Origin: a virus
Lineage: Duplodnaviria; Caudoviricetes
IMG/VR virus record: IMGVR_UViG_3300021387_000147
Direction: 5' to 3' (one strand)
DNA: 64,000 nucleotides
The notes under the pieces are model-generated. The model had not been told where the DNA came from and made no database searches. It saw only the letters and a list, made by a program, of their open reading frames with translations. This document shows positions 1 to 64,000 of this stretch, one piece after another. Every line of letters starts with the position of its first letter. The first letter of the stretch is position 1. The position numbers and the translations under genes are program-made.

Positions 1-162
1 CGTCCTGGGAGGGGGCCCCTGGTAGGCCGGCAGGTTGTCATTATAGTTGACAATATGCGCTTATATTGTCATTGAAAATGTCATTATATAGTGTCAATAA
101 AAATGTCATAGGCCTGTGAACTTGTCACAAGACTATGACTAATGTTATGTCAATCTGTTATC

Positions 163-735
163 TTACTTATAGAGAACAGCGAGCTGAGAACCCTTTAGAT
201 AATCCTCATCATTGAGAGTGGAGGTAATGCGATACATAGTCTTACCATTCTTCATGAGGTGGGCTTCTCTGTTAATAACGAGCTTAGAGTTATTGAAGGT
301 GCCAGAGATAGTATCACCATTCTTGGTATAGTTATCTGGGTTCTTCTTCATATCCTTAGCGATTGCCTTGATAGCATTATTATCTTGCTTAATCTTCTTA
401 AAGACCTTATTGGACTGAAGATTGTATGCAATGGTATAGATAAACTTTTTCTTATAGATACCAAGGTTTACAGGCTTTTCAGACTTATCAGTTGGGTTAA
501 CACGATAGAGGATGTGATGGCAGTATTTCTTACCAGACTTGTTAACGCCATTAGTGATTTCAAGGCGATATAGACCAGATTTGCCGCCATCATCTACATT
601 AGTGATATTCCAAGATTCAGAAGTATCAGACTTGGTATGATTAGAGGTATTTCCTGCTTTAATAGAGGCAACAATGTTGCGAGCAAGAGATTCAACTGGG
701 TTCATAGTATTATCAATAAGATTAGAGTTATCCAT
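163..735 (-). CDS. hypothetical early protein
   Basis: 190-aa ORF with AGGA RBS, directly downstream of promoter at 775-806. Confidence 0.7.
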   Translation of the reverse strand: MDNSNLIDNTMNPVESLARNIVASIKAGNTSNHTKSDTSESWNITNVDDGGKSGLYRLEITNGVNKSGKKYCHHILYRVNPTDKSEKPVNLGIYKKKFIYTIAYNLQSNKVFKKIKQDNNAIKAIAKDMKKNPDNYTKNGDTISGTFNNSKLVINREAHLMKNGKTMYRITSTLNDEDYLKGSQLAVLYK

Positions 736-774
736 ATACGTTTTATTCCTTTTTTGTTAAAGTTTGTATAATTT

Positions 775-806
775 AATATAAGTTATTTAGGGTGCTCTGT
801 CAACCC
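775..806 (-). promoter_or_regulatory. sigma70-type early promoter
   Basis: GGGTTGACA-17 bp-TATATT on minus strand. Confidence 0.8.
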
Positions 807-844
807 TGTTTAGTAAAATATATGACAAAAGAGCCAAATAACCT

Positions 845-1909
845 TTAATCTGTCATAGAAGACAGGTCGAAAAGGTTAATTAGGCAAGTAATGAATTTGT
901 ATGCACTATCTTTATCCTTAAAATTCTGGGCTCTTTTTAAAAATAGGGAAGAAACCTTGAATGTATTTTTCTTAGGATTTATATCAATATGAATGCTATA
1001 TTTGAATGATTCAGATTTAGCGAGATAATGCTGTAAATTGTTATTATTCTTAGAGGCTGTGACAGTCCATTCATATTTGGTTTTGATACCAGTGAATAGA
1101 TTTTGAATATCAGCCATATAAGAGATTTTATTAAGCTTATTCTTAGCTAATTGTTTTCTTTGGACTTTTTGACTAGCTAAAATATCTTTACAGCGATAAT
1201 TAGCTAATTCCATAATACAATTAATAATGTTCTGACCAGTAATAGGTTTATTACCACAACGTTTAGTCACTCTCTTATAGAAACAATGTGCTATCTGATT
1301 CCTATAGATAATGTAATTCATTACTTTATCTTTATCAATTATGGACTTATCTTTAGAATCCAAATATCTATCATCTAGACGAATTACTGGCATTTCTTTT
1401 AGAAGATAAGGCATAATATCAGCAACAGTTTTTGCATTGTCGAGATAATGATTGGCATAATCAACATTTTGCATATTATTAAGAGAATATTCTGGGTGAT
1501 TAGTATCAACTAGAGCATATTCATTAGGCTTAATATCACATCCATATTTTGTTTTAACAGTTGCTGACAAAAAATCATAATCAGATAGATTATAAATCCA
1601 TGGTTCTGCAAAAATACCACCTACTTTATGATCATTATGCACATATTCATATTGACCGTTAATATCTTTAATGATATAAGTCAGAGGCCAATTATGTTTA
1701 GGAAATACAATAAAAACAGCATTACCGAGATCATCAGTACCAATTCGATTAAAATCAAATGAGAGCTTTTTACCTAAATCTGAATAGGTCCAAGTCATTG
1801 CATCTGATACTTCTTCGATAAGCTTTTTAATATGTTGTATTTCTTTAAGCATAATAAAACCAATTAAAATAAAAAACAATATAAAAGAATGGAGGTTCTG
1901 TTCCTCCAT
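845..1909 (-). CDS. hypothetical protein (true start possibly MLKEIQ)
   Basis: 354-aa ORF, no recognisable motif. Confidence 0.65.
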   Translation of the reverse strand: MEEQNLHSFILFFILIGFIMLKEIQHIKKLIEEVSDAMTWTYSDLGKKLSFDFNRIGTDDLGNAVFIVFPKHNWPLTYIIKDINGQYEYVHNDHKVGGIFAEPWIYNLSDYDFLSATVKTKYGCDIKPNEYALVDTNHPEYSLNNMQNVDYANHYLDNAKTVADIMPYLLKEMPVIRLDDRYLDSKDKSIIDKDKVMNYIIYRNQIAHCFYKRVTKRCGNKPITGQNIINCIMELANYRCKDILASQKVQRKQLAKNKLNKISYMADIQNLFTGIKTKYEWTVTASKNNNNLQHYLAKSESFKYSIHIDINPKKNTFKVSSLFLKRAQNFKDKDSAYKFITCLINLFDLSSMTD

Positions 1910-1929
1910 TCTTCCGAATTCCGAGTCGA

Positions 1930-3123
1930 TTAGACGTCGTCTTCCAAGGTTGCCTTGGTGTAGAGGTCATCGAACTTCTTCTTGTAGCTCTTGTCTACAC
2001 TCTGGATAATAGAGACCCAACGGTCACCGTTAGCCGAAGCAGTAAGAACAATATCATTGACTACAGAAATCTGAACTTCAGGAGTCAGGCTTTCCATGAT
2101 AGCCAAGAAGTTATCAGCGTAAGTCTTCAGCATGACCTTGTCAGAAGCCTTAGACTTCACCAATTCAGGTTCAACCTGCTTCATGTGGAGTTCAACACCC
2201 TTCATGAACTTAATTGCATCCGGAGTATCAGTCTTGGACAGTTCCATCAGCTTCTTAGTCCATTCCTTCTTGAAAGTCTTTGCACTCAGCATTTCCTTAG
2301 GATTGAGAGTGCTCTTTTCCATGAAGAAGCGCTTAAAGTCAAGTGCGATAGAAGCACCAACAATACCACTTGCCACGTCAACCAAGAACTTCACACCTTC
2401 AGCGCCTTCGAAGGCACCAGTCTTTTCACCTTCCTTGATAGTCTTATCAAGGTGCACCCAAGAACGGGGAGAAGGAAGAACATGAATGCCAGCGGCACCA
2501 TTAGTAGTCTTCACCAATTCCTTATTATCATAAGGACAAAGATTAGACGGGAACTGCGTAATATAGCGAATAATACGTTCATCAACGTCATGTTCGGCAG
2601 CCCACTTACACCATTCTTCCGGATCAGAAGTCACTTCATAGATACCGAAACGGTCAAGCTGAGCATCATCCATACGACCCACATCATAAGTACCATCCTT
2701 TTCCGGATTGATACATGCAATAATACGAGAGCCTTCAGGCAATTCCATACTATCATAAGTCTGGTCATTCGTCAACTGCATAACTGCATTCAATGCAACC
2801 GACAGACCACGGTTAATTTCATCCAAAAGAAGACAAACAGGCTCATTGTTAATCATCCACGCAGGAGGAGCAAACTTCGTAGTCCTTTCAGTGTGCTTCA
2901 CACCATTTTCATCTTCAACAGTCCATTCAAACAAATAAGGCAGACCCGTAATATCGCCAGCGTCAGCGGCGTGAGATGCATGCCATACAACGAGCTTCAA
3001 GCCCTTCTGCTTTGCCCAAGCCTTGACGAATTCCGTCTTTCCAATTCCATGCGTACCCTGGAGCATGATAGAGAGTTTCGGGTCAACAACATCGAGCAAC
3101 TTTGCAATCTGAGAAAACTTCAT
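1930..3123 (-). CDS. MoxR-like AAA+ ATPase
   Basis: Walker A GTHGIGKT, Walker B LLLDEINR, ACINP sensor I, DDAQLDRF arginine finger, SPRSW sensor II. Confidence 0.9.
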   Translation of the reverse strand: MKFSQIAKLLDVVDPKLSIMLQGTHGIGKTEFVKAWAKQKGLKLVVWHASHAADAGDITGLPYLFEWTVEDENGVKHTERTTKFAPPAWMINNEPVCLLLDEINRGLSVALNAVMQLTNDQTYDSMELPEGSRIIACINPEKDGTYDVGRMDDAQLDRFGIYEVTSDPEEWCKWAAEHDVDERIIRYITQFPSNLCPYDNKELVKTTNGAAGIHVLPSPRSWVHLDKTIKEGEKTGAFEGAEGVKFLVDVASGIVGASIALDFKRFFMEKSTLNPKEMLSAKTFKKEWTKKLMELSKTDTPDAIKFMKGVELHMKQVEPELVKSKASDKVMLKTYADNFLAIMESLTPEVQISVVNDIVLTASANGDRWVSIIQSVDKSYKKKFDDLYTKATLEDDV

Positions 3124-3245
3124 AAGTTTTTCTATCCTTTTTTATGTTTCACTTCAAACTGGCCAAAGCCAGCATAACCATTACCTAGACCCACCTGGCC
3201 CAGGTTTTTCTTAAGAAGCATCAGCCTCTTAAATTTTACAAGTAT

Positions 3246-3302
3246 AATATAAGTATTTTCATGGCTCCTGTAAACCCCATTTTTTGTAAAATGTTTTTTA
3301 CA
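3246..3302 (-). promoter_or_regulatory. early promoter with upstream TGTAAA-N6-TTTACA box
   Basis: GGGTTTACA-17-TATATT; palindrome at 3285-3302. Confidence 0.8.
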
Positions 3303-3327
3303 TTACTATATTCTACTCGGGCCTATA

Positions 3328-3378
3328 TGTTTAACAATGTTTACAATAATGTTCCTACAATGTTTAACAAAGTTTACA
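3328..3378. repeat. five degenerate TGTTT(A)ACA repeats at ~10-12 bp period
   Basis: tgtttaaca/tgtttaca/tgttcctaca/tgtttaaca/agtttaca. Confidence 0.6.
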
Positions 3379-4108
3379 ACGAGCTTCACATGTGATAGCA
3401 TGCTCTCCAAGCTGGTCCAAATATGGATTTTTCATTGTTATCTGCCTACCGAGGGATTTTCCCTCAGTAAGCGGTTAACAATGCTTTCTCCAAACATTTA
3501 ACACGTGATCACCACGGACCACAGCTAGTCTAAACTGCACCCTTCCAGGCGCACCTTCTATGCTGAAATGCCAAGCCCCGAGCCACAGCAAGGAAAGCTG
3601 TTTTCTCGGGCCGAATCCAGGTCATAAGTTTATCTGGAATTGCGCCATTCCAAATTGAATTCATATCTTTTTTATCATATCCAGCCCCGAGCGAAAGAGG
3701 CAAACATATTGCTCGGAACCTTCACCCTTCCCCCGAGTAAATGGTTATTAATATAATTATATTGGACTCGGGGCCTCCAGGTGTAGTCCTGGTCTGGGTG
3801 GCATCCCCAGATAATATATTTTATATTATTAATAATTTTTTCTCGATAAAAAATTTTTCTGTGCGCGGTGATCCTTCAGTTTAACAGTCATTCATTTGTT
3901 AGCATAGATTTATGAGAGTCGATTCGTAGCATAGAACCTTTGAATAAGCGTATAAAAAAGAATTTGTAGCATAAACCTTTTGAAATCATCATAAATAATA
4001 AAGATTAACACATACATTGCCTTAGGGCCTATATTATATTAACAACATGCGAACAGAATTTTTTGAGATTGTTCGCTAAATGTTAATAAATGGAAAGGAT
4101 GATAAAAG

Positions 4109-4603
4109 ATGAATTTGAGAGAAGCAAAAAGAGAACTATCTGAGCATGGATATATTGTTAGACCAATATTGAATGAATGTTATGATAATAGTATTCAATA
4201 TGGATGTGGTGGATATGTTAGACCAGAACCTAAGAGAGAATATCATTATAAGACAGATGATGAATTGACTCCTGAACAATTAGCTAAAAGACAGGAAAGA
4301 CGTAGAATAAAGGCAGAGCATGATAAGATTAGAGATGACTTTGCTAAGAAAATTGAAGCTAAAATGGATGATTTAGGATTTAAGAATTCTAAAGGTGTAG
4401 CTAGTGGAGCATTGGATAGTTTAGAGGGTAGAGCATATACAAAGTTAAAGAGTGGAGTTAATTTGACTATATACTTTACACATGATTTAAAGCCATATAC
4501 ATTTGAATATGGACGATATGATGCGCCTGATATAATAGAGTTATTAAAGGCTGATGATTTTGATACATTAAAGAAAGTCGTTAAGATTATAAGGGGTAAA
4601 TAA
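4109..4603 (+). CDS. putative internal head protein, LxEAK..GY leader family
   Basis: N-terminus MNLREAKRELSEHGYIV. Confidence 0.7.
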   Translation: MNLREAKRELSEHGYIVRPILNECYDNSIQYGCGGYVRPEPKREYHYKTDDELTPEQLAKRQERRRIKAEHDKIRDDFAKKIEAKMDDLGFKNSKGVASGALDSLEGRAYTKLKSGVNLTIYFTHDLKPYTFEYGRYDAPDIIELLKADDFDTLKKVVKIIRGK

Positions 4604-4604
4604 A

Positions 4605-4871
4605 ATGAATTTAAATGAAGCAAAAGAGATACTTGAGAATGCAGGATATTTAGTAGAAGATACTTATACAGAAGATGAATTTGTAAGAGATACTATTACT
4701 AAATTTGTTAATAGCATTAAATATAGAGAAAGAAATAAAGCACTTATACATGATCCTAAAACAAAAACTGCTATTGAAAATTTTATTAGAGATTATTATA
4801 ATTCAATGCCAAGTATAGATGATTGTATATACAAATTATATGATGTTATAAATGCTAATAATTTAGTTTAA
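4605..4871 (+). CDS. putative internal head protein, LxEAK..GY leader family
   Basis: MNLNEAKEILENAGYLVE. Confidence 0.7.
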   Translation: MNLNEAKEILENAGYLVEDTYTEDEFVRDTITKFVNSIKYRERNKALIHDPKTKTAIENFIRDYYNSMPSIDDCIYKLYDVINANNLV

Positions 4872-4884
4872 ATGAGGATTTATT

Positions 4885-5994
4885 ATGCAATTAGATGAAG
4901 CAAAAAAGTTATTAGAAGAAAACGGATATATCATTGATGAAGGTATATTTGATAGTATTAAAAATAAGTTCTTTAAGAAGAAAGAAGATACTACAGAAGT
5001 CAAACCTGCTAGTAAGAAGTTATACGATGATCAGATAGAAAAGACTTCTCAGCAGGCATATAATCATACAACAGAAAGTATGAGTACATTAAAACAGATA
5101 GCAACTAATTTTAATGGAAAGAATGCTGGTCAGCTTAAAGAGTTGTGGTCAGGATTGAGTAAGTTATTGAATAAGCATGGTATGTCTGTAAAGAATCATG
5201 ATTACTATTTAGGTATAACAAACGATAATACGAAATTCTCCGTTTGGGCTTATATTGCAAATCGAGAAAAAGATTGGACTGATATAAAGGTTATTGGTAC
5301 AGTCAAGGCAAATATATTTGAATATAAGTATACTACAAATTATGATTTAGATGATAGTTCATTAAAAGGTCAGGCAGACGATTTAAATGAATGGTTAACT
5401 GAGCTTGATTCTATTGCATTGAAATTATTTAAGGGTATATCTCGTGAAGAATGGGAAGAAGGTGCACATCAGAATGAGAGTGTTAATAAAGCAATTAAGT
5501 TATTAGAATCTGTTGGTTATATTGTTGAAGATACTGATGATTGGGACGACGCTGACCGTCCTGCTGGAATGTCACTTGCTTCATGGCGGCGTGCTGCTGA
5601 TAATCGTGATTGGACACGCGATGATCTTGAAGCAAAAAGAGCTCATGCTGGTATATGGGCAATTAAGTTAACAGTTTCAACAGATGCATACGATGAAGAA
5701 AAAGACGAATATGTTGATGACTATACATTAGGTTATCTAAGACCTGATGGAACAGTAGCTAAAACATATACTAATGACTGTATGTTAAATTATCGTCAAT
5801 GTCAAGACTTAATAGACAAATATGCAAGATATAAAGACGGACCAGCTAAGCCTGGATTTGAAAAGGCATTGAAACAGAAATTCAAGATTAAGGATAAACA
5901 GGCAACTATATTCTTATCACCAGGAACAATAAAACGTGGTAAATTCCATTTGTTTAATTTGGAAGATGATGTATATGAAACAGAAGAAGTATAA
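4885..5994 (+). CDS. putative internal head protein with two leader-like modules
   Basis: MQLDEAKKLLEENGYIIDE and internal KAIKLLESVGYIVE. Confidence 0.7.
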   Translation: MQLDEAKKLLEENGYIIDEGIFDSIKNKFFKKKEDTTEVKPASKKLYDDQIEKTSQQAYNHTTESMSTLKQIATNFNGKNAGQLKELWSGLSKLLNKHGMSVKNHDYYLGITNDNTKFSVWAYIANREKDWTDIKVIGTVKANIFEYKYTTNYDLDDSSLKGQADDLNEWLTELDSIALKLFKGISREEWEEGAHQNESVNKAIKLLESVGYIVEDTDDWDDADRPAGMSLASWRRAADNRDWTRDDLEAKRAHAGIWAIKLTVSTDAYDEEKDEYVDDYTLGYLRPDGTVAKTYTNDCMLNYRQCQDLIDKYARYKDGPAKPGFEKALKQKFKIKDKQATIFLSPGTIKRGKFHLFNLEDDVYETEEV

Positions 5995-6004
5995 GGAGTA
6001 AGAA

Positions 6005-6451
6005 ATGCAATTAGATGAAGCTAAGAAAGTATTAGAAGATCATGGATATTTGTTAGAGAGTGCAGATTATTCAGTTAACATGGATAAATTGAATAGAAAG
6101 ATTAAAGAAATGCAGGTTGATGCTAATATCTTGGAACGAGTAGGAACTATGGTGTCTGCATTCTTTGATAGAGAATATGATGGAATGCAGTGTAAGTGTG
6201 TTATTGATGAAAATGATGAAGATCATAATTGGTATCTAAAAATAATGACAGATGCAGATCTTCGTTCAGCTATGATATTTGAGATTAGTATTAGTGATTA
6301 TAACGATAAAACGTTATGGATTGAATACGACATCTTTGGTAAGGAAGGTGGAATTGAGGCTCAGTATAGTGATGCTAAATATGCTGATTTAATGAAGACT
6401 AAAGGTAGTTATTTAAAGGTTATTGATGATTTAATTAAAGAAGGAGAATAA
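6005..6451 (+). CDS. putative internal head protein, LxEAK..GY leader family
   Basis: MQLDEAKKVLEDHGYLLE, AGGAG RBS. Confidence 0.7.
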   Translation: MQLDEAKKVLEDHGYLLESADYSVNMDKLNRKIKEMQVDANILERVGTMVSAFFDREYDGMQCKCVIDENDEDHNWYLKIMTDADLRSAMIFEISISDYNDKTLWIEYDIFGKEGGIEAQYSDAKYADLMKTKGSYLKVIDDLIKEGE

Positions 6452-6551
6452 GCAAATTTAAATAGCATAATTTATATAAATATTCAGATATAAAAACAAA
6501 GGATATAACAATTAAGTTATATCCTTATAATTGTTTAGAAAGGAGAGAAAT

Positions 6552-6875
6552 ATGAGAGATGTAGAACAAGTAATGAGATTTTATCTTATTAGTAAAAGAA
6601 TAAATTGTAGAACGATTAAAAGCTTAATGGATAAACCTGAATGGAGTCCATTATTGAAATTATGTGTTGAACGATTAAAGACATATAAAGATTTTGGTAT
6701 TAAACGTTGCAAAGAAATAAAGAAAGAGATTAAGGCTAATAAGTTTCGATTCAAATACAATCCATTTGATTTAATGAGTACAGGTGAAGAAGAATTGCCT
6801 CGTGGAACGATGATTGATTGGTTTGAAATGTTAGAAGTCGTTACTGAAATAGAAAATTATCTTAAGAATATATGA
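6552..6875 (+). CDS. hypothetical protein
   Basis: ATG at 6552 after AGGAG; TATAAATA at 6475. Confidence 0.6.
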   Translation: MRDVEQVMRFYLISKRINCRTIKSLMDKPEWSPLLKLCVERLKTYKDFGIKRCKEIKKEIKANKFRFKYNPFDLMSTGEEELPRGTMIDWFEMLEVVTEIENYLKNI

Positions 6876-6907
6876 AAAGAGAGAGTCGTGTAAGGCTCTC
6901 TCTTTTG
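6875..6907. terminator. bidirectional intrinsic terminator
   Basis: AAAAGAGAGAG-loop-CTCTCTCTTTT between convergent genes. Confidence 0.75.
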
Positions 6908-6926
6908 CATGGCATGCAGGATAATC

Positions 6927-7658
6927 TTAGAACTGGAGGAAATTCTTCTGAAAATCAGAGACAAATACATTTCTATCTGGGATCTTTACAGACGAATGCA
7001 GATTTCCACCAGAAGCATTACGAATACGATACTTATATTTACCAGAGTCGTATACGTTTACAATTACTGTCAATACATTTCCAGATTTAGATTTGTATTG
7101 AGCGGCTTTAAGAACGACTTCATCAGGGTTCTTATATCCAAATGGATTTTCAACTTCTTCAAAATCATATCCATTAAAGAGGTCGTCGAGGATATTAAGA
7201 TTTTCAATAAGAAGTTTACGGACCTTGGCATCATATTGCTTCTTTTCAGCAACACACTTCTTAAAGTTAAGGTCTGATTCCTGACGAATGAAATTCAGAT
7301 AAAGTTCGAATTCTGTGGTAAACTGATTAGCCAGTTCATCAGGAATGTTCTCAAAATCAAAGTTATTAGTAATGCATTCCAAATCATCCATGTGGTCCTT
7401 AGGATTTGTTTCAAAATCCAAAGCCTTATCTTCTGGGCAAGAATACACATCAGTAATGAGTGGAAGATAAATTAATTCATATTTGCTATCACGGCCAGTC
7501 GTGTAATTGATTTCAACATAAAGTCTGTCTTTAACGTCGTAGTTAGAGTTAATGACGAGAATATATGTATCAACGACGAGGTTATGAGTAAAATGGAGCA
7601 CATTGAAGCCCATTTGATGGAAGTAATTTTCAAGGTCATCGAGAGTATGAAAAATCAT
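6927..7658 (-). CDS. hypothetical protein
   Basis: 243-aa ORF translationally coupled to upstream gene. Confidence 0.7.
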   Translation of the reverse strand: MIFHTLDDLENYFHQMGFNVLHFTHNLVVDTYILVINSNYDVKDRLYVEINYTTGRDSKYELIYLPLITDVYSCPEDKALDFETNPKDHMDDLECITNNFDFENIPDELANQFTTEFELYLNFIRQESDLNFKKCVAEKKQYDAKVRKLLIENLNILDDLFNGYDFEEVENPFGYKNPDEVVLKAAQYKSKSGNVLTVIVNVYDSGKYKYRIRNASGGNLHSSVKIPDRNVFVSDFQKNFLQF

Positions 7659-8449
7659 TATAGTGCTCCTAAGATAGTAGAAATTTCAGTTTGAGCTGCG
7701 GCATCGATAGTATAATTAAACTTCATATTACCGATTTCAGCGAATTTAGTCACCGTATCAAGATATGCTTCACGAGCAGGCTTAATTACTTCAACGCATT
7801 TATCCATAGCGGGATTGAATACTTCTTCAGTCCACTTTACTACGTCTTCCTGCTTTGCCTTCGTATTCTTGAAGAATTCCATTTTCTTATTGAAAATATC
7901 TTCAGACGGCTTTTTAATGTAAGTCTGATAATCTTCAGACTCAGCAAGATAATTGCTCATGTTGGTCAAATTGACCTTCAAAATCGCTTCAGCAATATCC
8001 ATATTGTATCGCTGATTGTAGACAAGAGAACGCCAACCTGCTTCATATTCAATATATTTACGATATTTCATATCCATGAAGTCTTTAGAATTCATAGAAA
8101 TATCTTCCATTCCACGAAGCGGTTTGGCCATATAGTGACCCTTATCAACTATCATGTGAAGGAAGTGAGATGCTTCATGGACAAAGATAGCGAATTCTTT
8201 ATCAGACGGGAAAGAAATAGTGTTATTTACTTCGTCATAAGTCGCAGTGCCTTCAGGCAGAACGATACGAGCGACGAGATTCTTTTCGGTGAAATATCCA
8301 CCAGCACCTTCAAGTTTCTTTCCAATAACAAATACACCAAATTGCTGTTCGTCCAGCTTTTCCATCACATGGGTGAAGAACTGGCATTGACCAGAATTTG
8401 TTGATACCAATTTAGTTGCAGCGCAATCAGTGTGCAGTTTTACAGCCAT
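7658..8449 (-). CDS. putative zinc metallopeptidase
   Basis: HEASH (HExxH) with downstream EYEA glutamate. Confidence 0.6.
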   Translation of the reverse strand: MAVKLHTDCAATKLVSTNSGQCQFFTHVMEKLDEQQFGVFVIGKKLEGAGGYFTEKNLVARIVLPEGTATYDEVNNTISFPSDKEFAIFVHEASHFLHMIVDKGHYMAKPLRGMEDISMNSKDFMDMKYRKYIEYEAGWRSLVYNQRYNMDIAEAILKVNLTNMSNYLAESEDYQTYIKKPSEDIFNKKMEFFKNTKAKQEDVVKWTEEVFNPAMDKCVEVIKPAREAYLDTVTKFAEIGNMKFNYTIDAAAQTEISTILGAL

Positions 8450-8452
8450 AAA

Positions 8453-8695
8453 TTATCCTTCTCGTTCAACGACGTCTTTAAATGTTTCACATGCCTGAAT
8501 AGGAAGTTTGTTTCCACAATGCGGACAGAAGAGCCAAGGGAGTTCTTCGTCGACATGACCAGTATCGTCAGAAATGGCGATAGTGCATTTAGTCAAATCG
8601 GAAGTAATAGTTGCACTTCTGTTTGTATCTGACCAATATCCGCCAATCGTAATAGGCGATTTTCTTGAAATTTTATGTTCACAAACTTTACACAT
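8453..8695 (-). CDS. small zinc-ribbon protein
   Basis: CKVC ... CPHCG. Confidence 0.6.
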   Translation of the reverse strand: MCKVCEHKISRKSPITIGGYWSDTNRSATITSDLTKCTIAISDDTGHVDEELPWLFCPHCGNKLPIQACETFKDVVEREG

Positions 8696-8698
8696 AAA

Positions 8699-8974
8699 TT
8701 AACCTACCTGACGATCAGTGCATTCCACATCTTCGTCAATTTTCATAATATCAATATTCTTCTTTTTGAGGTTTTCAGCAGAATTGTTTACATTGGTATA
8801 ACCAATATAGTCGAGCATTTCAAAACATTCGTTCGACTTGAAGTAATAGCAATCACCCCAATCGGGCTCATATACTTCCAAATACCAATTCTTGGAAGTT
8901 GTATCATAATAGAGACTTGAATTCTCTACCTTAATAGCTGACTTAACCCAACCAGAAATGTTCAATTCAATCAT
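8699..8974 (-). CDS. hypothetical protein
   Basis: MIELNIS start after GAGG RBS, first gene after promoter. Confidence 0.6.
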   Translation of the reverse strand: MIELNISGWVKSAIKVENSSLYYDTTSKNWYLEVYEPDWGDCYYFKSNECFEMLDYIGYTNVNNSAENLKKKNIDIMKIDEDVECTDRQVG

Positions 8975-8997
8975 ATTAACCTCTTTTTTACATGTAA

Positions 8998-9054
8998 ATA
9001 ATAGCATTTTTTGGACCTTTTGTCAACCCTGTTTTATGTAAAAAGTTGTTTACA
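8998..9054 (-). promoter_or_regulatory. early promoter with upstream box
   Basis: GGGTTGACA-17-TATTAT; TGTAAA-N6-TTTACA at 9037-9054. Confidence 0.8.
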
Positions 9055-9242
9055 ATAATATGATGAAACGGAGCGCTTCTGGGGCATTCTGGGCAAAATC
9101 CATATAGTTGTTAGGGCCCAAATGAAAAAAGCGCCCAGAGAGCGCTTTCTGATTAAGAGGATAACTATTTAAGTTCTTTTTAGGCTGTGCCTGGACGATA
9201 GGAATTGTAAACTTTAGTTTACGTAAACAGAAATTTACAATA

Positions 9243-9539
9243 TTATTTAATTTCTTCGTTTTCGGCAATCTTTTTAATTTGTAGTTCTTTTACGATTTTA
9301 TTGACTACACCTGGATTTACCTTTTCAGCTATATTCCAATCTACACAAACTGCATCTTTGAAAGTTGCTACTTCCTTTGGATATTCTTTATTTAATTCAA
9401 ACATTGCATCACGATATGAGTCAGTATTGATAATTCGCTTATTGATCACATCGTAAAGCGTTTGTGTTTCCAATCGACCTAAATTCTTCAATTCTTCAAA
9501 AATTCTATGAAAATGATTTACATTTACTTCTTCTGGCAT
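9243..9539 (-). CDS. hypothetical protein
   Basis: likely start MPEEVN after AAGGA. Confidence 0.55.
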   Translation of the reverse strand: MPEEVNVNHFHRIFEELKNLGRLETQTLYDVINKRIINTDSYRDAMFELNKEYPKEVATFKDAVCVDWNIAEKVNPGVVNKIVKELQIKKIAENEEIK

Positions 9540-9604
9540 ATTATTTCCTTTTATTAAGTGTGGTGATCCTGTTAGTGGTGATACTCTTAGTATACTTTTA
9601 TGAA

Positions 9605-9820
9605 TTATGAACTTAGACATTCATCTCCACATTCTGGACAATGATAACTATGCATATATTCCTGCAATCCAGTCTGACGTGATGGAGCAAGATGGACAGG
9701 AACTCTGAAATGACAACCGCAATTAGTGCATACAAATGTAATCTTACGAGAAGATCTTAATACTTCTACAGCACCGCCTGGTCCTGTTCGATAAATGACT
9801 TGTTCTTCATCTTTGTTCAT
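9605..9820 (-). CDS. small zinc-finger protein
   Basis: CTNC ... CPECG. Confidence 0.6.
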   Translation of the reverse strand: MNKDEEQVIYRTGPGGAVEVLRSSRKITFVCTNCGCHFRVPVHLAPSRQTGLQEYMHSYHCPECGDECLSS

Positions 9821-10026
9821 TAGTCACAATCCTTATTGATTTCATACTTTGGCTTAGGTTCATCTGGACGAGTGACTAATTCAACCTTAACAGCATCTGG
9901 CTTTACAGGTTCTTTGGTCAATCCAAGAAGGCAAATGGCCTTCAATTCATCATATTGTTCATCAGTACAATTATCAGGGACTTCGAATTCACGAGTTGCC
10001 GTGTAAGTAATCTTAAACTTCTTCAT
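9820..10026 (-). CDS. hypothetical protein
   Basis: coupled small ORF with GGAG RBS. Confidence 0.6.
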   Translation of the reverse strand: MKKFKITYTATREFEVPDNCTDEQYDELKAICLLGLTKEPVKPDAVKVELVTRPDEPKPKYEINKDCD

Positions 10027-10028
10027 AG

Positions 10029-10532
10029 TTATTCTCCTTCGGTATTCTTACCGATATTCATTATTTTAGTTAATTTCTCAAATCGTTTCATGTACCGAAT
10101 AAACGACTGAGCTTGATTTAAAAACTTATCTATTTTGTCAAATATGATTTCATCTGAAAAATCTGTATCATGTGTATATTCCAAATAATCAAATGGCATT
10201 CTGCCTGATTTCAAACGTTTACACATCTTAATCAGTGAAAATTTATTATCCAAAAACTGTGCTTCATCAGTCATATTATGAAATTGTAAATGCCATTTAG
10301 ATAATTCATCATTAGTTCTCTTAAAATCAGTTTCACTAAATGACAATTTCAAATTAAAACCATCTTCGAATATATCATAATAACCAATGATTTCATCATT
10401 CTTTTTAAGATAATCTTCTATGAGCTTCATATCAAATTCAACTTTGAATGATGCTACGATAGAAAGACGTGTTAAGAATTTATACTCAACACCTCTTTCA
10501 TCTAGAAAATTTGTCACATCAACGATATTCAT
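10029..10532 (-). CDS. hypothetical protein
   Basis: 167-aa ORF coupled to the VWA gene. Confidence 0.65.
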   Translation of the reverse strand: MNIVDVTNFLDERGVEYKFLTRLSIVASFKVEFDMKLIEDYLKKNDEIIGYYDIFEDGFNLKLSFSETDFKRTNDELSKWHLQFHNMTDEAQFLDNKFSLIKMCKRLKSGRMPFDYLEYTHDTDFSDEIIFDKIDKFLNQAQSFIRYMKRFEKLTKIMNIGKNTEGE

Positions 10533-11911
10533 TAACGGTCTTTCGAAATAGTTTCAACGTCCTTCATAGTCATAGAGTACTTGCACCATTCAGGAACGGG
10601 GTCAGCATTCTTAGACTGAATAATGAAGATAGGCATTTTAATGTTAGGCTTTTCCCAGCAGAACTGGCAGTCAGTAATGTAAACAATGCCATCGTAATGA
10701 AGTCCTTCCTTCTGAATTTTGTCGATAACGCACTGAGGATTAGTGCATCCACGACCACTCAAATCGAACTTCGTAGTCTTATAACGCTTTTCAGCAATCG
10801 GACCACATGCACCATCCCAGAAGCAGTAATGAACCTTTGCATGCTTGACGAAGTCATTCACAACCATGCAAGCCTTTTCAACTTCAGAGTCAGGCATAGA
10901 ACCAGAGCAGTCAATAGCGATAAGCACTTCAGCTTTCTGTTCATGACGAGGACCAGGCATAACACCAATCCACTTCTGACCATAACGACGAGGGAATTTC
11001 ATACGAGAGAAACTCATCACATCGGAGAAGACAGAAGTCGTAAATCTGCGAAGAGCAATACGAGGGTCAACAACCTGAGCATTCGCAGCCAAAATCTGCT
11101 GAGCAAGTCCACCAGGAAGATTGGACCAAGTAGAAGTACTTGCTTTGTTTACAGCCTGAGAAACCTGCTGGTCGACGATTTCATTTTCGCCCCAGCCATC
11201 AGTTGCAGTAGAGCCAGACTGAGAGAAGTGCTTTTTAAGTGCATCTTCTTCAGAACCAAATCCATTACCATTTCCACCTTGATCATTGCCCTGGTCACCA
11301 CCAGCGCCACCAGCTCCACCGTTAGCACCACCAAACTGCTTCTGCATCTGCTGATTATACTGTTCACGATTTTTCATGAAAATGTTGAAAATCTTTTCCA
11401 AATACATATCTTTCTGAGGATCAAAGCCAGGCGGAATAATCTGAGCGAAGTCATCGATAGAGGGGAAGAGGTCGTTAAGACGAACAGCATTCTGTCCCTT
11501 CTTACGATTTCCAACAGAATTCAATTCATTCAGCATCTTAGTGACTGTCATCGGAGAGCACACGATATTGGAAGAATTCCAACAAACATCGTAAGGTGCC
11601 ATCTTACGGGAAGTCACATGATGGAGCAAGAGTCGAAGAATTTCGACACAAGTCAATACAGTCAAAGTAATCGGATGAATAGCCTGAACGAATTCCTCAG
11701 TATATTCAAGAATAGGAACAGTATCAGACTTTGTATTCAATCGAATAGTCACCTTATCATTCTTAATAGGCTTACGCTGCATCATAGCGTAAAACTGAAG
11801 GAATGACGGATAGTCAAGCGAAATACGGCGGCAACAGAGTTCGAACTTCTTATCAGCAGAAAGAGCATAAACGTCTTCAGCACCCGTAGCAGTAGTCATA
11901 TTGTTAATCAT
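10532..11911 (-). CDS. VWA-domain protein with N-terminal metallopeptidase-like domain (MoxR partner)
   Basis: MIDAS DCSGS, GRGCT, YITD; Gly-rich linker. Confidence 0.85.
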   Translation of the reverse strand: MINNMTTATGAEDVYALSADKKFELCCRRISLDYPSFLQFYAMMQRKPIKNDKVTIRLNTKSDTVPILEYTEEFVQAIHPITLTVLTCVEILRLLLHHVTSRKMAPYDVCWNSSNIVCSPMTVTKMLNELNSVGNRKKGQNAVRLNDLFPSIDDFAQIIPPGFDPQKDMYLEKIFNIFMKNREQYNQQMQKQFGGANGGAGGAGGDQGNDQGGNGNGFGSEEDALKKHFSQSGSTATDGWGENEIVDQQVSQAVNKASTSTWSNLPGGLAQQILAANAQVVDPRIALRRFTTSVFSDVMSFSRMKFPRRYGQKWIGVMPGPRHEQKAEVLIAIDCSGSMPDSEVEKACMVVNDFVKHAKVHYCFWDGACGPIAEKRYKTTKFDLSGRGCTNPQCVIDKIQKEGLHYDGIVYITDCQFCWEKPNIKMPIFIIQSKNADPVPEWCKYSMTMKDVETISKDR

Positions 11912-11943
11912 AATTTTTATTCCTCTTAAATTTTAACAAGTAA

Positions 11944-12000
11944 AATATAGCAAATCTTAACTATCTTGTCAACCCATAGTTTTGTAAAAAGATATTTACA
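11944..12000 (-). promoter_or_regulatory. early promoter with upstream box
   Basis: GGGTTGACA-17-TATATT; box at 11983-12000. Confidence 0.8.
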
Positions 12001-12031
12001 TAAAGTGCGCTTTTTGAGCGAATTTGCGCAC

Positions 12032-13147
12032 TTATGCAAAAATCTGCTTCGTTTCAATATCCACCGAGTCACTCAAATCTGCCAAAATTATGGCCTTTTT
12101 GAACAAATCGTTGGCAGTTTTCAACATAATTCTACGCCATTCTGCTCGCTGATCTTCAGTAGCATTCGCTCGAAGCGTGCCATCCGGACGGTTAATCGAA
12201 ATAGACAATTCCTGAGAATTATTAGGTGTGCGGAAATAGCGGAAGCCATTGAGAGAATAATGGAATGAATTATCACATGCAAGCGTTTCATCCCAAGTCA
12301 TATCCATCTTATTTTCGCCATTATGCTTAAATTTCACATAGCCATTCAAATTAGTCGAAGACCTGTAATTGCCAGTCTGATCACCAATTTCCTTTTTAAT
12401 GTTAATGCTCAATTTTGTTTCATAATATGCAGTCGGATGCTTCAAAAATTCACTACGATTTCCAAATTCTTCAATAGAGAAACGGTAGCCATGTTCATAC
12501 GCATCAGGTGCATAAGTAGCCAATTCTTCATTCAATTCATTCAGCAAATTCATTCGCTTCATTTCCATAAACTTCTTGAACTTGCTTTCTTCACGTTCAA
12601 TCTGTGCCTTAACGCCTTCATCATTGCTCAGCTTCTTAGTATCAGCATTGAATTCCTTTGTAAAAGAACGCTTAACACTAGTCAAAATATCTTTGAACTG
12701 ATATGTGCGAACCCACTTGTCGTAGAAACAATAATGATTATAGTCCTTCTGAGAAGTCCAATTTCCTTTTCGATAAAGGCCATTAGACAAATTTTCAGGC
12801 TTCTTAGGCGCATAGAATTCATCGCTATCATCGCCAAGTTCACGAGTGACTACCAGCTTACCCGGAGTGCCATTGAAATAGGCCTCACGAATAATCATAT
12901 TTCCAGTTTCATCTGTAGTTGGATCAAAAGAAATACGAATGTCGATTTTACCCTTGAAAAAGCCAGAAGGACGATTTCTCTGCTTTGCACGTGCAGAGTC
13001 ATACGTAGGAATCAAATCTTCCTTTGTCAGAAGATAATTCTTGTAAGTCTTACCCTTACGGGAGACTTCATCCTTTTCGTATACAACCGTATCAAACTGG
13101 TTGCGGAACATAGTAAGTACTCTTTCTTCGTATTCTTTTGCGTCCAT
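12032..13147 (-). CDS. hypothetical early protein
   Basis: long ORF, probable start MDAKEY after GAGG. Confidence 0.7.
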   Translation of the reverse strand: MDAKEYEERVLTMFRNQFDTVVYEKDEVSRKGKTYKNYLLTKEDLIPTYDSARAKQRNRPSGFFKGKIDIRISFDPTTDETGNMIIREAYFNGTPGKLVVTRELGDDSDEFYAPKKPENLSNGLYRKGNWTSQKDYNHYCFYDKWVRTYQFKDILTSVKRSFTKEFNADTKKLSNDEGVKAQIEREESKFKKFMEMKRMNLLNELNEELATYAPDAYEHGYRFSIEEFGNRSEFLKHPTAYYETKLSINIKKEIGDQTGNYRSSTNLNGYVKFKHNGENKMDMTWDETLACDNSFHYSLNGFRYFRTPNNSQELSISINRPDGTLRANATEDQRAEWRRIMLKTANDLFKKAIILADLSDSVDIETKQIFA

Positions 13148-13174
13148 ATTTAACCTCTTTTTTTTACATTCCAA

Positions 13175-13231
13175 AATATAAGAAAAAACAGGATTATCGT
13201 CAACCCTGTTTATTGTAAAAAGATTTTTACA
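13175..13231 (-). promoter_or_regulatory. early promoter with upstream box
   Basis: GGGTTGACG-17-TATATT; box at 13214-13231. Confidence 0.75.
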
Positions 13232-13269
13232 TATCTGTCATAAAATGTCATTATATTGTAAACTTTTGT

Positions 13270-14154
13270 TTACGATTTGGAATCATATACTTTTTTCATT
13301 TGTTTGTAAGAATTCAAATTTTGTGGGCATCCTTGTCCACCGCCTGATTTCACTAAAGTGCACAAATCATATTGTGTCACTAATACAAAGTAATTTTCAA
13401 GCCATTCTATAACCTTTTCAAGATTATCAAAATCGAATTCGTAAGTATGAATTCCATCACCAGCATATACGTGCCAATAATAAAAATCATATTTCTTTAT
13501 ATAACATTGTGATATACTTGCTGTTGATGAATTAGGTCTATATCCATTTTCATTATTATAATTCTTTCTAAGACAATAATAAGCTAAATCACGTGGATAA
13601 TTAGGTGGTTCAACTGTAAATCCATATTTTTCACTAAATGATTGTATTATATCATCATTAGATAGATTACCGATTTTATTTTTCATTAAACGTTTCTTTT
13701 CAGCATCCATCTTTTCTTTACTTCTCTTATATGGAAGTTCAAATGTTTTAGTTAACTTCTCAATAAGTTTAGCAATAGTGCATGTGCAATTATATAATTT
13801 AATGGTATGTGCTCTCCATGTATTCACATCATCTTTACTATTACTTTCAATTATATCGATTAGTTTATAACATTTTTCATCTGGATCATTCTGTTCATAT
13901 TCTGATTTACCATTTAAGATTTGACCAAAAACTAAACAAACATTCCATTGATCATACTTATCAACACGAGTCAAAACATTAGTATATCTTAGAATAAACT
14001 TTTGTTTGTTATTCTGCACATACTGTCTATAATTATAAAAATTGTTTTCAAATACATATCCACTATATTCTTTGGAATGACCTGGAGTTGCATTGATTTC
14101 ATTTAAACTTGCTACGCATTCTGTTATCATAACCTTTCCTAAATGTTTTAACAT
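13270..14154 (-). CDS. hypothetical protein
   Basis: 294-aa ORF. Confidence 0.65.
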   Translation of the reverse strand: MLKHLGKVMITECVASLNEINATPGHSKEYSGYVFENNFYNYRQYVQNNKQKFILRYTNVLTRVDKYDQWNVCLVFGQILNGKSEYEQNDPDEKCYKLIDIIESNSKDDVNTWRAHTIKLYNCTCTIAKLIEKLTKTFELPYKRSKEKMDAEKKRLMKNKIGNLSNDDIIQSFSEKYGFTVEPPNYPRDLAYYCLRKNYNNENGYRPNSSTASISQCYIKKYDFYYWHVYAGDGIHTYEFDFDNLEKVIEWLENYFVLVTQYDLCTLVKSGGGQGCPQNLNSYKQMKKVYDSKS

Positions 14155-14167
14155 ATAGTTTAAATAT

Positions 14168-14196
14168 AAAAAAAGAGAGGTTTTTGTAAACCTCTC
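14168..14196 (-). terminator. terminator of the tRNA/ncRNA array (overlaps a TTTACA -35 box)
   Basis: GAGAGGTTT-ACAA-AAACCTCTC followed by T7 on minus strand. Confidence 0.7.
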
Positions 14197-14453
14197 AGAA
14201 TGTTATTCATTCTATTTAATTTGGTGAGCAACCAAAAAATCATGATACCGTCATCCAGAGGTATAACAACAGGCTATACATGGACCGATGAGCCAATCCC
14301 TAATACATCGCTTGGGTTGCTAATCATCTTTGCCTAAGTTCATCAAGTTTCTTAAAACTTGCAAATCAATTATTCTTCGGAGATGAATAACAGACTCATT
14401 GTTCGTTTATCAGTCATCAATATAAGCATATTATTGCTGTCAGTATCATTATA

Positions 14454-14526
14454 GGCCGATTATCCAGATTTGAACTGGATCCACTTCAGTCACAGTGAAG
14501 GATGCTACCCTTACACCATAATCAGC
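14454..14526 (-). tRNA. trnH: tRNA-His(GTG)
   Basis: cloverleaf; CTTCA-CTGTGAC-TGAAG; C73. Confidence 0.85.
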
Positions 14527-14537
14527 ATAAAATTCAA

Positions 14538-14665
14538 CAAGATACAGGTTTTTTACGTCTCTTAAACGCTTTAACCGTAGTTAACTTGTAGGATTTGAAC
14601 CTACTAACATTGCTTTTCAATTAATGTATTTACCGTTTGATTGAGTTGCTGTTTAACTGTATCTT
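14538..14665 (-). ncRNA. CAGCAA-wrapper RNA copy A (T-arm cargo)
   Basis: AAGATACAG..CAGCAA ... GTAGG-TTCAAAT-CCTAC ... CTGTATCTTG. Confidence 0.7.
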
Positions 14666-14673
14666 AAACTTTG

Positions 14674-14780
14674 CAAGATTCTGTTTTTCGTGACCTCTTG
14701 AACTTAATCAAGCGCTCTCAAATCTGAGCTACAGTTCCAATAATTGGCGGAATAGACAAATGAATTGCTGTCAGAATCTT
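14674..14780 (-). ncRNA. CAGCAA-wrapper RNA copy B (D arm + anticodon-arm cargo)
   Basis: AAGATTCTGACAGCAA ... TAGCTCAGATTTGAGAGC CTTGA-TTAAGT-TCAAG ... CAGAATCTTG. Confidence 0.7.
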
Positions 14781-14784
14781 TTAG

Positions 14785-14856
14785 CAGGAGTACTAGGATT
14801 CGAACCCAGACCGTGCAGTTTTGGAGACTCACATGCTGCCATAACACTTTACTCCT
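14785..14856 (-). tRNA. trnW: tRNA-Trp(CCA)
   Basis: cloverleaf; loop CTCCAAA. Confidence 0.85.
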
Positions 14857-15087
14857 AAATTGATTATATGATTTTGCCTTCTCTAACTATAGTATAATCG
14901 CTACGAATCTCATTTTTCTGCGCATATCAGAGATTATAGACTTTTGCACATCGACTTTTTTAGCTCACGATGATTGCATGAAGATCAAATGCTTCCGAAC
15001 CGTCAACTGTTTTAACTAGCCATAAACTATCAGGCCTCAGCCATGGGGAGTATCGCAGTCCCTTTCTTTTGACGAAGAAGCGGTTAG

Positions 15088-15158
15088 TTGCCGATACTCG
15101 GGTCGAACGAATACTAAGGGCTTCAGAGACCCCTGTGCTACCGCTACACCAATCGGCA
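15088..15158 (-). tRNA. trnQ: tRNA-Gln(CTG)
   Basis: GGGGT-CTCTGAA-GCCCT. Confidence 0.85.
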
Positions 15159-15162
15159 ATAA

Positions 15163-15294
15163 CAAGATATGTTTTTTGCTTTTTACGTGCTCTACCAATT
15201 GAGCTACAAATGAGGAACTTCCTCACTCGATGGGATTCGAACCCATAACACCGGTCTTAACAGGACATTGCGTTAGAGTTGCTGCACATATCTT
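15163..15294 (-). ncRNA. CAGCAA-wrapper RNA copy C (permuted tRNA mimic, GTT anticodon loop)
   Basis: order: GTC-CTGTTAA-GAC, T arm ATGGG-TTCGAAT-CCCAT, loop-closed acceptor hairpin, D arm TAGCTCAATTGGTAGAGC. Confidence 0.8.
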
Positions 15295-15308
15295 TAAACG
15301 CTACCTTA

Positions 15309-15427
15309 CTAGATGTTTTTACTGCTTCGGAACTTGGACTCGAACCAAGAATCTTCTCTTTAAATAAGAGGTGCTTTAACCTATTAAGCTATTCTGAAAA
15401 AAGTATTTCAGTTGCTGTTAACATCTA
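15309..15427 (-). ncRNA. CAGCAA-wrapper RNA copy D (complete tRNA-Lys-like cargo)
   Basis: TAGATGTTAACAGCAA ... normal-order cloverleaf, loop TATTTAA ... AACATCTAG. Confidence 0.75.
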
Positions 15428-15438
15428 AAAGATTTTAG

Positions 15439-15511
15439 AGCCCCATGTCAGGATCGAACTGACGACTACAGTTTGGAAGACTATCATGTTAAGCCACTAC
15501 ACTAATGGGAC
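15439..15511 (-). tRNA. trnG: tRNA-Gly(TCC)
   Basis: ATAGT-CTTCCAA-ACTGT; U73. Confidence 0.85.
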
Positions 15512-15518
15512 TTAGTAG

Positions 15519-15589
15519 ATCCCCGTGCGGGAATTGAACCCGCGCCTCAACCTTGGCAAGGTCGCTTGCTACCACTACAACAACGGGAA
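15519..15589 (-). tRNA. trnG: tRNA-Gly(GCC)
   Basis: CGACC-TTGCCAA-GGTTG. Confidence 0.85.
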
Positions 15590-15872
15590 TTAAAAAAATA
15601 TCTCTTACGGTGATTTAACGTTATCCTTACTCCCATAAGGAACAATCAAGAGATTTTGATTGGAATGTTCTCCCTAGCATCGAACATACAAGCTAACTAT
15701 CTTCACATGACTTATATCTTTCATCACTACAGGATAGCGTTTTTCCGATTTGCAACTGACCATCAATCAGTCATTTGCCATGTAGCATATAAATCAACTA
15801 CGTCGCTTCTAGTAATCAACTTATAAACACTTTATCGGGAAGATATTATATTTATAACTTTAAAATTTTTAG

Positions 15873-15960
15873 AGGAGGTGGTAGGATTCGAACCTACGGA
15901 GGGCTCATCACCCTCAACGGTTTTCAAGACCGTCACCATAATCCACTCGGTCACACCTCC
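15873..15960 (-). tRNA. trnS: tRNA-Ser(TGA)
   Basis: ACGGT-CTTGAAA-ACCGT, long variable arm. Confidence 0.9.
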
Positions 15961-15964
15961 ATAA

Positions 15965-16084
15965 CAAGATACGTTTTTCTTTGTAGCCTTATCCTACTAT
16001 TAGATGACGCCAACTACGTTGACGGTCGGACTTGCACCGACATACAGGCTTGGGGTCAAGAATATCAATTGCTGAATGTATCTT
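15965..16084 (-). ncRNA. CAGCAA-wrapper RNA copy E (YrlA-like permuted tRNA mimic)
   Basis: AGCCT / GTCGG-TGCAAGT-CCGAC / CGTCAAC-GTA-GTTGGCG / D arm / AGGCT. Confidence 0.8.
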
Positions 16085-16092
16085 AAAATTTA

Positions 16093-16222
16093 AGACCAAC
16101 GGTGGACTCGAACCACACCGGTATAGCAGTTGCGACAGCTACCCATTTAACTAGTGAAACACCACGTTTCTCGACTTCATATAAATTCGCAACTTTCTAG
16201 GAAGTCTATCACTACGCTGGCC
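16093..16222 (-). ncRNA. tRNA-ended structured RNA with kissing loops
   Basis: GGCCAGCG/CGTTGGTC stem, GTGG-TTCGAGT-CCAC T arm, complementary loops AGTTGCGA and TCGCAACT. Confidence 0.7.
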
Positions 16223-16236
16223 AAATATATTTATAG

Positions 16237-16310
16237 TGCTCCATACTGGGGTCGAACCAGTGTCAAAACCTTCGTAGGGTCTTATGCTTATTCCATTACA
16301 CCAACGGAGC
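16237..16310 (-). tRNA. trnR: tRNA-Arg(ACG)
   Basis: AGACC-CTACGAA-GGTTT. Confidence 0.85.
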
Positions 16311-16388
16311 AAACTGACAGTTTAGAATCATGTGATCATCTTATCGTGAACTGTCACTACGACCTAATGCCAATTAGGATTTTTATAG

Positions 16389-16472
16389 TGGCCAGGGAGG
16401 GATTCGAACCCTCACGCCCTTTCGGGCCAATGCTTCTAAGGCACTGTTGTCTACCAGTTTCAGCACCTGGCC
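16389..16472 (-). tRNA. trnL: tRNA-Leu(TAG)
   Basis: AGTGC-CTTAGAA-GCATT, long variable arm. Confidence 0.9.
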
Positions 16473-16480
16473 ATAATCTA

Positions 16481-16563
16481 CGGAGAGTGCAGGACTCGAA
16501 CCTACAAGGCCCGAGGGCCGGCACATTAGTAGTGTGCTGCCTTACCAATTAGGCTAACTCTCC
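16481..16563 (-). tRNA. trnS: tRNA-Ser(ACT)
   Basis: GGAGAGT acceptor, GCACA-CTACTAA-TGTGC, long variable arm, G73. Confidence 0.8.
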
Positions 16564-16578
16564 ACAAAGAGAAATTAT

Positions 16579-16712
16579 CAAGATACGTTTTCGCATCGAT
16601 CGCGTCTACCAATTTCGCCATTTCCCGATGTACCGGGAAAGATGGATTCGAACCACCACATCACTTAAGATAATCGTTTTCATAGCATTAAGTATATTGC
16701 TGTATGTATCTT
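16579..16712 (-). ncRNA. CAGCAA-wrapper RNA copy F (permuted Leu-type tRNA mimic)
   Basis: variable arm, GGTGG-TTCGAAT-CCATC, TTTCCCG-GTACAT-CGGGAAA, D arm TGGCGAAATTGGTAGACGC. Confidence 0.8.
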
Positions 16713-16840
16713 AAACACTCACCGGATTCCCGATTCTCCACCGGTCAAGATGTCTATCAACTGCCCATTCTATCGGTCGACTTCTTATAGGGTACAAACT
16801 CCATCTTGGTCATTTTATTGATCGTCTATGACTTTCTTAG

Positions 16841-16924
16841 AGCTGAGAGAGGGACTCGAACCCACGAAGAGTTTCCTCCACAGTTTTGCAGACTGTGTCC
16901 TTTGCCGCTCGGATTCACCTCAGC
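16841..16924 (-). tRNA. trnC: tRNA-Cys(GCA) with long variable arm
   Basis: ACAGT-CTGCAAA-ACTGT, GAG-GAAA-CTC extra arm, U73. Confidence 0.8.
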
Positions 16925-17006
16925 ATATAAATGAAGATTTATATTGAATAATTTAATGAGTTAAACTCTGGCGACGTACCTCCAACTCAATATAAATCTT
17001 GTTTAA

Positions 17007-17076
17007 TAACGGGGGTAGGTAACGCTCCTACGGAGGCAGGCTTATGAGACCCGCTGGAATACTTATTCGCCCCGCT
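17007..17076 (-). tRNA. atypical tRNA with CAT anticodon
   Basis: CGGGT-CTCATAA-GCCTG; shrunken D arm; T loop AGCGTTA. Confidence 0.55.
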
Positions 17077-17170
17077 CGTCTTTATATTTATAACAAACAC
17101 GTCCTCTGTTTTAAGTTTTTAACTATTACGCACAGAGTCAGAAGCGCAACAGCAATTGAATGCTGAATAG

Positions 17171-17245
17171 TCCCGGAGATAGGATTTGAACCTATGACGC
17201 ACAGATTATGATTCTGTCGCTCTGACCAAACTGAGCTACACCGGA
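17171..17245 (-). tRNA. tRNA-Met/Ile2(CAT)
   Basis: ACAGA-ATCATAA-TCTGT. Confidence 0.8.
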
Positions 17246-17259
17246 ATAATCTGTTTTAG

Positions 17260-17333
17260 TGCCTCCCCTGCGTGCCGCCCGCAGCTTCTCGGATTTTCAG
17301 TCCGGTCCAATCACTGGATTTGGATTGAGAGGC
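17260..17333 (-). tRNA. trnF: atypical tRNA-Phe(GAA)
   Basis: CGGA-CTGAAAA-TCCG; T loop GGCGGCA. Confidence 0.65.
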
Positions 17334-17383
17334 AAACTAGATTTTCTTTTGATTAGTGGAGAAAATTGTAAAGAACCAATTCG

Positions 17384-17456
17384 TGGACCCGAAGGGAATC
17401 GAACCCTTCACACTCGGCTTGCAAAGCCAAATCGCCTCCTTGGATCATGCGAGCCC
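17384..17456 (-). tRNA. trnA: tRNA-Ala(TGC)
   Basis: TTGGC-TTTGCAA-GCCGA; G3:U70. Confidence 0.8.
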
Positions 17457-17461
17457 ATAAA

Positions 17462-17523
17462 CTAGATACTTTTAGCGTTCAATTATAACCAATAATGTGC
17501 TAATAAGTTGCTGTATGTATCTA
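17462..17523 (-). ncRNA. CAGCAA-wrapper RNA copy G (minimal hairpin cargo)
   Basis: TAGATACATACAGCAA ... ATTA-TTGGTTA-TAAT ... GTATCTAG. Confidence 0.7.
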
Positions 17524-17536
17524 AAACTTTTAGTAG

Positions 17537-17614
17537 TCCAGCAGGTTGGACTCGAACCAACACATACCACTGTATCAGAGTGGCTGACAGATACCAATCG
17601 TCTATTGCCGCTGG
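17537..17614 (-). tRNA. trnI: tRNA-Ile(GAT), enlarged D region
   Basis: CCACT-CTGATAC-AGTGG. Confidence 0.75.
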
Positions 17615-17622
17615 ATAAAGTA

Positions 17623-17655
17623 GACGTATAATAATGTGATCAGCATTATATACGT
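17623..17655. repeat. perfect 13-bp hairpin
   Basis: GACGTATATAATG-7nt-CATTATATACGTC. Confidence 0.7.
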
Positions 17656-17922
17656 CAATGATCTATTTTACTATTTTTACTTAAACCCTGTAAGTCAACA
17701 GCCAAAAATAGTTAAGGCGGGAACCAGTTTTTTTAACGACACGAAAACTTCTTCTCATAAAAACAAACGTCCATAATATACATTAGTTTAGACTCATCAT
17801 CCTTAATATGGAATTAGTAGCATCGGAGTGTGTCCCATTTTTATCGGAAAAACTTGAACCATCAAAACGACTAGCATGCATGTTATAGAGTCCTCGCATA
17901 GCAGAGCTATCTCTTTGGGTAG

Positions 17923-17997
17923 TTCTCGGAGAAGGATTCGAACCTTCGACTTCCAACTTGTAAGGATGGCACTCTGAACCAACTGAGTTACCCGAGA
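17923..17997 (-). tRNA. trnV: tRNA-Val(TAC)
   Basis: loop CTTACAA, canonical D and T arms. Confidence 0.85.
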
Positions 17998-18007
17998 ATA
18001 AATTTAT

Positions 18008-18077
18008 CAAGATACATCTTTTATTCTGGAATCATTTTGTGTGATAGAAATAAAATTTGAGTTGCTGTGTGTATCTT
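18008..18077 (-). ncRNA. CAGCAA-wrapper RNA copy H (minimal)
   Basis: AAGATACACACAGCAA ... ATCA-CACAAAA-TGAT ... TGTATCTTG. Confidence 0.7.
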
Positions 18078-18085
18078 ATCTTTAG

Positions 18086-18158
18086 TACCCCTCCCGGGAT
18101 TCGAACCCGGATTATCGCATAGAAAGTGCGATGACCTAAACCGTTAGTCGAAAGGGGC
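18086..18158 (-). tRNA. trnE: tRNA-Glu(TTC)
   Basis: TCGCA-CTTTCTA-TGCGA. Confidence 0.85.
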
Positions 18159-18407
18159 AAAATTATCCATTGCTTCACGTCTGCCAATCTCTGTTATTGA
18201 AGCTCTTTGTTAAGGTGCCTTTCCACTGTCCTACCGAACTATGCAGTAGCGCTTTCAGCAAATTATTCTCGTCAGAAACTTAACTTCCCGGACTTAAATC
18301 TAAAATTACTTAATCGATGTTTTCATTTTAAATTCAATGGATAGTAAATGCGCAGGAAAATGACCGACCATGACCTTTCCGGAATATCACTATTGTATCA
18401 TTCTCCA

Positions 18408-18518
18408 ACAAATCATATATTCTTGTCGGGATATGAATGGACTCGAACCATCGACCTTTCTCTACTGAACGCTCTAACCAACTGAGCTACACACCCCTTA
18501 GTCCAATATATGATTTGT
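18408..18518 (-). ncRNA. tRNA body with truncated anticodon arm inside a 14-bp duplex
   Basis: ACAAATCATATATT/AATATATGATTTGT flanking intact D and T arms; anticodon arm reduced to TTC-AGTAGA-GAA. Confidence 0.7.
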
Positions 18519-18524
18519 AATTAG

Positions 18525-18598
18525 CGACACCGGAGGGATTCGAACCCTCGAAAGCCGGTTAGACAGACCGGTGGAATAGACCACTATCCGACGGTGCC
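18525..18598 (-). tRNA. trnD: tRNA-Asp(GTC)
   Basis: CCGGT-CTGTCTA-ACCGG; G73. Confidence 0.85.
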
Positions 18599-18739
18599 AT
18601 AAAAGAAATTAGTTATTGTAGACTACCTGAATTCATCCTATATGATAGCATTACTACAAATTAAAGAGCATTGAATAAGTACCGCGTCCTTAACATTAAG
18701 CGCCCTTGTCCGGCGGATGCGCTGCTCACCTAATTTTAG

Positions 18740-18815
18740 TAGCGGGTCTGGGAGTCGGACCCAGTATTGCGAAGCTTATGAGGCTTGCGTGATAAATCCG
18801 TTTCACTCACCCGCG
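18740..18815 (-). tRNA. trnM: tRNA-Met(CAT), initiator-like
   Basis: C1xU72 mismatch, CGCGGG acceptor, loop CTCATAA; lacks three G-C anticodon pairs. Confidence 0.7.
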
Positions 18816-18826
18816 ATAAAAGCATT

Positions 18827-18948
18827 TAATTCATTGGAAACCCCTTGTTTCTACTTGGCTGTAGGTATATTGAACTTTAACAAACAAAATTTATAAAGCT
18901 ATACCTACCGCCGGGATTTGAACCCAATTTTACGATAACAATGAATTA
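18827..18948 (-). ncRNA. T-arm-containing structured RNA
   Basis: TAATTCATTG/CAATGAATTA closing stem, GGG-TTCAAAT-CCC, GTAGGTATA/TATACCTAC stem. Confidence 0.6.
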
Positions 18949-18952
18949 TTAG

Positions 18953-19025
18953 CGCTGGAGGAGGGATCCGAACCCCCGACCGGTGCATTACAGGTGCACT
19001 GCTCTACCAACTGAGCTACTCCAGC
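18953..19025 (-). tRNA. trnT: tRNA-Thr(TGT)
   Basis: GTGCA-CCTGTAA-TGCAC. Confidence 0.8.
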
Positions 19026-19109
19026 TAAATGACCTCTTTGATACAGTCTAGAGTCGAGGTCAGTCCTCTAGTAAAGACCTAGTTTGTTTTGGCTCTAGGT
19101 CACCATTCG

Positions 19110-19182
19110 CTGTCCTTCCTGGACTCGAACCAGAGACTACTCGATTAACAGTCGAGTGTTCTACCAACTGAACTAAAGGACA
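19110..19182 (-). tRNA. trnN: tRNA-Asn(GTT)
   Basis: CTCGA-CTGTTAA-TCGAG. Confidence 0.9.
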
Positions 19183-19189
19183 ATAATAG

Positions 19190-19261
19190 TGGACCCATAG
19201 AGAATCGAACTCTACCATCAGTCGTGCAAGGACCAATCGCCTCCTTGGTACATGTGAGCCC
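19190..19261 (-). tRNA. trnA: tRNA-Ala(TGC), second copy
   Basis: TGGTC-CTTGCAC-GACTG; G3:U70. Confidence 0.8.
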
Positions 19262-19349
19262 AAATAATGTAATTGAAAATTAAATTGAGAATTCTTTAGC
19301 AAGTGAATTTCGAATATCTTGTGTTACGCCGGAATTTTTTAACAGGTTA

Positions 19350-19381
19350 AATATAATAATTATTAAAGAACTTGTAAACCC
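19350..19381 (-). promoter_or_regulatory. internal promoter of the RNA array
   Basis: GGGTTTACA-17-TATATT. Confidence 0.75.
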
Positions 19382-19454
19382 TGTTTATTAAAAAATCTTC
19401 CAATTTTTTTGTTGTTATATTATTTATATAACGAACATTTCAAATTTTGCAGAC

Positions 19455-19610
19455 TTAGTAGTCATAATTATTTGTTTTCTTTTCTTTAACTACTTTGATT
19501 CCTGCCTGTTTAGCAAAAGACTTTGCCAAGTTTCTCATTTGCTTCCAACGCTGTTCCTTTTCAGCCTGGATTTCTTCTTTTGTTTTCTTCACCTTAGTAT
19601 TCTTCTTCAT
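19455..19610 (-). CDS. small basic protein (51 aa) inside the tRNA array
   Basis: MKKNTKVKKTKEEIQAEKEQRWKQMRNLAKSFAKQAGIKVVKEKKTNNYDY; AAGGA RBS; not in ORF track. Confidence 0.6.
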   Translation of the reverse strand: MKKNTKVKKTKEEIQAEKEQRWKQMRNLAKSFAKQAGIKVVKEKKTNNYDY

Positions 19611-19634
19611 AAACAATTCCTTTTGTTAAACTTT

Positions 19635-19772
19635 CTAGATGCCTTTATTATCGTCCGCATGCTTTAACCACTTGCATACCTCTCCACGTTATGGAGAGTG
19701 AAGGATTCGAACCTCCGAAGTCGTGAGACCAGCGGTTTACATTGATAAATTTTGTATTGCTGAGTGCATCTT
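19635..19772 (-). ncRNA. CAGCAA-wrapper RNA copy I (permuted Tyr-type tRNA mimic)
   Basis: GTAAA-CCGC, variable arm GTC-TCAC-GAC, GGAGG-TTCGAAT-CCTTC, CTCTCCA-TAACG-TGGAGAG, D arm, GCGG. Confidence 0.8.
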
Positions 19773-19775
19773 TAG

Positions 19776-19853
19776 TCCACGGAGTAGGACTTGAACCTAC
19801 ACATAGGACCTTATAAGAGCCCCTGCCTGATACCAATCGGCTATTGTCCGTGG
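19776..19853 (-). tRNA. trnI: tRNA-Ile(TAT)
   Basis: GGGCT-CTTATAA-GGTCC; same enlarged D region as Ile(GAT). Confidence 0.75.
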
Positions 19854-19921
19854 ATAAAAATGATTTAATTTATTAACGCAGTTTACTCTGCTCCGAAGGA
19901 ATTGCACCTTCACATCTTTAG

Positions 19922-19992
19922 TTGTCCATGATGGAGTCGGACCACCGCCAAAGGATTCAAAGTCCCCTATACTACCGCTATACGAATGGACA
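19922..19992 (-). tRNA. trnQ: tRNA-Gln(TTG)
   Basis: GGGGA-CTTTGAA-TCCTT. Confidence 0.85.
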
Positions 19993-20295
19993 ATAAACAT
20001 CACGGCTCATCAACATAGTTGACATTTATAGTGCTGCCGAATATTTTTACACTTTACGATCTATGGTATCGATGGCCTTACATAGATTAACCTTCCAGTA
20101 AGAAAACCAGAGGTGGATTTGGAGACAAAATAAAACTTTAAACTATCTATATCACCCTAACTATTCTTTCATGGATTCGTCAGTTCCAATATTGGGTGTA
20201 ACCCGTCCAATATTACACTATTCACCAGACTTACCTTAGCTCTTTATGACTTAAGGTCGGTATTACTCAAATAGTCTACAGATAATTTAATTTAG

Positions 20296-20369
20296 TACTC
20301 CGAGAAGGGGTCGAACCTTCAACCTACGCTTTAGAAGAGCGTTGCTCTAATCCATTGAGCTATCGGAGC
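20296..20369 (-). tRNA. trnR: tRNA-Arg(TCT)
   Basis: ACGCT-CTTCTAA-AGCGT. Confidence 0.9.
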
Positions 20370-20375
20370 ATATTA

Positions 20376-20444
20376 CAAGATAGGTTTTTCTGCGTGTTAT
20401 TCCCAAAATGAATTTGCATAAGTATTTGTTGCTGTATCTATCTT
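20376..20444 (-). ncRNA. CAGCAA-wrapper RNA copy J (minimal)
   Basis: AAGATAGATACAGCAA ... ATTC-ATTTTGG-GAAT ... CTATCTTG. Confidence 0.7.
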
Positions 20445-20447
20445 TAG

Positions 20448-20521
20448 TAGTCCCATTTGGCGTCGAACCAAATTTTCCAGGTTGAAAACCTAGCGTCCTA
20501 ACCATCGTAGACGATGGGACC
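20448..20521 (-). tRNA. trnE: tRNA-Glu(TTC), second copy
   Basis: CTAGG-TTTTCAA-CCTGG. Confidence 0.85.
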
Positions 20522-20742
20522 AAAATGACTTTTTGTCACGTACTAAGTCTAAAAGCGCCTCGCAGAACCATTGTGTTGCCAGTCATTGTCGCGGTAATCT
20601 GGAGCTCGTAGAAAAGAAACCACTTCAGCCGCGATTCGATTTCTTCTCATTCACCATGCTACCGATTTAGGATGTCGGCATCTTCCGATATTACGCAGAC
20701 GAGGTTTGTACCTTTTACCTCCAAGCATGACTTTGTTTGTAG

Positions 20743-20815
20743 TGCCCCAGGAAGGACTCGAACCTTCAACCCACGGATTAAGAGTCCGCTGCGCTACCAA
20801 TTGCGCCACTGGGGC
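20743..20815 (-). tRNA. trnK: tRNA-Lys(CTT)
   Basis: GCGGA-CTCTTAA-TCCGT. Confidence 0.9.
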
Positions 20816-20940
20816 ATAAAAGTACCGACAATAAATCCATGTAAGCTTCCATTTCATTATTGCCTTGCTAGAAGTTCAACTGCATCGTGCGTATAGGATT
20901 CAAACCTTAATTGAACCTCTAACTAAAACTTTATTTGTAG

Positions 20941-21015
20941 TCGGAGTGGTAGGATTCGAACCTACGACTTCTTGAATCCAGATCAAGCACGCTGACCAGA
21001 CTGCGCTACACTCCG
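20941..21015 (-). tRNA. trnP: tRNA-Pro(TGG), atypical loop
   Basis: CGGAGTG acceptor; CTTGA-TCTGGAT-TCAAG. Confidence 0.75.
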
Positions 21016-21021
21016 ATTTAG

Positions 21022-21105
21022 TGGCCAAGGTGGGACTCGAACCCACACGGCATTACTGCCAAGGGATTTTAAGTCCCCAGTGTCTACCAATTCCACCACA
21101 AGGCC
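21022..21105 (-). tRNA. trnL: tRNA-Leu(TAA)
   Basis: GGGGA-CTTAAAA-TCCCT, long variable arm. Confidence 0.85.
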
Positions 21106-21322
21106 AAAAGAAAAATAATTCATTAACAAGTTAGTGCAGACTGTTTTCGTCCTACTCATCTGCATCCCGGGTGACTTTCGTGCCCTTGTTACATAGGATT
21201 TCATTTATATCACCTCACTCAGGTATAGCCGCCGTTATGCGCAATGACAAGCTGACTATTCAAGTAAGAACTTCTGTTCCTGGCAGGCCAATATGTCCAG
21301 CGAAGCAATGAATTATTTTTAG

Positions 21323-21398
21323 CTGGGAAGACAGGACTCGAACCTGTGAAAACTGGGGCATTAACAGTGCCGTGGCATACCAACTTGCCGACAACCCA
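21323..21398 (-). tRNA. trnN: tRNA-Asn(GTT), second copy
   Basis: GGCA-CTGTTAA-TGCC; acceptor mismatches. Confidence 0.7.
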
Positions 21399-21409
21399 AT
21401 AAATGATAG

Positions 21410-21493
21410 TGCCTGTGGGTGGATTCGAACCACCAAAGCCGAAAGGCACCGGTTTTACAGACCGGGGATGATCTCCAACTCATCAGCACAGGC
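21410..21493 (-). tRNA. trnY: tRNA-Tyr(GTA)
   Basis: CCGGT-CTGTAAA-ACCGG, variable arm. Confidence 0.85.
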
Positions 21494-21720
21494 ATAAAAA
21501 CTTTTGTAGGTTTAGAGAGTTCCTACTTCTCAGTGGGCTACCACCAAAGCATTCAGCCTTTTGAAGTCCTCAACTGTAGAGGGCGTTCCAACTTCTCCAG
21601 AACGAAGGCTGAAAAAGCCGTATGAGGGCAAAAAGCGCCGGCATACAAGATAAAACTTGCAGGAATTATTTTATATGCCTTTCACCGAATGAATATATTG
21701 ACTGCAATCAATATTTAGTG

Positions 21721-21797
21721 TAACCTCTAAGGGGATTCGAACCCACCGTTTCCCGACTCAACGTCGAGCGTCCTAGTCCATGCTAGACGACAGAGCA
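21721..21797 (-). pseudogene. degenerate tRNA (Glu-like body, TTG anticodon)
   Basis: CTCGA-CGTTGAG-TCGGG; imperfect acceptor and T stems. Confidence 0.5.
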
Positions 21798-21813
21798 TTC
21801 GGTTTTTTGTTAG

Positions 21814-21887
21814 TCGGGATAGAAGGATTCGAACCTTCGACCACTCCGCCCCAAACGGAGCGCTCTACCAGACTGAGCTACATCCCG
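21814..21887 (-). tRNA. trnP: tRNA-Pro(TGG)
   Basis: CTCCG-TTTGGGG-CGGAG. Confidence 0.9.
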
Positions 21888-21970
21888 CTGATTTTAGGCT
21901 CTTTCTTCCGCCACTGAGGAAGCGAACTTGGCTGATTGCGGCACACAGTACCTAAACTTTTTAATTTTAA

Positions 21971-22043
21971 TGGGCCAAGCGGGGATCGAACCCACGACTC
22001 CTACATTAAAAGTGTAGTACTCTACCAGCTGAGTTATTGACCC
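21971..22043 (-). tRNA. trnK: tRNA-Lys(TTT)
   Basis: CTACA-CTTTTAA-TGTAG. Confidence 0.9.
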
Positions 22044-22279
22044 AAAACTTCGTCCCTTACTCGAATATATGCATCTACTCTTTCGTGGGCTTGCATCCAT
22101 CTTTTCACTAAGTCAATCGGCTTCGAACCGATCTCTCCGGCATGACTTTTCTGGCCGGTGTTCCAACCCAATTCACTGTTTTCTTAGCAAATCAACTTCA
22201 ACCATTTTTGTTTGACAGAGTTTCATTCTCGCCTCCGCTTTATCTTCCCTATAGCAACGGAGAAAACCATAGCATGTAG

Positions 22280-22361
22280 TCGGTAGGGAGGGACTCGAAC
22301 CCTCACACCTTTCGGTACTGGATTTTGAGTCCAGCGCGTCTACCAATTCCGCCACCTACCG
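22280..22361 (-). tRNA. trnL: tRNA-Leu(CAA)
   Basis: CTGGA-CTCAAAA-TCCAG, variable arm. Confidence 0.9.
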
Positions 22362-22424
22362 ATAATTAATGCTCACCAAATTGTCAATCTTCAACTCAGT
22401 TTCTCGAACCGAATTACAAGAGTA

Positions 22425-23037
22425 AATTTACTAATTTCGATTTCTCTTGTCAACCCCTTTTCTGTAAAACATTCTTTACATTGAGGAGGATTTTTTCATT
22501 GAAAGTTTCACCGTAGTGACTCTTTCAATTTTGACAGGCTAAATATAAGTGATTATTTTCAGCTTGTCAACCCCTGATTTAGTAAAATTTTCTTTACATT
22601 CTCAAAGGCGTTTTCGTTATTTCATTGTCGACCGGACTCGGGCGGTTATTATTCCGTGTACCCGACTTGCATTTTCCTACGTGCGGCACACAGATTTTTT
22701 GCTTTTACAGCCAACCTTCATATTAGACCATTTTATTATCCATCCTTTTAACTACTCTAACAAAAGTGATGCAGTTCTTGTTGTTGTTTTACTGTTTGAG
22801 TGACTGCTCTAACTCATTCAGCTGTTTTATTTTAACAAGTAAAATATACTTAATTATTTGGCTCTTGTAAACCCTGTTTTTTGTAAAACTTTTTTTACAT
22901 TCGCCGTTTTCTTTGTGATTTTTAGCCATCAGCTTCAATCACAGGGTATAATATACCAAAAAAAGAGGGTCTTGGAAACCCTCTTTTCTGTAAATTTTTA
23001 TTTACAATCCTTTATGTTTTGTAAATGAATGTTTACA
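22425..23037 (-). promoter_or_regulatory. four tandem promoters, each with a TGTAAA-N6-TTTACA-type box, driving the RNA array
   Basis: -35 hexamers at 22448, 22565, 22866, 22973, all with 17-bp spacers; boxes at 22463, 22581, 22882, 22989, 23020. Confidence 0.8.
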
Positions 23038-23169
23038 CAATGAAGAGGGAACTACCTATATATTTAGGTAATCTATAATAATTCTTCAATTGTGGTATAT
23101 TATTCATTTTCATATCTTATTTATATAACGAACTTTTTAAAATTTGCAGTAAATAAAAACTAAAAATAA

Positions 23170-23195
23170 AAACCTACTCTTGCGAGTAGGCTTTT
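23170..23195. terminator. intrinsic terminator after carbamoyltransferase
   Basis: CCTACTC-TTGC-GAGTAGG flanked by A and T runs. Confidence 0.7.
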
Positions 23196-23213
23196 ATCAT
23201 TGAATAAAGAAAA

Positions 23214-25226
23214 TTACTTATTGATAAAAATATAATTTCCAATTACTAATGCCGCACCTACTCGGCCAGACTTGATCCATGAGTCCCAACAGTCATTTGC
23301 TAAATTACATGTTGGTGAATTATGAATATTGAAAGAAGTATTGATTAACATCTTATTACCAGTCTTTCTTTCATACTTATCCAGAATTTCCCATGCATCT
23401 TTTGTAAATTCATCATTTTCGTAAATGAACTGCGCACGTGCAGTGTTATCTACGTGAACACCACCACGATACTTTTCCTTTACGCCCTTCTTACAATCCA
23501 TAGTCATTGCCATAAATCTGCAAGAAGCTTCACCAACCTTCCAGTTATTGAATAATTCATTTGCTGAAGTATTCTTACATACTGGACAATATGGCATATA
23601 TTCTGAACGTCCCATCGCTTGATTCAATGTATGAGTACCATTTGGGTCTTGTGCTGTATACAAAGTACTATGATTCATCAAAGCACGTGGACCAAATTCT
23701 TCATTACCTTGACACCAATGAACAATCTTATTATCTGCCAACAAATCAGTGACAATATCAATCAATTCATGTTTATCAGGACAATATCTAACTTCTAGAT
23801 CTTTTTCCTTAATTGCATCATCTACAACATGGTCAATCAAATATCCAGTGTGGTCAATATTAGTACCACCATTAATAATGATATTTGGACCAACATACTT
23901 CAATGCAACACTATCCTGAACACTATCAGTTGCCTTCAAATCTTCAATATAACGATAGAATGCACAACCAATTGCAGTACCTTCATCACCCATTGGAGGA
24001 GATACAAAGACTGCATCAAACTTTCCTGTATCTTTAATACGCTGATTCAACTTAACATTAGCTACCAAGCCACCTGCAGTATACAATACAGCACCATCTT
24101 CAAAATCTGTTGCAGACAACCAATTTAGAATTACTTTTTCTGCAAAAACCTGAACTGCGTATGCCAATTCCCATGGTGTATACTTCATATCAGATGGAAT
24201 TTCCTTGTTATGATTCAACATATCAAGAATATCATCTTTATTATAATTGTTTCCTAGACGATCCTGAACAAACTTATAGACAGTGTTCTTTAATCTTAAG
24301 AAACGTTCAAAGTCAATAATAGTTGATGTCTTTACCATTTCTTTCTGTTCATCTGTCAATGGCAATAATAGATTTTCATCAACCCAGAAACCAGATGTTG
24401 AATAGTTAAATGTCTTACCATTCAATGTTTCTGTCTTATAAACGTTAATAGCTTCACCTAATTCATCCTTACCAGTCAATGTCTTCAATAAGTCATGATA
24501 AACTTCCATTGCCTTCTTAGGATTCTTTTCACAATGTGCAGCCAATCCAGTCACCTTACCTTCATGCTGGTGTTCCTTAAATTGTAGAGCACCAGTAAAG
24601 AACTGATAAATCAAAGCTGGACTATCAATTACTCTAATCTGAGAAATTGGATAACTTTCATCAATTCCTTGGAATAGAGAAATACGTCCTGAATAACCAT
24701 CACCAAATCCATCAGCAGTCATTGTATAGAAACGCTTAACTGTGCATGGATATTCATTCCAATAAACTGGGAATGCAGAGAAGATGTGTGCTGTGTGGTG
24801 TTCTACTCTCTTTAATACAGGATTTAGAACACGTGTATTTGTCTGCATTCTAATATATAAATTCAAGAACTGAGAAAATGCATATTCTGCCTGAATTAAT
24901 GGATCAGTACTTACATTCTTTGCTTTCTTAAAATACTGTTCTAGTTGTGGTCTCCACAAATCTGGAATATTCTTCAATAGATATGCTTCAGACAATCCTT
25001 CATAGTGAGAATAAACCAATTCATCTACAACGATTGGATGACCTAACTTATTTTCTGCTTCAATAATACATGCCTTAATAGCATCTAATGGAAGTTGCTT
25101 TGTATTCTTCTGTCTGTTTAAACGTTCTTGAGAAACAGCACAAAGAACTCCACTTCCTGCCTTAAAGATTGCGGCAGAGCTATTAAAACCTAATGAAATA
25201 CCAATATAAATTTTTTCTTTATTCAT
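23214..25226 (-). CDS. carbamoyltransferase (NodU/CmcH family)
   Basis: SQERLNRQKN, EHHTAH, DGFGD, EGKVTGLA, GGLVANVKLN, GDEGTAIG, EFGPRAL, HVDNTARAQ, INTSFNIH. Confidence 0.92.
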   Translation of the reverse strand: MNKEKIYIGISLGFNSSAAIFKAGSGVLCAVSQERLNRQKNTKQLPLDAIKACIIEAENKLGHPIVVDELVYSHYEGLSEAYLLKNIPDLWRPQLEQYFKKAKNVSTDPLIQAEYAFSQFLNLYIRMQTNTRVLNPVLKRVEHHTAHIFSAFPVYWNEYPCTVKRFYTMTADGFGDGYSGRISLFQGIDESYPISQIRVIDSPALIYQFFTGALQFKEHQHEGKVTGLAAHCEKNPKKAMEVYHDLLKTLTGKDELGEAINVYKTETLNGKTFNYSTSGFWVDENLLLPLTDEQKEMVKTSTIIDFERFLRLKNTVYKFVQDRLGNNYNKDDILDMLNHNKEIPSDMKYTPWELAYAVQVFAEKVILNWLSATDFEDGAVLYTAGGLVANVKLNQRIKDTGKFDAVFVSPPMGDEGTAIGCAFYRYIEDLKATDSVQDSVALKYVGPNIIINGGTNIDHTGYLIDHVVDDAIKEKDLEVRYCPDKHELIDIVTDLLADNKIVHWCQGNEEFGPRALMNHSTLYTAQDPNGTHTLNQAMGRSEYMPYCPVCKNTSANELFNNWKVGEASCRFMAMTMDCKKGVKEKYRGGVHVDNTARAQFIYENDEFTKDAWEILDKYERKTGNKMLINTSFNIHNSPTCNLANDCWDSWIKSGRVGAALVIGNYIFINK

Positions 25227-25235
25227 GATTTTCCT

Positions 25236-26099
25236 TTAATTTGATACTTTTACAATACCTTCGACAACAGCAAGATTATACAATCTCTTGTTATTGTTCT
25301 CTAAATATAATAATTTTTTATCATTTGGCATACCATCAACAGTATTATGTTTCAAACTTTTTATTTGTGTATAAAGTTGTGATGATTTTGTCAATAATTT
25401 CTTTTCATTAATTAACAATGGTAAACGTGGATTTTGTATTGCTTCTAAGATTTCAGCTTTATCTTGTTTAAAATAACAATGAGCAGAGATAGCAAAATGC
25501 TGATAATATCCTGTTGGAATATTCAATTCATTTGCAATTCTCTTTTGAATTGATGTAAAGTAAAATACATCATAAGGCATGCATCCAATAATATCATTAC
25601 TTCTCATACATGCTGTGCAATTCAATTTACCATCCAAAATATAGAATGACAAATTAAATGTACAAATCTCATCAAAGCATGTTCCTCTATGTGGATTTGG
25701 AACATTAAAATTTATAACTGCTCTACGAGATGTTGGATCTTTTTTCAAAATATCAATGACTTGTTTTTCTTGGTCAAATCCATATCTTTGATGAACTATA
25801 TGACCATAAGCAGAATTCGAATAAATACCATCTTCTGATTTTCTTTGAAAGCCTGGAGCTTTAAAATAATTAATAAATTCTAGCTTTTCATCTTGTAGAT
25901 TAAACCAGATTTCTTCAGCTAACAAATATCCAATATCTATAGAATAAAATAATGGTATATTATTATTCACATCAGTTAATTGGAAACCAAAATTACAAAT
26001 TTCTAATGGACCTTTTCCACCTCTTTGTTGACCGTTATCATAGATTTCTCTGATAACATCTTCAAAGATACTAGTCATCGAATTTGAAATAATCATCAA
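25236..26099 (-). CDS. thymidylate-synthase-fold dCMP hydroxymethylase-like protein
   Basis: DPTSRRAV, catalytic ICT, MRSND, PYDVF (Asp at the specificity position as in T4 gp42). Confidence 0.8.
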   Translation of the reverse strand: MMIISNSMTSIFEDVIREIYDNGQQRGGKGPLEICNFGFQLTDVNNNIPLFYSIDIGYLLAEEIWFNLQDEKLEFINYFKAPGFQRKSEDGIYSNSAYGHIVHQRYGFDQEKQVIDILKKDPTSRRAVINFNVPNPHRGTCFDEICTFNLSFYILDGKLNCTACMRSNDIIGCMPYDVFYFTSIQKRIANELNIPTGYYQHFAISAHCYFKQDKAEILEAIQNPRLPLLINEKKLLTKSSQLYTQIKSLKHNTVDGMPNDKKLLYLENNNKRLYNLAVVEGIVKVSN

Positions 26100-26592
26100 T
26101 AAAACCTTTTACTTTATTAAAAACACCAAGTTCAGATAAATAGGTTGTATCTAAATACAATACATGCTTATTATCCATTAATTGAAGTCTTTTGCCTACA
26201 CTTTCATAACGTTCAACCTTATTTTCTACTTCAATACGAATTTCTTCATCAGTTCCACGTTTATTAACTCGTTCCATAATTGTATCTACAGAGCCATTTA
26301 ATATAATAATCAACCATGGATTTATCTGACTTGATGTATATTTCTTAAATAAATCAACAAATACTTGAGGATTTATTTTTGATTCTCTAGCATAAACGTT
26401 AGAGTATACATATTCACTGATGAATGATCTGTCTGAAACAACATTGTCAAGTAAGCACTTCTGTTCATAAGATTGGACGTCTTTCCAACCTTCTCTAGTC
26501 ATGACTACTTTGTCTAGCTTATATTCTTTAACTAATCTATCAACCAATGTGGTCTTTCCACATCCATCACATCCATCAATGATAATATGCAT
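26071..26592 (-). CDS. dNMP/thymidylate kinase-like
   Basis: P-loop DGCDGCGKTT, DRSFISE, RVNKRG. Confidence 0.85.
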   Translation of the reverse strand: MHIIIDGCDGCGKTTLVDRLVKEYKLDKVVMTREGWKDVQSYEQKCLLDNVVSDRSFISEYVYSNVYARESKINPQVFVDLFKKYTSSQINPWLIIILNGSVDTIMERVNKRGTDEEIRIEVENKVERYESVGKRLQLMDNKHVLYLDTTYLSELGVFNKVKGFIDDYFKFDD

Positions 26593-26595
26593 TTA

Positions 26596-26961
26596 TTAAG
26601 CCTTCTTTACTTTAGCCTTGAATTCATTTGAGTTCAAATCAAAGGTAGACATTTCATCATGTTCTGCCTGAGTAATTAGATTGTTTTCTAACATCTTAGC
26701 TAGAGCATAAGTATATGCCAACTTCTTACCAATCTTCTTAGAGAATGTGTCCTTATAAGAACAGTGTGCAATTCCCTTTACGATTACCTTTGTTTCCCAC
26801 TTATTCTTGGTATATTCATAGATTGCAACTTCAGTTGTCTTTTCATTCCAATCTGTGTACCAAACACGACCAAATTCATCTGTCTTTTCAGATGTATGAT
26901 AGTCGTCATTATAACGAACCTTAACGATAAAGTTCTTTCCTGTAGTAGTAATTACCTTCAT
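26596..26961 (-). CDS. hypothetical phage protein
   Basis: 121 aa, GIAHCSYKDTFSKKIGKKLA motif. Confidence 0.7.
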   Translation of the reverse strand: MKVITTTGKNFIVKVRYNDDYHTSEKTDEFGRVWYTDWNEKTTEVAIYEYTKNKWETKVIVKGIAHCSYKDTFSKKIGKKLAYTYALAKMLENNLITQAEHDEMSTFDLNSNEFKAKVKKA

Positions 26962-26995
26962 TATTTTACTCCTTATATATTATTGTTTAAAAATT

Positions 26996-27265
26996 TTATT
27001 CTTCATATTGATACTTTTCGTATAGATAATCTCTATAATCTGCAATTTCAGATAAAGCCGCATTTAAATTCTCTATATAAGAGACATGTGGTTTGCGTTT
27101 CTGACTCTCTGACATATCAATATGTGATTGATTATATTCTATTTTCTTGTAAATCAATTCTAGTTTCTTGAGGTCTGCTTCTTTATTCTTGTTTGCTTTA
27201 CGCAAACTCCCAATCTCTCTAATAATATGATTCACATCTTCTTGATATTCATCGTATGCTTGCAT
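26996..27265 (-). CDS. hypothetical protein
   Basis: first gene after promoter at 27297-27328. Confidence 0.6.
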   Translation of the reverse strand: MQAYDEYQEDVNHIIREIGSLRKANKNKEADLKKLELIYKKIEYNQSHIDMSESQKRKPHVSYIENLNAALSEIADYRDYLYEKYQYEE

Positions 27266-27296
27266 TAGTTTTTCCTTATTGTTAAATTATGTTATA

Positions 27297-27328
27297 AATA
27301 TAATAAACATATTTTTAGTTGTAAACCC
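27297..27328 (-). promoter_or_regulatory. promoter of the DNA-modification operon
   Basis: GGGTTTACA-17-TATATT. Confidence 0.7.
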
Positions 27329-27381
27329 ATTTTTACTAAAATTTGCAACAAAGATTCTATTATTTTATAGGAGAGATTTTT

Positions 27382-27825
27382 ATGGATTTATTAGAAGCAA
27401 AGAAAACTCTACGAGCTCACGGATATACGCTCTTGAAAGAAAATGAAGAAACTCTATTAGAATCTACAAATAAAGAAATTGAAAAATTTGCTGTTTATAT
27501 GGTCGATGAAATCGAAAGATATTTAGAAGGTTGTGAATTCTTGGAAGGTACAATTGATGGTAAACCAACTTTTCATAAAAATCGTATTATTATTTCTGTA
27601 TACTTTCCACAAACAAGATGGCCAACTGGTCCTAACTCAGCTGAAATAAGACCTCAAACAAAGCATTTCCAATATACTTTCAATATTTTCGATTTAGATG
27701 ATGCATGGACATTTGATGATGGTTCTAGATTTAGATATGGTAATAAACTAAATATGAGAAATTATACTATTGAAACTCTAGAAGATATGGATAATCAATT
27801 AGGTTGGGAATTACAAAAACAATAA
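27382..27825 (+). CDS. putative internal head protein, LxEAK..GY leader family
   Basis: MDLLEAKKTLRAHGYTLLKE after AGGAG. Confidence 0.7.
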   Translation: MDLLEAKKTLRAHGYTLLKENEETLLESTNKEIEKFAVYMVDEIERYLEGCEFLEGTIDGKPTFHKNRIIISVYFPQTRWPTGPNSAEIRPQTKHFQYTFNIFDLDDAWTFDDGSRFRYGNKLNMRNYTIETLEDMDNQLGWELQKQ

Positions 27826-27828
27826 AAT

Positions 27829-27855
27829 AAAAGAGAGCTTTTCGCTCTCTTTTTT
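27829..27855. terminator. bidirectional terminator
   Basis: AAAAGAGAGC-TTTTC-GCTCTCTTTT. Confidence 0.75.
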
Positions 27856-29255
27856 TAATGTTCATCTCTATAATAAGTATCTTTTCTATCAAGATGTGTT
27901 TTCTTATTACCACTTCCTGTATATACATCTAATACAGTCACATTCAATTCATCAAGTACTCTAACTTCTTCTTCACCTTTTATTTGAGTTCCTTTATTAC
28001 TAAAATGAGACCATTCAGCTGCACATAGAGCAGACATTGTCAAGTCAATATTACTTGGATCATTTTCAGCGACAATCATATATTCATCACCACCATTTCC
28101 AGATACTGCTGATGTGCTATCATTCCAACACCAAGATTTACCAACAGCATGAAGATTTACATTGGCAAGACCCATTCTTTCTTTATACTTATTCTTACGT
28201 AAGTATTCAGCTTTATCTTTTTGATGCCATTTATCTTCCATATCATCTAATTGGTCATCTACCCAATCTACATCAACTTCAACAGCTCTATAAATGAGTT
28301 TTGATTTCATTTTATTCATGAAAGTCTTATACATGACCTTAACAATAGGTGGAACTTTACCTTCAGTCTGCTTTTCAACTTTTGGTTGTTTTTGATTTTT
28401 AATTTTATTATAAACTTCTACAGCTGATGCTACACTGAAATTATTTTTAAATAAATGTGCTATACATTTCTTAGCAAAATCCATTGTATTAGATTTTGAT
28501 ATAATTTGACCAAACCAATAATCATCACTTCTAAATCTTGATAATGCATCAGTCATTTGATCATATAAATCTAATTTCTTTTCATTCCAAGTATCAGTAG
28601 CATTATCTAATAAATCATAATAATGATCTTCTAATTTATCAATTATTTTAAAGAATTCCTTAGGATTTTTAGCTTTAGAAAATGCTTTATTTAATTCTTG
28701 TGATAATAATTTTTTACCTTCTTTAGATTTACATATCTTTTTGCAATAAAGTACAACATATAGATCAGGTTTATATAATTCATCTTCATCATCGTCATCA
28801 TCAGACCAACCATCATCAGTAATATGCCAATACGCATTTTTAGAAAATAGACAACTTTCTAAGTCTTTAACTTTAGAATTCTCCTTAATATATGAACGAG
28901 TATCATAATTAGCCATCATGATTTTATAGAATTCAAAGACGGTCATTGTATTCTTATGCGGGAACTTTTCTTCCCACCAATCTTCATAGTTTTCTATTAA
29001 ATCATCTTCGTCATTACCACCACCACGGTATTTAACATTCTTTTTCCATGACTGTTCAGCATCTTTTTCTTTACGTCTAATAAAGTCTTCGTATGCTTGG
29101 ATAACACGATTTTTCAGAGAAGCCATTTTAGCTTTCTGATTATGATATTCTTTTGGTTTGACGTTTATGCCTAAATCTGCATCATCATATTCATCTGTAT
29201 CTTCGATGATATAACCTGCATCTTCTAATATGTATTTTGCTTCATCTAACTTCAT
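27855..29255 (-). CDS. leader-family protein with putative C-terminal ADP-ribosyltransferase fold
   Basis: MKLDEAKYILEDAGYIIE leader; IYRAV ... GKSWCW ... EEEVRV. Confidence 0.55.
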   Translation of the reverse strand: MKLDEAKYILEDAGYIIEDTDEYDDADLGINVKPKEYHNQKAKMASLKNRVIQAYEDFIRRKEKDAEQSWKKNVKYRGGGNDEDDLIENYEDWWEEKFPHKNTMTVFEFYKIMMANYDTRSYIKENSKVKDLESCLFSKNAYWHITDDGWSDDDDDEDELYKPDLYVVLYCKKICKSKEGKKLLSQELNKAFSKAKNPKEFFKIIDKLEDHYYDLLDNATDTWNEKKLDLYDQMTDALSRFRSDDYWFGQIISKSNTMDFAKKCIAHLFKNNFSVASAVEVYNKIKNQKQPKVEKQTEGKVPPIVKVMYKTFMNKMKSKLIYRAVEVDVDWVDDQLDDMEDKWHQKDKAEYLRKNKYKERMGLANVNLHAVGKSWCWNDSTSAVSGNGGDEYMIVAENDPSNIDLTMSALCAAEWSHFSNKGTQIKGEEEVRVLDELNVTVLDVYTGSGNKKTHLDRKDTYYRDEH

Positions 29256-29265
29256 ATATTATTTA

Positions 29266-29508
29266 TTAGAATGACAATTCTTTGAAATCATCGTCATCTT
29301 CATCAATGAAATCATTACATGCTTCATCAAGTCTATCTAATTCGTCAACTATAAATTCAGCGCATTCATTTTCTTCAATATCTTCTTTCCAGTATGTGAA
29401 TATCTGGTCAAATATCTCAGAATTATTAGGTATATTCTTCCTAAACTTATTTCTTACAATTTTGACTACATTATTCTCATAATCTGTATATTCGTCGCCG
29501 TAGCTCAT
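29266..29508 (-). CDS. small acidic hypothetical protein
   Basis: 80 aa, GGAGG RBS. Confidence 0.6.
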   Translation of the reverse strand: MSYGDEYTDYENNVVKIVRNKFRKNIPNNSEIFDQIFTYWKEDIEENECAEFIVDELDRLDEACNDFIDEDDDDFKELSF

Positions 29509-29577
29509 TTCATCCTCCGTTGTGTATATGTTATATATTATACTTATCTATAGTAGACAAATGCTAATAAATATAAT

Positions 29578-30426
29578 ATGAGCGAATTATATGATAAACT
29601 AAAAGATTATTGGAATGGAAAACTTGGCAAATATGGTGATGAATTAGTCAGAGAACATGCTAAAGAATTAAAAGCATATTCTATCGCATCTATTTCAGAT
29701 ATTATTGACCATTTAGAACAAAATAAGTTTAGATTAGAAACTTATGGTAAAACATCATGGTCTAAATTCCTAAATATAGCTAAGTTATCTGAATATCTAA
29801 GACCAGGATATATTACTGACGCTCTTGCTATTACTACACATCAACCTGCTATGGGTCAAGGCGAATTCTTATTTGTATCATGTTTTAAGAATATTTCTAT
29901 CAATAGTGAGTCAGGTGATTTAATAGATACATCTACAAATGAAAAGATTGAATTTAAGGGTAATCGTTCATCATTTGCTGGTGAAGGTAAAGATAAATTA
30001 AAATATAAAGAAATGAATGATGATGTAATGTATTCTATATGTAGTCTATTTGATATTGTAGAAAATAGTAAAGGTTCTTTTGATAGAGAATTCTGTAAAA
30101 TGATAGATGGTAAATTAAAAGAACAACCTGAAATGATTGATAAAGTAATAAACATTTGTCAAAATATAGAACCTGAGTCACATACAATAACAAAAATGTT
30201 TACTCAGTTATATAAAGAAAAAGAAGATTTATATCATGTAGTTGCAGCAATGCATTGTTATACATATTTAAAGCTACAAAAGACAGATTGGTTAGTAGTC
30301 ACAAATGATAATGGATTTGCTATCTTCAAAGCTCCAGAAGATGCAGAAGATGCATGGTCAATAGTAAAACAATTGAAATTAGGTACATGGGGCAAACAAA
30401 ACAAAAGTATTGAATTAAGTTTATAA
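29578..30426 (+). CDS. putative PD-(D/E)xK nuclease-fold protein
   Basis: GQGEFL ... GDLI ... IEFKG. Confidence 0.5.
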   Translation: MSELYDKLKDYWNGKLGKYGDELVREHAKELKAYSIASISDIIDHLEQNKFRLETYGKTSWSKFLNIAKLSEYLRPGYITDALAITTHQPAMGQGEFLFVSCFKNISINSESGDLIDTSTNEKIEFKGNRSSFAGEGKDKLKYKEMNDDVMYSICSLFDIVENSKGSFDREFCKMIDGKLKEQPEMIDKVINICQNIEPESHTITKMFTQLYKEKEDLYHVVAAMHCYTYLKLQKTDWLVVTNDNGFAIFKAPEDAEDAWSIVKQLKLGTWGKQNKSIELSL

Positions 30427-30427
30427 T

Positions 30428-31897
30428 ATGGGTAAGAAAAACGTATCATCACAGTTAATGGAATCTCAGTCATCAGCAGCTTCTCAGCAGACTGATATTA
30501 TTGAGCTATATTATGGTGCTACTACTGATGAGAACATTAAGAATAAACAAGAATTAGGTCAACCTATAGAACAAGATAGTATTTCTGAAATACGTCTTAC
30601 TGAAACTATATTTGGTACTTTACCTAAATTAACAATTAAGCTTTTTGATACAGGTGAATGGGCAAATACATTTGCATTCAGAGCTGGTAATAATTTAAGA
30701 TTAAGAATTACTCCAAAGAATGGAAATCCTGATATGTTAGTCCCTCCATATATTGATTGTTTCTTTACATTAGAAGGTGTTAACTATTACATTGATTCAG
30801 AATCAGCAAAATACATTTATGAATTATCTTGCATTTATAATTGTGAAAAATATATTAACCAAGTATGTTCATGGCCTGAAACTGAAGTTACTGCTATATT
30901 AAAAGGTTATAAGAAAACATCTAAAGAAGTATTGGAAGAAATTATTGGTCAAACATCTTTGAAATTTGATTATAAATGTTCAACAGAACCAATTGATAAG
31001 ATGTTATGGTTAAATAAAACTTTAACTTATGCTAAATTTGCTAAACATATTATGGACCATGCTTGGCTTGGTGAAAATGATTTACCAATAATGTATATCA
31101 ATAAGAATGGTAAATTTGCTTATGATTCTTTACAGAGATTAAAAACACAAGGTATTAAATACTCTTATGTTTATGAAAAGTCTTTCATTAATGCAAAACA
31201 AAAGAATATAGAAGAAAATAAGAATGATGTAGTTGTTAAACCATACGATAATATCTTATTCTATACAGTTCCATATAGAGCATTTGATGATGGATGTACA
31301 GTACAAATGTCACAATACAATCCATATAATAGAAGTGAATTAGATACTGAAAAACAAAAGCCACAAAAGATTCAAGATGAACAAGAAAATTCATATAGAC
31401 AATATGAATATAATGGTAATCAATTACACATGGCTAATGTATCTAATAAGTCTGCTAAATCAATGAATTTATTGAATAAGAGACAATATTGTGGAATTTA
31501 TTTTAAAGATTTACATGAATATTATAATGTTGCTCCATTACATCATAAGAATATCCGTAATTCATTCTTCACTAATTTCTGTTATATTTCATTAGATATG
31601 AATCAACAGAATGATACTAAACAAAATGACGTTCAAGTATCAAATGAAGATAAGAAGAGAGCAGTCTCATATATAAATCTAGGTGAAAAGATACATGTAG
31701 ATGCAGGTGATGCACTACATCAAAATCCAATTATGTCTGGTGATTTTATTGTAAGTGGTTTAACACATGTATGGGCACCAAATACAAATTATACAATTGT
31801 TGTTCAAGGAGTTTCTGATGGTACTTCTCAACAAGGTTATACATCTTATGATAATATAACTGAACAAGCAACTAATACATCAAAGAAGAGTAGATAA
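30428..31897 (+). CDS. putative baseplate hub protein (gp27-like)
   Basis: directly upstream of gp5-like gene; C-terminal SGDFIVSGLTH. Confidence 0.55.
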   Translation: MGKKNVSSQLMESQSSAASQQTDIIELYYGATTDENIKNKQELGQPIEQDSISEIRLTETIFGTLPKLTIKLFDTGEWANTFAFRAGNNLRLRITPKNGNPDMLVPPYIDCFFTLEGVNYYIDSESAKYIYELSCIYNCEKYINQVCSWPETEVTAILKGYKKTSKEVLEEIIGQTSLKFDYKCSTEPIDKMLWLNKTLTYAKFAKHIMDHAWLGENDLPIMYINKNGKFAYDSLQRLKTQGIKYSYVYEKSFINAKQKNIEENKNDVVVKPYDNILFYTVPYRAFDDGCTVQMSQYNPYNRSELDTEKQKPQKIQDEQENSYRQYEYNGNQLHMANVSNKSAKSMNLLNKRQYCGIYFKDLHEYYNVAPLHHKNIRNSFFTNFCYISLDMNQQNDTKQNDVQVSNEDKKRAVSYINLGEKIHVDAGDALHQNPIMSGDFIVSGLTHVWAPNTNYTIVVQGVSDGTSQQGYTSYDNITEQATNTSKKSR

Positions 31898-32646
31898 TGA
31901 GTGAATTGAAATTAGATAACATTCGAACAAATTATTCTGAGTTATTCAATGATATGGCAAATATCAATGATAGCACAGATATTAAATATGAAGGTAGATG
32001 GGAAGGTAAAGTCATTAATAATAATGACCCTGAAAAATTAGGTAGAATTCAAATACAAATCTTTAACTTCTATGATGACCTTCCAAAAGATGGTATTCCT
32101 TGGGCAATTCCAGATATTTTATTCATTGGTTCTAAAGCAGGAAACTTTATTGTTCCAGAAAATGGAACATTAGTTTCAGGTTATTTTGACCAAGGTGATA
32201 TTCATAAACCAATTTATGATAAATTAGCTTTTAATAAAGAAAGTATCAATAATGGTGTTGCAGATCAAAATGAAGATTATCCACATAAGATGATTATCTT
32301 CCAAACGGACCAAGGTGATTATATGACTTTAAATAGAAAGACTGGTGAAATGGCTCTATTACATAGAACTGGTGCATCATTGATATTTAAAGGTAATGGT
32401 GAAATCCAAATAGATACTGGTGTAGATGAAGAAGGAAATAATGGTGATTTAGTTATAAACGTAAATGGTAATTGTAAAATCAATTCTAATGGTGATACTG
32501 AAGTTACATCTATTGGAACTACAAAAGTAGATGGTCTAATGGTAGAATTGGGTAAGAATGCAGCAAAACAATTAGTTAATAATTTGCCAAATTGTGTTGT
32601 GACAGGTGCTCCACATTTCTTAGGTAATACAAACGTAAAATGTTAA
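31897..32646 (+). CDS. baseplate spike (gp5/VgrG-like OB fold)
   Basis: GKVINNNDPEKLGRIQIQI, PWAIP, VPENGTLV..F..GD...PI. Confidence 0.85.
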   Translation: MSELKLDNIRTNYSELFNDMANINDSTDIKYEGRWEGKVINNNDPEKLGRIQIQIFNFYDDLPKDGIPWAIPDILFIGSKAGNFIVPENGTLVSGYFDQGDIHKPIYDKLAFNKESINNGVADQNEDYPHKMIIFQTDQGDYMTLNRKTGEMALLHRTGASLIFKGNGEIQIDTGVDEEGNNGDLVINVNGNCKINSNGDTEVTSIGTTKVDGLMVELGKNAAKQLVNNLPNCVVTGAPHFLGNTNVKC

Positions 32647-32653
32647 GGTGAAT

Positions 32654-32935
32654 ATGATTAGAATAACAGTTGATAAAAATAATAAAAATGTTAAATTGCA
32701 TTATGATGATAATGCACATAAATTAAATGAATATACACAGTTCTTTAAAGAACACATGAGTAATCTAAGACAAAAGTATTTTGATATGATTAAAATATAT
32801 TGGTATCTACCATCGGATTGTTATGGTTTAGATAAATTATGTGATGATATTTTTAGAACAGACTCAAAACATTTTAAATATATTACTGAAGAAAAATCCC
32901 AATTTTCTACTGTTTATTGTTATGACAATAAATAA
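32654..32935 (+). CDS. hypothetical protein
   Basis: short ORF in tail operon. Confidence 0.55.
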   Translation: MIRITVDKNNKNVKLHYDDNAHKLNEYTQFFKEHMSNLRQKYFDMIKIYWYLPSDCYGLDKLCDDIFRTDSKHFKYITEEKSQFSTVYCYDNK

Positions 32936-32938
32936 AGT

Positions 32939-34822
32939 ATGGGATTATCTGTTTATACATATTACGAAACATTCAAACCACATTTTAGTTTTAGATTTAA
33001 GGTAGATTTTCTTTCTAATCCTTCACTATATAGATTAGTTCAAGATATAAAACTACCAACTATTTCTATAAATGCTTCAGATGGTAGAAAAAGATTTGGC
33101 CAAACCCAAATCGTTCTACCATTTTTTGAATTTGGTGATCAAGAAATTGAAATAACATTTATTGAAACAGATGATATGAAAGTATTAGACTATATGACTA
33201 ACCATTTAGCTTGGCCAAATAGTCCACAAACAGAAGATATTATCGTGACTGAATACGATGATACTCTACGTAATGTCCTTAAAAGAACATTATATACAAT
33301 TACATTATTTAGTTATAGTGCACCACAATGGCAGAATTCTGGTAGTCCATCTAATATGACTCTAACTGCTACATATATTGTTCGTAAATCAAGAGATATT
33401 ACAAAAGATGAATATGATTTATATAATTTGCCAATATATTCACCAGTTGTGGATATGGTTCAAGATATGAATGTAATTGGTTCATCTGTTGATGAAGGTA
33501 GTGCTGAAAGTGAATGGCAAAAATTCTTAGGTTCATTAAAAGACGAAGAATCTGAACAAGAAAAACTTGCTGAGTTTAATAACAAACGACAAGAGGCAAT
33601 GATGCAACCTATGGCATTTGAAACAAATACTAAAGCAAGAGAAAAATGGAAGGATGTTGAAAAAGAAAAAGGTGAATTAGATCAAATTATAGCAGAAACA
33701 TTAGCTGAAAACTTCGATAATAATTCATTTGAAGATCAACAAGCGGCTGAAATTGAAGCATTTAAACGTTATTGCTTACAAGAAACACATCGTGATGTTA
33801 ATAAAATGACAGATGAAGAAAAGAAAACAATGGCTGAAAGATGGCAGAAATTAAGTGATACAGAAAAATTATTATTGATTTATGGTATTGATACAGCAGA
33901 TGGTTTAAATGATGATGAAATTGATACTATTAAAAAAACTACTGCAGAAAATGCATTAAATATAGGTTTAACTGGAAAAGAAGCAGAAGATTTTATGAAA
34001 GAAAGACTTGATTCTATTGTAAAAGAAAATACAGAATTTGTTAATGCTTCTAAAGAATATCAAGAAGCTGTTAATCATCCTGAACAAGGTAGAGGTGGTG
34101 AAAAGCCAAAACAAGAAGGAACACAAACAGCTGGTGCACAAACATCTGGTTCATCTAATTCTAATATTGGTTCTGAACCTGTAAGATATAAACAACAGAA
34201 TGGTACTCTACAAAGCCTAATTAAATCTGGTAAATTGAAAGATTCAAAGGGTAATACTATTACTGATATTTCTCAATTGAAATATGGTGATAAATTATAT
34301 GTAGACGGTCACGAATATAAAGCTGTTAAATATGGTAATAACTGGTCACTTAACTCTAATGTTAAGGGTAAAGATTATTCATACGAAAGACATGCTAATA
34401 ACCCTGAAGAAGCATATCAAAATGTTACTGCTAATGGTGCAGTTCCATATAACTTAGGTGCAAAATCTGATGGTTGTATTGCTGATGGTTTGGACTGCAT
34501 GGGTTATGCTGGTGTTGTATTGAAAGCAGTTGGTGCTAAAGTTGTAGATAAGAATGGTAAAGTTGTATCAAATGATGTTGGTAGTGTATTTAAGAATTAC
34601 AGTACACAATCATTCTTAGATAAAGGCTTAAAAGTTGTTGGACCTGATGGTGTTGATATGAAGGTATTAGTTGCCGCTAAAGGTGGTACAGGTCACATTG
34701 TCATTGAATACAATGGTTATATCTATGAATCAGCAGGTTCATCTGGTGTTCGTAAAACAGAAAAATCTATTTGGGAAAAGAATTATAAAGGTAAAAACGA
34801 TTATAAGAACGTAATGGCATAA
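32939..34822 (+). CDS. tail-tube-like domain fused to NlpC/P60-like hydrolase
   Basis: N-terminal FRFKV..IKLP..ITFIET tube-like pattern; C-terminal GLDCMGY..GHIVI..YES. Confidence 0.65.
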   Translation: MGLSVYTYYETFKPHFSFRFKVDFLSNPSLYRLVQDIKLPTISINASDGRKRFGQTQIVLPFFEFGDQEIEITFIETDDMKVLDYMTNHLAWPNSPQTEDIIVTEYDDTLRNVLKRTLYTITLFSYSAPQWQNSGSPSNMTLTATYIVRKSRDITKDEYDLYNLPIYSPVVDMVQDMNVIGSSVDEGSAESEWQKFLGSLKDEESEQEKLAEFNNKRQEAMMQPMAFETNTKAREKWKDVEKEKGELDQIIAETLAENFDNNSFEDQQAAEIEAFKRYCLQETHRDVNKMTDEEKKTMAERWQKLSDTEKLLLIYGIDTADGLNDDEIDTIKKTTAENALNIGLTGKEAEDFMKERLDSIVKENTEFVNASKEYQEAVNHPEQGRGGEKPKQEGTQTAGAQTSGSSNSNIGSEPVRYKQQNGTLQSLIKSGKLKDSKGNTITDISQLKYGDKLYVDGHEYKAVKYGNNWSLNSNVKGKDYSYERHANNPEEAYQNVTANGAVPYNLGAKSDGCIADGLDCMGYAGVVLKAVGAKVVDKNGKVVSNDVGSVFKNYSTQSFLDKGLKVVGPDGVDMKVLVAAKGGTGHIVIEYNGYIYESAGSSGVRKTEKSIWEKNYKGKNDYKNVMA

Positions 34823-34823
34823 T

Positions 34824-36668
34824 ATGAGTTTATCTGTATTTTCACATGATTTGTCCATAAAATTACCTGATACTTTTATTGTCAGTATTAAATGGAATAA
34901 AACAGACAGTGACTACACTGTCTTAAGAAGTTGTACTCAGTTTCAACCTCCTGTTGTGAAATACAAAAAAGAAATTCAAAACTTTGGTAATAATGGTTAT
35001 GCATTTGTTATTCCTGATTGGGAAGTAGATGATATATCTTTTACTTTTAATGAAGATACAAATTTCTCTACATCTAAATTATTATCTCATGCTATGCAAT
35101 ACCTATTTGATTTTTCTGATGACAAATGGTATTATAAAGAAAATAATATCTATGAAATAATTGTAGATGTTTATGATAATAATTTCAATAAAATTGTATA
35201 TCGTTATACTTATAGATATTTGAAATTAGTCAAATATGAAAATTATCAATTAGACTATTCTAATGATGCACTTACATCACTTTCATTAACATTTTCATTC
35301 ATGTATGCTAATGAAACTACATGCAATATTGATCCAAATAGTTCTAATGTTCCTAATATTACTGATAATATACAAGATGCACCTACAGCAACAAGTCTAA
35401 CTCAAGATATTGCACAAGATTATAATAAGCCTGCAATGAAACCTGAAAATGCTAATTCAAATACACAGAAAGATCGTGGTAATCAGCAAACTTCTGAACA
35501 AACTGCAGCTAAAACACTTGAATCTCAGAAAAATGAATCTGAACAGACTCCTAAGACAGAACAAGTTCAGACTCCTTCTGCTCAAATACCAGAAAGTAAT
35601 AATCAAGAAGAAAGTAAAACTAAGGAAACTGCATCTACAAATCCTGTAGATTTGAATAAGCTATCTGGTGATGATAGAATTGATGAACTTGCATATAGAA
35701 TGATGAGAGGTCAATTAGATAATGGTAAACCTCGTTATGATAAAACTTATAAAGCAGGTTATACTGAATCTGAAAGAGCTGCTGCTCAAGGCATTGTTAA
35801 TCAGAAGGATTGGGAAGGTCTTAAAGAACGTCATGATGCAAGAGTTGCAAATAAAGATACTCACTACTCAACTGCAGAAGAAACTGCTGTTGCTAAGACT
35901 GACTATACACCAAATAAAGATATAGCTCAATCAAGAAGTGCAGATGTTTCTACTCCAGCATCTCAATCTACTGGTGGTCAAGATGCTGCTGACGCTGCTG
36001 CTAAGGCAAGACTTGCTGCTGAACAGAGAAATAAATCTGAAGATGTTGCTGTTAATACAAAACCTGTAGAACAAAAACATGAAAATCAACCAAAACAGCA
36101 AGATACTCAAGTAGCTAAGACTGAACCAAAGAAATCTGAAGAAAAGAAACAACCAAAACAAGAAGCTACTCAAGTTGCTCAGTCTGAACCTAAGAAAGAA
36201 CCAAAATCTGATGGTAAGACACAAATATCTGAAGACCAATATGGTAATATCAAAGTTGAAAATGATACTGGTACTCTTTATAAGACTAAAGATGGTCAAA
36301 AGTATTATAAACTAAAAGATAATGATACTATCTATATGGCAGATAATAAAAATAAATTAAAAGAATCTAGAGCACATGATGGCTTAGTTGTTGAAACTAT
36401 CAATGGTGATACTCAAATCTATCAGTCTATCCAGCAAGGTGGAAATGAAATCTATAGAGAAAGAAATGTCACTCAAGAAGTTATGACTTCTGATGGAATT
36501 AAAGAAAGTCTCGATAGAAAACAAGCAACTAGAGATGGTGGACGTAGTGGTAATCAATACAATAGAGGTAGAGGTGGTGAAGCCGCTGCTGCAGCCGCTG
36601 CAGCAAAGAGCGCTCAACAGCAACACGCTTCTGCTAAAAGTAGTTCACAAAAGGTTAAAACCGCTTAA
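34824..36668 (+). CDS. tail-tube-like domain + low-complexity stalk + Cpl-7-like cell-wall-binding repeat
   Basis: ISFTFNED..LDYSN..LSLTFSF; IDELAYRMMRGQLDNG..R....KAGY...AQGIVN. Confidence 0.6.
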   Translation: MSLSVFSHDLSIKLPDTFIVSIKWNKTDSDYTVLRSCTQFQPPVVKYKKEIQNFGNNGYAFVIPDWEVDDISFTFNEDTNFSTSKLLSHAMQYLFDFSDDKWYYKENNIYEIIVDVYDNNFNKIVYRYTYRYLKLVKYENYQLDYSNDALTSLSLTFSFMYANETTCNIDPNSSNVPNITDNIQDAPTATSLTQDIAQDYNKPAMKPENANSNTQKDRGNQQTSEQTAAKTLESQKNESEQTPKTEQVQTPSAQIPESNNQEESKTKETASTNPVDLNKLSGDDRIDELAYRMMRGQLDNGKPRYDKTYKAGYTESERAAAQGIVNQKDWEGLKERHDARVANKDTHYSTAEETAVAKTDYTPNKDIAQSRSADVSTPASQSTGGQDAADAAAKARLAAEQRNKSEDVAVNTKPVEQKHENQPKQQDTQVAKTEPKKSEEKKQPKQEATQVAQSEPKKEPKSDGKTQISEDQYGNIKVENDTGTLYKTKDGQKYYKLKDNDTIYMADNKNKLKESRAHDGLVVETINGDTQIYQSIQQGGNEIYRERNVTQEVMTSDGIKESLDRKQATRDGGRSGNQYNRGRGGEAAAAAAAAKSAQQQHASAKSSSQKVKTA

Positions 36669-36753
36669 AACGCTCTCAGAATATAAAATAATAGAGGATG
36701 ATAAAACTATCATCCTCTTCTTTATTTAAGCCCAGAAAGCGCTTTCTGCGCAA

Positions 36754-37389
36754 CTAATCGTATGCTATATTACCTTCACCATCCATAGGGTCATCTAAAG
36801 TATTGATATTGTTATAGAAATCCAATCCAGCAATTTCTCTTGATGCAATCTTCTTCTGTTCTTTTAAATCCATACGAATAGAATTAGTCACAACCTGTGT
36901 AGTGTATGCGAATGCTGATGAATTTGCTTCTGTATCATAACGATTAATATATCTAAATAAAGTCATCAATGCATTCTGCTTAATATCGTTAATATCTTCT
37001 GGATCCTTACTTGCAACCAACTTAAATGATATTACACGACCATCAATAATCTTAACAAATGCTTCACAAAGATTTGCTTTTACAATATTGAATTCACTAT
37101 CATATTTTCTTCTTGCTTCAGGAGTCCAAACTGAATAATAATCTTTTCTTAACTTATTGATATGCTTGACTTTATTCAAGATAAACTTCTTACAACGGTC
37201 ATACTTATCTTTCTTAATCTTATTTGTGTTATATGAATTCTCTAACTTGCTTAGATATTCTGCACACCATGACCCATCATCCTGATAATTCATTTCATTG
37301 TATTTACGAATTAACTCTCTCAAATAGGCATTGTTAATATAACCATCTGATTTATCTGCTTTTAGTTTTTCTAAATCTACTTCACTCAT
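36754..37389 (-). CDS. late-transcription sigma factor (T4 gp55-like)
   Basis: YINNAYL, YINRYD..SAFAYTTQV; TATAAATA promoters in window. Confidence 0.75.
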   Translation of the reverse strand: MSEVDLEKLKADKSDGYINNAYLRELIRKYNEMNYQDDGSWCAEYLSKLENSYNTNKIKKDKYDRCKKFILNKVKHINKLRKDYYSVWTPEARRKYDSEFNIVKANLCEAFVKIIDGRVISFKLVASKDPEDINDIKQNALMTLFRYINRYDTEANSSAFAYTTQVVTNSIRMDLKEQKKIASREIAGLDFYNNINTLDDPMDGEGNIAYD

Positions 37390-37496
37390 AAAAATCCTCT
37401 AAATATGTTATTGTTTGTTTCTAAGATAAAATATAAGAAAATAAAAACAAATCCACTTTCCATGGATTTGTTTTTTTCCAATATTTAATGTGCTTA

Positions 37497-38399
37497 TTAA
37501 ATTTTTGGATGTTTAACACTGCTTGTAGAAGGTGTGTGAGCGTTTGCTTGTGACTTAGCTTTGTTAATTTCCTTCTGTGTTTCAGCATTTTCATCTTGAA
37601 TCATCTTATTGACAATTTCTTGTTCAATTTCTACTTCCATCCAAGGCCAATCATCAGTAATCTGTAAGTTTGCATACTTTGCAATACGTGTGATTAGTTC
37701 CAAGATTTCCTTAATAGAAGTATGAGTAAACATATTTTCATCAGCAACAATTAGTTTAACATCTGTGATTTCACCACATACAGGACATTTAATTTGTATT
37801 GTTTTGTGCATACCACATTTCATGTTATCAATTGTATACTTCAAATTCACAAAGTCCATACCTTGTAAATTCATAATAAATCTTGCTTTATCTTCTAATG
37901 AGTTATCTGTATCAATATACAAAGCTAAATCTAAAAATTCATCATTCTCAACTAATCGTGCATCATTCAAATCTTTAATAGTTGGTTGCTTTAATGGAAT
38001 TGTTATATTCAATCCATCTAAAAAACACATATCAGCTTTAGATTTAATGTAATCAGTTTTAAATGAATTCAATTTAACTTCTTGTTCAATAGAATTTTTA
38101 CATGTTGGACATTCAGGTATTTTTATTTGATAACCTGATGAACGAATAAATGTGTTAGTTCTTAACCAGAATAACAAATATTCTCTATCAGCTAACAATA
38201 TATCTTCAAATTTAAGATGCTTTAATTTCAAACATCTATTCAATAATTCATTTGTAATAGTAGTTGCATTTGACTTATTAAATGTTGCTAAATACTTTAC
38301 ATCTTGTACTGTCATAGTTCTAATACGTATTTCAGTATCAAGACTATAATATTGCCCTAATGAAGGCAAATCATTAAATTCAATTTTCCAATAATTCAT
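37497..38399 (-). CDS. baseplate hub assembly protein (gp26/gp51-like)
   Basis: LPSLG, IRTMTV, DREYLLFWLR, CPTC and CPVCG. Confidence 0.75.
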   Translation of the reverse strand: MNYWKIEFNDLPSLGQYYSLDTEIRIRTMTVQDVKYLATFNKSNATTITNELLNRCLKLKHLKFEDILLADREYLLFWLRTNTFIRSSGYQIKIPECPTCKNSIEQEVKLNSFKTDYIKSKADMCFLDGLNITIPLKQPTIKDLNDARLVENDEFLDLALYIDTDNSLEDKARFIMNLQGMDFVNLKYTIDNMKCGMHKTIQIKCPVCGEITDVKLIVADENMFTHTSIKEILELITRIAKYANLQITDDWPWMEVEIEQEIVNKMIQDENAETQKEINKAKSQANAHTPSTSSVKHPKI

Positions 38400-39043
38400 A
38401 TTTCACCTGATATACTAACCATGGGTTTAATTATGCCTTGTCCAGTCATAACACCACCTGAAGAAGTAGGACCACTAGCAATACCCATCCAAAATAAACC
38501 ATTAAATGCTTTAACTAAGAATTTGTCAAGAACATCATAAAAGATTGTTTTACCTTGAACTTGTTGTTCTGTATCAAAGTTTTGCATATATGCATAACAT
38601 TCTTGACCAGTCTTAGTGAAGTGTGCTAATACACTTCCTCTCTTAGACATAAACTTTACTTGAATTGGTGTTAATATATATGGACTAAATACTTCACCAA
38701 TTTTATGACCTAATGCTACTTGTAATGTTTGTTCTAATTTACTACCTAATAATGTGAACAAGTTAATAATTGTAGTAGTTCCAATACAACAACTTCTAAT
38801 ATCATTTGAAGTAAATGTTATTGGTGTTAACACAATACCAGCATTACCTATCATTGAATATGAAGTTGTACCTGGACCTACTACTTGACCATACCAATAG
38901 AAATCTAATTTAGTCAAAAAATTATATACGCCTAATGTAAATGCATTAGCCATATCACTATGCCATGTTACTTTCTCAGCTGTGGCGACTGCCAATGTAG
39001 GCTCCATATAAAATTTAATTAAATTTGGTGTTGTCTTCTGCAT
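38396..39043 (-). CDS. hypothetical (probably structural) protein
   Basis: 215 aa, coupled to flanking genes. Confidence 0.6.
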   Translation of the reverse strand: MQKTTPNLIKFYMEPTLAVATAEKVTWHSDMANAFTLGVYNFLTKLDFYWYGQVVGPGTTSYSMIGNAGIVLTPITFTSNDIRSCCIGTTTIINLFTLLGSKLEQTLQVALGHKIGEVFSPYILTPIQVKFMSKRGSVLAHFTKTGQECYAYMQNFDTEQQVQGKTIFYDVLDKFLVKAFNGLFWMGIASGPTSSGGVMTGQGIIKPMVSISGEI

Positions 39044-40089
39044 TAGAAATCACCCCAGAAATCATTTGACTGATTATGCATGACCATATAATCAACTGGA
39101 TATTCTTCAACTGGTCTATCATCTGAAGGTTTACATGTATCTAAGTCAATTTCAGGTTGCATTGTTGCATATACTGCCCAATACAATGCTGATACAGTAT
39201 CATCATGATTACCTTTCGCAGCCTTAAATACATTACCTACATCTTGCTCTTCAAAACGTGACAATTCCTTAATAGTATCTGAGTCATGAACCTCTAAGAA
39301 ATCATTATCCATCAATCTCTTCAATTCAAGACAAGCATCCAATTTAGAACGTTTTGTTGCTTTAGTTCCTAATGGTTTACCTGGTCCATCTGTAGAAATC
39401 AATTTATAATTCTCTAGATTATACCACAATTCTTCACAAACTTTCTTACCTGAGTCTTGGTTTTCAATAATATACCAAGCACCATTATATTTGTCTGACA
39501 AATACTTAATTTGTACAGCAAATGCTTCAGGACTTACTTCATTGTTTCTATAACAAGCTACTTCTTCCATCTTATTTCTTGATAAAACCTTAATAACTTG
39601 TATAGTTGAATAGTCACCTTGACAACCTGTACCAACGTCACATCCCATTACATACATTACACCAGGGATTGGATCTTCAAAAATCTTAATATCATAATTA
39701 TGTTCATATCTAATTGGTTCTTTTTCTCTCAACTTTTCCAATGTTTCAGCATTAATTAAGGTCTGTGAAGAACCTAAGAATGAACAGTTGTGATTAATCA
39801 ATCCGTTTGTAGTTTGATAATACTCACCATCTACATTCAATGGTGTATAAACTCTACCAATACCAAAATAATCTACAAATAAAACATGTGATTTACCAAA
39901 TTCTACATTATACAGAATATCACCTGGTTGTAAATCTCCAGCCACCATTTCAGGTTTTGTAATTCCTTTAAATATATGGTCTGGTGTACATTTAATTACG
40001 CAGTTATCACATTGAACTTCCAAAATAGGTGATAACTTACAAATAATTCTTTCAAAGTTTTTCCATTCTTCGCCACATTTTATTAACAT
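39043..40089 (-). CDS. terL: terminase large subunit C-terminal nuclease half with N-terminal split-intein C fragment
   Basis: intein TPDH and INHN|C; then SFLGSSQTLI, GCDVGTG..DYS, IIENQ, HDDTVSAL. Confidence 0.9.
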   Translation of the reverse strand: MLIKCGEEWKNFERIICKLSPILEVQCDNCVIKCTPDHIFKGITKPEMVAGDLQPGDILYNVEFGKSHVLFVDYFGIGRVYTPLNVDGEYYQTTNGLINHNCSFLGSSQTLINAETLEKLREKEPIRYEHNYDIKIFEDPIPGVMYVMGCDVGTGCQGDYSTIQVIKVLSRNKMEEVACYRNNEVSPEAFAVQIKYLSDKYNGAWYIIENQDSGKKVCEELWYNLENYKLISTDGPGKPLGTKATKRSKLDACLELKRLMDNDFLEVHDSDTIKELSRFEEQDVGNVFKAAKGNHDDTVSALYWAVYATMQPEIDLDTCKPSDDRPVEEYPVDYMVMHNQSNDFWGDF

Positions 40090-40116
40090 AGTTTACCTCT
40101 TTATGTAGTTTTTCTT

Positions 40117-40136
40117 TATTATTTATATAAATAATA
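40117..40136. promoter_or_regulatory. palindromic bidirectional T4-type late promoter
   Basis: TATTATTTATATAAATAATA is self-complementary and gives TATAAATA on both strands. Confidence 0.75.
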
Positions 40137-40196
40137 TAGACAATATGAAGAATATTGTCAATACTTAACTTTGTAAATTAACTAAATGAGGTAAAT

Positions 40197-41276
40197 ATGT
40201 GGCAAAAAACTGCTGAACTTAGAGGACACAATGAAGTCATCGAAATGACTCAAGATGAGATGCAAGAATATATTAAATGTGCAACTGATATATTTCATTT
40301 CTCTAAGTATTTCTATATTTTAACAGGTGAAGGTGAACGTCCAATCGAATTAAGAGAATATCAAGTTAGATTGGTAAAAATGTTGACAGGTAAGTACTAT
40401 TTCAAAAATGAAGATGGTACTGATGTAGTTAATGCTAATGGTGAAAAGTCTGAACGTAATAACCGTATCATTATGATGGGACGTCAGACAGGTAAAACAA
40501 CCTTAGCTACCCTTTATATTTTGTGGTATGCTCTATTCAATAAAGACAAAACAATTGCTGTTCTAGCAAACAAGGAATCACAAGCATTGGAAATTATGCT
40601 TCGTATTCGTTCTGCTATATTGAAACTTCCTCTATGGCTACAACAAGGTATCAATCCTGATAGAGGTGGTTGGTCAAAAGGTACAATAGGATTTGATAAT
40701 GGTAGTAAGATATTCGCTGCTGCATCTTCATCATCTTCTATTCGTGGTAAATCTGTTGACTTCATGCTTGTGGACGAATTTGCATTCTTACCTGAAAATG
40801 ATGCTAATGACTTCATGATGTCTGTTTTCCCTACTCAGTCTTCTCGTAAAGAATCAAGACTAATTCTAATCTCAACTCCTCATGGTATGAACCACTTCTA
40901 TAAGATTTGGCAGAAAGCTATTGCAGGTCTAAATACTTTCGTTCCAGCAAAAGTACAATGGAATGAAGTAGAAGGAAGAGATGAAGATTGGAAAAATAGA
41001 ATGATACGTGACGTTGGTCCTCAATTCTTCGCTCAAGAATATGCTTGTCTATATGGTGATGAAAAGGTGACAATTAAAGTTGATGTTCCTGATGGTGGAC
41101 TATCTTATGAATATACAGATAAGATTGAAAACATCTATAAGATGTGGCCAACATTTAGAAACAAATGGGTTAATAAGCTTACAAATAGAGAATATGATTT
41201 TGAAGCTCTAGATGCTGTTATGGAAGCGATAGACAAGGTTAGACGGACAGATTGCAGACCGCCTGATTATGAATAA
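40197..41276 (+). CDS. terL: terminase large subunit N-terminal ATPase half with C-terminal split-intein N fragment
   Basis: LREYQ, GRQTGKTT, LVDEFAF, ISTPHG, FAQEYA|CLYGDEKV. Confidence 0.92.
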   Translation: MWQKTAELRGHNEVIEMTQDEMQEYIKCATDIFHFSKYFYILTGEGERPIELREYQVRLVKMLTGKYYFKNEDGTDVVNANGEKSERNNRIIMMGRQTGKTTLATLYILWYALFNKDKTIAVLANKESQALEIMLRIRSAILKLPLWLQQGINPDRGGWSKGTIGFDNGSKIFAAASSSSSIRGKSVDFMLVDEFAFLPENDANDFMMSVFPTQSSRKESRLILISTPHGMNHFYKIWQKAIAGLNTFVPAKVQWNEVEGRDEDWKNRMIRDVGPQFFAQEYACLYGDEKVTIKVDVPDGGLSYEYTDKIENIYKMWPTFRNKWVNKLTNREYDFEALDAVMEAIDKVRRTDCRPPDYE

Positions 41277-41278
41277 TT

Positions 41279-41305
41279 AAAAAAGAGAGTCTTACGACTC
41301 TCTTT
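41279..41305. terminator. bidirectional terminator
   Basis: AAAAGAGAGTC-TTAC-GACTCTCTTTT. Confidence 0.75.
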
Positions 41306-41309
41306 TATT

Positions 41310-44300
41310 TTATACTTCACACCATGGTTTGATTTGCTTATTAGTTGAGAAGCATTTATAACTTATAGCTTCATTAACTAAGATTGCATCTTCTTCAATA
41401 CCAGCGTTCATACCTTGACTTAATTCTGGCATATTGCCTGTACATATCAATGATGAACTATTATATAAGAAATTTAAATCTCTTCTAATATGTATTTTTG
41501 ATAGTTGACCTCTTTGTCCACCGCCAGTAGCTGTATAATAGAAGATTTCTATACTATTAGCAGATTTACCCATATATCTATTAGCTTTACTTGCTGCAGT
41601 ATAATATGGATAAAGTTTTAATGCCATATAAACATTAGAATAGTTAGATTGTAAATTGTATTTAATTTTATTGAATGTTTCAAATACAATAGTAATCTTC
41701 TTAGAATTTTGATTATCAAAGAATGCTTTATTAACTTCTGTAATTTGAGCTTCAGTAAACCATTTTTGATTATAATTAAAATCACATTCTTGATAATTAT
41801 TTTTATCAACTGTATTAGCGTATGGAACAACGAATATATCATCAAAACGTTGTTTTGGAGTCATATTATTCCAACGCTTATTCAAATCATTAGAAGAAGT
41901 TTCCCATTCATCAATATAGAAATAACCATCAGTATTTGCATTTACAGGTTCTTGGAACTTAACATAGATGATAGTTTCTGATTCTTTCTTCAAATCATCA
42001 GCATATAATTCACCAATAATCTTATCATTACCATCTCTAAATTGCATACCAGTTGGGTCAATAGTAACTGACATACCGTATGCATTTGAACGAGCGCCAT
42101 TGTTTCTATCATAACCATCATCACAGTTACGTAGAATCATCTTACCTTGGTGTGCATAGAATTCAAGAGCATTATCTAACTTAGATGAAGCACGAACATT
42201 CTGGATAGTTCCCTTCATAGTTTCAATTGTCTTTAATTCAGATACACTATATTCTTTTTCATTCTGAATATAAGAATCACCATCAAAGTGACCACAACCG
42301 TAAATCAAATCAGCTGCGCAATCACGGTTATATTTACCCATAATAACCTGGTGAGCCTTACCAGAAGCCTTAGAATATTCAGCACCAATGAATGTGACGT
42401 TTTCACCACCAATTAACTTGTTATGGTGGCCACCTAAGATTACTGAGTTATTAGGTTTGATAGAGTCTTCCATTACAGACTTATTTTGATTCTTGAATGC
42501 CTGATATGGTGAATATGTGACACCTGCTGTATAGTGTTCAGAAGGTACATATTCTGACAAGTTCAATTCAGAACCGTAAGTATTGATAAATTGAGTTCTC
42601 AATCTCAACATATCTGCTGGACGACCATGTGTAGAAATAGATTCTGCACCTTCACGGAATGAAGTACCAGATAGACCTGAACCACCAGAATATTCACCAG
42701 CTAGAACTGAGTCAAGAATACCTGTATTATGTTCAGAGATTGCCCAAGAAGTACCATTCAATCCTAATTCTTCATCAGAATAATCAGAGTGACCATCTAC
42801 CTTAGAATAGATAGAGTTTAATAGTCTTACTTCTCTTGCATTATATAACTTAGAACCATCTGAACCAATAATTGAAGAACCCTTAACACGTACTGGACCT
42901 GGGTCTACAACACTATCATTAGAACGTAAACCGTATGTATCAACAATCAAGTTATCAGAACAACCAAATAGAGTTGCATAAGATGCATTCATGATATAGT
43001 TATTGTTAGACTGATTATCAGATGCTAGAGGTCTTTCAACACCAGAAATCTGAGTTGAACCATTTGGATATAGACCGAAGAAGCGTGCACCAATTGCAAC
43101 GTTATTCTGTGCTGAATAACCTGAGAACTTGAATGCATTATAAACTCTGTTATTTGAGGTTGCTTGCATCCAAACGTATGTTGAACTATCCATCAAATCT
43201 CTATATGCTGCACGAGCAGAGATATTATTTGTAAAGTTCATTACGTTATATCTAGAGTCCCATGTGACTTTTGCCTGATTGGTATTGACTAAGAAGTTTT
43301 CAGAACAGTTTTGGTCAATTACGTTTTCATTTGCACGAATCAACATATTCTGCATGGTATTTCCACTCAATGCATTATCTCTTGCATTGAATAGAATATT
43401 CTGTTTAGCATTACCAAATGCAGAGTTTGTATATGCACAAATAAATGTATTATCAGATGCATTATCACCGATATGGTTAGAGAAACCATTAATCATTGTC
43501 AATGCATCTACTGCTGACAAATTGTTTCTCTTAGAATTCAAGATAAATGCATTATGAAGACCATTTGTCAATAGGTTTTCATCAGAATTTATCAATGTAT
43601 TATTTGCAACACCATAACTTGCTCTGTTTCTATTAGAGTCAATAAACATGTTATTGTTCATTGAAGCACCTTCTACGAAGGAGTTTCCATGAGACTTAAA
43701 TAATACGTTTGGTTCACCATAATTTGGCTGAGTAGCACTATTATCGAATGAGAATAGGTATCTATCCTTTGTATATTGGTTTTTGAAGTTATCTCTACCA
43801 AATATATCGACTGCTACGAAATCATTTTCTGGTAAGTGACCTAGAATAAATGTAGGTGACTCTGGTGATGCATCCTTTCCTAATAGAGAATATGGAGATA
43901 CACCAATACCATTTAACTGCATACCTGCACAGTATGCTTCAATATCTTCTTTCAAAGATGATGTTGCTTTGACAGTAGTCAACAGATATTGAGGAATATA
44001 TTTTCCACCATCTTCTGGATATTTGTTAATACCATGGAATAGAGCTGCAGCGTTAAATTGGTTTTCTGCATCATCAGCATCAATACAGTCAGCAGCCACA
44101 ATTGACTTATCAATTGCGATTGAACCATCTTGGTCTAATTGTAATTCATCTAATACAGGTTTATCATAACCAATAGCTACACCACCTCTAATAGTCTTTA
44201 GACCATTATTGATTAAGTATAACTTCTGAGCAGTTCCAGAAACAGCAGATGGAATATCAAATGACCATTCTCCTTCATTTATTTGTTTTGGAGAAATATC

Positions 44301-45059
44301 TTCTTCATCTTTATCTTCTCTGACAGTAAATCTTAATTGTGTTTGGAAAGATACATATTTATTCTGGTTAGCTAAAATCTGAACACCACCATCATAAATA
44401 CCAGTTGATTTTTCAACCTTACCATCAAACTGTGCGAAAGCAACAATAGAAGCTTTTTGAACTTCATTTACATTAAAAGTTGCATCATCAGTTTCAGCAT
44501 ATTGCTTACCAATTAGAGCAATATGAGAGAAAGCCAAATCCTTTGTTATATTACATGACAAATAAGTTCTATCAAAGTTGAATCTATATAGACCATAAGG
44601 AACTGTACTACCATCTTCTTGTTTCTTCAACATGAATTCATTTGTTGGAACATAATACATTCCAAACAAATTTTCTGAGTAGTTTTCTAATGCTTCTGTA
44701 TATTGGTCTTCATTTATAGGTGAAACTGAATTAGGACTCTTAATCTTATATGATACGTTCTTTAAAACGAAAGAAATGTTATTTTGTAGGAGTGTTTTAT
44801 CTTGTAAAACATCCATAATAGATAATTTCTTATCTTTAGCTATACTGTCAATATAATGAACATATCCTGAAAATCCTTTAAATGTTTTCTTATTGACAAC
44901 GAATTCTTCATCGTCAGCAATAAAAGGTAAACCTTGGACGAACATATATCCAAGTATAGCAAATTTAATACCACCTTCTTGTGATATTAAAAGATGTCTA
45001 CCTTCATTTGTGAATACGAATTCACTTTTAACAATTTTGTATTTATCTGTATCTGCCAT
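41310..45059 (-). CDS. large tail-fibre/baseplate-associated protein
   Basis: 1249 aa; N-terminal FTNEGRHLL; central Asn-rich ~11-residue beta-helix-like repeats. Confidence 0.55.
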   Translation of the reverse strand: MADTDKYKIVKSEFVFTNEGRHLLISQEGGIKFAILGYMFVQGLPFIADDEEFVVNKKTFKGFSGYVHYIDSIAKDKKLSIMDVLQDKTLLQNNISFVLKNVSYKIKSPNSVSPINEDQYTEALENYSENLFGMYYVPTNEFMLKKQEDGSTVPYGLYRFNFDRTYLSCNITKDLAFSHIALIGKQYAETDDATFNVNEVQKASIVAFAQFDGKVEKSTGIYDGGVQILANQNKYVSFQTQLRFTVREDKDEEDISPKQINEGEWSFDIPSAVSGTAQKLYLINNGLKTIRGGVAIGYDKPVLDELQLDQDGSIAIDKSIVAADCIDADDAENQFNAAALFHGINKYPEDGGKYIPQYLLTTVKATSSLKEDIEAYCAGMQLNGIGVSPYSLLGKDASPESPTFILGHLPENDFVAVDIFGRDNFKNQYTKDRYLFSFDNSATQPNYGEPNVLFKSHGNSFVEGASMNNNMFIDSNRNRASYGVANNTLINSDENLLTNGLHNAFILNSKRNNLSAVDALTMINGFSNHIGDNASDNTFICAYTNSAFGNAKQNILFNARDNALSGNTMQNMLIRANENVIDQNCSENFLVNTNQAKVTWDSRYNVMNFTNNISARAAYRDLMDSSTYVWMQATSNNRVYNAFKFSGYSAQNNVAIGARFFGLYPNGSTQISGVERPLASDNQSNNNYIMNASYATLFGCSDNLIVDTYGLRSNDSVVDPGPVRVKGSSIIGSDGSKLYNAREVRLLNSIYSKVDGHSDYSDEELGLNGTSWAISEHNTGILDSVLAGEYSGGSGLSGTSFREGAESISTHGRPADMLRLRTQFINTYGSELNLSEYVPSEHYTAGVTYSPYQAFKNQNKSVMEDSIKPNNSVILGGHHNKLIGGENVTFIGAEYSKASGKAHQVIMGKYNRDCAADLIYGCGHFDGDSYIQNEKEYSVSELKTIETMKGTIQNVRASSKLDNALEFYAHQGKMILRNCDDGYDRNNGARSNAYGMSVTIDPTGMQFRDGNDKIIGELYADDLKKESETIIYVKFQEPVNANTDGYFYIDEWETSSNDLNKRWNNMTPKQRFDDIFVVPYANTVDKNNYQECDFNYNQKWFTEAQITEVNKAFFDNQNSKKITIVFETFNKIKYNLQSNYSNVYMALKLYPYYTAASKANRYMGKSANSIEIFYYTATGGGQRGQLSKIHIRRDLNFLYNSSSLICTGNMPELSQGMNAGIEEDAILVNEAISYKCFSTNKQIKPWCEV

Positions 45060-45094
45060 ATAATTCCTCTAATTTATTTATACAGATTAAAAAC

Positions 45095-45946
45095 TTACCA
45101 ACCATTAAATGGATCTATATCTGTTCTTTGATTAACTGGTACTTTTGGAACATATTGAACATGAGAATTCACATTATCCATTGGTTTTCCACTTGGTGTT
45201 CCATCAACTGTATCTTGTTCAATAGTTTTGTTTATTGACAACATATCAGATGATGCATCAACTACACTAGTCTTATCGTGAGTTTCTGTCTTTGTATCTA
45301 AATTAAATGTTTCACCTAATTCTGCATAACTTCTGAAGTCATCCATATTATCTGTATTTACATTATCTGCATCTACAAATTCATGATTATTTCTCCAGAC
45401 TCTTAATGAGAATTGATATGTTATTGGTGCACCTAAAAAGGTACTACCTTCCGCAAATTTCTTCACATTTATTACTTCATAATATATTCCATTATAATAC
45501 ATGTATATTATATCACCAATTTTTGGAATATATGATGGATATTTTGCTGATTTATCATCATAGTCAATCTGTGATGCTTCATCAAAATGTGCAATACTAC
45601 ACATACATGTTATGATTTCTGTATAAACCATGCCTTGCAATTCATATTGTTTTTGCATACTTGGCATACTTTCTGCATACATGTTTAATTCAAATCTTCT
45701 AACTACATTTTCTAATGGGTCTTCTCCCATTATAGGGTCTCTCTTTAAGTTCATTTCTTTAATAAAGTATTGAACTTTGAAACCATAAGTATTATAAGCT
45801 TCAGCAGTTAAACTATTTAATAGTGCAACTTCACTACCATAACAATCTGAGGTACTATCAAAGTATCTCTCTTTAGTCCAGTCAGTGTTTTCTACACTAC
45901 ATGCACCACCAAATATCTTTGCCATTTCTGAAGCGTAATCTGTCAT
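45095..45946 (-). CDS. neck protein (T4 gp14-like)
   Basis: EAYNTYG..VQYF..DPIMGED, PKIGDIIY..YYEVINV. Confidence 0.75.
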   Translation of the reverse strand: MTDYASEMAKIFGGACSVENTDWTKERYFDSTSDCYGSEVALLNSLTAEAYNTYGFKVQYFIKEMNLKRDPIMGEDPLENVVRRFELNMYAESMPSMQKQYELQGMVYTEIITCMCSIAHFDEASQIDYDDKSAKYPSYIPKIGDIIYMYYNGIYYEVINVKKFAEGSTFLGAPITYQFSLRVWRNNHEFVDADNVNTDNMDDFRSYAELGETFNLDTKTETHDKTSVVDASSDMLSINKTIEQDTVDGTPSGKPMDNVNSHVQYVPKVPVNQRTDIDPFNGW

Positions 45947-45976
45947 ATTATATTTATCTGATTAAAAAAGAGCCGC

Positions 45977-46474
45977 TTAACGACTCTTTTGAACTATCTC
46001 TAATATCTTCATTTTTGCATCTTCAGGAGATTTATAATGAACGAATATTCCTTTTTTCTTTTCCCATGCAGCTCCATTCTTACCAAAGTCATCTATCAAA
46101 ATTGAGTCTTTATTTGCATAGATTTCTTTACCAGTACCACGATTATTTGTCACTCCAAATGGAACTATAATGGTATGATGCAAATCTATATTAGTATGTT
46201 TCTTCAACCAATTTATCTTACCAATCTTACCATCTTTATAAGCAACTGCTGATAGAATATACAACTCTATATCTTCTTCCTTACAAAATCTATCTAACCA
46301 TTTATAAAATGATTCACCAGAAGCTGTCCATGGACAGTCTTCCCAGAATTCTGGTCCTGCTTCATGGATGATAGGCCAATTGACCTTAGTTCCTTCGATA
46401 CATTTGTATTCTTCACATTGCTTTCTAAAGTCAACAATTACTCCATCCATGTCAAGATATATAGTTGTTATCAT
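45977..46474 (-). CDS. HAD-family 5'(3')-deoxyribonucleotidase
   Basis: YLDMDGVIVDF, ILS, K..WL, ILIDD. Confidence 0.85.
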   Translation of the reverse strand: MITTIYLDMDGVIVDFRKQCEEYKCIEGTKVNWPIIHEAGPEFWEDCPWTASGESFYKWLDRFCKEEDIELYILSAVAYKDGKIGKINWLKKHTNIDLHHTIIVPFGVTNNRGTGKEIYANKDSILIDDFGKNGAAWEKKKGIFVHYKSPEDAKMKILEIVQKSR

Positions 46475-46487
46475 AATTCCTCCATTA

Positions 46488-47168
46488 TTATTTATATTGG
46501 TCGAAATTAGACTTAATTAAACCACCAGGATGTTCATCTGTTGAATTTGTTAATGCTTGTATTTGTTCAACTGTTAATGTATGTAATTCCATTACATTGG
46601 CTTTCAAAGCCAATTCATGTCTTAACATTTCACATATTGCGTATGCATCAATCAAGTCACTTGTTGGTGCATTACCTTTCTTATCGTCAACTACAACTGG
46701 TAAATCACTTATATCAAACTTAACACCTTTATATGCTTTATATGTTTGATATGGGCGAATTTTTCCGGCATTACCTTTACCAGTAAAAAACTTCTTATGT
46801 GTTCCAGGAGGATAAAATCTTAATTTCTTTCCTTCTCTAAATAAACTCATTTTGATATTTCCTTCAAATTCTGCTAATGAAAATATCAAACCTTGTGCAC
46901 CAGATTTACCCATAGCATATTCTTCAACTGCTACTACATCACAATCTTTACACCATTTCAAAATATAATCACAAAAGAATTGGTATCTTTGATATGTGCA
47001 ACTATAATCTTTTACATTATAGTAAATCATATCAGGACTCAATTTCTGTTGTTTTAATGTGGTGACAAATCCATGACGTTCTATATTAACTACATTGAAT
47101 TTGTCATCCAATTCCATAATAACAATTCCAGAGCTGGAAATTGATAAATCTAAACCTGCAATTTTCAT
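46488..47168 (-). CDS. RuvC-like Holliday junction resolvase
   Basis: AGLDLSISSSG, VAVEEY, LAEF, KKFFTGKGNAGK, DLIDAYAI. Confidence 0.8.
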   Translation of the reverse strand: MKIAGLDLSISSSGIVIMELDDKFNVVNIERHGFVTTLKQQKLSPDMIYYNVKDYSCTYQRYQFFCDYILKWCKDCDVVAVEEYAMGKSGAQGLIFSLAEFEGNIKMSLFREGKKLRFYPPGTHKKFFTGKGNAGKIRPYQTYKAYKGVKFDISDLPVVVDDKKGNAPTSDLIDAYAICEMLRHELALKANVMELHTLTVEQIQALTNSTDEHPGGLIKSNFDQYK

Positions 47169-47197
47169 ATCACCTCACTATATACAAATATACAAAA

Positions 47198-47518
47198 TTA
47201 AATGTTAATTATTTCAACGAATTTCTTAATTTTCTTCAACATTTCTTTAAATTTTTCTATAAGTTGTTGATTTTCTAAGATAGCCGTAGTAAATTCATCA
47301 AATGTTTTTACTCTTGTATCACTTTCTGAAATAAGCTTAATACTTGCTACATGTTCACTAATTGAATTATCAACATATAATTCTTCAACTACTAAGAATA
47401 ATGTCAATCCTTTTGGACCTTGACGGAAACTCATTCTTCCTAGTTTATATCCATCATAAATTAAATCTGCACCTTTTTGGAATGTATTATATGATTTAAA
47501 ACTACCTGGTTTTATCAT
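47198..47518 (-). CDS. hypothetical protein
   Basis: 106-aa ORF. Confidence 0.55.
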   Translation of the reverse strand: MIKPGSFKSYNTFQKGADLIYDGYKLGRMSFRQGPKGLTLFLVVEELYVDNSISEHVASIKLISESDTRVKTFDEFTTAILENQQLIEKFKEMLKKIKKFVEIINI

Positions 47519-47710
47519 GTGTCCACCGTAGTCTAATTCAATATTATTCTGAGCGCAGAATTCTTTTAACTGTTTTGATTAAATCTAATTCTTGTTTTGT
47601 ATGTGCTTGTTCATTTATATACATAAAAATCTCCTTATATTATTTATGCATAAGAAAAACCGTTAACTATGAGTTAACGGTTAAAATAATATGTAAAGAG
47701 ATGAATTATA

Positions 47711-48592
47711 TTATTTTTCGAGTTTCTTTGAAATTGCGTCCATGCGGACCTGTTTCTTATATTCTTCTATATGATTTCTAATCTTCATTTTTAATGCACT
47801 CATGATGAATGGTTCTAACTTATCGAAACGATCTTCGTATAGTTTACCAATGATATAATCACTATCTTCATCTAGAGGCTGTCCTTTCTTATGATAGAAG
47901 TTGAAGTTTTCAGACTTGGTTTCATCTGCTGGTGCTTCTTCTGATGATTCACCTTCTCCACCTTCTGTGGATTCGCCTTCACCACCTTCAGAACTTTCTC
48001 CTTCACCACCTTCTGATTCACCACCTTCTGTAGATTCTCCTTCTCCTTCGCCGCCTTCGTCTCCTCCTTCAGAGGTTTCTTCAGCAGGAGCTTCTTCTCC
48101 ACCTTCTTCAGAACCAAAATCATCCATAGCAGCGTCATCACTACCTTCTGCAGGAGCTTCTTCACCGCCTTCATCACCAGTTTCAGCATTCATTGTATCA
48201 ATCTTGTCAGTCAATGCCTGAACTGCTGTTGTAAGAGTAGTTAAAACGTCCTTTAATTCGGTAGTATCTTCTGCTTCTTTTTCTACACCATCATCTGTCT
48301 GTGTTTCAGCTTCACCTTCACCTTCTCCGAAGTCATCCAAGTTTTCACCTGAATTATCTCCACCTTCTTCTGCTGGAGCATCTCCTTCTGTTGAGTCAGT
48401 TTCTGGTTGTTCATCACCACCTTCAGTATCGTCTTCTGATGGTTCTTCTGATAAATCTTTTTCTTCTTCAGATGCTGCATCTTCAGATGGAACATCTGCA
48501 GTTTCTAAATCATCATTACCGTCTAGGAAGCCTTCGTCTAGCTTTCCGTGACGTCTTTTCCATTCTTCAAATTTCTTTTGTTCTAAATTCAT
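47711..48592 (-). CDS. highly acidic protein, possible prohead core component
   Basis: E/G/D-rich repeats; TATAAATA upstream; LDE sites. Confidence 0.55.
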   Translation of the reverse strand: MNLEQKKFEEWKRRHGKLDEGFLDGNDDLETADVPSEDAASEEEKDLSEEPSEDDTEGGDEQPETDSTEGDAPAEEGGDNSGENLDDFGEGEGEAETQTDDGVEKEAEDTTELKDVLTTLTTAVQALTDKIDTMNAETGDEGGEEAPAEGSDDAAMDDFGSEEGGEEAPAEETSEGGDEGGEGEGESTEGGESEGGEGESSEGGEGESTEGGEGESSEEAPADETKSENFNFYHKKGQPLDEDSDYIIGKLYEDRFDKLEPFIMSALKMKIRNHIEEYKKQVRMDAISKKLEK

Positions 48593-48636
48593 AACGATTT
48601 TCCTCTTTACCTATATTTTATTTATATAACTTGCGT

Positions 48637-49050
48637 TTAGATGTTATTTTTGAATACTTCGTACTCTGGGGAATTATACAATTCGTCTAATTTAGCATCT
48701 AATTCTAAAGCCTTTGTGAATGAATCTGTTGAATTACATACGACTTTCTTAAAATCTGAGTAGTAATTTGCAAATAATACTTTGTAATTATTTGACATCT
48801 TAAACAAATCCATTACTGGGAAAGGTTTAACTGATTTTAATTCTTCTAAACCTTTCTTTGGAACGTCTTTCATAGCCTTTTCAGTGACCTTAATGGCGTT
48901 CTTTAAAATTTCATCTTTCTTTGCTTCTTCTTTACCTAGTTTCAATAAACGAGGAATAACAAGCAACCAAATAAATGGATTTCCTTCCATTTTTGAAAAA
49001 TTATCATTTTTCTTTTCGTTTTCTTTTAAAAAATTTCTAAATGATTGCAT
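48637..49050 (-). CDS. protein with T4-type capsid-targeting leader
   Basis: MQSFRNFLKE resembles T4 IP leader MKTYQEFIAE. Confidence 0.6.
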   Translation of the reverse strand: MQSFRNFLKENEKKNDNFSKMEGNPFIWLLVIPRLLKLGKEEAKKDEILKNAIKVTEKAMKDVPKKGLEELKSVKPFPVMDLFKMSNNYKVLFANYYSDFKKVVCNSTDSFTKALELDAKLDELYNSPEYEVFKNNI

Positions 49051-49052
49051 AC

Positions 49053-49427
49053 TTAATCCTTTTCATACTTAGCGGCAATTCTTTCAAGTGCAATTGCCAT
49101 AGTATTTAATGTTGCTTTTATTTCCTTTATATCAGACTTTACATCAATCTGTTCATTCTTGATATATTCAATATCTTTATCTTGTAATTCATTCTGCAAT
49201 TGTAATTCTTGAATAGCTGTTCTCTGTGCATCTACAGTTTCTTCAAGATTCGTGATTTTTTCAGCATAATTCTTACATTTAGCTACAAGATCAGCGTTTT
49301 CTTTATCACGCTTTTCTGCAGTACCTTTACGTTCGTACTTAATTACTAAATATACAATAACAATTGCTAGCAATGCGACTATTGCTAAAGGATTACCTGT
49401 TGCGATGATTTTTAAAGCCTGTTCCAT
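49053..49427 (-). CDS. single-TM coiled-coil protein (holin-like)
   Basis: hydrophobic LAIVALLAIVIVYLVI then heptad repeats; late promoter upstream. Confidence 0.5.
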   Translation of the reverse strand: MEQALKIIATGNPLAIVALLAIVIVYLVIKYERKGTAEKRDKENADLVAKCKNYAEKITNLEETVDAQRTAIQELQLQNELQDKDIEYIKNEQIDVKSDIKEIKATLNTMAIALERIAAKYEKD

Positions 49428-49461
49428 ATCCCTAACCTATATTATTTATAACTGTCGAAAT

Positions 49462-50337
49462 TTAACCATTATTTGGTTGTTTATCATTTTCCACAAAATA
49501 ATAATTAGTTATTTTTTGATTAAGCAGTTTTAGCTGTTCAGCAATATCTGCATTATCTTTATATTTGTCAGTTATGATATTTAATATAAGTTCTATGGAC
49601 TGCCACAATTCTACAATTGCAGCTTTTTGTCTTGAAGTTTCTTCTAATAGATTTGTATAAGATTCTTGTAATAGATTTACAGCACTTGTTTTTGCAAACC
49701 ATTCATGTTCAGGAACACATGGTTTTCCACCATACTTTTTATTTTCAATAGTGTACATTGGACGACCATTATCTAAGTAATATAGTAATTGTGTCACTGT
49801 ACTATTGAAACCTAGTGGATTTTCTGCTGAACCATCACCGATTAGTGAATATGGACTATCGTCTTGATCAACATATACTCTATTTTCATGTGCAGATAAT
49901 TCATCAATCTTATCTACTGTCCATGCAGAGAATGCTGATACATATCCTGATAATTCTGGAAGACCAGAAATTCCATTCCACATTGCACTATTTTCATATA
50001 CTGTTTCATAGCATGAATTCCATAAAGTTGCACTATATGGTAAATCCATTCCACTTATTGAAGATAAAGGACTTAAATCCAATCCTGATAAAGCAGATAC
50101 TGCACTGATATTATTCCAATTATCAATATCTTGCTGAGTCACACATACACAGTCATCTGGATGTGGAGGAGGACAACAACCCCAAGGACCAACTGATGCT
50201 GGTTCTGTATCATTCCATCCATGCCAACCTGCTGGCCATTGAGGCCAATATGGCCAATATCTTGGATATGAACCATCTTTGTGTGGTGGAGGATATGGAG
50301 GATAATGAGGATGTAATTCAAAATCTTCTTTGTTCAT
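49462..50337 (-). CDS. hypothetical late protein
   Basis: Pro/Trp-rich N-terminus; TATAAATA upstream. Confidence 0.65.
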   Translation of the reverse strand: MNKEDFELHPHYPPYPPPHKDGSYPRYWPYWPQWPAGWHGWNDTEPASVGPWGCCPPPHPDDCVCVTQQDIDNWNNISAVSALSGLDLSPLSSISGMDLPYSATLWNSCYETVYENSAMWNGISGLPELSGYVSAFSAWTVDKIDELSAHENRVYVDQDDSPYSLIGDGSAENPLGFNSTVTQLLYYLDNGRPMYTIENKKYGGKPCVPEHEWFAKTSAVNLLQESYTNLLEETSRQKAAIVELWQSIELILNIITDKYKDNADIAEQLKLLNQKITNYYFVENDKQPNNG

Positions 50338-50403
50338 ATCTTATTTATAATAATAAAAAAGAGGCGCATTTTTTGCACCTCTTATAAAATTATTTAATTT
50401 ATA

Positions 50404-51099
50404 TTAGACGTACTTTGCAGCGATGTCCTGATAGATTTCCTGACGTGTTTTCTGACGAGGCTTATCTTCAGTTGCTGGTGCTGCAGGAGCTGCGGGAGCT
50501 GGATTTGCTGCAGGAGCTGGTGTTGCATCTGTCTGAGCTGGAGTTGGAGCTGCAGCTGGTGCTGGTTCTCCTTCTGACTTAACAGGTTCTCTCATACGTC
50601 TGCGACCTGGGAAATTAGGTTCATCTCCACCATTTACTGGAGCTGGGCGTTCTAAACGCTGGCGACGAGTTGTAAATGAGTCATCATCACTTGGACGTGG
50701 ACGACGTCTTACAGGTGGAACATCATCATAGAAATCATCATCCTGATCTACTGGACGAGGTCTACGACGAACTGGTGGTTCAAATTCATCACGAACACGT
50801 GGTGGACGTTCATCATAATCATCATCGAAATCATCTGCTACGCGGCGACGTGGACGTGGTTCATAATCATCCTGATAACGTCTACGTGTTGGTGTAGTGT
50901 CAAAATCATCTGCATTATCAGTGACACCATCATTTGGCTTTACATAAGAATATCCAGCATCCTTTACAATGCGCTTTGCGCGAATCAAATTCATACGATC
51001 TTCACGTTCATAGTCGTAATCACGTGCTGGCTTCTTAATTGTATAACCGTTCTGACGAACGATTCTTTTTGCTCTTAGAATATCATTTATATTATCCAT
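50404..51099 (-). CDS. low-complexity R/D/P-rich protein with two AK..GY modules
   Basis: LRAKRIVRQNGY and IRAKRIVKDAGY; PPVRRRPRP repeats. Confidence 0.65.
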   Translation of the reverse strand: MDNINDILRAKRIVRQNGYTIKKPARDYDYEREDRMNLIRAKRIVKDAGYSYVKPNDGVTDNADDFDTTPTRRRYQDDYEPRPRRRVADDFDDDYDERPPRVRDEFEPPVRRRPRPVDQDDDFYDDVPPVRRRPRPSDDDSFTTRRQRLERPAPVNGGDEPNFPGRRRMREPVKSEGEPAPAAAPTPAQTDATPAPAANPAPAAPAAPATEDKPRQKTRQEIYQDIAAKYV

Positions 51100-51134
51100 A
51101 ATTTATTCACCTCATTTTAAGTTGTTTAAAATAG

Positions 51135-52643
51135 TTAGTATTTGCGAACAATATTTTGTTCATTATACATATTATTTATAGTACTCCAAATCTGTTTGCA
51201 GCGAACTGCTAAACCAGAATTTGGATCTTCTGAAATTCTTATTGAAGCTTCAGTCTGATTTATTAACTCACCAGTATCAGGATCAACAATTGTTTCATCA
51301 TTACTAATATCTGAACCATCAGTCATATAATCAATTACTGGAGTATAATTTGGAACGTCTACTGGAGTATACTTTGGTAAATTATCTAACAAAATATAAT
51401 CACATCCATCTTTAACGTATACATTACCTTCATCATCAATAAATGTATGACTTAAAATCCAAGATCTGCTATATTTATTACCCGAACTTTTTTGATTTAG
51501 TCCGATATAAATTGTCTTACTTGGCTTAGCTTTCAATGTTGTAGTTTTCTTGGTCTTCTTTTCATAAAAAGCATTTACTATAGTATCACTATTTGTTAAA
51601 TACTTCTTATACATTTTCTTTGCTGTCCATTGACCGGTCTTTATACCATTTACTGCAGCCTTAGTACTATCCCATGCATTCTTAATATCTCTTCCAGATA
51701 ATTGACCAGGGAATACATGTGATGCATTTTCATATCCTTTAAATCCAACCTTAACTTCTGTTGGATTGACCATAATCTGATTTAATTGGTCAATGTTATC
51801 AATAACATCTTGACATATTTCTCTCATTGCTTCTACAGTTGAAACAATTGAAGCCTTAAATTCAGGGTCTAATTCATAAGTATCTCCGACCTGAACTAAG
51901 TGAACTGTTGCTAATACATCATTGAAGAAGTTCTGTGCAGTAGAAATTTCTGCACATGGGTTTAAATCAATGTTAATTTCACTATCAAGTTCTGAGAAAT
52001 TGGTACCAAATGCACAGTTAAAGAATCTAATCAATGCATTTAAGAAATCACATAAACCTTGATCCATGACAATATGAAGATAAGTGTCTAATTGGCCATT
52101 CAATATCTTCAATTTCTTTCCTAATAATTTATTATAGTTAATAGCACTTAATTTGAAAGTCTTTAATGATAGCTTAATAGCATCAATAGAGAATTCAATA
52201 CCAAATGAACTATTACATATAATATCTCTGAACTTCATATAGTCACCAATTAAATCACTTAAATGGTCTGCTATATTTTTCTGAGATTCACTTACACATT
52301 GATTTAATACATTCTTTTTAACTGATTTATAAAATGCAGAACCACTATCTAATAATTCTTGTAGAAGAGCCAAACAGTTCCACATATCATCACAAAGAAT
52401 AGGAATTTTTCCTGGTCCATCTATCAGCAACGGTTTTATATTCTTACGAATATCTTCTATAGACTGATTAATCTTTTTAACTGCGTCAGACATAGTTAAG
52501 CGGATGACATTCTTTATGCCATCTGCTACCTTAATCAATTTCTTAACATATTCCTTACATATCTTTTCAATCTTTTCAATAGCTTTCTTTAGCTTCTGAA
52601 AAGTTGAATATATGTAATCACATAATACGTCAGTTAAACCCAT
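51135..52643 (-). CDS. hypothetical tail-associated protein
   Basis: 502 aa, coupled to tube genes. Confidence 0.65.
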   Translation of the reverse strand: MGLTDVLCDYIYSTFQKLKKAIEKIEKICKEYVKKLIKVADGIKNVIRLTMSDAVKKINQSIEDIRKNIKPLLIDGPGKIPILCDDMWNCLALLQELLDSGSAFYKSVKKNVLNQCVSESQKNIADHLSDLIGDYMKFRDIICNSSFGIEFSIDAIKLSLKTFKLSAINYNKLLGKKLKILNGQLDTYLHIVMDQGLCDFLNALIRFFNCAFGTNFSELDSEINIDLNPCAEISTAQNFFNDVLATVHLVQVGDTYELDPEFKASIVSTVEAMREICQDVIDNIDQLNQIMVNPTEVKVGFKGYENASHVFPGQLSGRDIKNAWDSTKAAVNGIKTGQWTAKKMYKKYLTNSDTIVNAFYEKKTKKTTTLKAKPSKTIYIGLNQKSSGNKYSRSWILSHTFIDDEGNVYVKDGCDYILLDNLPKYTPVDVPNYTPVIDYMTDGSDISNDETIVDPDTGELINQTEASIRISEDPNSGLAVRCKQIWSTINNMYNEQNIVRKY

Positions 52644-53296
52644 TAAACACTCACTATACTTGCTTTACCACTATTCAATGAAATAGCGCCAGTTTTTGCT
52701 GTTGGTGCTGATGCAGATTGATCACCTTGCATTGCATTAACTACTCCATCTGGAACACCTGCAGCACCTTCATTAGGATTGTCTTTAGTCCAGAAATCAT
52801 AATGATATGAAAGTGAACATTTAATCATTTCTTCACCTTCATAAGACATTTGACCCATATCAAAATTTGTTAGAATACAATTTATATATGTGTATGTTGT
52901 AGTAGGCTGTAATTTTCTATCTCTCATTGTAAGTTTGATACTATCAAAAGTCATATCACGTTCAACATGTGGAAATGCCATTCTATTCTGTTGTAAACGT
53001 GCTAAGAAATTATAGATACCTTGATTTTCATCTTCTACACGAACATAGAATTGTAGTGTAGTATCACCAGAATACTTACGATTTATTGGATAAGAGCGTT
53101 CAGTACCTAAAAACATTTGTGTCACATATTGTGTTTCATATTTAGGTAAATCAATACTGATAGGCACCAAATTCTTAATTTGTTCATGCATATCTTCTCC
53201 ATGACGAGAAAGGAAAGTTATATCAAATAACCATCCTGGCTGTGGATCAGATAAAATCTCCATTCCGATTGCACCATTTTCCCAAATTGAATTCAT
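52643..53296 (-). CDS. tail tube-like protein (gp19/gp54 family)
   Basis: IDLP, TTLQFY, YTYINC, MSYE, CSLSYHYDFW. Confidence 0.75.
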   Translation of the reverse strand: MNSIWENGAIGMEILSDPQPGWLFDITFLSRHGEDMHEQIKNLVPISIDLPKYETQYVTQMFLGTERSYPINRKYSGDTTLQFYVRVEDENQGIYNFLARLQQNRMAFPHVERDMTFDSIKLTMRDRKLQPTTTYTYINCILTNFDMGQMSYEGEEMIKCSLSYHYDFWTKDNPNEGAAGVPDGVVNAMQGDQSASAPTAKTGAISLNSGKASIVSV

Positions 53297-53297
53297 A

Positions 53298-53921
53298 CTA
53301 TGCCATTACTCCAGCTAAATCATTTGTTATAGTTTGTGTTGGATTTGTCACCTTCATATAATCAAATGAGAATGTTGCGCTCAATTTCATAACTTCATCT
53401 GAAGTATAATTAAATTCTGTTTCTCCAATTTGCATTAGCTTACAATTATAGAAAGTAATTATCTTAGATACAAAATTATCAGCACAATCTAAACCATATT
53501 CATAATTATCATTTGGCTTTAAAATCTTTATTATAATTTTATTATCGCCATTTTGATAACGATATATAGGATTTGTTGTTTCAGGTTTACCACCTTCTGG
53601 CCAATCTTGATTCATTGCAGTTCTATTCCATAAAGCTTGTAATGCTTGTGTGACATCCAAATTCTCATTTTCATTGAAATCGATAGTCAATTGATCTGCA
53701 TTATCAGCACGAGCAAGATGCATAAAAGTAACACCACCAAAATATGTTGGTATTACTGATGCTTTACGTTCAGCAATCTTTCCTGATGTTGCTGCCTTAT
53801 GTAATAAAGTTTGTGCATATTCTGGTAAATCAGAATATTGATTCCAAACAACCTCAAATGCCCATAATGGTTGAGGTGGTTTTTCATAGAAATCATTTGA
53901 CCAAATTGATTGTATTCCCAT
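53298..53921 (-). CDS. tail tube-like protein (gp19 family)
   Basis: LTIDFNE, FYNC..IGETEFNY, LSATFSFDY. Confidence 0.75.
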   Translation of the reverse strand: MGIQSIWSNDFYEKPPQPLWAFEVVWNQYSDLPEYAQTLLHKAATSGKIAERKASVIPTYFGGVTFMHLARADNADQLTIDFNENENLDVTQALQALWNRTAMNQDWPEGGKPETTNPIYRYQNGDNKIIIKILKPNDNYEYGLDCADNFVSKIITFYNCKLMQIGETEFNYTSDEVMKLSATFSFDYMKVTNPTQTITNDLAGVMA

Positions 53922-53928
53922 ACTTTAT

Positions 53929-54717
53929 TTATACTACTAAATCGATAGCGCTATCTCTTGGATCTATATCTGAATTTACTGTATCTTTATGCGTAATAAT
54001 GAATTTACCAACATCTACGAAATTCTTTGTTTTAAATACTCGTAAATCTCCATTATAATGTTCTTTTAAGAATGGTATTAACTTTGTATCAATACGCCAT
54101 AGATAATTTGCATGTTCTTTTGGACGGCATGCATACATTTTAGAATCCGTAATCATTAAAATTTTATATGAATTAGGATTTACCAATGTATATCTATAGA
54201 ATGCTTCAGAAATATCTGGATAACAAATTGTTCTCCAATCATCCATGACTAAGATACCATTTGGTGATATAAATTGATCTGCCAATTTTAAATCTTCAAA
54301 TGCATTATATCCAGAGTGACCAGCATCTATATGTAGAAATCTTGTATTATTTCTATAATTAGTAGTCAATCCATCTTCATGTGTGACTTTAGTACTATCA
54401 ATATATTCTGTCTGTTTAGGTACCAAATCTACATAAGATAAAGAAATATTGGAAGTTTTCTTAATAGAATTTAATACAGTTGTTTTCATTCCTTCTTCAT
54501 TTAAAAGATGGTCAATACCTAAAACATGTTCTCCACCTTTCTTATGTTGAGCTAACTTACATAGACTCTTACCTTTAAATACACCAAATTCTACCAAATT
54601 ACCATATACGTTTTCTTCATTTTGTAATGATAAAAACCAATCCCATGTATATTGGTCTAATGGTTTAAAATAACCTTCTACAGTATCAATTTTTTCATTT
54701 ATATCTTTAAAGTCCAT
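53929..54717 (-). CDS. class I SAM-dependent methyltransferase
   Basis: VEFGVFKGKS, LHIDAGHS, GILVMDD. Confidence 0.85.
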   Translation of the reverse strand: MDFKDINEKIDTVEGYFKPLDQYTWDWFLSLQNEENVYGNLVEFGVFKGKSLCKLAQHKKGGEHVLGIDHLLNEEGMKTTVLNSIKKTSNISLSYVDLVPKQTEYIDSTKVTHEDGLTTNYRNNTRFLHIDAGHSGYNAFEDLKLADQFISPNGILVMDDWRTICYPDISEAFYRYTLVNPNSYKILMITDSKMYACRPKEHANYLWRIDTKLIPFLKEHYNGDLRVFKTKNFVDVGKFIITHKDTVNSDIDPRDSAIDLVV

Positions 54718-54802
54718 AATCTACCTATTTAATTTTATTCCTAAAATATAAAAAAGTCTAAGACTTTTGGTCTTAGACTTTAATAAATTATTTCTAATTT
54801 TC

Positions 54803-57800
54803 TTATTCTTCTTCAATAACCATTGATTTGTCTTTTTCGATAAAGATCTTAACATCAATGAATTCAATTGCTTCTGCAGGTAGAACCTTAATAGAAACAT
54901 TCATAATATGTGGATCATCCTTATCTTCAGTGACTGAAGTTGCATAAGCTAGAATACCTTCACCAGCCTTTACTCTATTCAAGAAGGAATCGATTACGTT
55001 CTTTGCTGAAGCACGAGTATTTGGTGTGTTCTGCTGGAATAGATATGGTTCCAATGCATACTTCAAGTTCTTTTCGATGAAGTTCAAACATCTACGAACG
55101 TTAATTCTATTCAATGAAGAGTTCTTCTTTAATGCAGTCTTCTGACCATATAGACATTCGCCATAAGCTGGACCACAATTCTTTGATGTATTGATATTGT
55201 TAATATACAATTCACCAACTTCATTGTCGGTTAGCTTCTTCAACTGACCATGTGTATATGTGATTTGACCTCTCTGAACACCTGCTGGAGCCATCCATGT
55301 TGCAACGTAGTTATCACAGTATGCCATTACGCATGCACCTGCAACTGACTTAGGTAGATAAATCCATGCACCAACATCACTGTTGTAGTATTTATCATAA
55401 CCTGCATACATTGCTACATAAGTACCATTATTGAATGAGAACTGCTTACCATCTGCTACCATCTGTTTTACAGTCTTATCATCCTTAGCAGTAACCTGAA
55501 TTACACCAATATCCATTGTTCTGTCAGCTGCAATTTGACCGATTGTTCTCTGGTGAGCAATATACTTCTGAGCTCTTGCACCGAAGGATTCAATTGCTTC
55601 ACAGTTGAATAGAATATCAATATCTGCTAAGTTAACATCACGATATAGTGACAATGCTGCAGTCTTTTCCTTGATTTCATTCTTCTGAGAGTTCTTACCA
55701 CCAGTTAACTGATAGATAGCGTAAGTCTGTTTTGGTTGCTGATATTTTGAACCAGCTTTTGCAACAGATGCTGATGCTCTTGAAACGTAGATATAATCAG
55801 AGTGACCATTAACTACTGTTGGAGCATACAATGAATTACCTTCAGTGTCCTTAGCGTATGGATCTAGAGAAACAAACCATGATTCAATTGGATCCTTTGT
55901 CAAAGCTTCCATACCATTACCCCAAGCTAACTTAGCGGTCTGTGATGGAGTCTTTGCATATACGTTAATACGGAATACCTTCTTCCAAGTTAAATCACGA
56001 GAGTTTTCATCCCATCCTTCTGGGTCTGCATCTACCAAGTCTTCATCATCATACTTATACTTCCACATGAAAGCATTTCTGTGATTTAGAGCTTCGATTT
56101 CAGAACATTCAGCAGTGATGATTGATACACCAATATCATTACCATACTTACCTGGACCAAGAGATGCGATAACAAACTGACCATCGAAGTTTGACTGATA
56201 ATGTTCAATATCACCATTACCTGGTTCATCTTCAGTTGAAGTTTCCAATGTATAACCATCTGCATAAGTCTTATCAACAGAGTTGAATAAGTAAGATGAT
56301 GGTTGTGCAACAATTGGATTAACTCTGATTACTTCTTCATATTTCATTTCATCATTGTAAATATGAGCTTCATAATCTTCCTGAATTGGTAACTGAGCTA
56401 ATTCTGGGAATTCAGCCTTGAATACAGAAACGATTGACTGCTTTGGTGATTCTTTTTCAGAATATAACCAGAACAAATCTTTTTCGATATGCTGTGGTTC
56501 ATTTGTATCTGATGTGATGTCTTCTACAACAATCTTTTCAATTACATCATTTTCCTTAATATCGAAGTACTTCATGTAATAATAGCTATTCAATTCAGAT
56601 ACATCACCTAAACCATATTCGTTAGCCATATCCATGACAATCTTCTTTGGAGTACGTGTATCAAAAATTGGATCAACTTCGTCCTTATTATCATTTAGAT
56701 ACATTGCAGAACATGCAGAACAGAATACTAGATGCTTATCTGGATCTGGTTCACCGTCTAATTCATGTTGACCTGCTAATGCAAATGTATTGTCTTGACG
56801 ACCATATTCTTTGAAGTAGATACCATAAGCTGGACCAATTTCTTCTTCATTAATGAAATCACTATCAACATAGTAAGATTTTCTTACTGATACGTCATCC
56901 CAGTCTAGTAATTCCCACTTCTGACATTCTAATAGACCATATCCAGAAGCATTAAATTCATCTTCAGATTTAACTACTTCATCCAAAGCAGTATAATTAT
57001 CTGGAATATAGAACATCTTAGACTTGAACAAATCAGAATAACCGATTGTCTTTGACTTATCATCTGCATTCTGAATTCCTGATACTGCAGAATATTCAGC
57101 TACATACTGAACTCTATGATTGATACCATCAACTGTATCTTTACTTGGAACAGTGAAAGAAATCTTTACACCTTCGTGTGCAGATAATGCTGAATTAGAC
57201 TTATCAGTCATCTTAGTATTACTTACAACAATATCAGCATACTGTAAATTATCACCTTTATCCCATGGATCATTTCTAATCATTAAGTTAGTATCTAACT
57301 TTAATGTATTACCACTAACGTCAACTAATGTAGGATAAACAACGTGTTTACCTTCTTCTGCAACGTTATTTGGACCAATCTTAAATACAATATTTTCAGT
57401 TCTTTCTGTCTTAATATCTGTGATATTTGCCCATAAAGCTTCTTGCTTTAGAGAATAACCAGAAGTTGCAGAAGTTGCAGCTTCATCAACAATCCATTCT
57501 GCTGTTTTCTGTCCAAGAATTTTATCATTATATTCTTTAATTAAGTTTGTTGTGACAGTTACATTATCTAATTGCTGTACTAGCTTTAGATCTGATGTAC
57601 CTTCATTATCATTAAACTTAAATACAGCAGTATCTTTTGAAAGATTCTGACCCTTAGATGATGCATTAGGGAATGCATACTGAATTTGGGAATACTGTTC
57701 ATCACCCATTGTAGCACGGACTGCATACAACTGATTTGAGTTTGCCAAATAGTTTTCTGCTGCAAAGTGACCATAATCGTCAAGTGCTTCAGGAGGTCCA

Positions 57801-57967
57801 AAGATTTCCTTGAATTCTCCATAATTACGAGAGACAGTTCTCATGTTAACTGGTCCCTTGTTTGACTTTATAGCAATTGCACCGATACCAATACCTGGTT
57901 CTGATACAGTTCTAATAGAATTGTCAATTTCTGTAAAATTGATTTTAGGCACTGTATATTTTGCCAT
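54803..57967 (-). CDS. tail sheath protein (gp18-like) with large insertion
   Basis: PKINFTEIDNS, KGPVN, PGKYGNDI, WMAPAGVQRG, YGQKT, RINVRR. Confidence 0.92.
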   Translation of the reverse strand: MAKYTVPKINFTEIDNSIRTVSEPGIGIGAIAIKSNKGPVNMRTVSRNYGEFKEIFGPPEALDDYGHFAAENYLANSNQLYAVRATMGDEQYSQIQYAFPNASSKGQNLSKDTAVFKFNDNEGTSDLKLVQQLDNVTVTTNLIKEYNDKILGQKTAEWIVDEAATSATSGYSLKQEALWANITDIKTERTENIVFKIGPNNVAEEGKHVVYPTLVDVSGNTLKLDTNLMIRNDPWDKGDNLQYADIVVSNTKMTDKSNSALSAHEGVKISFTVPSKDTVDGINHRVQYVAEYSAVSGIQNADDKSKTIGYSDLFKSKMFYIPDNYTALDEVVKSEDEFNASGYGLLECQKWELLDWDDVSVRKSYYVDSDFINEEEIGPAYGIYFKEYGRQDNTFALAGQHELDGEPDPDKHLVFCSACSAMYLNDNKDEVDPIFDTRTPKKIVMDMANEYGLGDVSELNSYYYMKYFDIKENDVIEKIVVEDITSDTNEPQHIEKDLFWLYSEKESPKQSIVSVFKAEFPELAQLPIQEDYEAHIYNDEMKYEEVIRVNPIVAQPSSYLFNSVDKTYADGYTLETSTEDEPGNGDIEHYQSNFDGQFVIASLGPGKYGNDIGVSIITAECSEIEALNHRNAFMWKYKYDDEDLVDADPEGWDENSRDLTWKKVFRINVYAKTPSQTAKLAWGNGMEALTKDPIESWFVSLDPYAKDTEGNSLYAPTVVNGHSDYIYVSRASASVAKAGSKYQQPKQTYAIYQLTGGKNSQKNEIKEKTAALSLYRDVNLADIDILFNCEAIESFGARAQKYIAHQRTIGQIAADRTMDIGVIQVTAKDDKTVKQMVADGKQFSFNNGTYVAMYAGYDKYYNSDVGAWIYLPKSVAGACVMAYCDNYVATWMAPAGVQRGQITYTHGQLKKLTDNEVGELYINNINTSKNCGPAYGECLYGQKTALKKNSSLNRINVRRCLNFIEKNLKYALEPYLFQQNTPNTRASAKNVIDSFLNRVKAGEGILAYATSVTEDKDDPHIMNVSIKVLPAEAIEFIDVKIFIEKDKSMVIEEE

Positions 57968-58089
57968 ATTTTACCTCTTAAAATAAATTAAATAAACTTT
58001 GTATCACTCACTCACAACTTTCTATTATCCTATATTTTATTTATATCAATCATTTTAAGTATTTTGACAATAAAAAAGAGTGATTTTCA

Positions 58090-59235
58090 TCACTCTTTAT
58101 CTTTCTTAACGAATATCTCCATTAAACTAAATCCTACCAGATATAAACATCCAAGAACTAAGTATAACGTATTTCCTGTTATCAAGTTAGCTAATGTCGG
58201 TCCTATTATTCCAGCCACAGCCCATCCTGACAAAGTCATTGCATGCACTGTACTTACACTTGTACTTCCAAATCGTTTAGCTAATAATGAAGGTAAACAG
58301 CTAAAATTTCCTCCATAAGCATATTCTACCAATAATATACCTATCAGTGCAAGCCATGAAATCTGTGTGAAACATAAGAAACTTGCTATAATTCCAAAAC
58401 TACATACGTAATGATATGCCGCTTTTCTACCAATTTTATCTGACAAAGCACTCATTAAGAATCTACCTAAGATATTAAAGACTGCAGTCAAACTCATTAT
58501 AGTAGCTATTTCTTTAAATCCTAAACCTAATAACAAACTCTTTTCTTGTGATATAATTGCTAAACCACATGAAATATTGATACAGAACATTAACCAAACA
58601 GAGATATATTGCTTAGTCAAAAATACTGCATTCTTCAGAGTCATTATTGGAACTGCTGTATATATGGTACTTACATACGCAGGATTTGGCTTGAATAATA
58701 AATTACACATCATCATGATGAATAAGAATGCACCACATAATATCAAGAACATATACGGTAGTGCAACAGTACCTAATAAGAATTCAATTGCAGGAGCTGC
58801 GACAAATTTACCTAAACCAAATCCAGTAATTGCTAGTCCACTAGCCAATCCTTTATGATCTTCGAAATTACTCAACAATTGTTTAATAGGACAAACATAT
58901 CCTATACCAGTACCTGCTCCCATAAATGAACATGCAACATAATACAATGGAAGAATTCCAAAGAATGTTGATATGAACATTGAGAACATACCAATTGCAA
59001 ATAAAATTGTTGAAACAATACTCATTTTCTTAGGATTTAATTCAACTTGTCTACCAAAACAAGCAGCACACATACCTAAGAAAAAGATTATCAATGTAAA
59101 TCCAATATCTGTAGCAAACTTACTTATACCAAACAAAGTTTGCAAATCCATCGAATATTGTGAGAAATTATAAACTGTTCCTAAACAGGTTGGCAAAAAT
59201 ATGCCAGGTATCAATATATTTAAATATCTATTCAT
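58090..59235 (-). CDS. MFS transporter, OFA (oxalate:formate antiporter)-like
   Basis: many TM segments; GIGYVCPI, KGLASGLAITGFGLG, FNILGR..LSDKIGR, YGGNFS. Confidence 0.88.
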   Translation of the reverse strand: MNRYLNILIPGIFLPTCLGTVYNFSQYSMDLQTLFGISKFATDIGFTLIIFFLGMCAACFGRQVELNPKKMSIVSTILFAIGMFSMFISTFFGILPLYYVACSFMGAGTGIGYVCPIKQLLSNFEDHKGLASGLAITGFGLGKFVAAPAIEFLLGTVALPYMFLILCGAFLFIMMMCNLLFKPNPAYVSTIYTAVPIMTLKNAVFLTKQYISVWLMFCINISCGLAIISQEKSLLLGLGFKEIATIMSLTAVFNILGRFLMSALSDKIGRKAAYHYVCSFGIIASFLCFTQISWLALIGILLVEYAYGGNFSCLPSLLAKRFGSTSVSTVHAMTLSGWAVAGIIGPTLANLITGNTLYLVLGCLYLVGFSLMEIFVKKDKE

Positions 59236-59270
59236 AGTACTATATTTATGTAAAAGAAAAAGCACTATTT

Positions 59271-59558
59271 CTAGTGCTTTTTAAATTTCTTTATCAATAC
59301 AAATAATATAATTAAGAATATACTTGCTATAAAATAATTACATAGATTTGATATTAACCAGTGTCCAGTACTTATACTTACAAATAAAACATATAACGCA
59401 CTGAATATATTTCCTCCAAAATCCATCAAAAGCATCTTAAAACTTAAGCCTTCAGTAGATTTCTTTTTCCAACACTCCCATACTTGAGGTGCTGATTTAC
59501 ATGCAAATAAAACTGCACCAATAAAACCACTTATAATAGCTAATATCTCAATACTCAT
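59271..59558 (-). CDS. PQ-loop / SemiSWEET-like transporter
   Basis: 95 aa, three TM helices, APQV...KSTEGLS. Confidence 0.8.
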   Translation of the reverse strand: MSIEILAIISGFIGAVLFACKSAPQVWECWKKKSTEGLSFKMLLMDFGGNIFSALYVLFVSISTGHWLISNLCNYFIASIFLIILFVLIKKFKKH

Positions 59559-59567
59559 ACAAATTAT

Positions 59568-60026
59568 TTATAGTTCAGTCAATACAGTATTATATTCTAC
59601 AATCTTCTTCTTTCCTGATTCTGGATCTACTTCCTTACGCTTCAAGAACATAGCCAACTGAGTGTCCATATCCTTATCCAATTCCTTATAGAAAGTCAAA
59701 GTGTATTCAGTGTTAGGAACTCCAGTCTTATCAACCTTAATAACTGCTGCAATGTTTTCTAACTTTGCTTCAAACTGCATTCCTGCAAAATCAACTGTAT
59801 ACTTCATTCTATAATCTGTCAATGGAATGTTTACCTTATCCCAATTATCATTAGATGCTGATGCACTAAAGATATTTGACAAATCAATCTGTTTCTTGAA
59901 CTGTTGTGGTAAACCTCTAATTGTAGAATCTTCATTTACCTTTAACTGAAACATGACATAAACATCTTCCTTCTTGATATTTGGTTGAAATTTAGTCATA
60001 ACTGAATCGAATCTAACTGTATTCAT
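59568..60026 (-). CDS. hypothetical protein
   Basis: 152 aa, GAGG RBS. Confidence 0.7.
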   Translation of the reverse strand: MNTVRFDSVMTKFQPNIKKEDVYVMFQLKVNEDSTIRGLPQQFKKQIDLSNIFSASASNDNWDKVNIPLTDYRMKYTVDFAGMQFEAKLENIAAVIKVDKTGVPNTEYTLTFYKELDKDMDTQLAMFLKRKEVDPESGKKKIVEYNTVLTEL

Positions 60027-60195
60027 CTTTTACCTCTTATTTTAAATGTTTTATACAAATATAATAATTTAAATGATCTTTATGTGTTATTATACTCTTC
60101 TTTTATTCTAATTTTTAATTGAAGATAATCAAATCTTCGATTTGATACAACTTCTATGAAGTTGTTATTAAATTTAATTGAATCTTATATACATG

Positions 60196-60529
60196 TTCTT
60201 CGGTGGTAGGAGCTAGGAGAGAATGAGCCTATCCAGGAAGAATAATTGGATAGGCACAAAGATATACATCACTTCGCTGTATAGGTTTTGCTTATCGGTC
60301 ATTCGAGACTTATATTCATGCTTACGGGTCGGTCATCCTGTACTCCGGCTACATCATGAAATGCTATGGCGGCATACGAATTACTTGCTAGATAATTCTT
60401 CGATACTGTATCGTTATTAGTGACAAGTTTACACTATCTACCTAATCATTTTATGTGCACTTACAGTTTTCATGCAAACGGCTCACCCTCTACCGATAGT
60501 TCCATTGAGTTGGTCTTCGCTCCGAGGAA
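60196..60529 (-). ncRNA. candidate ~330-nt structured RNA
   Basis: nested end pairings TTCCTCGG/CCGAAGAA, GGAACTA/TAGCTCC, AGAGGGTGAGCC/GGCTCATTCTCT; TTTACA-16-TATATT promoter just upstream. Confidence 0.55.
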
Positions 60530-60693
60530 TGAGACTTGAAAATTTTATGTTCAAATATAAATCATTAAAAAATTTTGTAAAACAGGCCTCATATAAATCT
60601 TCCAAATGTTTTGAAATTTCGGAAATATTGACTGATTACTGCAATTCCGACTTGGAAAAATTATATTATATTTGTGTTATCATAGGAGATTTT

Positions 60694-61137
60694 ATGAAGT
60701 TAGAAGACTTTATTTTAGATGAAAAGAAATTTGAAAGCATAGAAAAACAAGCAGAATTAGACTTGAATGGCATGCCAGATAATATAAAGGATGCCATGGA
60801 CTATAATGCTTTTCAACTTCCAAACATTCAGTTTGAATGGTCTCGTAGATTTAAGAGACAAAAATATGTAGTAGAATGTTTGAAAGATGAATTAAAAAAT
60901 CTATGGGGAAAGAAAGTAGAATATTATAAATTTAAGTCACAATATCATTGGGACACAACTAAAGAAATTGAGTCTCAAATTGAATGTGATCTTGAATGGT
61001 GTAAAAAGAAAAAGCTATATCAAATTCAGTGTTATTATCTTGAAAGCATTGAACAATGGTATGAGCTAATCAAGAAATTAGATTATAAAATACATGATTA
61101 TCTTGATTATAAGAAGATGGAGTTAACAAATTTCTAA
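60694..61137 (+). CDS. uvsY: UvsY-like recombination mediator
   Basis: 147 aa from MKLEDF after AGGAG; helical EYYK..KEIESQIECD..IKKLDYKIHDYLDYKK pattern; near gp46. Confidence 0.6.
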   Translation: MKLEDFILDEKKFESIEKQAELDLNGMPDNIKDAMDYNAFQLPNIQFEWSRRFKRQKYVVECLKDELKNLWGKKVEYYKFKSQYHWDTTKEIESQIECDLEWCKKKKLYQIQCYYLESIEQWYELIKKLDYKIHDYLDYKKMELTNF

Positions 61138-61487
61138 TGTCGGTATTTAGTATGTATAATATCCCAGCAAATAATAGTTTAGGAACATCAGGCAATGCAA
61201 CTGCAGGTTATTGTGATACAGCAGTTGATTCTATTGCACCATATAAAGAAAGTATGTTTTGGAATATCCTCCATTCATATAGAAAATATAATAATGAATC
61301 TGCACAAATCAGAAATGATATTTGTAAAGAAATGAAAGTCATGGCGATGGATGTTCTAGATTATCTGATGACAACTTATGATTTAACACCAAATCAGTTG
61401 ATGCTACTTTATTTGAGATGCACAGATGATTTTTACAAGAAATTGGTTAAGATGGTAGCAATTAAGAGAATAGGTTTACATGAGTAA
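61137..61487 (+). CDS. hypothetical protein
   Basis: 116 aa, coupled. Confidence 0.6.
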   Translation: MSVFSMYNIPANNSLGTSGNATAGYCDTAVDSIAPYKESMFWNILHSYRKYNNESAQIRNDICKEMKVMAMDVLDYLMTTYDLTPNQLMLLYLRCTDDFYKKLVKMVAIKRIGLHE

Positions 61488-61920
61488 TTTTATAGACGAA
61501 GTAGTTCAAGAAGAAAATACAGAAAGTATCATTGATGCTATTAAGAAAGCAAGTATAGCAATTGCAAAACAACCAATTCAAGTAAAAACAAGAAAATTAA
61601 GGTCATCATTTTCTTTGGATATGCAACAAGATATTAAAGCAATGCATGGTGGAGAAAAAGATGATTTCCATGGATGGTTGCATGATATTAAGAAGATGTC
61701 ACAAGATGACTATTATAAGCTGGATGAAAAAGCTCAACATAGACTTTATAAGGAATATCAACTTGATTCAGTTTATAAGGAAGATGACAGAGAAAAGAAA
61801 TGGAAGCCACGTGGTCTATTTGATGATATGTTAGATGGATTGCAGAATGAAATGCAACGTGAAATGGACAGAGAAATTCTGAATGAAATCATGAATAAGA
61901 AGCCATCAAAGAAAAAATAA
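61480..61920 (+). CDS. small protein with gp23 major-capsid-like segments
   Basis: KTRKLRSSFSLDMQQDIKAMHG and LQNEMQREMDREIL. Confidence 0.6.
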   Translation: MSNFIDEVVQEENTESIIDAIKKASIAIAKQPIQVKTRKLRSSFSLDMQQDIKAMHGGEKDDFHGWLHDIKKMSQDDYYKLDEKAQHRLYKEYQLDSVYKEDDREKKWKPRGLFDDMLDGLQNEMQREMDREILNEIMNKKPSKKK

Positions 61921-61950
61921 TTTGTATATTTCATGTAAAGGAACGATAAT

Positions 61951-63702
61951 ATGTTTGTACAGTTTAATAAATTAAGATTTAAGAATATATTGAGTTATGG
62001 AAATAACTTTACTGAAATTGATTTTTCAAATGGAATAAATTTGATTCGTGCTCCTAACGGAAGTGGTAAGTCAACTATTCTTGATGCGTTGAATTTCGTT
62101 TTATTTGGAAAGCCTTTCAGAAATATCAAGTTGAATAGACTAATCAACCGTATCAATGAAAAGAACCTTGTTACTGAAATTGAATTCAATATTGGATTTG
62201 ATAAGTGGAAGATTGTTCGTGGTTTGAAGCCTACTGTATTTGAAATTTATAAGAATGGTCAAGTTCTAGATAAATTATCTTCTAAGAAACTTAATCAGGC
62301 TGAAATTGACAAATTACTTGGTATTAATCAGAAGTTATTTAAGAATATTGTTGGTGTAGCAGTCACTAACAATAAGCCTTTCTTGAGTATGCCTATTTGG
62401 GAAAAGCGTGAATTGATTGAAAACATTTTCAATATTGACGTATTGGCAGAAATGAGTAAGGAAGTCAAGAGACGTAAGACTCTTGAACAGTCTGAAGAAA
62501 AGTTGAAGATTACTGAATCTTCAGCTCTAGAAAAGCAGATAAATGATAATAAGAAATATATTAGTGATATGACTCAGTATATCGCTAACTTCAATACGAA
62601 TAATGAAAATGACAAAGCAAATGTTGTTGCTCGTATTGATGAATTGAATAAGATTGTATTGAAGAATCAAAAGAATATCAAGGTTGCTACAGATAAGATA
62701 ATAGAGCTTCAAGAGAAGACAAAAGAAGTACCTGATACAAATGCATATTCTAAGACAATTAAGTCTCTAGGTATATCAGAAAACGAAAAGAAGCGTATTC
62801 AAAAGACATTAGACCAATTGAAGGACAATCCTTTGTGTCCAATGTGTGGTTCTGAATTATCTGGTGAACATGCTAAAAAGCATATAAAGGAATTGACTGA
62901 AGAAATTGATAGACTGACAAATACAGTCATTCCTAAATTGAAGGCAGAAGAAGATGAATACAATGCATTGAAGAAAGAATATGATGCAAATATTGCAATG
63001 ATTAGAAACATTGAGATGAGAAAGTCTCAAGAAGAATTGTCATTGAATAATTCTAATGGTGAAATCAATCAATGTAATAAGAAACTTGAAGAAATTGATA
63101 AGCGTCAGTGTCCATTCAATTTGGATGAATATAAAGAAAAGGTCAAGACTTTAAATGAACAAATGACTGAATTGAAGAAAGTTATTACAGGCTTGACACA
63201 TCAGATTGAAATTGACAAGGAATTGATTGATATTTTGGGTGATGATGGTATTAAGGTATATTTCTTTAGAAAGTTAATTCCAATTTTGAATCAGAATATC
63301 AATTCATATTTGAAGAAATTTGAATTACCAATTTGTCTAGAATTTGATGAACAAATGCAAGAGACAATTATCAATGGCCGTTCAGATATGGAATATGACC
63401 AATTCTCAGGTGGTGAAAAGACACGTATTGATATGAGTGTATTGTTGTCATTCTTTAATATCAGTCGTATTATTTCAAACTGGAGTTGCAACTTGCTATT
63501 CATTGATGAAATTTTGGATGGAGGTATTGATAAGAATGGTATTGAACAATTCTTGGCAACATTGTATAACATTGTTTCAGATAATGAAAAAAAGTTAGGA
63601 ATTTATCTAGTATCACATAAGATTGATGACGTTAAGATAGAAATAAATAAAACAATAGAGATTAAGAAGAAAGGTTTATTTAGTGAATTAGAGGTAAAAT
63701 AA
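61951..63702 (+). CDS. gp46/SbcC/Rad50-like ATPase
   Basis: FKNILSYGN, PNGSGKST, zinc hook CPMCG, FSGGEK, FIDEILD, VSH. Confidence 0.93.
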   Translation: MFVQFNKLRFKNILSYGNNFTEIDFSNGINLIRAPNGSGKSTILDALNFVLFGKPFRNIKLNRLINRINEKNLVTEIEFNIGFDKWKIVRGLKPTVFEIYKNGQVLDKLSSKKLNQAEIDKLLGINQKLFKNIVGVAVTNNKPFLSMPIWEKRELIENIFNIDVLAEMSKEVKRRKTLEQSEEKLKITESSALEKQINDNKKYISDMTQYIANFNTNNENDKANVVARIDELNKIVLKNQKNIKVATDKIIELQEKTKEVPDTNAYSKTIKSLGISENEKKRIQKTLDQLKDNPLCPMCGSELSGEHAKKHIKELTEEIDRLTNTVIPKLKAEEDEYNALKKEYDANIAMIRNIEMRKSQEELSLNNSNGEINQCNKKLEEIDKRQCPFNLDEYKEKVKTLNEQMTELKKVITGLTHQIEIDKELIDILGDDGIKVYFFRKLIPILNQNINSYLKKFELPICLEFDEQMQETIINGRSDMEYDQFSGGEKTRIDMSVLLSFFNISRIISNWSCNLLFIDEILDGGIDKNGIEQFLATLYNIVSDNEKKLGIYLVSHKIDDVKIEINKTIEIKKKGLFSELEVK

Positions 63703-63995
63703 TGGCAGAGATCTATAAAGAACGTTGGTACAAAATAGATTTTAAGAATGCAACATATTATACAGAATCAGCAGGCTTTACCAGAAAGCCTTTTGATTTG
63801 TTTGATTATGAGACACAGATCTATTTTCACCCACAGACAAATTTACAGTTCAAATTCAAACAAGGTCAAGGTGATACAATAGGATTTTATATTTCTCCAT
63901 ATCTAGGAGAAAAGCCAATTACCTTTGAAGAATTTGAGAAGGTATGGAATGAATATGGAAAACGAGAAAAAGTGGAGACTCTTAAAGAATTCTGA
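63702..63995 (+). CDS. hypothetical protein
   Basis: 97 aa, coupled to gp46. Confidence 0.55.
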   Translation: MAEIYKERWYKIDFKNATYYTESAGFTRKPFDLFDYETQIYFHPQTNLQFKFKQGQGDTIGFYISPYLGEKPITFEEFEKVWNEYGKREKVETLKEF

Positions 63996-64000
63996 TATAA

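Follow-up and report, generated by a model that had tools for sequence, protein, structure and literature searches.

The tRNA array

The window analysed here is a stretch of 64,000 nucleotides from a giant phage of the sheep rumen, whose G+C content is 32.5%. An array of about 35 tRNA genes occupies positions 14452-22361 on the minus strand; none of them encodes CCA, and 29 carry C-T-A at positions 74-76. Every tRNA gene in 14454-22361 is on the minus strand. ARAGORN called 30 tRNAs in 14454-22361, and the Rfam tRNA models recovered 29 of these and two more; the cloverleaf was thus found independently by both, which indicates that these are genuine tRNAs. ARAGORN's coordinates contain one extra base, C74, and with its boundaries N73-C-T-A was found in 26 of the 30 genes. 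Five lower-scoring tRNAs from low-threshold ARAGORN and Rfam were added, giving the 35 genes listed below. The discriminator base and, after a slash, positions 74-76 close each description; brackets after the coordinates mark the low-threshold calls.

14452-14525, minus: tRNA-His(GUG), G-1 encoded, C/CTA
14782-14856, minus: tRNA-Trp(CCA), G/CTA
15085-15158, minus: tRNA-Gln(CUG), U1-A72, Rfam alignment one base shorter at both ends, A/CTA
15322-15398, minus: UUA-anticodon tRNA (ochre-suppressor type), exception, G/CAG
15436-15511, minus: tRNA-Gly(UCC), T/CTA
15516-15589, minus: tRNA-Gly(GCC), 7-nt spacer CTACTAA to next tRNA, T/CTA
15870-15960, minus: tRNA-Ser(UGA), T/CTA
16234-16310, minus: tRNA-Arg(ACG), A/CTA
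16386-16472, minus: tRNA-Leu(UAG), A/CTA
16478-16563, minus: tRNA-Ser(ACU), 8-nt spacer to next tRNA, exception, G/TAG
16838-16924, minus: GCA-anticodon tRNA, 84 nt, long variable arm, T/CTA
17168-17245, minus: tRNA-Met(CAU), A/CTA
17257-17333 (called 17260-17333), minus: candidate tRNA-Phe(GAA), non-canonical T loop, A/CTA
17381-17456 (called 17384-17456), minus: second tRNA-Ala(UGC), G3-U70, exception, A/CGA
17534-17614, minus: tRNA-Ile(GAU), acceptor stem CCAGCGG/CTGCTGG, repeat D16, A/CTA
17920-17997, minus: tRNA-Val(UAC), A/CTA
18083-18158, minus: tRNA-Glu(UUC), wrapper stem immediately after, A/CTA
18425-18497 (called 18428-18497), minus: tRNA-like, shrunken anticodon arm, anticodon-less, exception, GAC or ACA by boundary
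18522-18598, minus: tRNA-Asp(GUC), G/CTA
18737-18815 (called 18740-18815), minus: initiator-like tRNA-Met(CAU), C1:U72 mismatch, A/CTA
18950-19025, minus: tRNA-Thr(UGU), G/CTA
19107-19182, minus: tRNA-Asn(GUU), exception, G/CGA
19187-19261, minus: tRNA-Ala(UGC), 7-nt spacer CTATTAT, A/CTA
19773-19853 (called 19776-19853), minus: tRNA-Ile(UAU), paralogue of 17534-17614 (repeat D16), A/CTA
19919-19992, minus: tRNA-Gln(UUG), A/CTA
20293-20369, minus: tRNA-Arg(UCU), A/CTA
20445-20521, minus: tRNA-Glu(UUC), wrapper stem immediately after, A/CTA
20740-20815, minus: tRNA-Lys(CUU), A/CTA
20938-21015, minus: tRNA-Pro(UGG), A/CTA
21019-21105, minus: tRNA-Leu(UAA), 6-nt spacer CTAAAT, A/CTA
21320-21398, minus: tRNA-Asn(GUU), G/CTA
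21407-21493, minus: tRNA-Tyr(GUA), 11-nt spacer, A/CTA
21811-21887, minus: tRNA-Pro(UGG), A/CTA
21968-22043, minus: tRNA-Lys(UUU), Rfam boundary, exception, A/TTA
22277-22361, minus: tRNA-Leu(CAA), A/CTA

Positions 74-76 and the flanking bases

The triplet is CTA in 29 of the 35 genes, CGA in two, and TTA, TAG, CAG and GAC in one each; CCA is found in none. The sequence-only reading had counted about 28 CTA among 34 genes and no CCA, which is borne out by the recount; the rest of its tally (two CGA, two TTA, one TAG, one TAT) was off only in detail. Position 74 is C in 32 genes, T in two, and G in one, and position 75 is T in 30 and C in none. The CGA of tRNA-Asn at 19107-19182 looks like a 4-nt deletion, because the counterpart in the relative L003 has G followed by CTAAAGAATGG.

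The array spacers, used as background, contain CTA at 2.06%, which gives a binomial P of about 2e-43 for 29 of 35; the triplet is too consistent for chance trailers, as had been claimed. Compared with the 9.7% CTA in CCA-less phage tRNA genes at large, P is about 4e-24. The placement of the gene ends was checked with ARAGORN and Rfam, which put the discriminator at one and the same position for 25 of the 29 genes that both call. Positions 74, 75 and 76 carry 1.5, 1.27 and 1.5 bits of information; the value is less than 0.7 bits at 77 and beyond, and the bases from 78 are near random. G is absent from position 77 in all 35 genes, and A77 is usual after U75-A76. On the 5' side, the tRNA genes are preceded by a conserved TTAT leader (U-U-A-U in RNA), in which T occupies -3 in 32 and -1 in 29 of the 35 genes, and -2 is A or T in 34.

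Relatives and the nucleotidyltransferase

The CTA habit is common to relatives of this phage. Two complete relatives of 416 and 424 kb, with terminases 73-74% identical, carry CTA in 30 of 47 (G008) and 27 of 50 (G007) tRNA genes; G008 gains two more CTA if a 1:72 mismatch is allowed in both of its initiator-like Met genes. CTA is also found in 9 of 14 genes of L003 and 8 of 11 genes of L471. The flanks of the tRNA genes, and even the bodies, differ between the relatives, with CTA kept. Within the clade, no base is kept better than A76 (39/47 in G008 and 45/50 in G007). The share of genes without CTA is 17% here, 36% in G008 and 46% in G007, and includes essential isoacceptors.

Because the triplet sits where CCA must be built, maturation of the precursors calls for trimming and for a CCA-adding enzyme, as had been supposed from the sequence. 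G007, G008 and G009 each have one protein of 398-429 aa with a PolyA_pol head and an RNA-binding domain (PF01743, 100-105 bits; PF12627, 37-41 bits). Among the NCBIfam models, NF009814 ("CCA tRNA nucleotidyltransferase") matches it best, at 225-235 bits and under the cut-off of 290. The protein of the two complete relatives is thus a predicted CCA-adding-type enzyme, the match assigning the type and not CCA-, CC- or A-adding specificity. The search for a nucleotidyltransferase proposed earlier thus gave a candidate in the complete relatives; the 141.7-kb piece of this phage (CheckV 47% complete) gave no PF01743 or PF01909 match, nor one to PF12706. No link is seen between a phage-encoded nucleotidyltransferase and CCA-less or CTA arrays: of the records with a completeness of 88% or more, three of nine CCA-less and two of four CCA-templating phages carry the enzyme, and none was found in G026 (91% complete, CTA in 5 of 7).

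Other phages and Prevotella

In a sample of IMG/VR phages (586 tRNA genes, 331 of them without CCA), C74 is present in 87% of all genes and in 78% of the CCA-less genes, and some arrays have it in every gene (20/20 up to 25/25). CTA accounts for about 10% of CCA-less phage tRNA genes, compared with 83% in this array. Most other CCA-less arrays favour A75-A76 or show no preference. CAA is dominant at loci L140 and L040 and CAT at L187, in 62-79% of the genes per array. Neighbouring CTA-CTA pairs occur in 58 stretches across all of IMG/VR, many of which lie on 140-460 kb contigs; CAA-CAA pairs occur in at least 119, at least twice as many.

All 38 sampled tRNA genes of Prevotella merdae have C74, and five of these have CCA. 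Positions 75-78 are nearly random (at most 0.4 bits), and the triplets are A/T-rich and variable at 75-77 (CAA in nine, CAT in six, CTT in five, CTA in two). U is favoured at -1, and the RNase P RNA retains the L15 GGGUA motif. Templated CCA is mostly absent in Bacteroidetes (Ardell and Hou 2016, PMC5143459).

This means that C74 is an ordinary trait of CCA-less tRNA genes, and that the distinctive part is T75-A76 only. The proposal that CTA is a selected signal stands as far as selection on the triplet is concerned, but its C is not particular to this phage. The same bias in tRNA genes of the host and of unrelated phages had been named as evidence against that proposal; this objection holds in part, because C74 is the rule in CCA-less phage and Prevotella genes, but it does not extend to T75-A76.

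Proposed maturation of the 3' end

The CTA pattern is real and under selection, and represents this clade's own form of the common "first C only" habit; the array is no new kind of system. We prefer, with a probability of roughly 0.55, the reading that these CCA-less genes keep the first C only and are matured by RNase P cleavage, trailer trimming and rebuilding of CCA by a CCA-adding enzyme, with tRNA-Pro and tRNA-Ser of phage T4 as the precedent. As we infer the steps, RNase P would cleave the 5' end of the precursor behind the conserved U-U-A-U leader; RNase P RNA reads -1 and -2, and the RNase P protein reads -3 to -8 (PMC11143913). Cellular nucleases would then trim the 3' trailer to C74 or N73, and a CCA-adding enzyme, phage-encoded in the complete relatives and otherwise that of the host, would finish the end. 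C74 seems to be retained because CCA-less genes generally retain it and the finished tRNA requires it; it could also pair with GGU in the RNA of RNase P. U75-A76, mostly with A77, is the form that selection has fixed in the clade of giant rumen phages; as an A/U-rich, non-CC trailer start, it would keep a finished-looking CC end out of the long transcript. The scheme gives no reason for the fixation of U75-A76 in this array; most other CCA-less arrays favour A75-A76 or have no preference.

It is conceivable, though improbable, that N73-C-U-A(-A) acts as a true processing signal in the giant-phage clade, either as a mimic of CCA that RNase P recognises or as a nuclease target. The mimic would form a C74-G pair and a U75-G wobble with RNase P RNA and present a deliberately unfinished end. 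The target would be a dedicated 3' processing box, cut within by a putative phage or host endonuclease, for example after C74; the templated C74 would remain, and the phage nucleotidyltransferase would add only C75-A76. The information at positions 75 and 76 in comparison with Prevotella, the absence of G77, the conservation of the triplet between phages with diverged terminases, and the small number of IMG/VR stretches with CTA-CTA pairs, many on large contigs, argue for such a box, as does the fact that N73-C-U-A-A is the sole single-stranded linker where a wrapper stem begins at 77-78. However, neither the piece of this phage nor the complete relatives gave an RNase Z-type, RNase T-type or PemK/MazF-type match, the triplet is missing from 17-46% of the tRNA genes of these genomes, and other arrays fix CAA or CAT; we regard the box, too, as unlikely. 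If the signal were true, maturation of the phage tRNAs would be partly uncoupled from the host pathway.

It is similarly doubtful that host RNase Z cuts right after the discriminator, C-U-A being selected merely as a one-change break of the CC antideterminant. Dutta, Malhotra and Deutscher (2013, JBC) reportedly found that E. coli RNase BN/Z cleaves once either C of CCA is replaced by A or U, and the single transition abolishing C75 is C to T. CCA itself blocks RNase Z (PMC1874595). For ELAC2-type enzymes, however, C74 is the strongest antideterminant, strengthened by C or U at 75, and the B. subtilis enzyme requires U74, which is inserted into a pocket (PMC11649783). Because of these preferences, C-U-A is unlikely to be a good RNase Z substrate, and the RNase Z argument of the sequence-only reading points the opposite way. 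Near-universal C74 would also want a separate reason if it were cut off.

There is little to recommend CTA as an unselected relic, either a CCA whose C75 decayed to T by deamination in AT-rich DNA, or flanks carried along during the duplication or swapping of tRNA cassettes. The low G+C content would suit such an origin, as would the mosaic arrays, whose tRNA bodies and flanks are exchanged between strains by recombination. But the 35 genes are anciently diverged isoacceptor types that keep 74-76 with near-random bases from 78, orthologues in relatives keep CTA despite different sequence behind it, A76 is the best-kept base clade-wide, and Prevotella follows the same C74 rule with no conservation at 75-76.

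The proposal that CTA shields precursors from toxins or nucleases aimed at CCA ends until maturation is very hard to maintain: the CCA-adding-type gene adjoins an Rnl1-type RNA ligase gene in G008, resembling a tRNA repair module, but such toxins hit mature ends, which these tRNAs must gain before working and so become targets anyway, C74-only genes also rule in the cellular genome of Prevotella, and no toxin or defence context was found around the array.

Comparison with known systems

Like this phage, which is itself T4-like, T4 has a compact tRNA array, and its Pro and Gln genes keep C74. In both phages, CCA is untemplated in such genes, and maturation requires trimming and a tRNA nucleotidyltransferase that rebuilds the end; the relatives of this phage carry their own, whereas T4 reportedly uses that of the host (Deutscher, Foulds and McClain 1974, cited in PMC11143913). 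Four of the eight T4 genes lack full CCA (Seidman and McClain 1975 and Deutscher, Foulds and McClain 1974, both cited in PMC11143913); in the T4 sequence, Pro has A-C-U, Gln has G-C and the next tRNA directly after, Ser has UAA, and Ile has UAU. RNase P favours CCA over UAA on the 3' end of T4 tRNA-Ser, which, like tRNA-Pro, is encoded without CCA (PMC11143913). The T4 genes differ in having no common triplet (CT, C, TAA, TAT), whereas here all 35 genes lack CCA and 29 share CTA.

In B. subtilis, RNase Z cleaves precursors without CCA (Pellegrini et al. 2003, 2012, as summarised in PMC1874595, PMC8943300 and PMC11649783), the natural substrate being U73/U74-A75-A76 (PMC11649783, PMC8943300). 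As in this phage, an endo- or exonucleolytic 3' step is followed by CCA addition. The array was rejected as a B. subtilis-type RNase Z substrate, since position 74 is mostly C.

In the RCCA-RNase P RNA interaction of E. coli, G292 pairs with C75 and G293 with C74 (PMC1874595, PMC11143913). The C74 of the phage tRNAs could pair with an L15 GGU motif such as the one kept in the RNase P RNA of Prevotella; the leader also has U-1. Unlike in E. coli, U replaces C75, and U75 could at best form a G-U wobble. The L15 motif, GGGUA in Prevotella, pairs with C74 and C75 in E. coli (PMC1874595).

The arrays of L140, L040 and L187 resemble this one in having C74 in all or most genes and one dominant array-specific triplet, but this is CAA or CAT. 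CCA-less genes of Bacteroidetes and other bacteria likewise have untemplated CCA, near-universal C74 and a preference for U at -1; in Prevotella, however, positions 75-77 are variable, whereas U75-A76 is nearly fixed in the phage. T4-type rebuilding of the end and CCA-less genes with C74 only are thus known already, and what is particular here is the near-fixed U75-A76 in this clade.

tRNA genes of the array

The source record of the window is linear and 141.7 kb long, with 32.5% G+C and a CheckV completeness of 47%. ARAGORN placed 30 tRNA genes at 14454-22361, on the minus strand throughout, and the Rfam covariance models recovered 29 of these together with two extra candidates (18428-18496 and 19779-19850). 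Lowering the ARAGORN threshold gave the following genes.

17260-17333, minus strand, tRNA-Phe(GAA) whose T loop is unusual
17384-17456, minus strand, second tRNA-Ala
18740-18815, minus strand, initiator-like tRNA-Met with a C1:U72 mismatch
19776-19853, minus strand, tRNA-Ile(UAU), giving proper ends for the Rfam candidate at 19779-19850

Since low-threshold ARAGORN and Rfam enlarge ARAGORN's 30, a working set of 35 genes was used, composed of these 30, the two Rfam extras and three further low-threshold genes. The discriminator base was identical between ARAGORN and Rfam in 25 of the 29 genes in common. For two of the four boundary conflicts, the Gln-CUG tRNA and the long-arm tRNA with the GCA anticodon, acceptor pairing favours the ARAGORN end. 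ARAGORN ends one base beyond Rfam because it appends bases matching a CCA tail, which here is C74. When the array was compared by megablast with 50,697 GenBank phage records, three short tRNA matches were the only result, so no close relative was found there.

The long-arm tRNA (16841-16924, minus strand) is 84 nt in length and has the class II shape and the Cys anticodon GCA; its top Rfam model was tRNA-Sec, which scored 40 bits, below the cut-off of 47. The tRNA at 15325-15398 (minus strand) has the anticodon UUA, which would decode the UAA stop codon. Its trailer is CAG, one of the few that are not CTA, and this tRNA is also present, with the trailer unchanged, in the related locus L471. 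The rare anticodon ACU is carried by a tRNA-Ser at 16481-16563. Immediately upstream of the array, at 23214-26099 on the minus strand, are genes for a 670-aa carbamoyltransferase (Carbam_trans_N, Carbam_trans_C) and a thymidylate-synthase-like protein, and this pair suggests hypermodification of DNA bases.

Conserved trailer and leader

With the ARAGORN boundaries, N73 is followed by C-T-A in 26 of the 30 genes. In the working set, positions 74-76 are CTA in 29 genes, CGA in two, and TTA, TAG, CAG and GAC in one each, and CCA was found in none of the 35. The sequence-only reading had counted CTA after the discriminator in about 28 of 34 genes and no CCA; both observations hold, with slightly different counts for CTA. 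This triplet makes up 2.06% of the trinucleotides in the array's own spacers (enrichment P ~2e-43). The information content is 1.5 bits at position 74, 1.27 bits at position 75 and 1.5 bits at position 76, and there is little from position 78 onward. Position 77 is A in 22 of 35 genes and G in 0 of 35.

The 5' leader has T at -4 in 26/35, T at -3 in 32/35, A or T at -2 in 34/35 and T at -1 in 29/35 genes. As both leader and trailer are conserved, the gene frame can be written UUAU-[tRNA]-N-C-U-A-(A). The shortest spacers (for example CTAAAT, CTATTAT and CTACTAA) are approximately the trailer motif joined to the leader motif.

Two candidate explanations were rejected. Pairing of leader and trailer, which would lengthen the acceptor stem, fails on inspection of the sequence: UUAU and N-C-U-A form no helix. 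As for T4 late-promoter boxes as the origin of the "TA", TATAAATA follows CTA in just one or two genes.

C74 in CCA-less tRNA genes

For a phage baseline, IMG/VR was scanned for one T-arm sequence, the trailer being ignored. The matches listed contain 586 tRNA genes from 80 loci, and CCA is templated in 43.5% and C74 in 87% of them. Among the 331 CCA-less genes in the matches listed, C74 occurs in 78%, CAA in 23% and CTA in 9.7%; against this last value, the CTA bias of the array has a P of ~4e-24, where baseline genes sharing a locus are not independent. Two types of array were observed in the matches listed, one with CCA nearly throughout and the other with no CCA and C74 nearly throughout. 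C74 was complete in CCA-less arrays with 22/22, 24/24, 25/25 and 20/20 genes. Other triplets are fixed in some other phage arrays: 77-79% of the genes in L140 and L040 have CAA, and 62% of those in L187 have CAT.

When bacterial and archaeal genomes were scanned for tRNA 3' ends with CTA, 48 of the 120 loci returned were from Bacteroidota, the main group, and most of the remaining tRNA genes in these CTA-bearing loci have C74. In the genome of Prevotella merdae (G001; loci L351-L380 and L499), C74 is found without exception in the 38 distinct tRNA genes sampled, of which only five have CCA. No position from 75 to 78 exceeds 0.4 bits in this genome, where CAA occurs in 9, CAT in 6, CTT in 5 and CTA in 2 genes.

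From the sampled phage arrays and P. merdae, C74 is the ordinary rule for CCA-less genes. The unusual trait of the array is the fixation of U75-A76, not C74. Within the CTA triplet, only T75-A76 is distinctive; C74 is common in CCA-less phage genes and in P. merdae. In other words, a general rule, by which CCA-less genes of phages and of one Bacteroidota genome almost always template C74, can be separated from a clade rule, U75-A76 in giant T4-like rumen phages. Searches of open-access papers returned no account of near-universal C74 in CCA-less genes, nor of N-CUA trailers or a CUA-type clade. Phage tRNA arrays might be grouped by their trailer type (full CCA, C-only, or the triplet used), which could perhaps also narrow host lineages. 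Annotators should note that the 3' ends of the array's tRNA genes are not CCA.

The trailer in related phages

The related loci L003 and L471 were located via the neighbouring carbamoyltransferase gene or a spacer motif, and CTA is present in 9/14 and 8/11 of their genes, respectively. The sequence after CTA differs in these relatives, and in some cases the tRNA body does also; the triplet is therefore not just carried along. The tRNA-Asn at 19110 has CGA where L003 has a CTAAAG trailer, which looks like a 4-nt deletion. A full IMG/VR scan for adjacent canonical tRNAs both having CTA gave no more than 58 stretches, and many of these lie on contigs of 140-460 kb. Adjacent CAA-CAA pairs were found in at least 119 stretches.

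The carbamoyltransferase gene was not found in phage records G007-G011, and the terminase served as the marker of relatives instead. Two of the contigs from the CTA-CTA scan, G007 (424 kb) and G008 (416 kb), are complete genomes with terminal repeats, and the ATPase halves of their terminases are 73-74% identical to that of the window. CTA follows 27 of 50 ARAGORN tRNA genes in G007 and 30 of 47 in G008, where the count would rise by two on allowing a 1:72 mismatch in both initiator-like Met genes. Each genome has five genes with CGA. The TAA and TAT trailers of both genomes are found chiefly where the next tRNA starts 3-8 nt on. A76 is the most conserved base (45/50 in G007 and 39/47 in G008). 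In G007, G008 and the window together, C74 is missing from 15 of 41 trailers at spacers of 10 nt or less and from 13 of 78 at longer ones (Fisher P = 0.02), a weak trend toward absence of C74 at short spacers.

Exact swaps of tRNA bodies between flanks 89-96% identical were observed among strains (window 16834-16922 against record 2 of the contigs from metatranscriptome run X1, and L471 against window 14000-17240). In the former contig, ~814 nt replace an 89-nt tRNA segment of the window. The arrays are mosaics on a fine scale.

RNA data and spacer elements

The array or part of it is present in 20 public runs from 11 studies, and it is covered throughout in four sheep-gut metatranscriptome runs. 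This coverage consists of assembled contigs, and thus molecule ends and non-templated bases are not visible. No T-to-C difference at position 75 was found among the matches listed from the assembled contigs of these four runs. At 17604-17870, contig depth was much raised in two of the four runs (2731 in X1 and 703 in X3), compared with tens to a few hundred elsewhere in the array. This segment, the spacer of 308 nt that follows tRNA-Val on its downstream side, might encode a small RNA of high abundance, contig depth being a poor measure of expression.

The spacers contain a family of elements, here called wrappers, with the motif AAGAT-NNN..CAGCAA(C/T) ... AAAAAC-NNN-ATCTTG.

14530-14781, 15160-15300, 16061-16165, 16632-16725, 17460-17533, 18000-18082, 19749-19773 and 20375-20444, minus strand, wrapper elements
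L406:2133-2160, L485, L387 and L428, loci outside the window, wrapper elements

The closing stems of the wrappers covary (for example AAGATTCTG/CAGAATCTT and AAGATATGT/ACATATCTT), and several wrappers have tRNA-like pieces inside. The segment 15156-15276 gave a weak match to the Rfam family YrlA (Y RNA-like), at 35.7 bits against a cut-off of 69; no TROVE/Ro gene was found in the 141.7-kb record, which is 47% complete. In other phage arrays, some with amber-suppressor tRNAs, the wrapper motif directly follows an encoded CCA.

Maturation of the 3' end

A T4-like route fits best, in which RNase P would cleave the precursor, the non-CCA trailer would be removed and CCA would be added. CCA is templated in neither tRNA-Pro nor tRNA-Ser of T4, and at the Ser 3' end RNase P favours CCA over UAA (PMC11143913). 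The GGU motif in L15 of RNase P RNA offers its second G for pairing with C74 (PMC1874595), and the L15 GGGUA motif is present in the RNase P RNA of P. merdae. For U75 opposite the first G of the GGU, we infer a wobble at most. The C74 rule predicts a 3' maturation in CCA-less systems unlike the U74/RNase Z model of Bacillus subtilis, and it supplies substrates on which RNase P, RNase Z and CCA-adding enzymes can be tested.

Cutting of the trailer by RNase Z, a link made in the sequence-only reading, would be compatible with Escherichia coli RNase BN, which Dutta et al. 2013 reportedly found to cleave when either C is replaced. However, the B. subtilis enzyme requires U74 in its pocket, its substrate being U73|U74-A75-A76 (PMC11649783, PMC8943300), and for ELAC2-type enzymes C74 is the strongest antideterminant, reinforced by C or U at position 75 (PMC11649783). 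Given these requirements, this link is doubtful, although, in view of RNase BN, an RNase Z of the host might still cleave here. Neutral decay of CCA into CTA is unlikely, because positions 74-76 are conserved while those from 78 onward are barely informative, CTA is conserved across the clade, and P. merdae has no comparable conservation at 75-78. For a shield against CCA-directed toxins, no supporting evidence was found.

Among profile matches in the 141.7-kb record (47% complete), there was no PolyA_pol, NTP_transf_2, Lactamase_B_2, TROVE, RNase_T or PemK, and the complete relatives have no RNase Z-, RNase T- or PemK-type genes. G007, G008 and the further phage record G009 each encode a protein of 398-429 aa that combines a PolyA_pol head with an RNA-binding domain. 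In NCBIfam it matches "CCA tRNA nucleotidyltransferase" best, scoring 225-235 bits where the cut-off is 290. In G008, this CCA-adding-type nucleotidyltransferase (398 aa; L560:781-1977, minus strand) adjoins a T4 Rnl1-type RNA ligase (the pair at L560:781-3208; G008:C1, ~269-271.5 kb), and the two look like a module for tRNA repair and maturation. Among records at least 88% complete, no link between a phage nucleotidyltransferase and CCA-less or CTA arrays was found: three of nine CCA-less phages carry one, as do two of four CCA-templating phages. None occurs in phage record G026 (91% complete), where 5 of 7 genes read CTA.

Comparison with phage T4

The work on T4 already established that phage tRNA genes may lack CCA and that a nucleotidyltransferase repairs the resulting ends. 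Four T4 genes have CCA, whereas the array in the window has none. The T4 Pro gene ends in A-C-U and the Gln gene in G-C directly before the next tRNA; the trailers of the Ser and Ile genes are UAA and UAU, respectively. Directly behind the T4 tRNA cluster, rnaC and rnaD (L004:20909-21172) encode two small stable RNAs, which may parallel the non-tRNA elements that lie among the tRNA genes of the array.

What the first reader, a model, noticed from the sequence alone, without database searches (positions are those of the whole stretch)
14538..20444. Family of at least 10 CAGCAA 'wrapper' RNAs carrying interchangeable tRNA-derived cargo
Seen: between the real tRNAs, ten minus-strand elements share a frame: 5'-(A/T)AGAT-N..-CAGCAA ... 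A-rich ... ATCT(T/A)G-3'. The terminal stem covaries (GATAC/GTATC, GATTC/GAATC, GATAT/ATATC, GATGT/ACATC, GATGC/GCATC, GATAG/CTATC) while CAGCAA is invariant. Copies lie at 14538, 14674, 15163, 15309, 15965, 16579, 17462, 18008, 19635 and 20376, with a degenerate one near 14381-14449. The cargo differs: permuted cloverleaves (C, E, F, I), a whole tRNA (D), a half tRNA (B), a T arm (A), or a 7-nt-loop hairpin (G, H, J). Known: bacterial Y RNAs combine a Ro60-binding terminal stem with a tRNA-mimic module. Inference: a modular RNP system in which one protein binds the constant handle and displays varied tRNA mimics, e.g. decoys for anticodon nucleases or adaptors for RNA repair. No Ro60/TROVE or RtcB gene is visible in this window.
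Basis: partly seen in the sequence, partly recalled or inferred. Interest (0 to 1): 0.93.

Follow-up and report, generated by a model that had tools for sequence, protein, structure and literature searches.

The report
Phage Y-RNA-like RNAs carrying tRNA mimics
Ten small RNA genes in a giant rumen phage's tRNA operon share one "handle" and carry different imitations of tRNA parts; they are most likely the partner RNAs of a ring-shaped Ro60-like protein encoded elsewhere in the same phage, a widespread RNA-protein pairing for which I found no published description.

Summary
Ten minus-strand elements (14538-20443) share a 6-8 bp terminal clamp with compensatory changes, 1-5 spacer bases, an invariant CAGCAA, variable cargo and a 3' ...ATCT(T/A)G. 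No other copies occur in the 141.7-kb contig.

The cargo derives from tRNA:
- circularly permuted cloverleaves in C, F and I (E is degenerate)
- a whole tRNA in D
- tRNA pieces or anticodon-arm-like hairpins in the rest

The family is large. It occurs in more than 50 unrelated phage contigs, nearly always on the tRNA strand, with many different clamp sequences. No Rfam family matches; YrlA reaches only 35.7 of 69 bits, through the tRNA-like part of C.

The missing protein exists. The same phage, in an identical longer contig, encodes a DUF2828+vWA protein 62.6 kb past the window. Two handle hairpins sit in that gene's leader. A 42%-identical homologue folds like Ro60. DUF2828 is present in 14 of 15 complete handle-bearing phage genomes and 1 of 11 controls. 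Handles lie just upstream of the gene in 5 of 6 loci chosen by protein alone.

Best reading: Y-RNA-like ligands of a Ro60 paralogue that display tRNA mimics. Binding and function are inferred. The handle also matches Dictyostelium Class I RNAs. This scan has noted the same pairing before on other DNA.

The parts
14538..14664 (-). Element A: clamp AGATACAG/CTGTATCT, CAGCAA, cargo with a T arm (GTAGG-TTCAAAT-CCTAC) and small hairpins
   Evidence: (19 bits)
14674..14779 (-). Element B: clamp AGATTCTG/CAGAATCT, CAGCAA, cargo = D arm plus anticodon-like arm (a 5' half of a tRNA); directly follows tRNA-Trp
   Evidence: (24 bits)
15163..15293 (-). Element C: clamp AGATATGT/ACATATCT, CAGCAA, cargo = permuted tRNA-Asn-like body (anticodon-like hairpin CUGUUAA, T arm, acceptor closed by a loop, D arm)
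   Evidence: YrlA 35.7 bits, full length; ARAGORN tRNA-Asn after re-permutation
15309..15426 (-). Element D: clamp (T)AGATGTT/AACATCT(A), CAGCAA, cargo = a whole normal-order tRNA (15324-15398) read as anticodon UUA
   Evidence: tRNA 52.5 bits; TAA is the main stop codon
15965..16083 (-). Element E: clamp AAGATAC/GTATCTT, CAGCAA, cargo = degenerate permuted tRNA-like body (T-like hairpin, closed stem, D-like hairpin)
   Evidence: (28.3 bits); not called by ARAGORN after re-permutation
16579..16711 (-). Element F: clamp AAGATAC/GTATCTT, CAGCAA, cargo = long hairpin, T arm, closed 7-8 bp acceptor, D arm; a second inner 3' strand can close a short unit 16665-16714
   Evidence: (32.7 bits)
17462..17522 (-). 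Element G: minimal unit, clamp (T)AGATAC/GTATCT(A), CAGCAA, one small hairpin; follows tRNA-Ile
   Evidence: (44 bits)
18008..18076 (-). Element H: minimal unit, clamp AAGATACA/TGTATCTT, CAGCAA, nested hairpin with a 7-nt loop; follows tRNA-Glu and precedes tRNA-Val
   Evidence: (41.4 bits); identical copy in L178
19635..19771 (-). Element I: clamp AGATGC/GCATCT, CAGCAA, cargo = permuted tRNA-like body (T arm, closed 7-8 bp acceptor, D arm with GG loop)
   Evidence: (26 bits); a similar element in L140 next to a DUF2828 gene
20376..20443 (-). Element J: minimal unit, clamp AAGATAG/CTATCTT, CAGCAA, hairpin with loop AUUUUGG (UUU at the anticodon position); between tRNA-Glu and tRNA-Arg
   Evidence: (48.6 bits)
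14454..22361 (-). The 30-gene tRNA operon that carries the elements. Promoter-like cassettes lie at about 22400-22590 and 19330-19400. Every tRNA is followed by CTA, not CCA.

Best explanation
The ten elements are genes for small Y-RNA-like RNAs made as part of the phage's tRNA operon.

Biogenesis (inferred): the flanking tRNAs are cut out by host RNase P and RNase Z. That would leave 60-140-nt RNAs whose two ends are clamped by a 6-8 bp helix.

Binding (inferred from genomics): the clamp plus the adjacent single-stranded (A)CAGCAA forms a constant handle. The phage's own Ro60-like ring protein (DUF2828 plus a vWA domain, encoded 62.6 kb past the window) most likely binds it, as Ro60 binds the terminal stem and conserved 5'-strand motif of Y RNAs.

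Cargo (shown from sequence): the variable middle is a tRNA imitation. It may be an anticodon stem-loop, a T arm, a permuted cloverleaf with a closed acceptor stem as in bacterial YrlA, or a whole tRNA.

Function (inferred, least certain): the cargo presents tRNA-like surfaces to tRNA-binding factors. It could act as a decoy for anticodon nucleases, or as a tether that brings the ring protein and an exonuclease or repair enzyme to damaged tRNA.

Feedback (inferred): two more handles in the leader of the protein's own gene suggest co-transcription and feedback on its translation.
For: Real structured family:
- Ten copies against 2.2 expected.
- All 7 clamp pairs show double-sided changes: 86 compensatory cells against 15.9 in shuffles, 0 of 500 shuffles as high.
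- The generalised descriptor gives 227 hits against 14-38 for permuted hexamers.
- The covariance model finds the handle in 15 of 15 handle-bearing complete genomes and 0 of 11 complete control genomes.

tRNA context:
- 41 of 77 pattern hits lie within 300 nt of a tRNA on the same strand.

Partner protein:
- A DUF2828+DUF7788 gene lies at L200:3288-4808. L200 is 100% identical over 15,312 nt with the end of this window's contig.
- Its leader holds a canonical handle that scores 39.6 bits and was not in the training set.
- A second ACAACAA hairpin ends 20 nt before the ATG.
- The model of a 42%-identical homologue (mean pLDDT 78) has Ro60/TROVE structures as its 12 best PDB matches over its full length, E 3e-9 to 9e-5.
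- DUF2828 is in 26 of 46 handle-bearing records and 14 of 15 complete ones. In records picked by a loose pattern it is in 4 of 47 and 1 of 11 complete ones, and two of those four also carry true handles.
- Handles lie within 1.5 kb upstream of 18 of 21 distinct DUF2828 genes. In 13 of them the last handle ends within 55 nt of the ATG or overlaps it.
- Reverse test: 5 of 6 loci chosen by protein similarity alone have handles ending 14-84 nt before the start codon.

tRNA mimicry:
- YrlA match of C through T arm, closed acceptor and D arm.
- ARAGORN calls tRNAs on re-permuted C, F and I.
- Across phages, 35 of 110 short cargos are anticodon-arm-like hairpins against 5.5 +/- 2.2 in shuffles. The tRNA-Lys loop CUUUUAA occurs 9 times against 0.015.
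- The 'ochre suppressor' in D cannot plausibly translate, because TAA ends 70 of 84 long ORFs.

Precedent:
- Ro60 with YrlA (PMC4201824).
- Thermus phage phiLo Ro60 with two Y-like RNAs encoded upstream of its gene (PMC12135203).
Against: - No binding experiment or RNA end mapping exists. The protein-RNA link is guilt by association.
- In this phage the ten elements lie 100 kb or more from the DUF2828 gene.
- The handle motif (CAGCAA) differs from the Ro60-binding motifs of known Y RNAs (GGUCCGA, GNCGAA, CGAA). The protein is not recognised by the Pfam TROVE model.
- One complete handle-bearing genome (G038) lacks DUF2828.
- In Dictyostelium, RNAs with the same handle are reported to bind an RRM protein, Rnp1A (PMC7919456), so a different partner is conceivable.
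- The sequences used for the covariation count were chosen for having a paired clamp, so its 'percent paired' figure is circular.
Confidence: 0.7

Rival explanations
1. The elements are punctuation of the tRNA operon. They would be stable hairpin spacers that guide or protect RNase P, RNase Z or RNase E processing of neighbouring tRNAs, with no dedicated protein partner. The tRNA-like pieces would be debris from recombination among tRNA genes.
For: Every copy in the window sits 1-20 nt from a tRNA end or from another element. Elsewhere 41 of 77 hits lie within 300 nt of a same-strand tRNA. The tRNAs lack encoded CCA, so 3' processing is demanding.
Against: Arrays of up to 8-9 units occur with no tRNA nearby, directly upstream of DUF2828 genes (L134, L187, L189). 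Handles also occur in the DUF2828 leader of this same phage. An invariant single-stranded hexamer at a fixed 3-nt distance from the clamp is not needed for a spacer hairpin. The cargo is enriched for intact anticodon-arm geometry, which is not what debris would look like.
Confidence: 0.1
2. The RNAs are real and stable, but the handle is bound by another factor, or they act as naked tRNA decoys. Candidates are a host Ro60/Rsr or an RRM-type protein like Dictyostelium Rnp1A. DUF2828 would then be only a frequent neighbour.
For: RNAs with the same handle in Dictyostelium bind Rnp1A directly (PMC7919456). Some bacteria, such as Bacteroides thetaiotaomicron in the control set, have Ro60. One complete handle-bearing genome has no DUF2828.
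Against: The association with DUF2828 holds in both directions (14 of 15 against 1 of 11; 5 of 6 protein-chosen loci). It also holds across very different phages, whose hosts cannot all have Ro60. Placement of a handle 11-55 nt before the DUF2828 start codon in 12 of 21 distinct genes, and across the start codon in a thirteenth (L134), is typical of an RNA-binding protein's own operator.
Confidence: 0.1
3. Each unit is a new small self-cleaving ribozyme that cuts the operon transcript at its own border, like the HDV-like ribozymes I recall being reported in phage tRNA arrays (from memory, not checked here). CAGCAA would be its catalytic core.
For: The units are small (down to about 40 nt), have few invariant nucleotides and variable peripheral domains, form tandem arrays with 3-6-nt linkers, and have conserved nucleotides at both borders (AG... 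and ...CU(U/A)G).
Against: No known ribozyme family matches, even at E up to 10. The one hit is twister-sister, 18.6 bits, E 4.3, inside the cargo of E. The conserved core is a single hexamer with no second conserved strand or pseudoknot partner that I could find. The tight link to a Ro60-like protein is not explained.
Confidence: 0.04
4. The elements are DNA-level mobile or recombination elements (MITE-like, or targets of the homing endonucleases common in these arrays). The clamp would be their terminal inverted repeat.
For: There are multiple dispersed copies with inverted ends. GIY-YIG, HNH and DUF559 endonuclease genes are frequent neighbours in related loci.
Against: Copies within one genome differ by compensatory changes in the repeat rather than sharing one repeat sequence. 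The orientation always matches the tRNAs. The hexamer sits on one arm only. No target-site duplications were seen. The interior is tRNA-like, not transposase-related.
Confidence: 0.03

Closest known systems
Bacterial and mycobacteriophage YrlA Y RNAs with Ro60/Rsr (Chen et al. 2014, PMC4201824; Rfam RF02553)
   Same: The 5' and 3' ends pair in a terminal stem. A short conserved single-stranded motif sits next to the 5' strand. The interior is a tRNA-like domain with the same order (T arm, acceptor stem closed by a loop, D arm). The partner is a Ro60-fold ring protein with a vWA domain. Some are phage-encoded.
   Different: The motif is CAGCAA, not GNCGAA(N)G. Rfam scores only element C, at 35.7 against a threshold of 69. 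The protein is DUF2828, which the TROVE model does not recognise. Cargo is interchangeable, and many copies carry only an anticodon arm, which YrlA lacks. There are ten copies per genome, embedded in a tRNA operon far from the protein gene.
Thermus phage phiLo Ro60 with Yrl1 and Yrl2 (PMC12135203; PDB 9KOP, 9L5Y)
   Same: A phage-encoded Ro60-type ring. Its partner RNA genes lie directly upstream of the protein gene, as do the two leader handles of this phage. These structures are the best structural matches of the DUF2828 model.
   Different: phiLo Ro60 is a recognised Ro60 homologue (annotated as such in UniProt according to the paper) and its RNAs carry the CGAA motif. No tRNA-mimic cargo or tRNA-operon location is reported there.
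Class I RNAs of dictyostelid social amoebae (PMC7919456; search pattern GTTGRCCTTACAGCAA...GTCAACTG in PMC5054030)
   Same: They are 42-65 nt long. A short covarying stem joins the 5' and 3' ends. The conserved single-stranded motif ends in ACAGCAA immediately 3' of the 5' strand. The rest is variable, and there are many copies per genome. This is the same build as minimal units G, H and J.
   Different: The dictyostelid RNAs start with an invariant G (GUUG...), carry a longer 11-nt motif, have their own DUSE promoters, and are reported as unique to Dictyostelia with Rnp1A as binder. No tRNA-like cargo is described. I did not test whether amoebae encode DUF2828.
Vertebrate Y RNAs with Ro60 (PDB 1YVP)
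   Same: A terminal stem with a conserved 5'-strand motif binds the outside of a ring protein. A variable loop recruits other factors.
   Different: The motif is different (GGUCCGA in a bulged helix). They are pol III transcripts with a La-binding tail and have no tRNA mimicry.

Membership tests
YrlA (Rfam RF02553) | Reaches the Rfam gathering score (69 bits) | tested here: not met
   Only element C matches, at 35.7 bits (E 5.6e-5 over 8.6 kb). The other nine have no match at E up to 10.
YrlA (Rfam RF02553) | GNCGAA(N)G motif near the 5' end (proposed Rsr contact; PMC4201824) | tested here: not met
   All ten carry CAGCAA at that position instead.
YrlA (Rfam RF02553) | tRNA-like domain: T arm, acceptor-like stem closed by a loop, D arm | tested here: met
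   Met for C, F and I: Rfam alignment, ARAGORN on re-permuted cargo, folds. E is degenerate. A, B, D, G, H and J have other cargo.
YrlA (Rfam RF02553) | Encoded beside a TROVE-domain Ro60 gene on the same strand | tested here: not met
   No PF05731 match in the contig or in 46 related records. The Ro60-fold gene of this phage is DUF2828 and lies 62.6 kb past the window.
Ro60 / Y RNA ribonucleoprotein (general kind) | Ring-shaped alpha-solenoid plus vWA protein | tested here: met
   The AlphaFold model of a DUF2828 homologue (42% identical to this phage's protein) has Ro60/TROVE structures as its 12 best Foldseek matches over 520-570 columns, TM 0.42-0.58. A sequence profile search against the PDB was not significant (Ro60 E 0.37).
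Ro60 / Y RNA ribonucleoprotein (general kind) | RNA with a 5'-3' terminal stem and a conserved motif beside the 5' strand | tested here: met
Ro60 / Y RNA ribonucleoprotein (general kind) | Genomic linkage of RNA genes and protein gene | tested here: met
   the same phage.
Ro60 / Y RNA ribonucleoprotein (general kind) | Direct binding of the RNA by the protein | not testable with these tools
   The complex predictor offered takes proteins only, and no pull-down data are held.
Dictyostelid Class I RNA | 42-65 nt, with a short covarying stem joining the 5' and 3' ends | tested here: met
   G, H and J are 61-69 nt with a 7-8 bp clamp. The other seven are longer because of their cargo.
Dictyostelid Class I RNA | 11-nt motif CCUUACAGCAA adjacent to the 5' strand | tested here: inconclusive
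   The 3' part (A)CAGCAA is present at the same place: CAGCAA in 10 of 10, preceded by A in 7 of 10. The CCUU part is absent. The motif is as given in PMC5054030.
Dictyostelid Class I RNA | Invariant 5'-most G, DUSE promoter, dictyostelid genome | tested here: not met
   The phage units begin (A/T)AG and are internal to a polycistronic tRNA operon.
tRNA (element D cargo only) | Cloverleaf reaching the Rfam and ARAGORN thresholds, with a usable anticodon | tested here: inconclusive
   The cloverleaf is met (52.5 bits). The anticodon reads UUA (ochre), or UUU in an alternative register without U33, while TAA ends 70 of 84 long ORFs.
Known self-cleaving ribozymes (HDV-like, hammerhead, twister, twister-sister, pistol, hatchet) | Match to the family covariance model | tested here: not met
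   There is no match at E up to 10 except twister-sister at 18.6 bits, E 4.3, inside the cargo of E.

The most novel reading that the evidence does not exclude
The clamp+CAGCAA RNAs and DUF2828 form a second, mostly virus-borne branch of the Ro60/Y-RNA world. It would be homologous to the unexplained Class I RNAs of social amoebae. In phages its job would be tRNA-directed: the ring protein displays anticodon-arm and whole-tRNA mimics, tRNA-Lys(UUU) above all, to absorb or sense host anticodon nucleases or to steer RNA-repair enzymes. That would explain why the genes sit in tRNA operons and, in some phages, beside T4-type RNA ligase and polynucleotide kinase genes.
Probability: 0.3. Interest if true: 0.9.

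Novelty: new variant of a known kind. Interest (0 to 1): 0.8.

Why it matters
Ro60 and its Y RNAs are an old puzzle in RNA surveillance and autoimmunity, and bacterial versions are tied to tRNA damage and repair. Here a very large, unnamed protein family appears to be a Ro60 paralogue with its own RNA ligand class. More than 7,000 clusters match this phage's protein, and most are viral. No Rfam model matches this RNA class and I found no paper on it.

This window adds one specific point: the ligand's variable part is systematically a tRNA imitation, from a bare anticodon arm to a permuted cloverleaf to a full tRNA. The result is a concrete, testable model for what such particles do during infection, namely conflict over tRNA integrity. 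It gives phage biologists a reason for the many "non-tRNA" spacers in tRNA arrays. It also offers a candidate protein partner and origin for the Dictyostelium Class I RNAs, whose function has been open since 2004.

Tried and rejected
- Pfam TROVE and RtcB searches of the contig, and TROVE across 46 related records, found nothing. The partner is a paralogue those models miss.
- The first public scan used too loose a pattern and returned mostly chance hits. Those records were reused as the control set.
- A sequence profile of DUF2828 against PDB sequences was not significant (Ro60 E 0.37). Only the fold comparison showed the relationship.
- RNA evidence: sheep-gut metatranscriptome runs from four or more studies hold up to 76% of the array's words. 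Their contigs cover the array at higher summed depth than the flanking genes. These are assembled contigs that may include DNA and other organisms' tRNAs. They show no ends, strands or levels, so I do not count them as proof of discrete RNAs.
- ARAGORN does not recognise re-permuted cargo of E.
- I looked for a partner strand for CAGCAA. Its AGC can pair with a GC(U) in the 3' A-rich segment in 7 of 10 copies. That is weak in AT-rich sequence and runs against the reported unstructured state of the motif in Class I RNA, so I dropped it.
- Relaxing the hexamer to CA[GA]CA[AG] with 6-bp stems gives only chance-like hits outside the array.
- Whether Dictyostelium encodes DUF2828 could not be settled. 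The homology search returned only unnamed metagenomic proteins, and the Atlas returned viral clusters.
- Tandem 64-nt units with the same handle in AT-rich giant-virus-like contigs (L179, L127, L159) were not pursued.

Full report
**What is in the window**

The window comes from an IMG/VR contig of 141.7 kb, estimated 47% complete, of a giant phage from the sheep or cattle gut. Earlier notes of this scan call the phage T4-like; I did not check that. Its minus strand carries an operon of 30 tRNA genes between 14454 and 22361. Each tRNA is followed by CTA rather than CCA.

Between these tRNAs the pattern AGAT-N(3-11)-CAGCAA occurs ten times on the minus strand. The whole window has 12 matches against 2.2 expected. 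A stricter descriptor that also demands the 3' ATCT(T/A)G finds exactly these ten in the whole contig.

When aligned, the copies share these features:
- (T/A)AGAT, then 2-4 variable clamp bases, then 1-5 free bases
- CAGCAA followed by a pyrimidine
- variable cargo, then an A-rich stretch
- the complement of the clamp bases, then ATCT(T/A)G

Every unconstrained fold closes with this helix. The extra "degenerate" copy at 14381-14449 has no 3' partner and is not detected by the model built later.

**The cargo**

- D contains a complete tRNA in normal order.
- C is matched end to end by the Rfam YrlA model at 35.7 bits, below the threshold of 69. The match runs through a T arm, an acceptor stem closed by a loop, and a D arm.
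- As an objective test of "permuted cloverleaf" I doubled each cargo, trimmed the junction and ran ARAGORN. tRNAs spanning the junction are called for C (Asn GTT in 59 trims), F and I, but not for E. The permutation breaks the tRNA between positions 26 and 27 and closes its natural ends.
- A keeps a T arm. B keeps a D arm and an anticodon-like arm. G, H and J carry one small hairpin; J has UUU at the anticodon position.
- The tRNA in D reads UUA, yet TAA terminates 70 of 84 long ORFs of the contig. It is therefore unlikely to be a translating suppressor.

**The family outside this phage**

An exact scan of IMG/VR used the commonest clamp (AAGATAC, 1-6 nt, CAGCAA, 25-55 nt, GTATCTTG). It returned 71 loci, against roughly ten that I estimated by hand would match by chance. 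Nearly all have exactly three bases between the clamp and CAGCAA, although the pattern allowed one to six.
- In about 50 of these loci there are tRNA arrays, always on the strand of the element.
- 41 of 77 hits lie within 300 nt of a same-strand tRNA.

I then dropped the clamp sequence and asked only for a 7-bp complement. This gave 227 hits, against 14-38 for seven permuted hexamers. It revealed dozens of different clamps, such as AAGACAC, AAGGTGC, AAGGGAG, TAGTCGC and AGTGCAC.

On a 72-sequence alignment all seven clamp pairs show double-sided changes, with 86 compensatory cells against 15.9 in shuffles. The sequences were chosen for having a clamp, so the "percent paired" figure is circular. 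The hexamer control and the model search are the independent tests.

A covariance model from this alignment gave these results:
- It recovers 9 of the 10 window copies and nothing else in the window.
- It hits 15 of 15 complete handle-bearing genomes.
- It hits 0 of 11 complete control genomes.

No Rfam family covers the handle.

**tRNA mimicry is a family trait**

- Among 110 short units from many phages, 35 carry a 5-bp (at least 4 inner pairs) hairpin with a 7-nt Y-U-NNN-R-N loop. Dinucleotide shuffles give 5.5 +/- 2.2.
- The tRNA-Lys(UUU) loop CUUUUAA occurs nine times, against 0.015 in shuffles.
- Longer units elsewhere add a variable loop and T arm, then a closed acceptor, then a D arm. 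Some enclose a whole tRNA.

**The protein**

Clustering ORFs around the elements gave one dominant neighbour, a protein of about 500 residues with Pfam DUF2828 and DUF7788 (a vWA domain), in 17 of 56 loci. I found this before consulting earlier notes.

Co-occurrence:
- DUF2828 is present in 26 of 46 handle-bearing records and in 14 of 15 that are at least 90% complete.
- In records picked by the loose first pattern it is in 4 of 47, and in 1 of 11 complete ones. Two of those four turn out to hold true handles.

Adjacency:
- Handles lie within 1.5 kb upstream, on the same strand, of 18 of 21 distinct DUF2828 genes.
- In 13 of them the last handle ends within 55 nt of the start codon or overlaps it.
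- In a reverse test, six loci were chosen only by similarity to this phage's protein. Five have handles ending 14-84 nt before the ATG.

Fold:
- An AlphaFold model (mean pLDDT 78) has Ro60/TROVE structures as its twelve best PDB matches over its full length. They include Thermus phage phiLo Ro60, Xenopus and human Ro60, and Deinococcus Rsr.
- The Pfam TROVE model itself finds nothing.

**This phage has the gene**

The contig ends 58 kb after the window. Looking up its last large protein led to a 299-kb ENA contig that is 100% identical over 15,312 nt with the contig's end. In that contig a 506-residue DUF2828+DUF7788 gene lies 62.6 kb beyond the window's end. It is 42% identical to the modelled protein.

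Behind a promoter cassette, its leader holds two features:
- a canonical unit (AAGATAC, ACA, CAGCAA ... GTATCTT-G; 39.6 bits and not in the training set)
- a second hairpin with ACAACAA that ends 20 nt before the ATG

This agrees with two first-reader notes on that stretch, which I checked independently.

**Mechanism**

Shown:
- a large, covarying RNA family with a constant handle and tRNA-like cargo
- a two-way genomic link to a Ro60-fold protein
- both components present in this phage

Inferred:
- the RNAs are released from the tRNA operon by the tRNA-processing enzymes
- the ring protein binds the clamp plus CAGCAA, as Ro60 binds the Y-RNA stem and its 5'-strand motif (PMC4201824, PMC12135203)
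- the leader handles give feedback on the protein's own synthesis
- the cargo engages tRNA-binding factors

The function is the least certain part. Three observations point to the conflict over tRNA integrity: decoys for anticodon nucleases, or tethers for exonuclease or repair enzymes.
- the excess of tRNA-Lys-type anticodon arms
- the untranslatable tRNA in D
- T4-type RNA ligase 1 and kinase/phosphatase genes beside DUF2828 in some phages

**Comparison with what is known**

The build is that of a Y RNA, and closest to YrlA, which also has a permuted tRNA-like domain. Three of YrlA's four defining features fail here: the score, the GNCGAA motif, and a TROVE neighbour.

The minimal units have the build of Dictyostelium Class I RNAs. 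Those have a short covarying stem joining the ends, followed by ...ACAGCAA. The published search pattern is GTTGRCCTTACAGCAA...GTCAACTG. They were reported as unique to dictyostelids, with an RRM protein as binder. This lead came from earlier notes of this scan, and I verified the motif in the papers. I could not test whether amoebae have DUF2828.

The only five papers in the held library that mention DUF2828 are unrelated to it. Apart from the Dictyostelium Class I RNAs, I found no paper on RNAs with this handle.

The same RNA-protein pairing has been noted many times by this scan in other phages and in giant viruses. What this window adds is the richest set of tRNA-derived cargo and the location inside a tRNA operon far from the protein gene.

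**Verdict**

Binding and function remain to be shown. I class it as a new variant of a known kind (Ro60/Y RNA), of high interest.

Noticed in passing
window 60301-60404 (-): Full-length match to the Rfam cow-rumen-2 RNA (RF02947, 98.4 bits against a threshold of 66).
   Followed up: no
window 14454-22361 (-): All tRNA genes of the array are followed by N73-CTA(A) instead of CCA, so their 3' ends must be remade after processing.
   Followed up: no
window 18428-18496 (-) and 19779-19850 (-): tRNA-like bodies that ARAGORN does not call (Rfam tRNA 47.9 and 27 bits). The second directly precedes element I. Many other 75-300-nt spacers of the array look structured, for example 16093-16222.
   Followed up: no
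window 16665-16714 within 16579-16711 (-): Element F has two possible 3' clamp strands. An inner one (TATCTTAA) closes a short unit, and the outer GTATCTTG encloses the tRNA-like part. This suggests cargo was inserted behind a short unit, or that there are alternative folds.
   Followed up: partly
window 15324-15398 (-): The tRNA inside wrapper D reads UUA (ochre), although TAA ends 70 of 84 long ORFs in the contig. In a shifted register the loop reads UUU without U33.
   Followed up: partly
L200:3060-3290 (+), same phage, 62.6 kb past the window's end: The leader of the DUF2828 gene has a promoter cassette, one canonical clamp+ACAGCAA unit, and a second ACAACAA hairpin ending 20 nt before the ATG. 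This looks like an autoregulatory operator.
   Followed up: partly
L134:7480-7530 (-): In another phage the DUF2828 start codon lies inside a clamp+AAA+CAGCAA unit. Eight further units lie in tandem upstream, with no tRNA nearby.
   Followed up: partly
L205:1137-2855 (+); L207:833-1708 (+); L142:7304-8212 (-): T4-type RNA ligase 1 and KTI12/AAA_33 (plus HD) kinase-phosphatase genes lie close to DUF2828 genes, directly upstream in L205 and L207. This is an RNA-repair neighbourhood.
   Followed up: no
L179:2831-3160 (-); also L127 and L159: Five or more tandem 64-nt units with the same clamp+CAGCAA handle occur in AT-rich, giant-virus-like contigs without tRNAs.
   Followed up: no
window 19455-19616 (-): A 53-codon lysine-rich ORF with a ribosome-binding site sits in the middle of the tRNA operon, right after element I and before a promoter cassette.
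   Followed up: no

What the first reader, a model, noticed from the sequence alone, without database searches (positions are those of the whole stretch)
15163..19772. Four circularly permuted tRNA mimics derived from different tRNA types
Seen: copies C (15163-15294), E (15965-16084), F (16579-16712) and I (19635-19772) read T arm, then acceptor stem closed by a loop, then D arm, the reverse of tRNA order. F has a Leu-type D loop and variable arm. I is Tyr-type, with GTAAA left at the junction and CCGC/GCGG as anticodon stem. C keeps an Asn-like CTGTTAA loop. Known: this T-AS-D topology is that of YrlA RNAs; permuted tRNA genes occur in some algae and archaea. Inference: repeated independent permutation of different tRNAs gives elbow mimics that cannot be aminoacylated unless the acceptor loop is cut and the RNA re-ligated.
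Basis: partly seen in the sequence, partly recalled or inferred. Interest (0 to 1): 0.85.

Follow-up and report, generated by a model that had tools for sequence, protein, structure and literature searches.

The report
Phage Y-like RNAs with tRNA-mimic bodies
Four small RNAs hidden between this rumen-type phage's tRNA genes are rearranged tRNAs (ends moved to the anticodon side, acceptor end closed) held in a shared stem-plus-CAGCAA "handle"; they belong to a widespread, undescribed phage relative of bacterial Y RNAs that elsewhere sits beside a Ro60-like protein.

Summary
On the minus strand, the strand of the 30-tRNA array, copies C, E, F and I each read T arm, loop-closed acceptor stem of 7 bp or more, then D arm. 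A model built only from such domains in other phages finds all four (E 3e-13, 2e-7, 1e-3, 8e-3). They are under selection. Against a ~90% identical relative the cores differ at 1 of 321 bases, versus 12.6% in other spacers. C's acceptor stem shows double compensatory swaps.

They are not free-standing permuted tRNA genes. Each sits in a covarying terminal stem with a 5' CAGCAA and an A-rich 3' strand. That handle also encloses empty, normal-order and otherwise permuted cargo, here and in many phages. It lies on the tRNA strand (40 of 40). It clusters upstream of phage Ro-like (DUF2828) genes (75 hits versus 7 downstream).

Best reading: YrlA-like tRNA mimics of a new phage Y-RNA-like family. 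No Ro-like gene was found in this 47%-complete record, so the partner is inferred. YrlA membership fails on score and on the Rsr-binding motif.

This scan had already noted the same handle family on other phage DNA. I retested its claims here.

The parts
15164..15294 (-). Element C, whole handle RNA. 5' arm 15286-15294, CAGCAA 15279-15284, A-rich strand 15173-15184, 3' arm 15164-15172.
   Evidence: the 9-bp terminal stem is predicted in the MFE fold (z = -3.4)
15189..15266 (-). C tRNA-like body. Anticodon hairpin GTC-CTGTTAA-GAC 15254-15266, T arm 15230-15246, closed acceptor 15207-15229, D arm 15189-15204.
   Evidence: R1 54.7 bits, E 2.7e-13; YrlA model 35.7 bits; compensatory acceptor changes in L120 and L251
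15966..16084 (-). Element E, whole handle RNA. 5' arm 16078-16084, CAGCAA 16069-16074, 3' arm 15966-15972.
15985..16050 (-). E tRNA-like body. Anticodon-stem strands 16046-16050 and 15985-15989, T arm 16025-16041, closed acceptor 16008-16024, D arm 15991-16005.
   Evidence: R1 19.3 bits, E 1.4e-3; body invariant in L120 and L121; one A-to-G change in L251 keeps a G.U pair in the T stem
16580..16712 (-). Element F, whole handle RNA. 5' arm 16706-16712, CAGCAA 16697-16702, 3' arm 16580-16586.
16597..16676 (-). F tRNA-like body, Leu type. Anticodon-stem strands 16673-16676 and 16597-16601, variable arm 16660-16671, T arm 16641-16657, closed acceptor 16621-16640, D arm 16602-16618.
   Evidence: R1 33.0 bits, E 2.4e-7; D arm 95% identical to tRNA-Leu(CAA); no change in the body against L121, while the linkers differ
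19637..19771 (-). Element I, whole handle RNA. 5' arm 19766-19771 (AGATGC), CAGCAA 19757-19762, 3' arm 19637-19642 (GCATCT).
   Evidence: the stem covaries with the other copies
19655..19740 (-). I tRNA-like body, Tyr type. GTAAA 19736-19740, anticodon-stem strands 19732-19735 and 19655-19658, variable arm 19717-19731, T arm 19700-19716, closed acceptor 19679-19699, D arm 19660-19676.
   Evidence: nhmmer E 6.3e-5; R1 16.6 bits, E 7.9e-3; 148 of 149 identical in the 294-kb relative L251

Best explanation
C, E, F and I are four members of a family of small non-coding RNAs. They are transcribed with the phage's tRNA array and are probably released by the RNase P and 3'-end cuts that free the flanking tRNAs.

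Each RNA has two modules.
1. A 'handle': a 7-9 bp stem formed by the 5' and 3' ends, followed by a conserved single-stranded (A)CAGCAA on the 5' side and an A-rich run on the 3' side.
2. A cargo. In these four copies it is a tRNA body whose chain enters and leaves at the anticodon stem and whose acceptor stem is closed by a short loop. The T-loop/D-loop elbow and the 7+5 bp acceptor/T stack are kept. This is the architecture of YrlA-type bacterial Y RNAs.

Shown here:
- the structure;
- purifying selection and compensatory changes;
- the family's recurrence on the tRNA strand in many phages;
- the family's linkage to phage Ro-like (DUF2828 / TROVE+vWA) genes in other genomes.

Inferred:
- In this phage the handle is bound by such a Ro-like ring protein, encoded in the missing half of the genome or by the host.
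- The tRNA-shaped module makes the particle look like tRNA to tRNA-handling enzymes or tRNA-directed defence nucleases. It may also stabilise the RNA.
- The 7-bp acceptor stems make RNase P cleavage of the closing loop and CCA addition plausible, as in M. smegmatis YrlA. That would give a two-piece RNA held together by the handle.
For: Structure and statistics.

Selection:
- Cores differ at 1 of 321 bases against L121. Handle arms and linkers differ at 20 of 303, other spacers at 192 of 1518.
- C's acceptor stem has T-A to G.U (L120), and T-A to A-T plus G-C to A-T (L251).
- E's T stem goes A-U to G.U. B2's stems covary.

Handle is an RNA of the tRNA strand:
- The stem covaries.
- All 40 instances with a tRNA within 300 nt are co-oriented with it.

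Recurrence: 33 distinct handle instances with a T arm plus closed acceptor from many IMG/VR contigs.

Link to Ro-like proteins:
- DUF2828 or TROVE was found in 4 of 4 handle-bearing phage records that are at least 90% complete. The background is 707 of 50,697 phage records.
- Around 80 DUF2828 genes, handle hits number 75 upstream on the same strand against 7 downstream.
- A handle with T-acceptor-D cargo lies directly upstream of the gene in L156.
- E. coli phage ekra and Listeria phage LMTA-34 carry handles next to the gene.
- The DUF2828 profile hits the solved phage TROVE protein 9KOP/9L5Y, and homologs are annotated 'Ro-like RNA binding protein'.

Literature:
- YrlA biology and RNase P/CCA processing (PMC4201824).
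- The Ro60-like Bas63 gp130, next to tRNA genes, counters the ppl defence (10.1101/2024.10.10.617714).
- Three highly transcribed regions lie upstream of the Rsr-like gene of a P100-like phage (PMC12282133).
- Phage Ro60 binds Yrl RNAs and host PNPase (PMC12135203).
Against: - No Ro-like gene exists in the 141.7-kb record. This was tested with Pfam TROVE, Pfam DUF2828, a 3-sequence profile and a 65-sequence profile. The record is only 47% complete, and the 294-kb relative could not be searched.
- The genes just downstream of the array are not Ro-like.
- The YrlA model scores C below its threshold and misses E, F and I.
- The YrlA 5' motif GNCGAA is absent.
- There is no expression or binding data for this phage.
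- Binding of the CAGCAA handle by any Ro-like protein has not been shown anywhere.
Confidence: 0.62

Rival explanations
1. They are true circularly permuted tRNA genes. The precursor is cut at the handle, circularised, and opened at the acceptor loop to give decoding tRNA-Asn, tRNA-Tyr, tRNA-Leu and so on.
For: Joining the chain ends would restore a canonical loop in I (CTGTAAA) and a complete anticodon arm in C. ARAGORN accepts C and F as intron-containing tRNAs when they are duplicated in tandem. The bodies are conserved.
Against: E and F have no anticodon loop. The same handle encloses empty cargo, a normal-order tRNA and other permutations. There is no bulge-helix-bulge motif. No RtcB, Rnl1, Rnl2 or splicing endonuclease was found in the record. 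Standard Asn (two copies), Tyr and Leu (three copies) genes are already present.
Confidence: 0.05
2. They are Ro-independent decoys. The handle merely stabilises the RNA, and the tRNA body titrates a host tRNA-directed nuclease or tRNA-processing enzyme.
For: No Ro-like gene in the record. Anticodon loops or whole tRNA bodies are displayed in many cargos. The real tRNA genes of this lineage are hypervariable, with compensatory changes, as expected in a conflict over tRNAs.
Against: The CAGCAA strand is conserved across distant phages, which argues for a specific binding partner. The handle is strongly linked in position to DUF2828 genes elsewhere.
Confidence: 0.2
3. They are non-functional remains of tandem tRNA duplications, or DNA-level repeats such as MITE-like or recombination sites.
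For: The closing loops look like the array's short inter-tRNA spacers (N73 followed by TA). The T-acceptor-D model also hits ordinary tRNA-tRNA junctions. This fits an origin from tandem copies.
Against: Cores diverge at 0.3% against 12.6% in spacers. There are double compensatory and G.U-preserving changes. Strand concordance with tRNAs is 40 of 40. The architecture recurs in unrelated phages.
Confidence: 0.03

Closest known systems
YrlA (Y RNA-like A; Rfam RF02553), partner of Rsr/Ro60 in bacteria and mycobacteriophages (PMC4201824)
   Same: A terminal stem made by the 5' and 3' ends. A conserved single-stranded motif next to the stem on the 5' strand. A tRNA-like module in the order T arm, closed acceptor-like stem, D arm, with the chain ends on the anticodon side. 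In other phages the gene lies upstream of, and co-oriented with, a Ro-like gene. A 7-bp acceptor stem, as in the RNase P-cleaved M. smegmatis YrlA.
   Different: The handle motif is (A)CAGCAA plus an A-rich 3' strand, not GNCGAAN0-1G. C scores 35.7 bits against the 69-bit threshold, and E, F and I get no hit. The elements are embedded in a tRNA array in many copies with interchangeable cargo. Some cargos keep a whole anticodon hairpin or a long variable arm. No Ro gene is present in this record.
Yrl1/Yrl2 of Thermus phage phiLo, bound by phage Ro60 (PDB 9KOP, 9L5Y; PMC12135203)
   Same: Phage-encoded Y-like RNAs upstream of a phage TROVE+vWA protein. The DUF2828 profile hits this protein.
   Different: Those RNAs carry the CGAA motif and no tRNA-like module is described for them.
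Circularly permuted tRNA genes of Cyanidioschyzon merolae and Thermofilum pendens
   Same: The 3' half precedes the 5' half, the halves are joined at the acceptor end, and the leader and trailer pair with each other.
   Different: Those systems use a bulge-helix-bulge motif, a splicing endonuclease and a ligase, and they yield essential decoding tRNAs. Here there is no such motif or enzyme, two copies lack an anticodon loop, and the isoacceptors are redundant.
Class I RNAs of dictyostelid amoebae (Rfam RF01414; PMC7919456)
   Same: A short terminal stem, then a conserved motif ending in CA-CAA next to the 5' strand of the stem (positions T3, C6, C9, A10, A11 are conserved), then a variable remainder.
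   Different: They are eukaryotic and 42-65 nt long, with no tRNA-like cargo. The Rfam model gives no hit here at E up to 5. This is a resemblance only.

Membership tests
YrlA (RF02553) | tRNA-like module in the order T arm, closed acceptor-like stem, D arm, with the chain ends on the anticodon side | tested here: met
YrlA (RF02553) | Score at or above the Rfam gathering threshold (69 bits) | tested here: not met
   C scores 35.7 bits; E, F and I give no hit at E up to 5
YrlA (RF02553) | 5' motif GNCGAAN0-1G, the presumed Rsr contact (PMC4201824) | tested here: not met
   The 5' strand next to the stem reads (A)CAGCAA in all four copies
YrlA (RF02553) | Encoded next to a Ro60/Rsr (TROVE) gene | tested here: inconclusive
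   None in the 141.7-kb record. The record is 47% complete, and the 294-kb relative could not be searched.
YrlA (RF02553) | Bound by Rsr; carries pseudouridine 55 and dihydrouridine made by TruB and DusA | not testable with these tools
   Needs immunoprecipitation and modification mapping
Phage CAGCAA-handle Y-like RNAs (undescribed; defined in this scan) | Covarying terminal stem, 5' CAGCAA, A-rich 3' strand and a stem ending ...TCT(T)G | tested here: met
   All four copies. Covariation across 54 instances and 16 aligned short members.
Phage CAGCAA-handle Y-like RNAs (undescribed; defined in this scan) | Lies in or next to a phage tRNA array on the tRNA strand | tested here: met
   40 of 40 co-oriented
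Phage CAGCAA-handle Y-like RNAs (undescribed; defined in this scan) | The genome encodes a Ro-like DUF2828 or TROVE+vWA protein, usually downstream and co-oriented | tested here: inconclusive
   Met in 4 of 4 other records that are at least 90% complete, and by the 75 versus 7 positional asymmetry. Not found in this incomplete record.
Circularly permuted tRNA genes (algal and archaeal type) | 3' half upstream of 5' half, joined at the acceptor end | tested here: met
Circularly permuted tRNA genes (algal and archaeal type) | Leader and trailer form a bulge-helix-bulge motif cut by a splicing endonuclease; a ligase is present | tested here: not met
   The handle is a 7-9 bp stem with an asymmetric loop. 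PF01974, PF01139, PF09511 and PF09414 are absent from the record.
Circularly permuted tRNA genes (algal and archaeal type) | Joining the ends restores a complete anticodon arm | tested here: not met
   Possible for C and I only. E and F have no anticodon loop.
Dictyostelid Class I RNA (RF01414) | Match to the family model | tested here: not met
   No RF01414 hit at E up to 5 over 14100-23300

The most novel reading that the evidence does not exclude
The CAGCAA handle is a modular display scaffold. The phage loads it with bodies of different tRNAs, here Asn-, Tyr- and Leu-type with the acceptor end closed. A Ro-like ring, possibly with a host exonuclease, then presents them as baits or adaptors against tRNA-directed immune nucleases. 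Alternatively, after RNase P cutting and CCA addition, the RNAs become two-piece chargeable tRNA-like molecules tethered to the ring. The contrast seen here fits an arms race fought over tRNA: the mimic cores are invariant while the real tRNA genes are hypervariable.
Probability: 0.2. Interest if true: 0.85.

Novelty: new variant of a known kind. Interest (0 to 1): 0.64.

Why it matters
Bacterial Y RNAs that mimic tRNA are known from one family (YrlA), and their function is still unclear. This window shows a second, much more modular solution. One conserved handle carries tRNA bodies captured from several different tRNA types, and these bodies are kept under strong selection inside a phage tRNA array.

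The same handle sits beside Ro-like proteins in cultured phages: Felixounavirus on E. coli K-12 and P100-like Listeria phages. One such protein, Bas63 gp130, has been reported to counter a defence system. The likely RNA partners of that protein can therefore be named and tested directly.

The result also warns annotators that 'spacers' in phage tRNA arrays hold conserved RNAs that tRNA finders miss.

Tried and rejected
- The first IMG/VR pattern scan for the 5' handle was too loose and gave mostly chance hits. A two-sided pattern worked.
- My first local pattern for L024 had one N too many and missed the sites.
- ARAGORN on tandem-duplicated elements found nothing for E and I.
- Ro-like gene in this record: Pfam TROVE, Pfam DUF2828, a single protein, a 3-sequence profile and a 65-sequence HMM were all negative.
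- ORF 10532-11911 looked promising because of its MIDAS motif DCSGSM and a weak hhalign match to the vWA part of DUF2828. Its homologs carry PF13203 (DUF2201_N), so it is a metallopeptidase-like vWA protein and not Ro-like.
- ORFs 13270-14154 and 12032-13174 give no Pfam, PHROG or Atlas lead.
- Relatives found through the tail sheath are all small fragments.
- The 294-kb ENA relative cannot be searched whole. No DUF2828 homolog among the best 120 lies on a contig of that length.
- MAFFT misaligned the inner handle pairs, so RNAalifold saw only 5 pairs.
- The divergence count against L121 first looked wrong, because real tRNAs came out at 25%. Inspection showed the tRNA genes really are replaced or diversified.
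- Self-cleaving ribozyme flanks were considered. There is no Rfam ribozyme hit apart from a chance-level twister-sister match at E 4.6.


Full report
**Context.** The window is part of an IMG/VR virus record of 141,742 bases that CheckV rates 47% complete. The phage is a myovirus: it has a tail sheath gene. Between 14155 and 23213 the minus strand carries 30 ARAGORN tRNAs. The spacers hold many tRNA-like pieces.

**Observation.** Read on the minus strand, C, E, F and I each begin with a stem arm (AAGATAY or AGATGC). A few bases later comes CAGCAA, then a linker. Next come a T arm, an acceptor stem closed by a 3-7 nt loop, two bases, a D arm, and the 5' strand of an anticodon stem. Each ends with an A-rich run and the complementary stem arm followed by G.

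- C also keeps a 3-bp hairpin with the loop CTGTTAA. Its chain leaves the anticodon stem between positions 28 and 29.
- I breaks inside the anticodon loop. Joining its ends would give CTGTAAA.
- E and F have an anticodon stem but no loop.
- F and I have long variable arms.

Statistics:
- An HMM of the window's own tRNAs matches the 3' part upstream of the 5' part in C. It matches the 3' part in F and I.
- F's D arm is 95% identical to tRNA-Leu(CAA).
- ARAGORN finds a tRNA across the junction of tandem-duplicated C and F.
- The Rfam YrlA model aligns end to end with C at 35.7 bits, E 6e-5.

As an independent test I built a covariance model from ten T-acceptor-D cores taken only from other phages. 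In the whole window it scores C 54.7 bits (E 2.7e-13), F 33.0 (2.4e-7), E 19.3 (1.4e-3) and I 16.6 (7.9e-3). It also hits ordinary tRNA-tRNA junctions, where the two acceptor strands do not pair. That fits an origin of the closed acceptor from tandem copies of one tRNA. It also shows that pairing is the feature that distinguishes the four elements.

**Selection.** Two near-identical contigs (L120, L121) and a 294-kb relative (L251) carry the elements.

Divergence against L121:

| Region | Differences |
|---|---|
| tRNA-like cores | 1 of 321 |
| Handle arms and linkers | 20 of 303 |
| Other spacers | 192 of 1518 |

- C's acceptor stem exists in three versions that all pair. One pair goes T-A to G.U in L120. 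In L251 two pairs are swapped on both sides (T-A to A-T, G-C to A-T) and two G.U pairs become Watson-Crick.
- E's only body change turns an A-U pair of the T stem into G.U. That is a mismatch if read on the other strand.
- I is 148 of 149 identical in L251.

These are structured RNAs of the tRNA-sense strand, not debris.

**The handle family.** The same stem-plus-CAGCAA handle occurs at least eleven times in this array. It encloses empty cargo (17461-17525, 18008-18079, 20376-20444), a normal-order tRNA (15300-15437), and other tRNA pieces (B1, B2).

- IMG/VR scans recover it in many unrelated contigs.
- Its inner stem pairs covary.
- All 40 instances with a tRNA within 300 nt are co-oriented with it.
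- Thirty-three distinct instances carry a T arm followed at once by a closed 7-bp acceptor. Others show closed acceptor-D-anticodon-T, or T-acceptor-D-anticodon, or normal order.
- L145 repeats C's design, with a break at 28/29 and a retained hairpin, but with a Thr loop.

So the four copies are one recurring cargo class of a modular RNA family. They are not four isolated permutation events of free genes.

**Partner.** Earlier notes of this scan proposed that this handle goes with a Ro60-like DUF2828 protein. I tested that.

- Of five other handle-bearing records, the three DUF2828-positive ones are 90-100% complete. The fourth complete one has a weak TROVE+vWA gene. The 54%-complete record has none.
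- DUF2828 homologs occur in only 707 of 50,697 INPHARED phages. In mycobacteriophages they are annotated 'Ro-like RNA binding protein'.
- A profile of three members hits the solved phage TROVE protein 9KOP/9L5Y.
- Around 80 DUF2828 genes from IMG/VR, a handle detector gives 75 hits upstream on the gene's strand against 7 downstream. It gives 30 on the opposite strand and 23 in shuffled DNA.
- In L156 a handle with T-acceptor-D cargo ends about 25 bases before the gene.
- In E. coli phage ekra four handles follow the gene. One has T-acceptor-D cargo (R1 26.3 bits).
- In Listeria phage LMTA-34 three handles lie directly upstream of the gene, and an RtcB-type ligase lies 1.3 kb downstream.

Published work fits this picture:
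- YrlA RNAs mimic tRNA and sit beside Ro60 genes, including in 22 phages (PMC4201824).
- Bas63 gp130 is Ro60-like, lies next to tRNA genes and counters the ppl defence. Its authors guessed that some 'tRNAs' are Y RNAs (10.1101/2024.10.10.617714).
- A P100-like phage has three very highly transcribed regions within 2 kb upstream of its Rsr-like gene (PMC12282133).
- A Thermus phage Ro60 binds phage Yrl RNAs and host PNPase (PMC12135203).

I found no paper that describes the CAGCAA handle or its tRNA-derived cargos.

**Limits for this phage.** No Ro-like gene exists in the 141.7 kb available. An ORF with a MIDAS motif turned out to be a DUF2201-type protein. The long relative could not be scanned. 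The partner is therefore inferred by family membership only.

**Against true permuted tRNA genes.**
- E and F cannot regain an anticodon loop.
- The handle is not a bulge-helix-bulge motif.
- No RtcB, Rnl1, Rnl2 or splicing endonuclease was found.
- The array already has standard Asn, Tyr and Leu genes.

**Mechanism.**
- Shown: fold, conservation, strand and family linkage.
- Inferred: release by the tRNA-processing cuts at the neighbouring tRNAs; binding of the handle by a Ro-like ring; the tRNA body acting as mimic, bait or stabiliser.
- The 7-bp acceptor plus 5-bp T stack is the RNase P determinant that distinguishes the cleaved, CCA-tailed M. smegmatis YrlA. In 3 of 23 cores from other phages the closing loop encodes N73-CCA, against 0.23 expected. 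A two-piece, CCA-ended form is therefore plausible.

**Verdict.** The elements are a new variant of the Y-RNA/YrlA kind, already met by this scan on other phage DNA.

Noticed in passing
window 14784-14856, 15438-15511, 15872-15960, 16480-16564, 16840-16924 versus L121: Real tRNA genes (Trp, Gly-TCC, Ser-TGA, Ser-ACT, Cys) differ by 25-40% between otherwise ~90-100% identical phage genomes. The anticodon is unchanged, the stems are rewritten in a compensatory way, and the flanks are identical. This looks like allele swapping or diversifying selection on tRNA bodies. The mimic cores, by contrast, are invariant.
   Followed up: partly
window 15300-15437 (-): A normal-order tRNA sits inside a handle (TAGATGTT...CAGCAA ... 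AACATCTA). ARAGORN calls it tRNA-Stop(tta) here but Lys(ttt) in the L251 homolog, so the anticodon register is ambiguous.
   Followed up: partly
window 14536-14667 (B1) and 14676-14781 (B2), minus strand: Two further handle RNAs with tRNA-derived cargo. B1 has a T arm plus a short closed stem. B2 has a short closed acceptor, a D arm and an anticodon-like arm, and its stems covary in L251.
   Followed up: partly
window 17461-17525, 18008-18079, 20376-20444 (-): Handle RNAs with short AT-rich cargo and no tRNA-like part. They fill the spacers between tRNAs exactly.
   Followed up: partly
window 19154-19214, 21370-21434, 18467-18549, 20983-21046 (-): The T-acceptor-D model also hits junctions of adjacent ordinary tRNAs separated by 5-10 nt. 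The closing loops of F, I and E read N73 followed by TA, like the array's tRNA trailers. This suggests the permuted bodies arose from tandem tRNA copies.
   Followed up: partly
window 10532-11911 (-): A 459-aa protein with a vWA MIDAS motif (DCSGSM). Its homologs carry PF13203 (DUF2201_N). It lies 2.2 kb downstream of the array and is co-oriented with it. It is not Ro-like.
   Followed up: yes
window 60301-60404 (-): cow-rumen-2 RNA (RF02947), 98.4 bits, well above its threshold.
   Followed up: no
window 17366-17440, 19779-19850, 18428-18496 (-): tRNA-like genes missed or only partly called. One is Ala-like with an odd D region. One is Ile(TAT)-like at 27 bits. One is a tRNA with a shrunken anticodon arm (Rfam 47.9 bits, not called by ARAGORN).
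   Followed up: no
L255 (Listeria phage LMTA-34) 2645-2925 and 5841-7052; L254 (E. coli phage ekra) 6700-7600: Cultured phages carry the same handle next to their DUF2828 gene. LMTA-34 also has an RtcB-type 'tRNA-splicing ligase' 1.3 kb downstream, which recalls the bacterial rsr-yrlA-rtcBA operon.
   Followed up: partly
cores in L180, L199, L144 (alignment A2): In 3 of 23 T-acceptor-D cores from other phages the closing loop starts N73-CCA, against 0.23 expected (p 0.0016). This hints that the loop is opened to expose a CCA end.
   Followed up: partly
window 14454-22361 (-): The tRNA genes encode no CCA. Most end N73-C followed by TA, and most are preceded by TTAT.
   Followed up: no
own record, 5 sites, e.g. 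window 19300-19350 and 22400-23100 (-): A repeated promoter-like motif GGGTT(T/G)ACAAG, followed about 17 nt later by a TATA-rich box, lies upstream of array segments.
   Followed up: no
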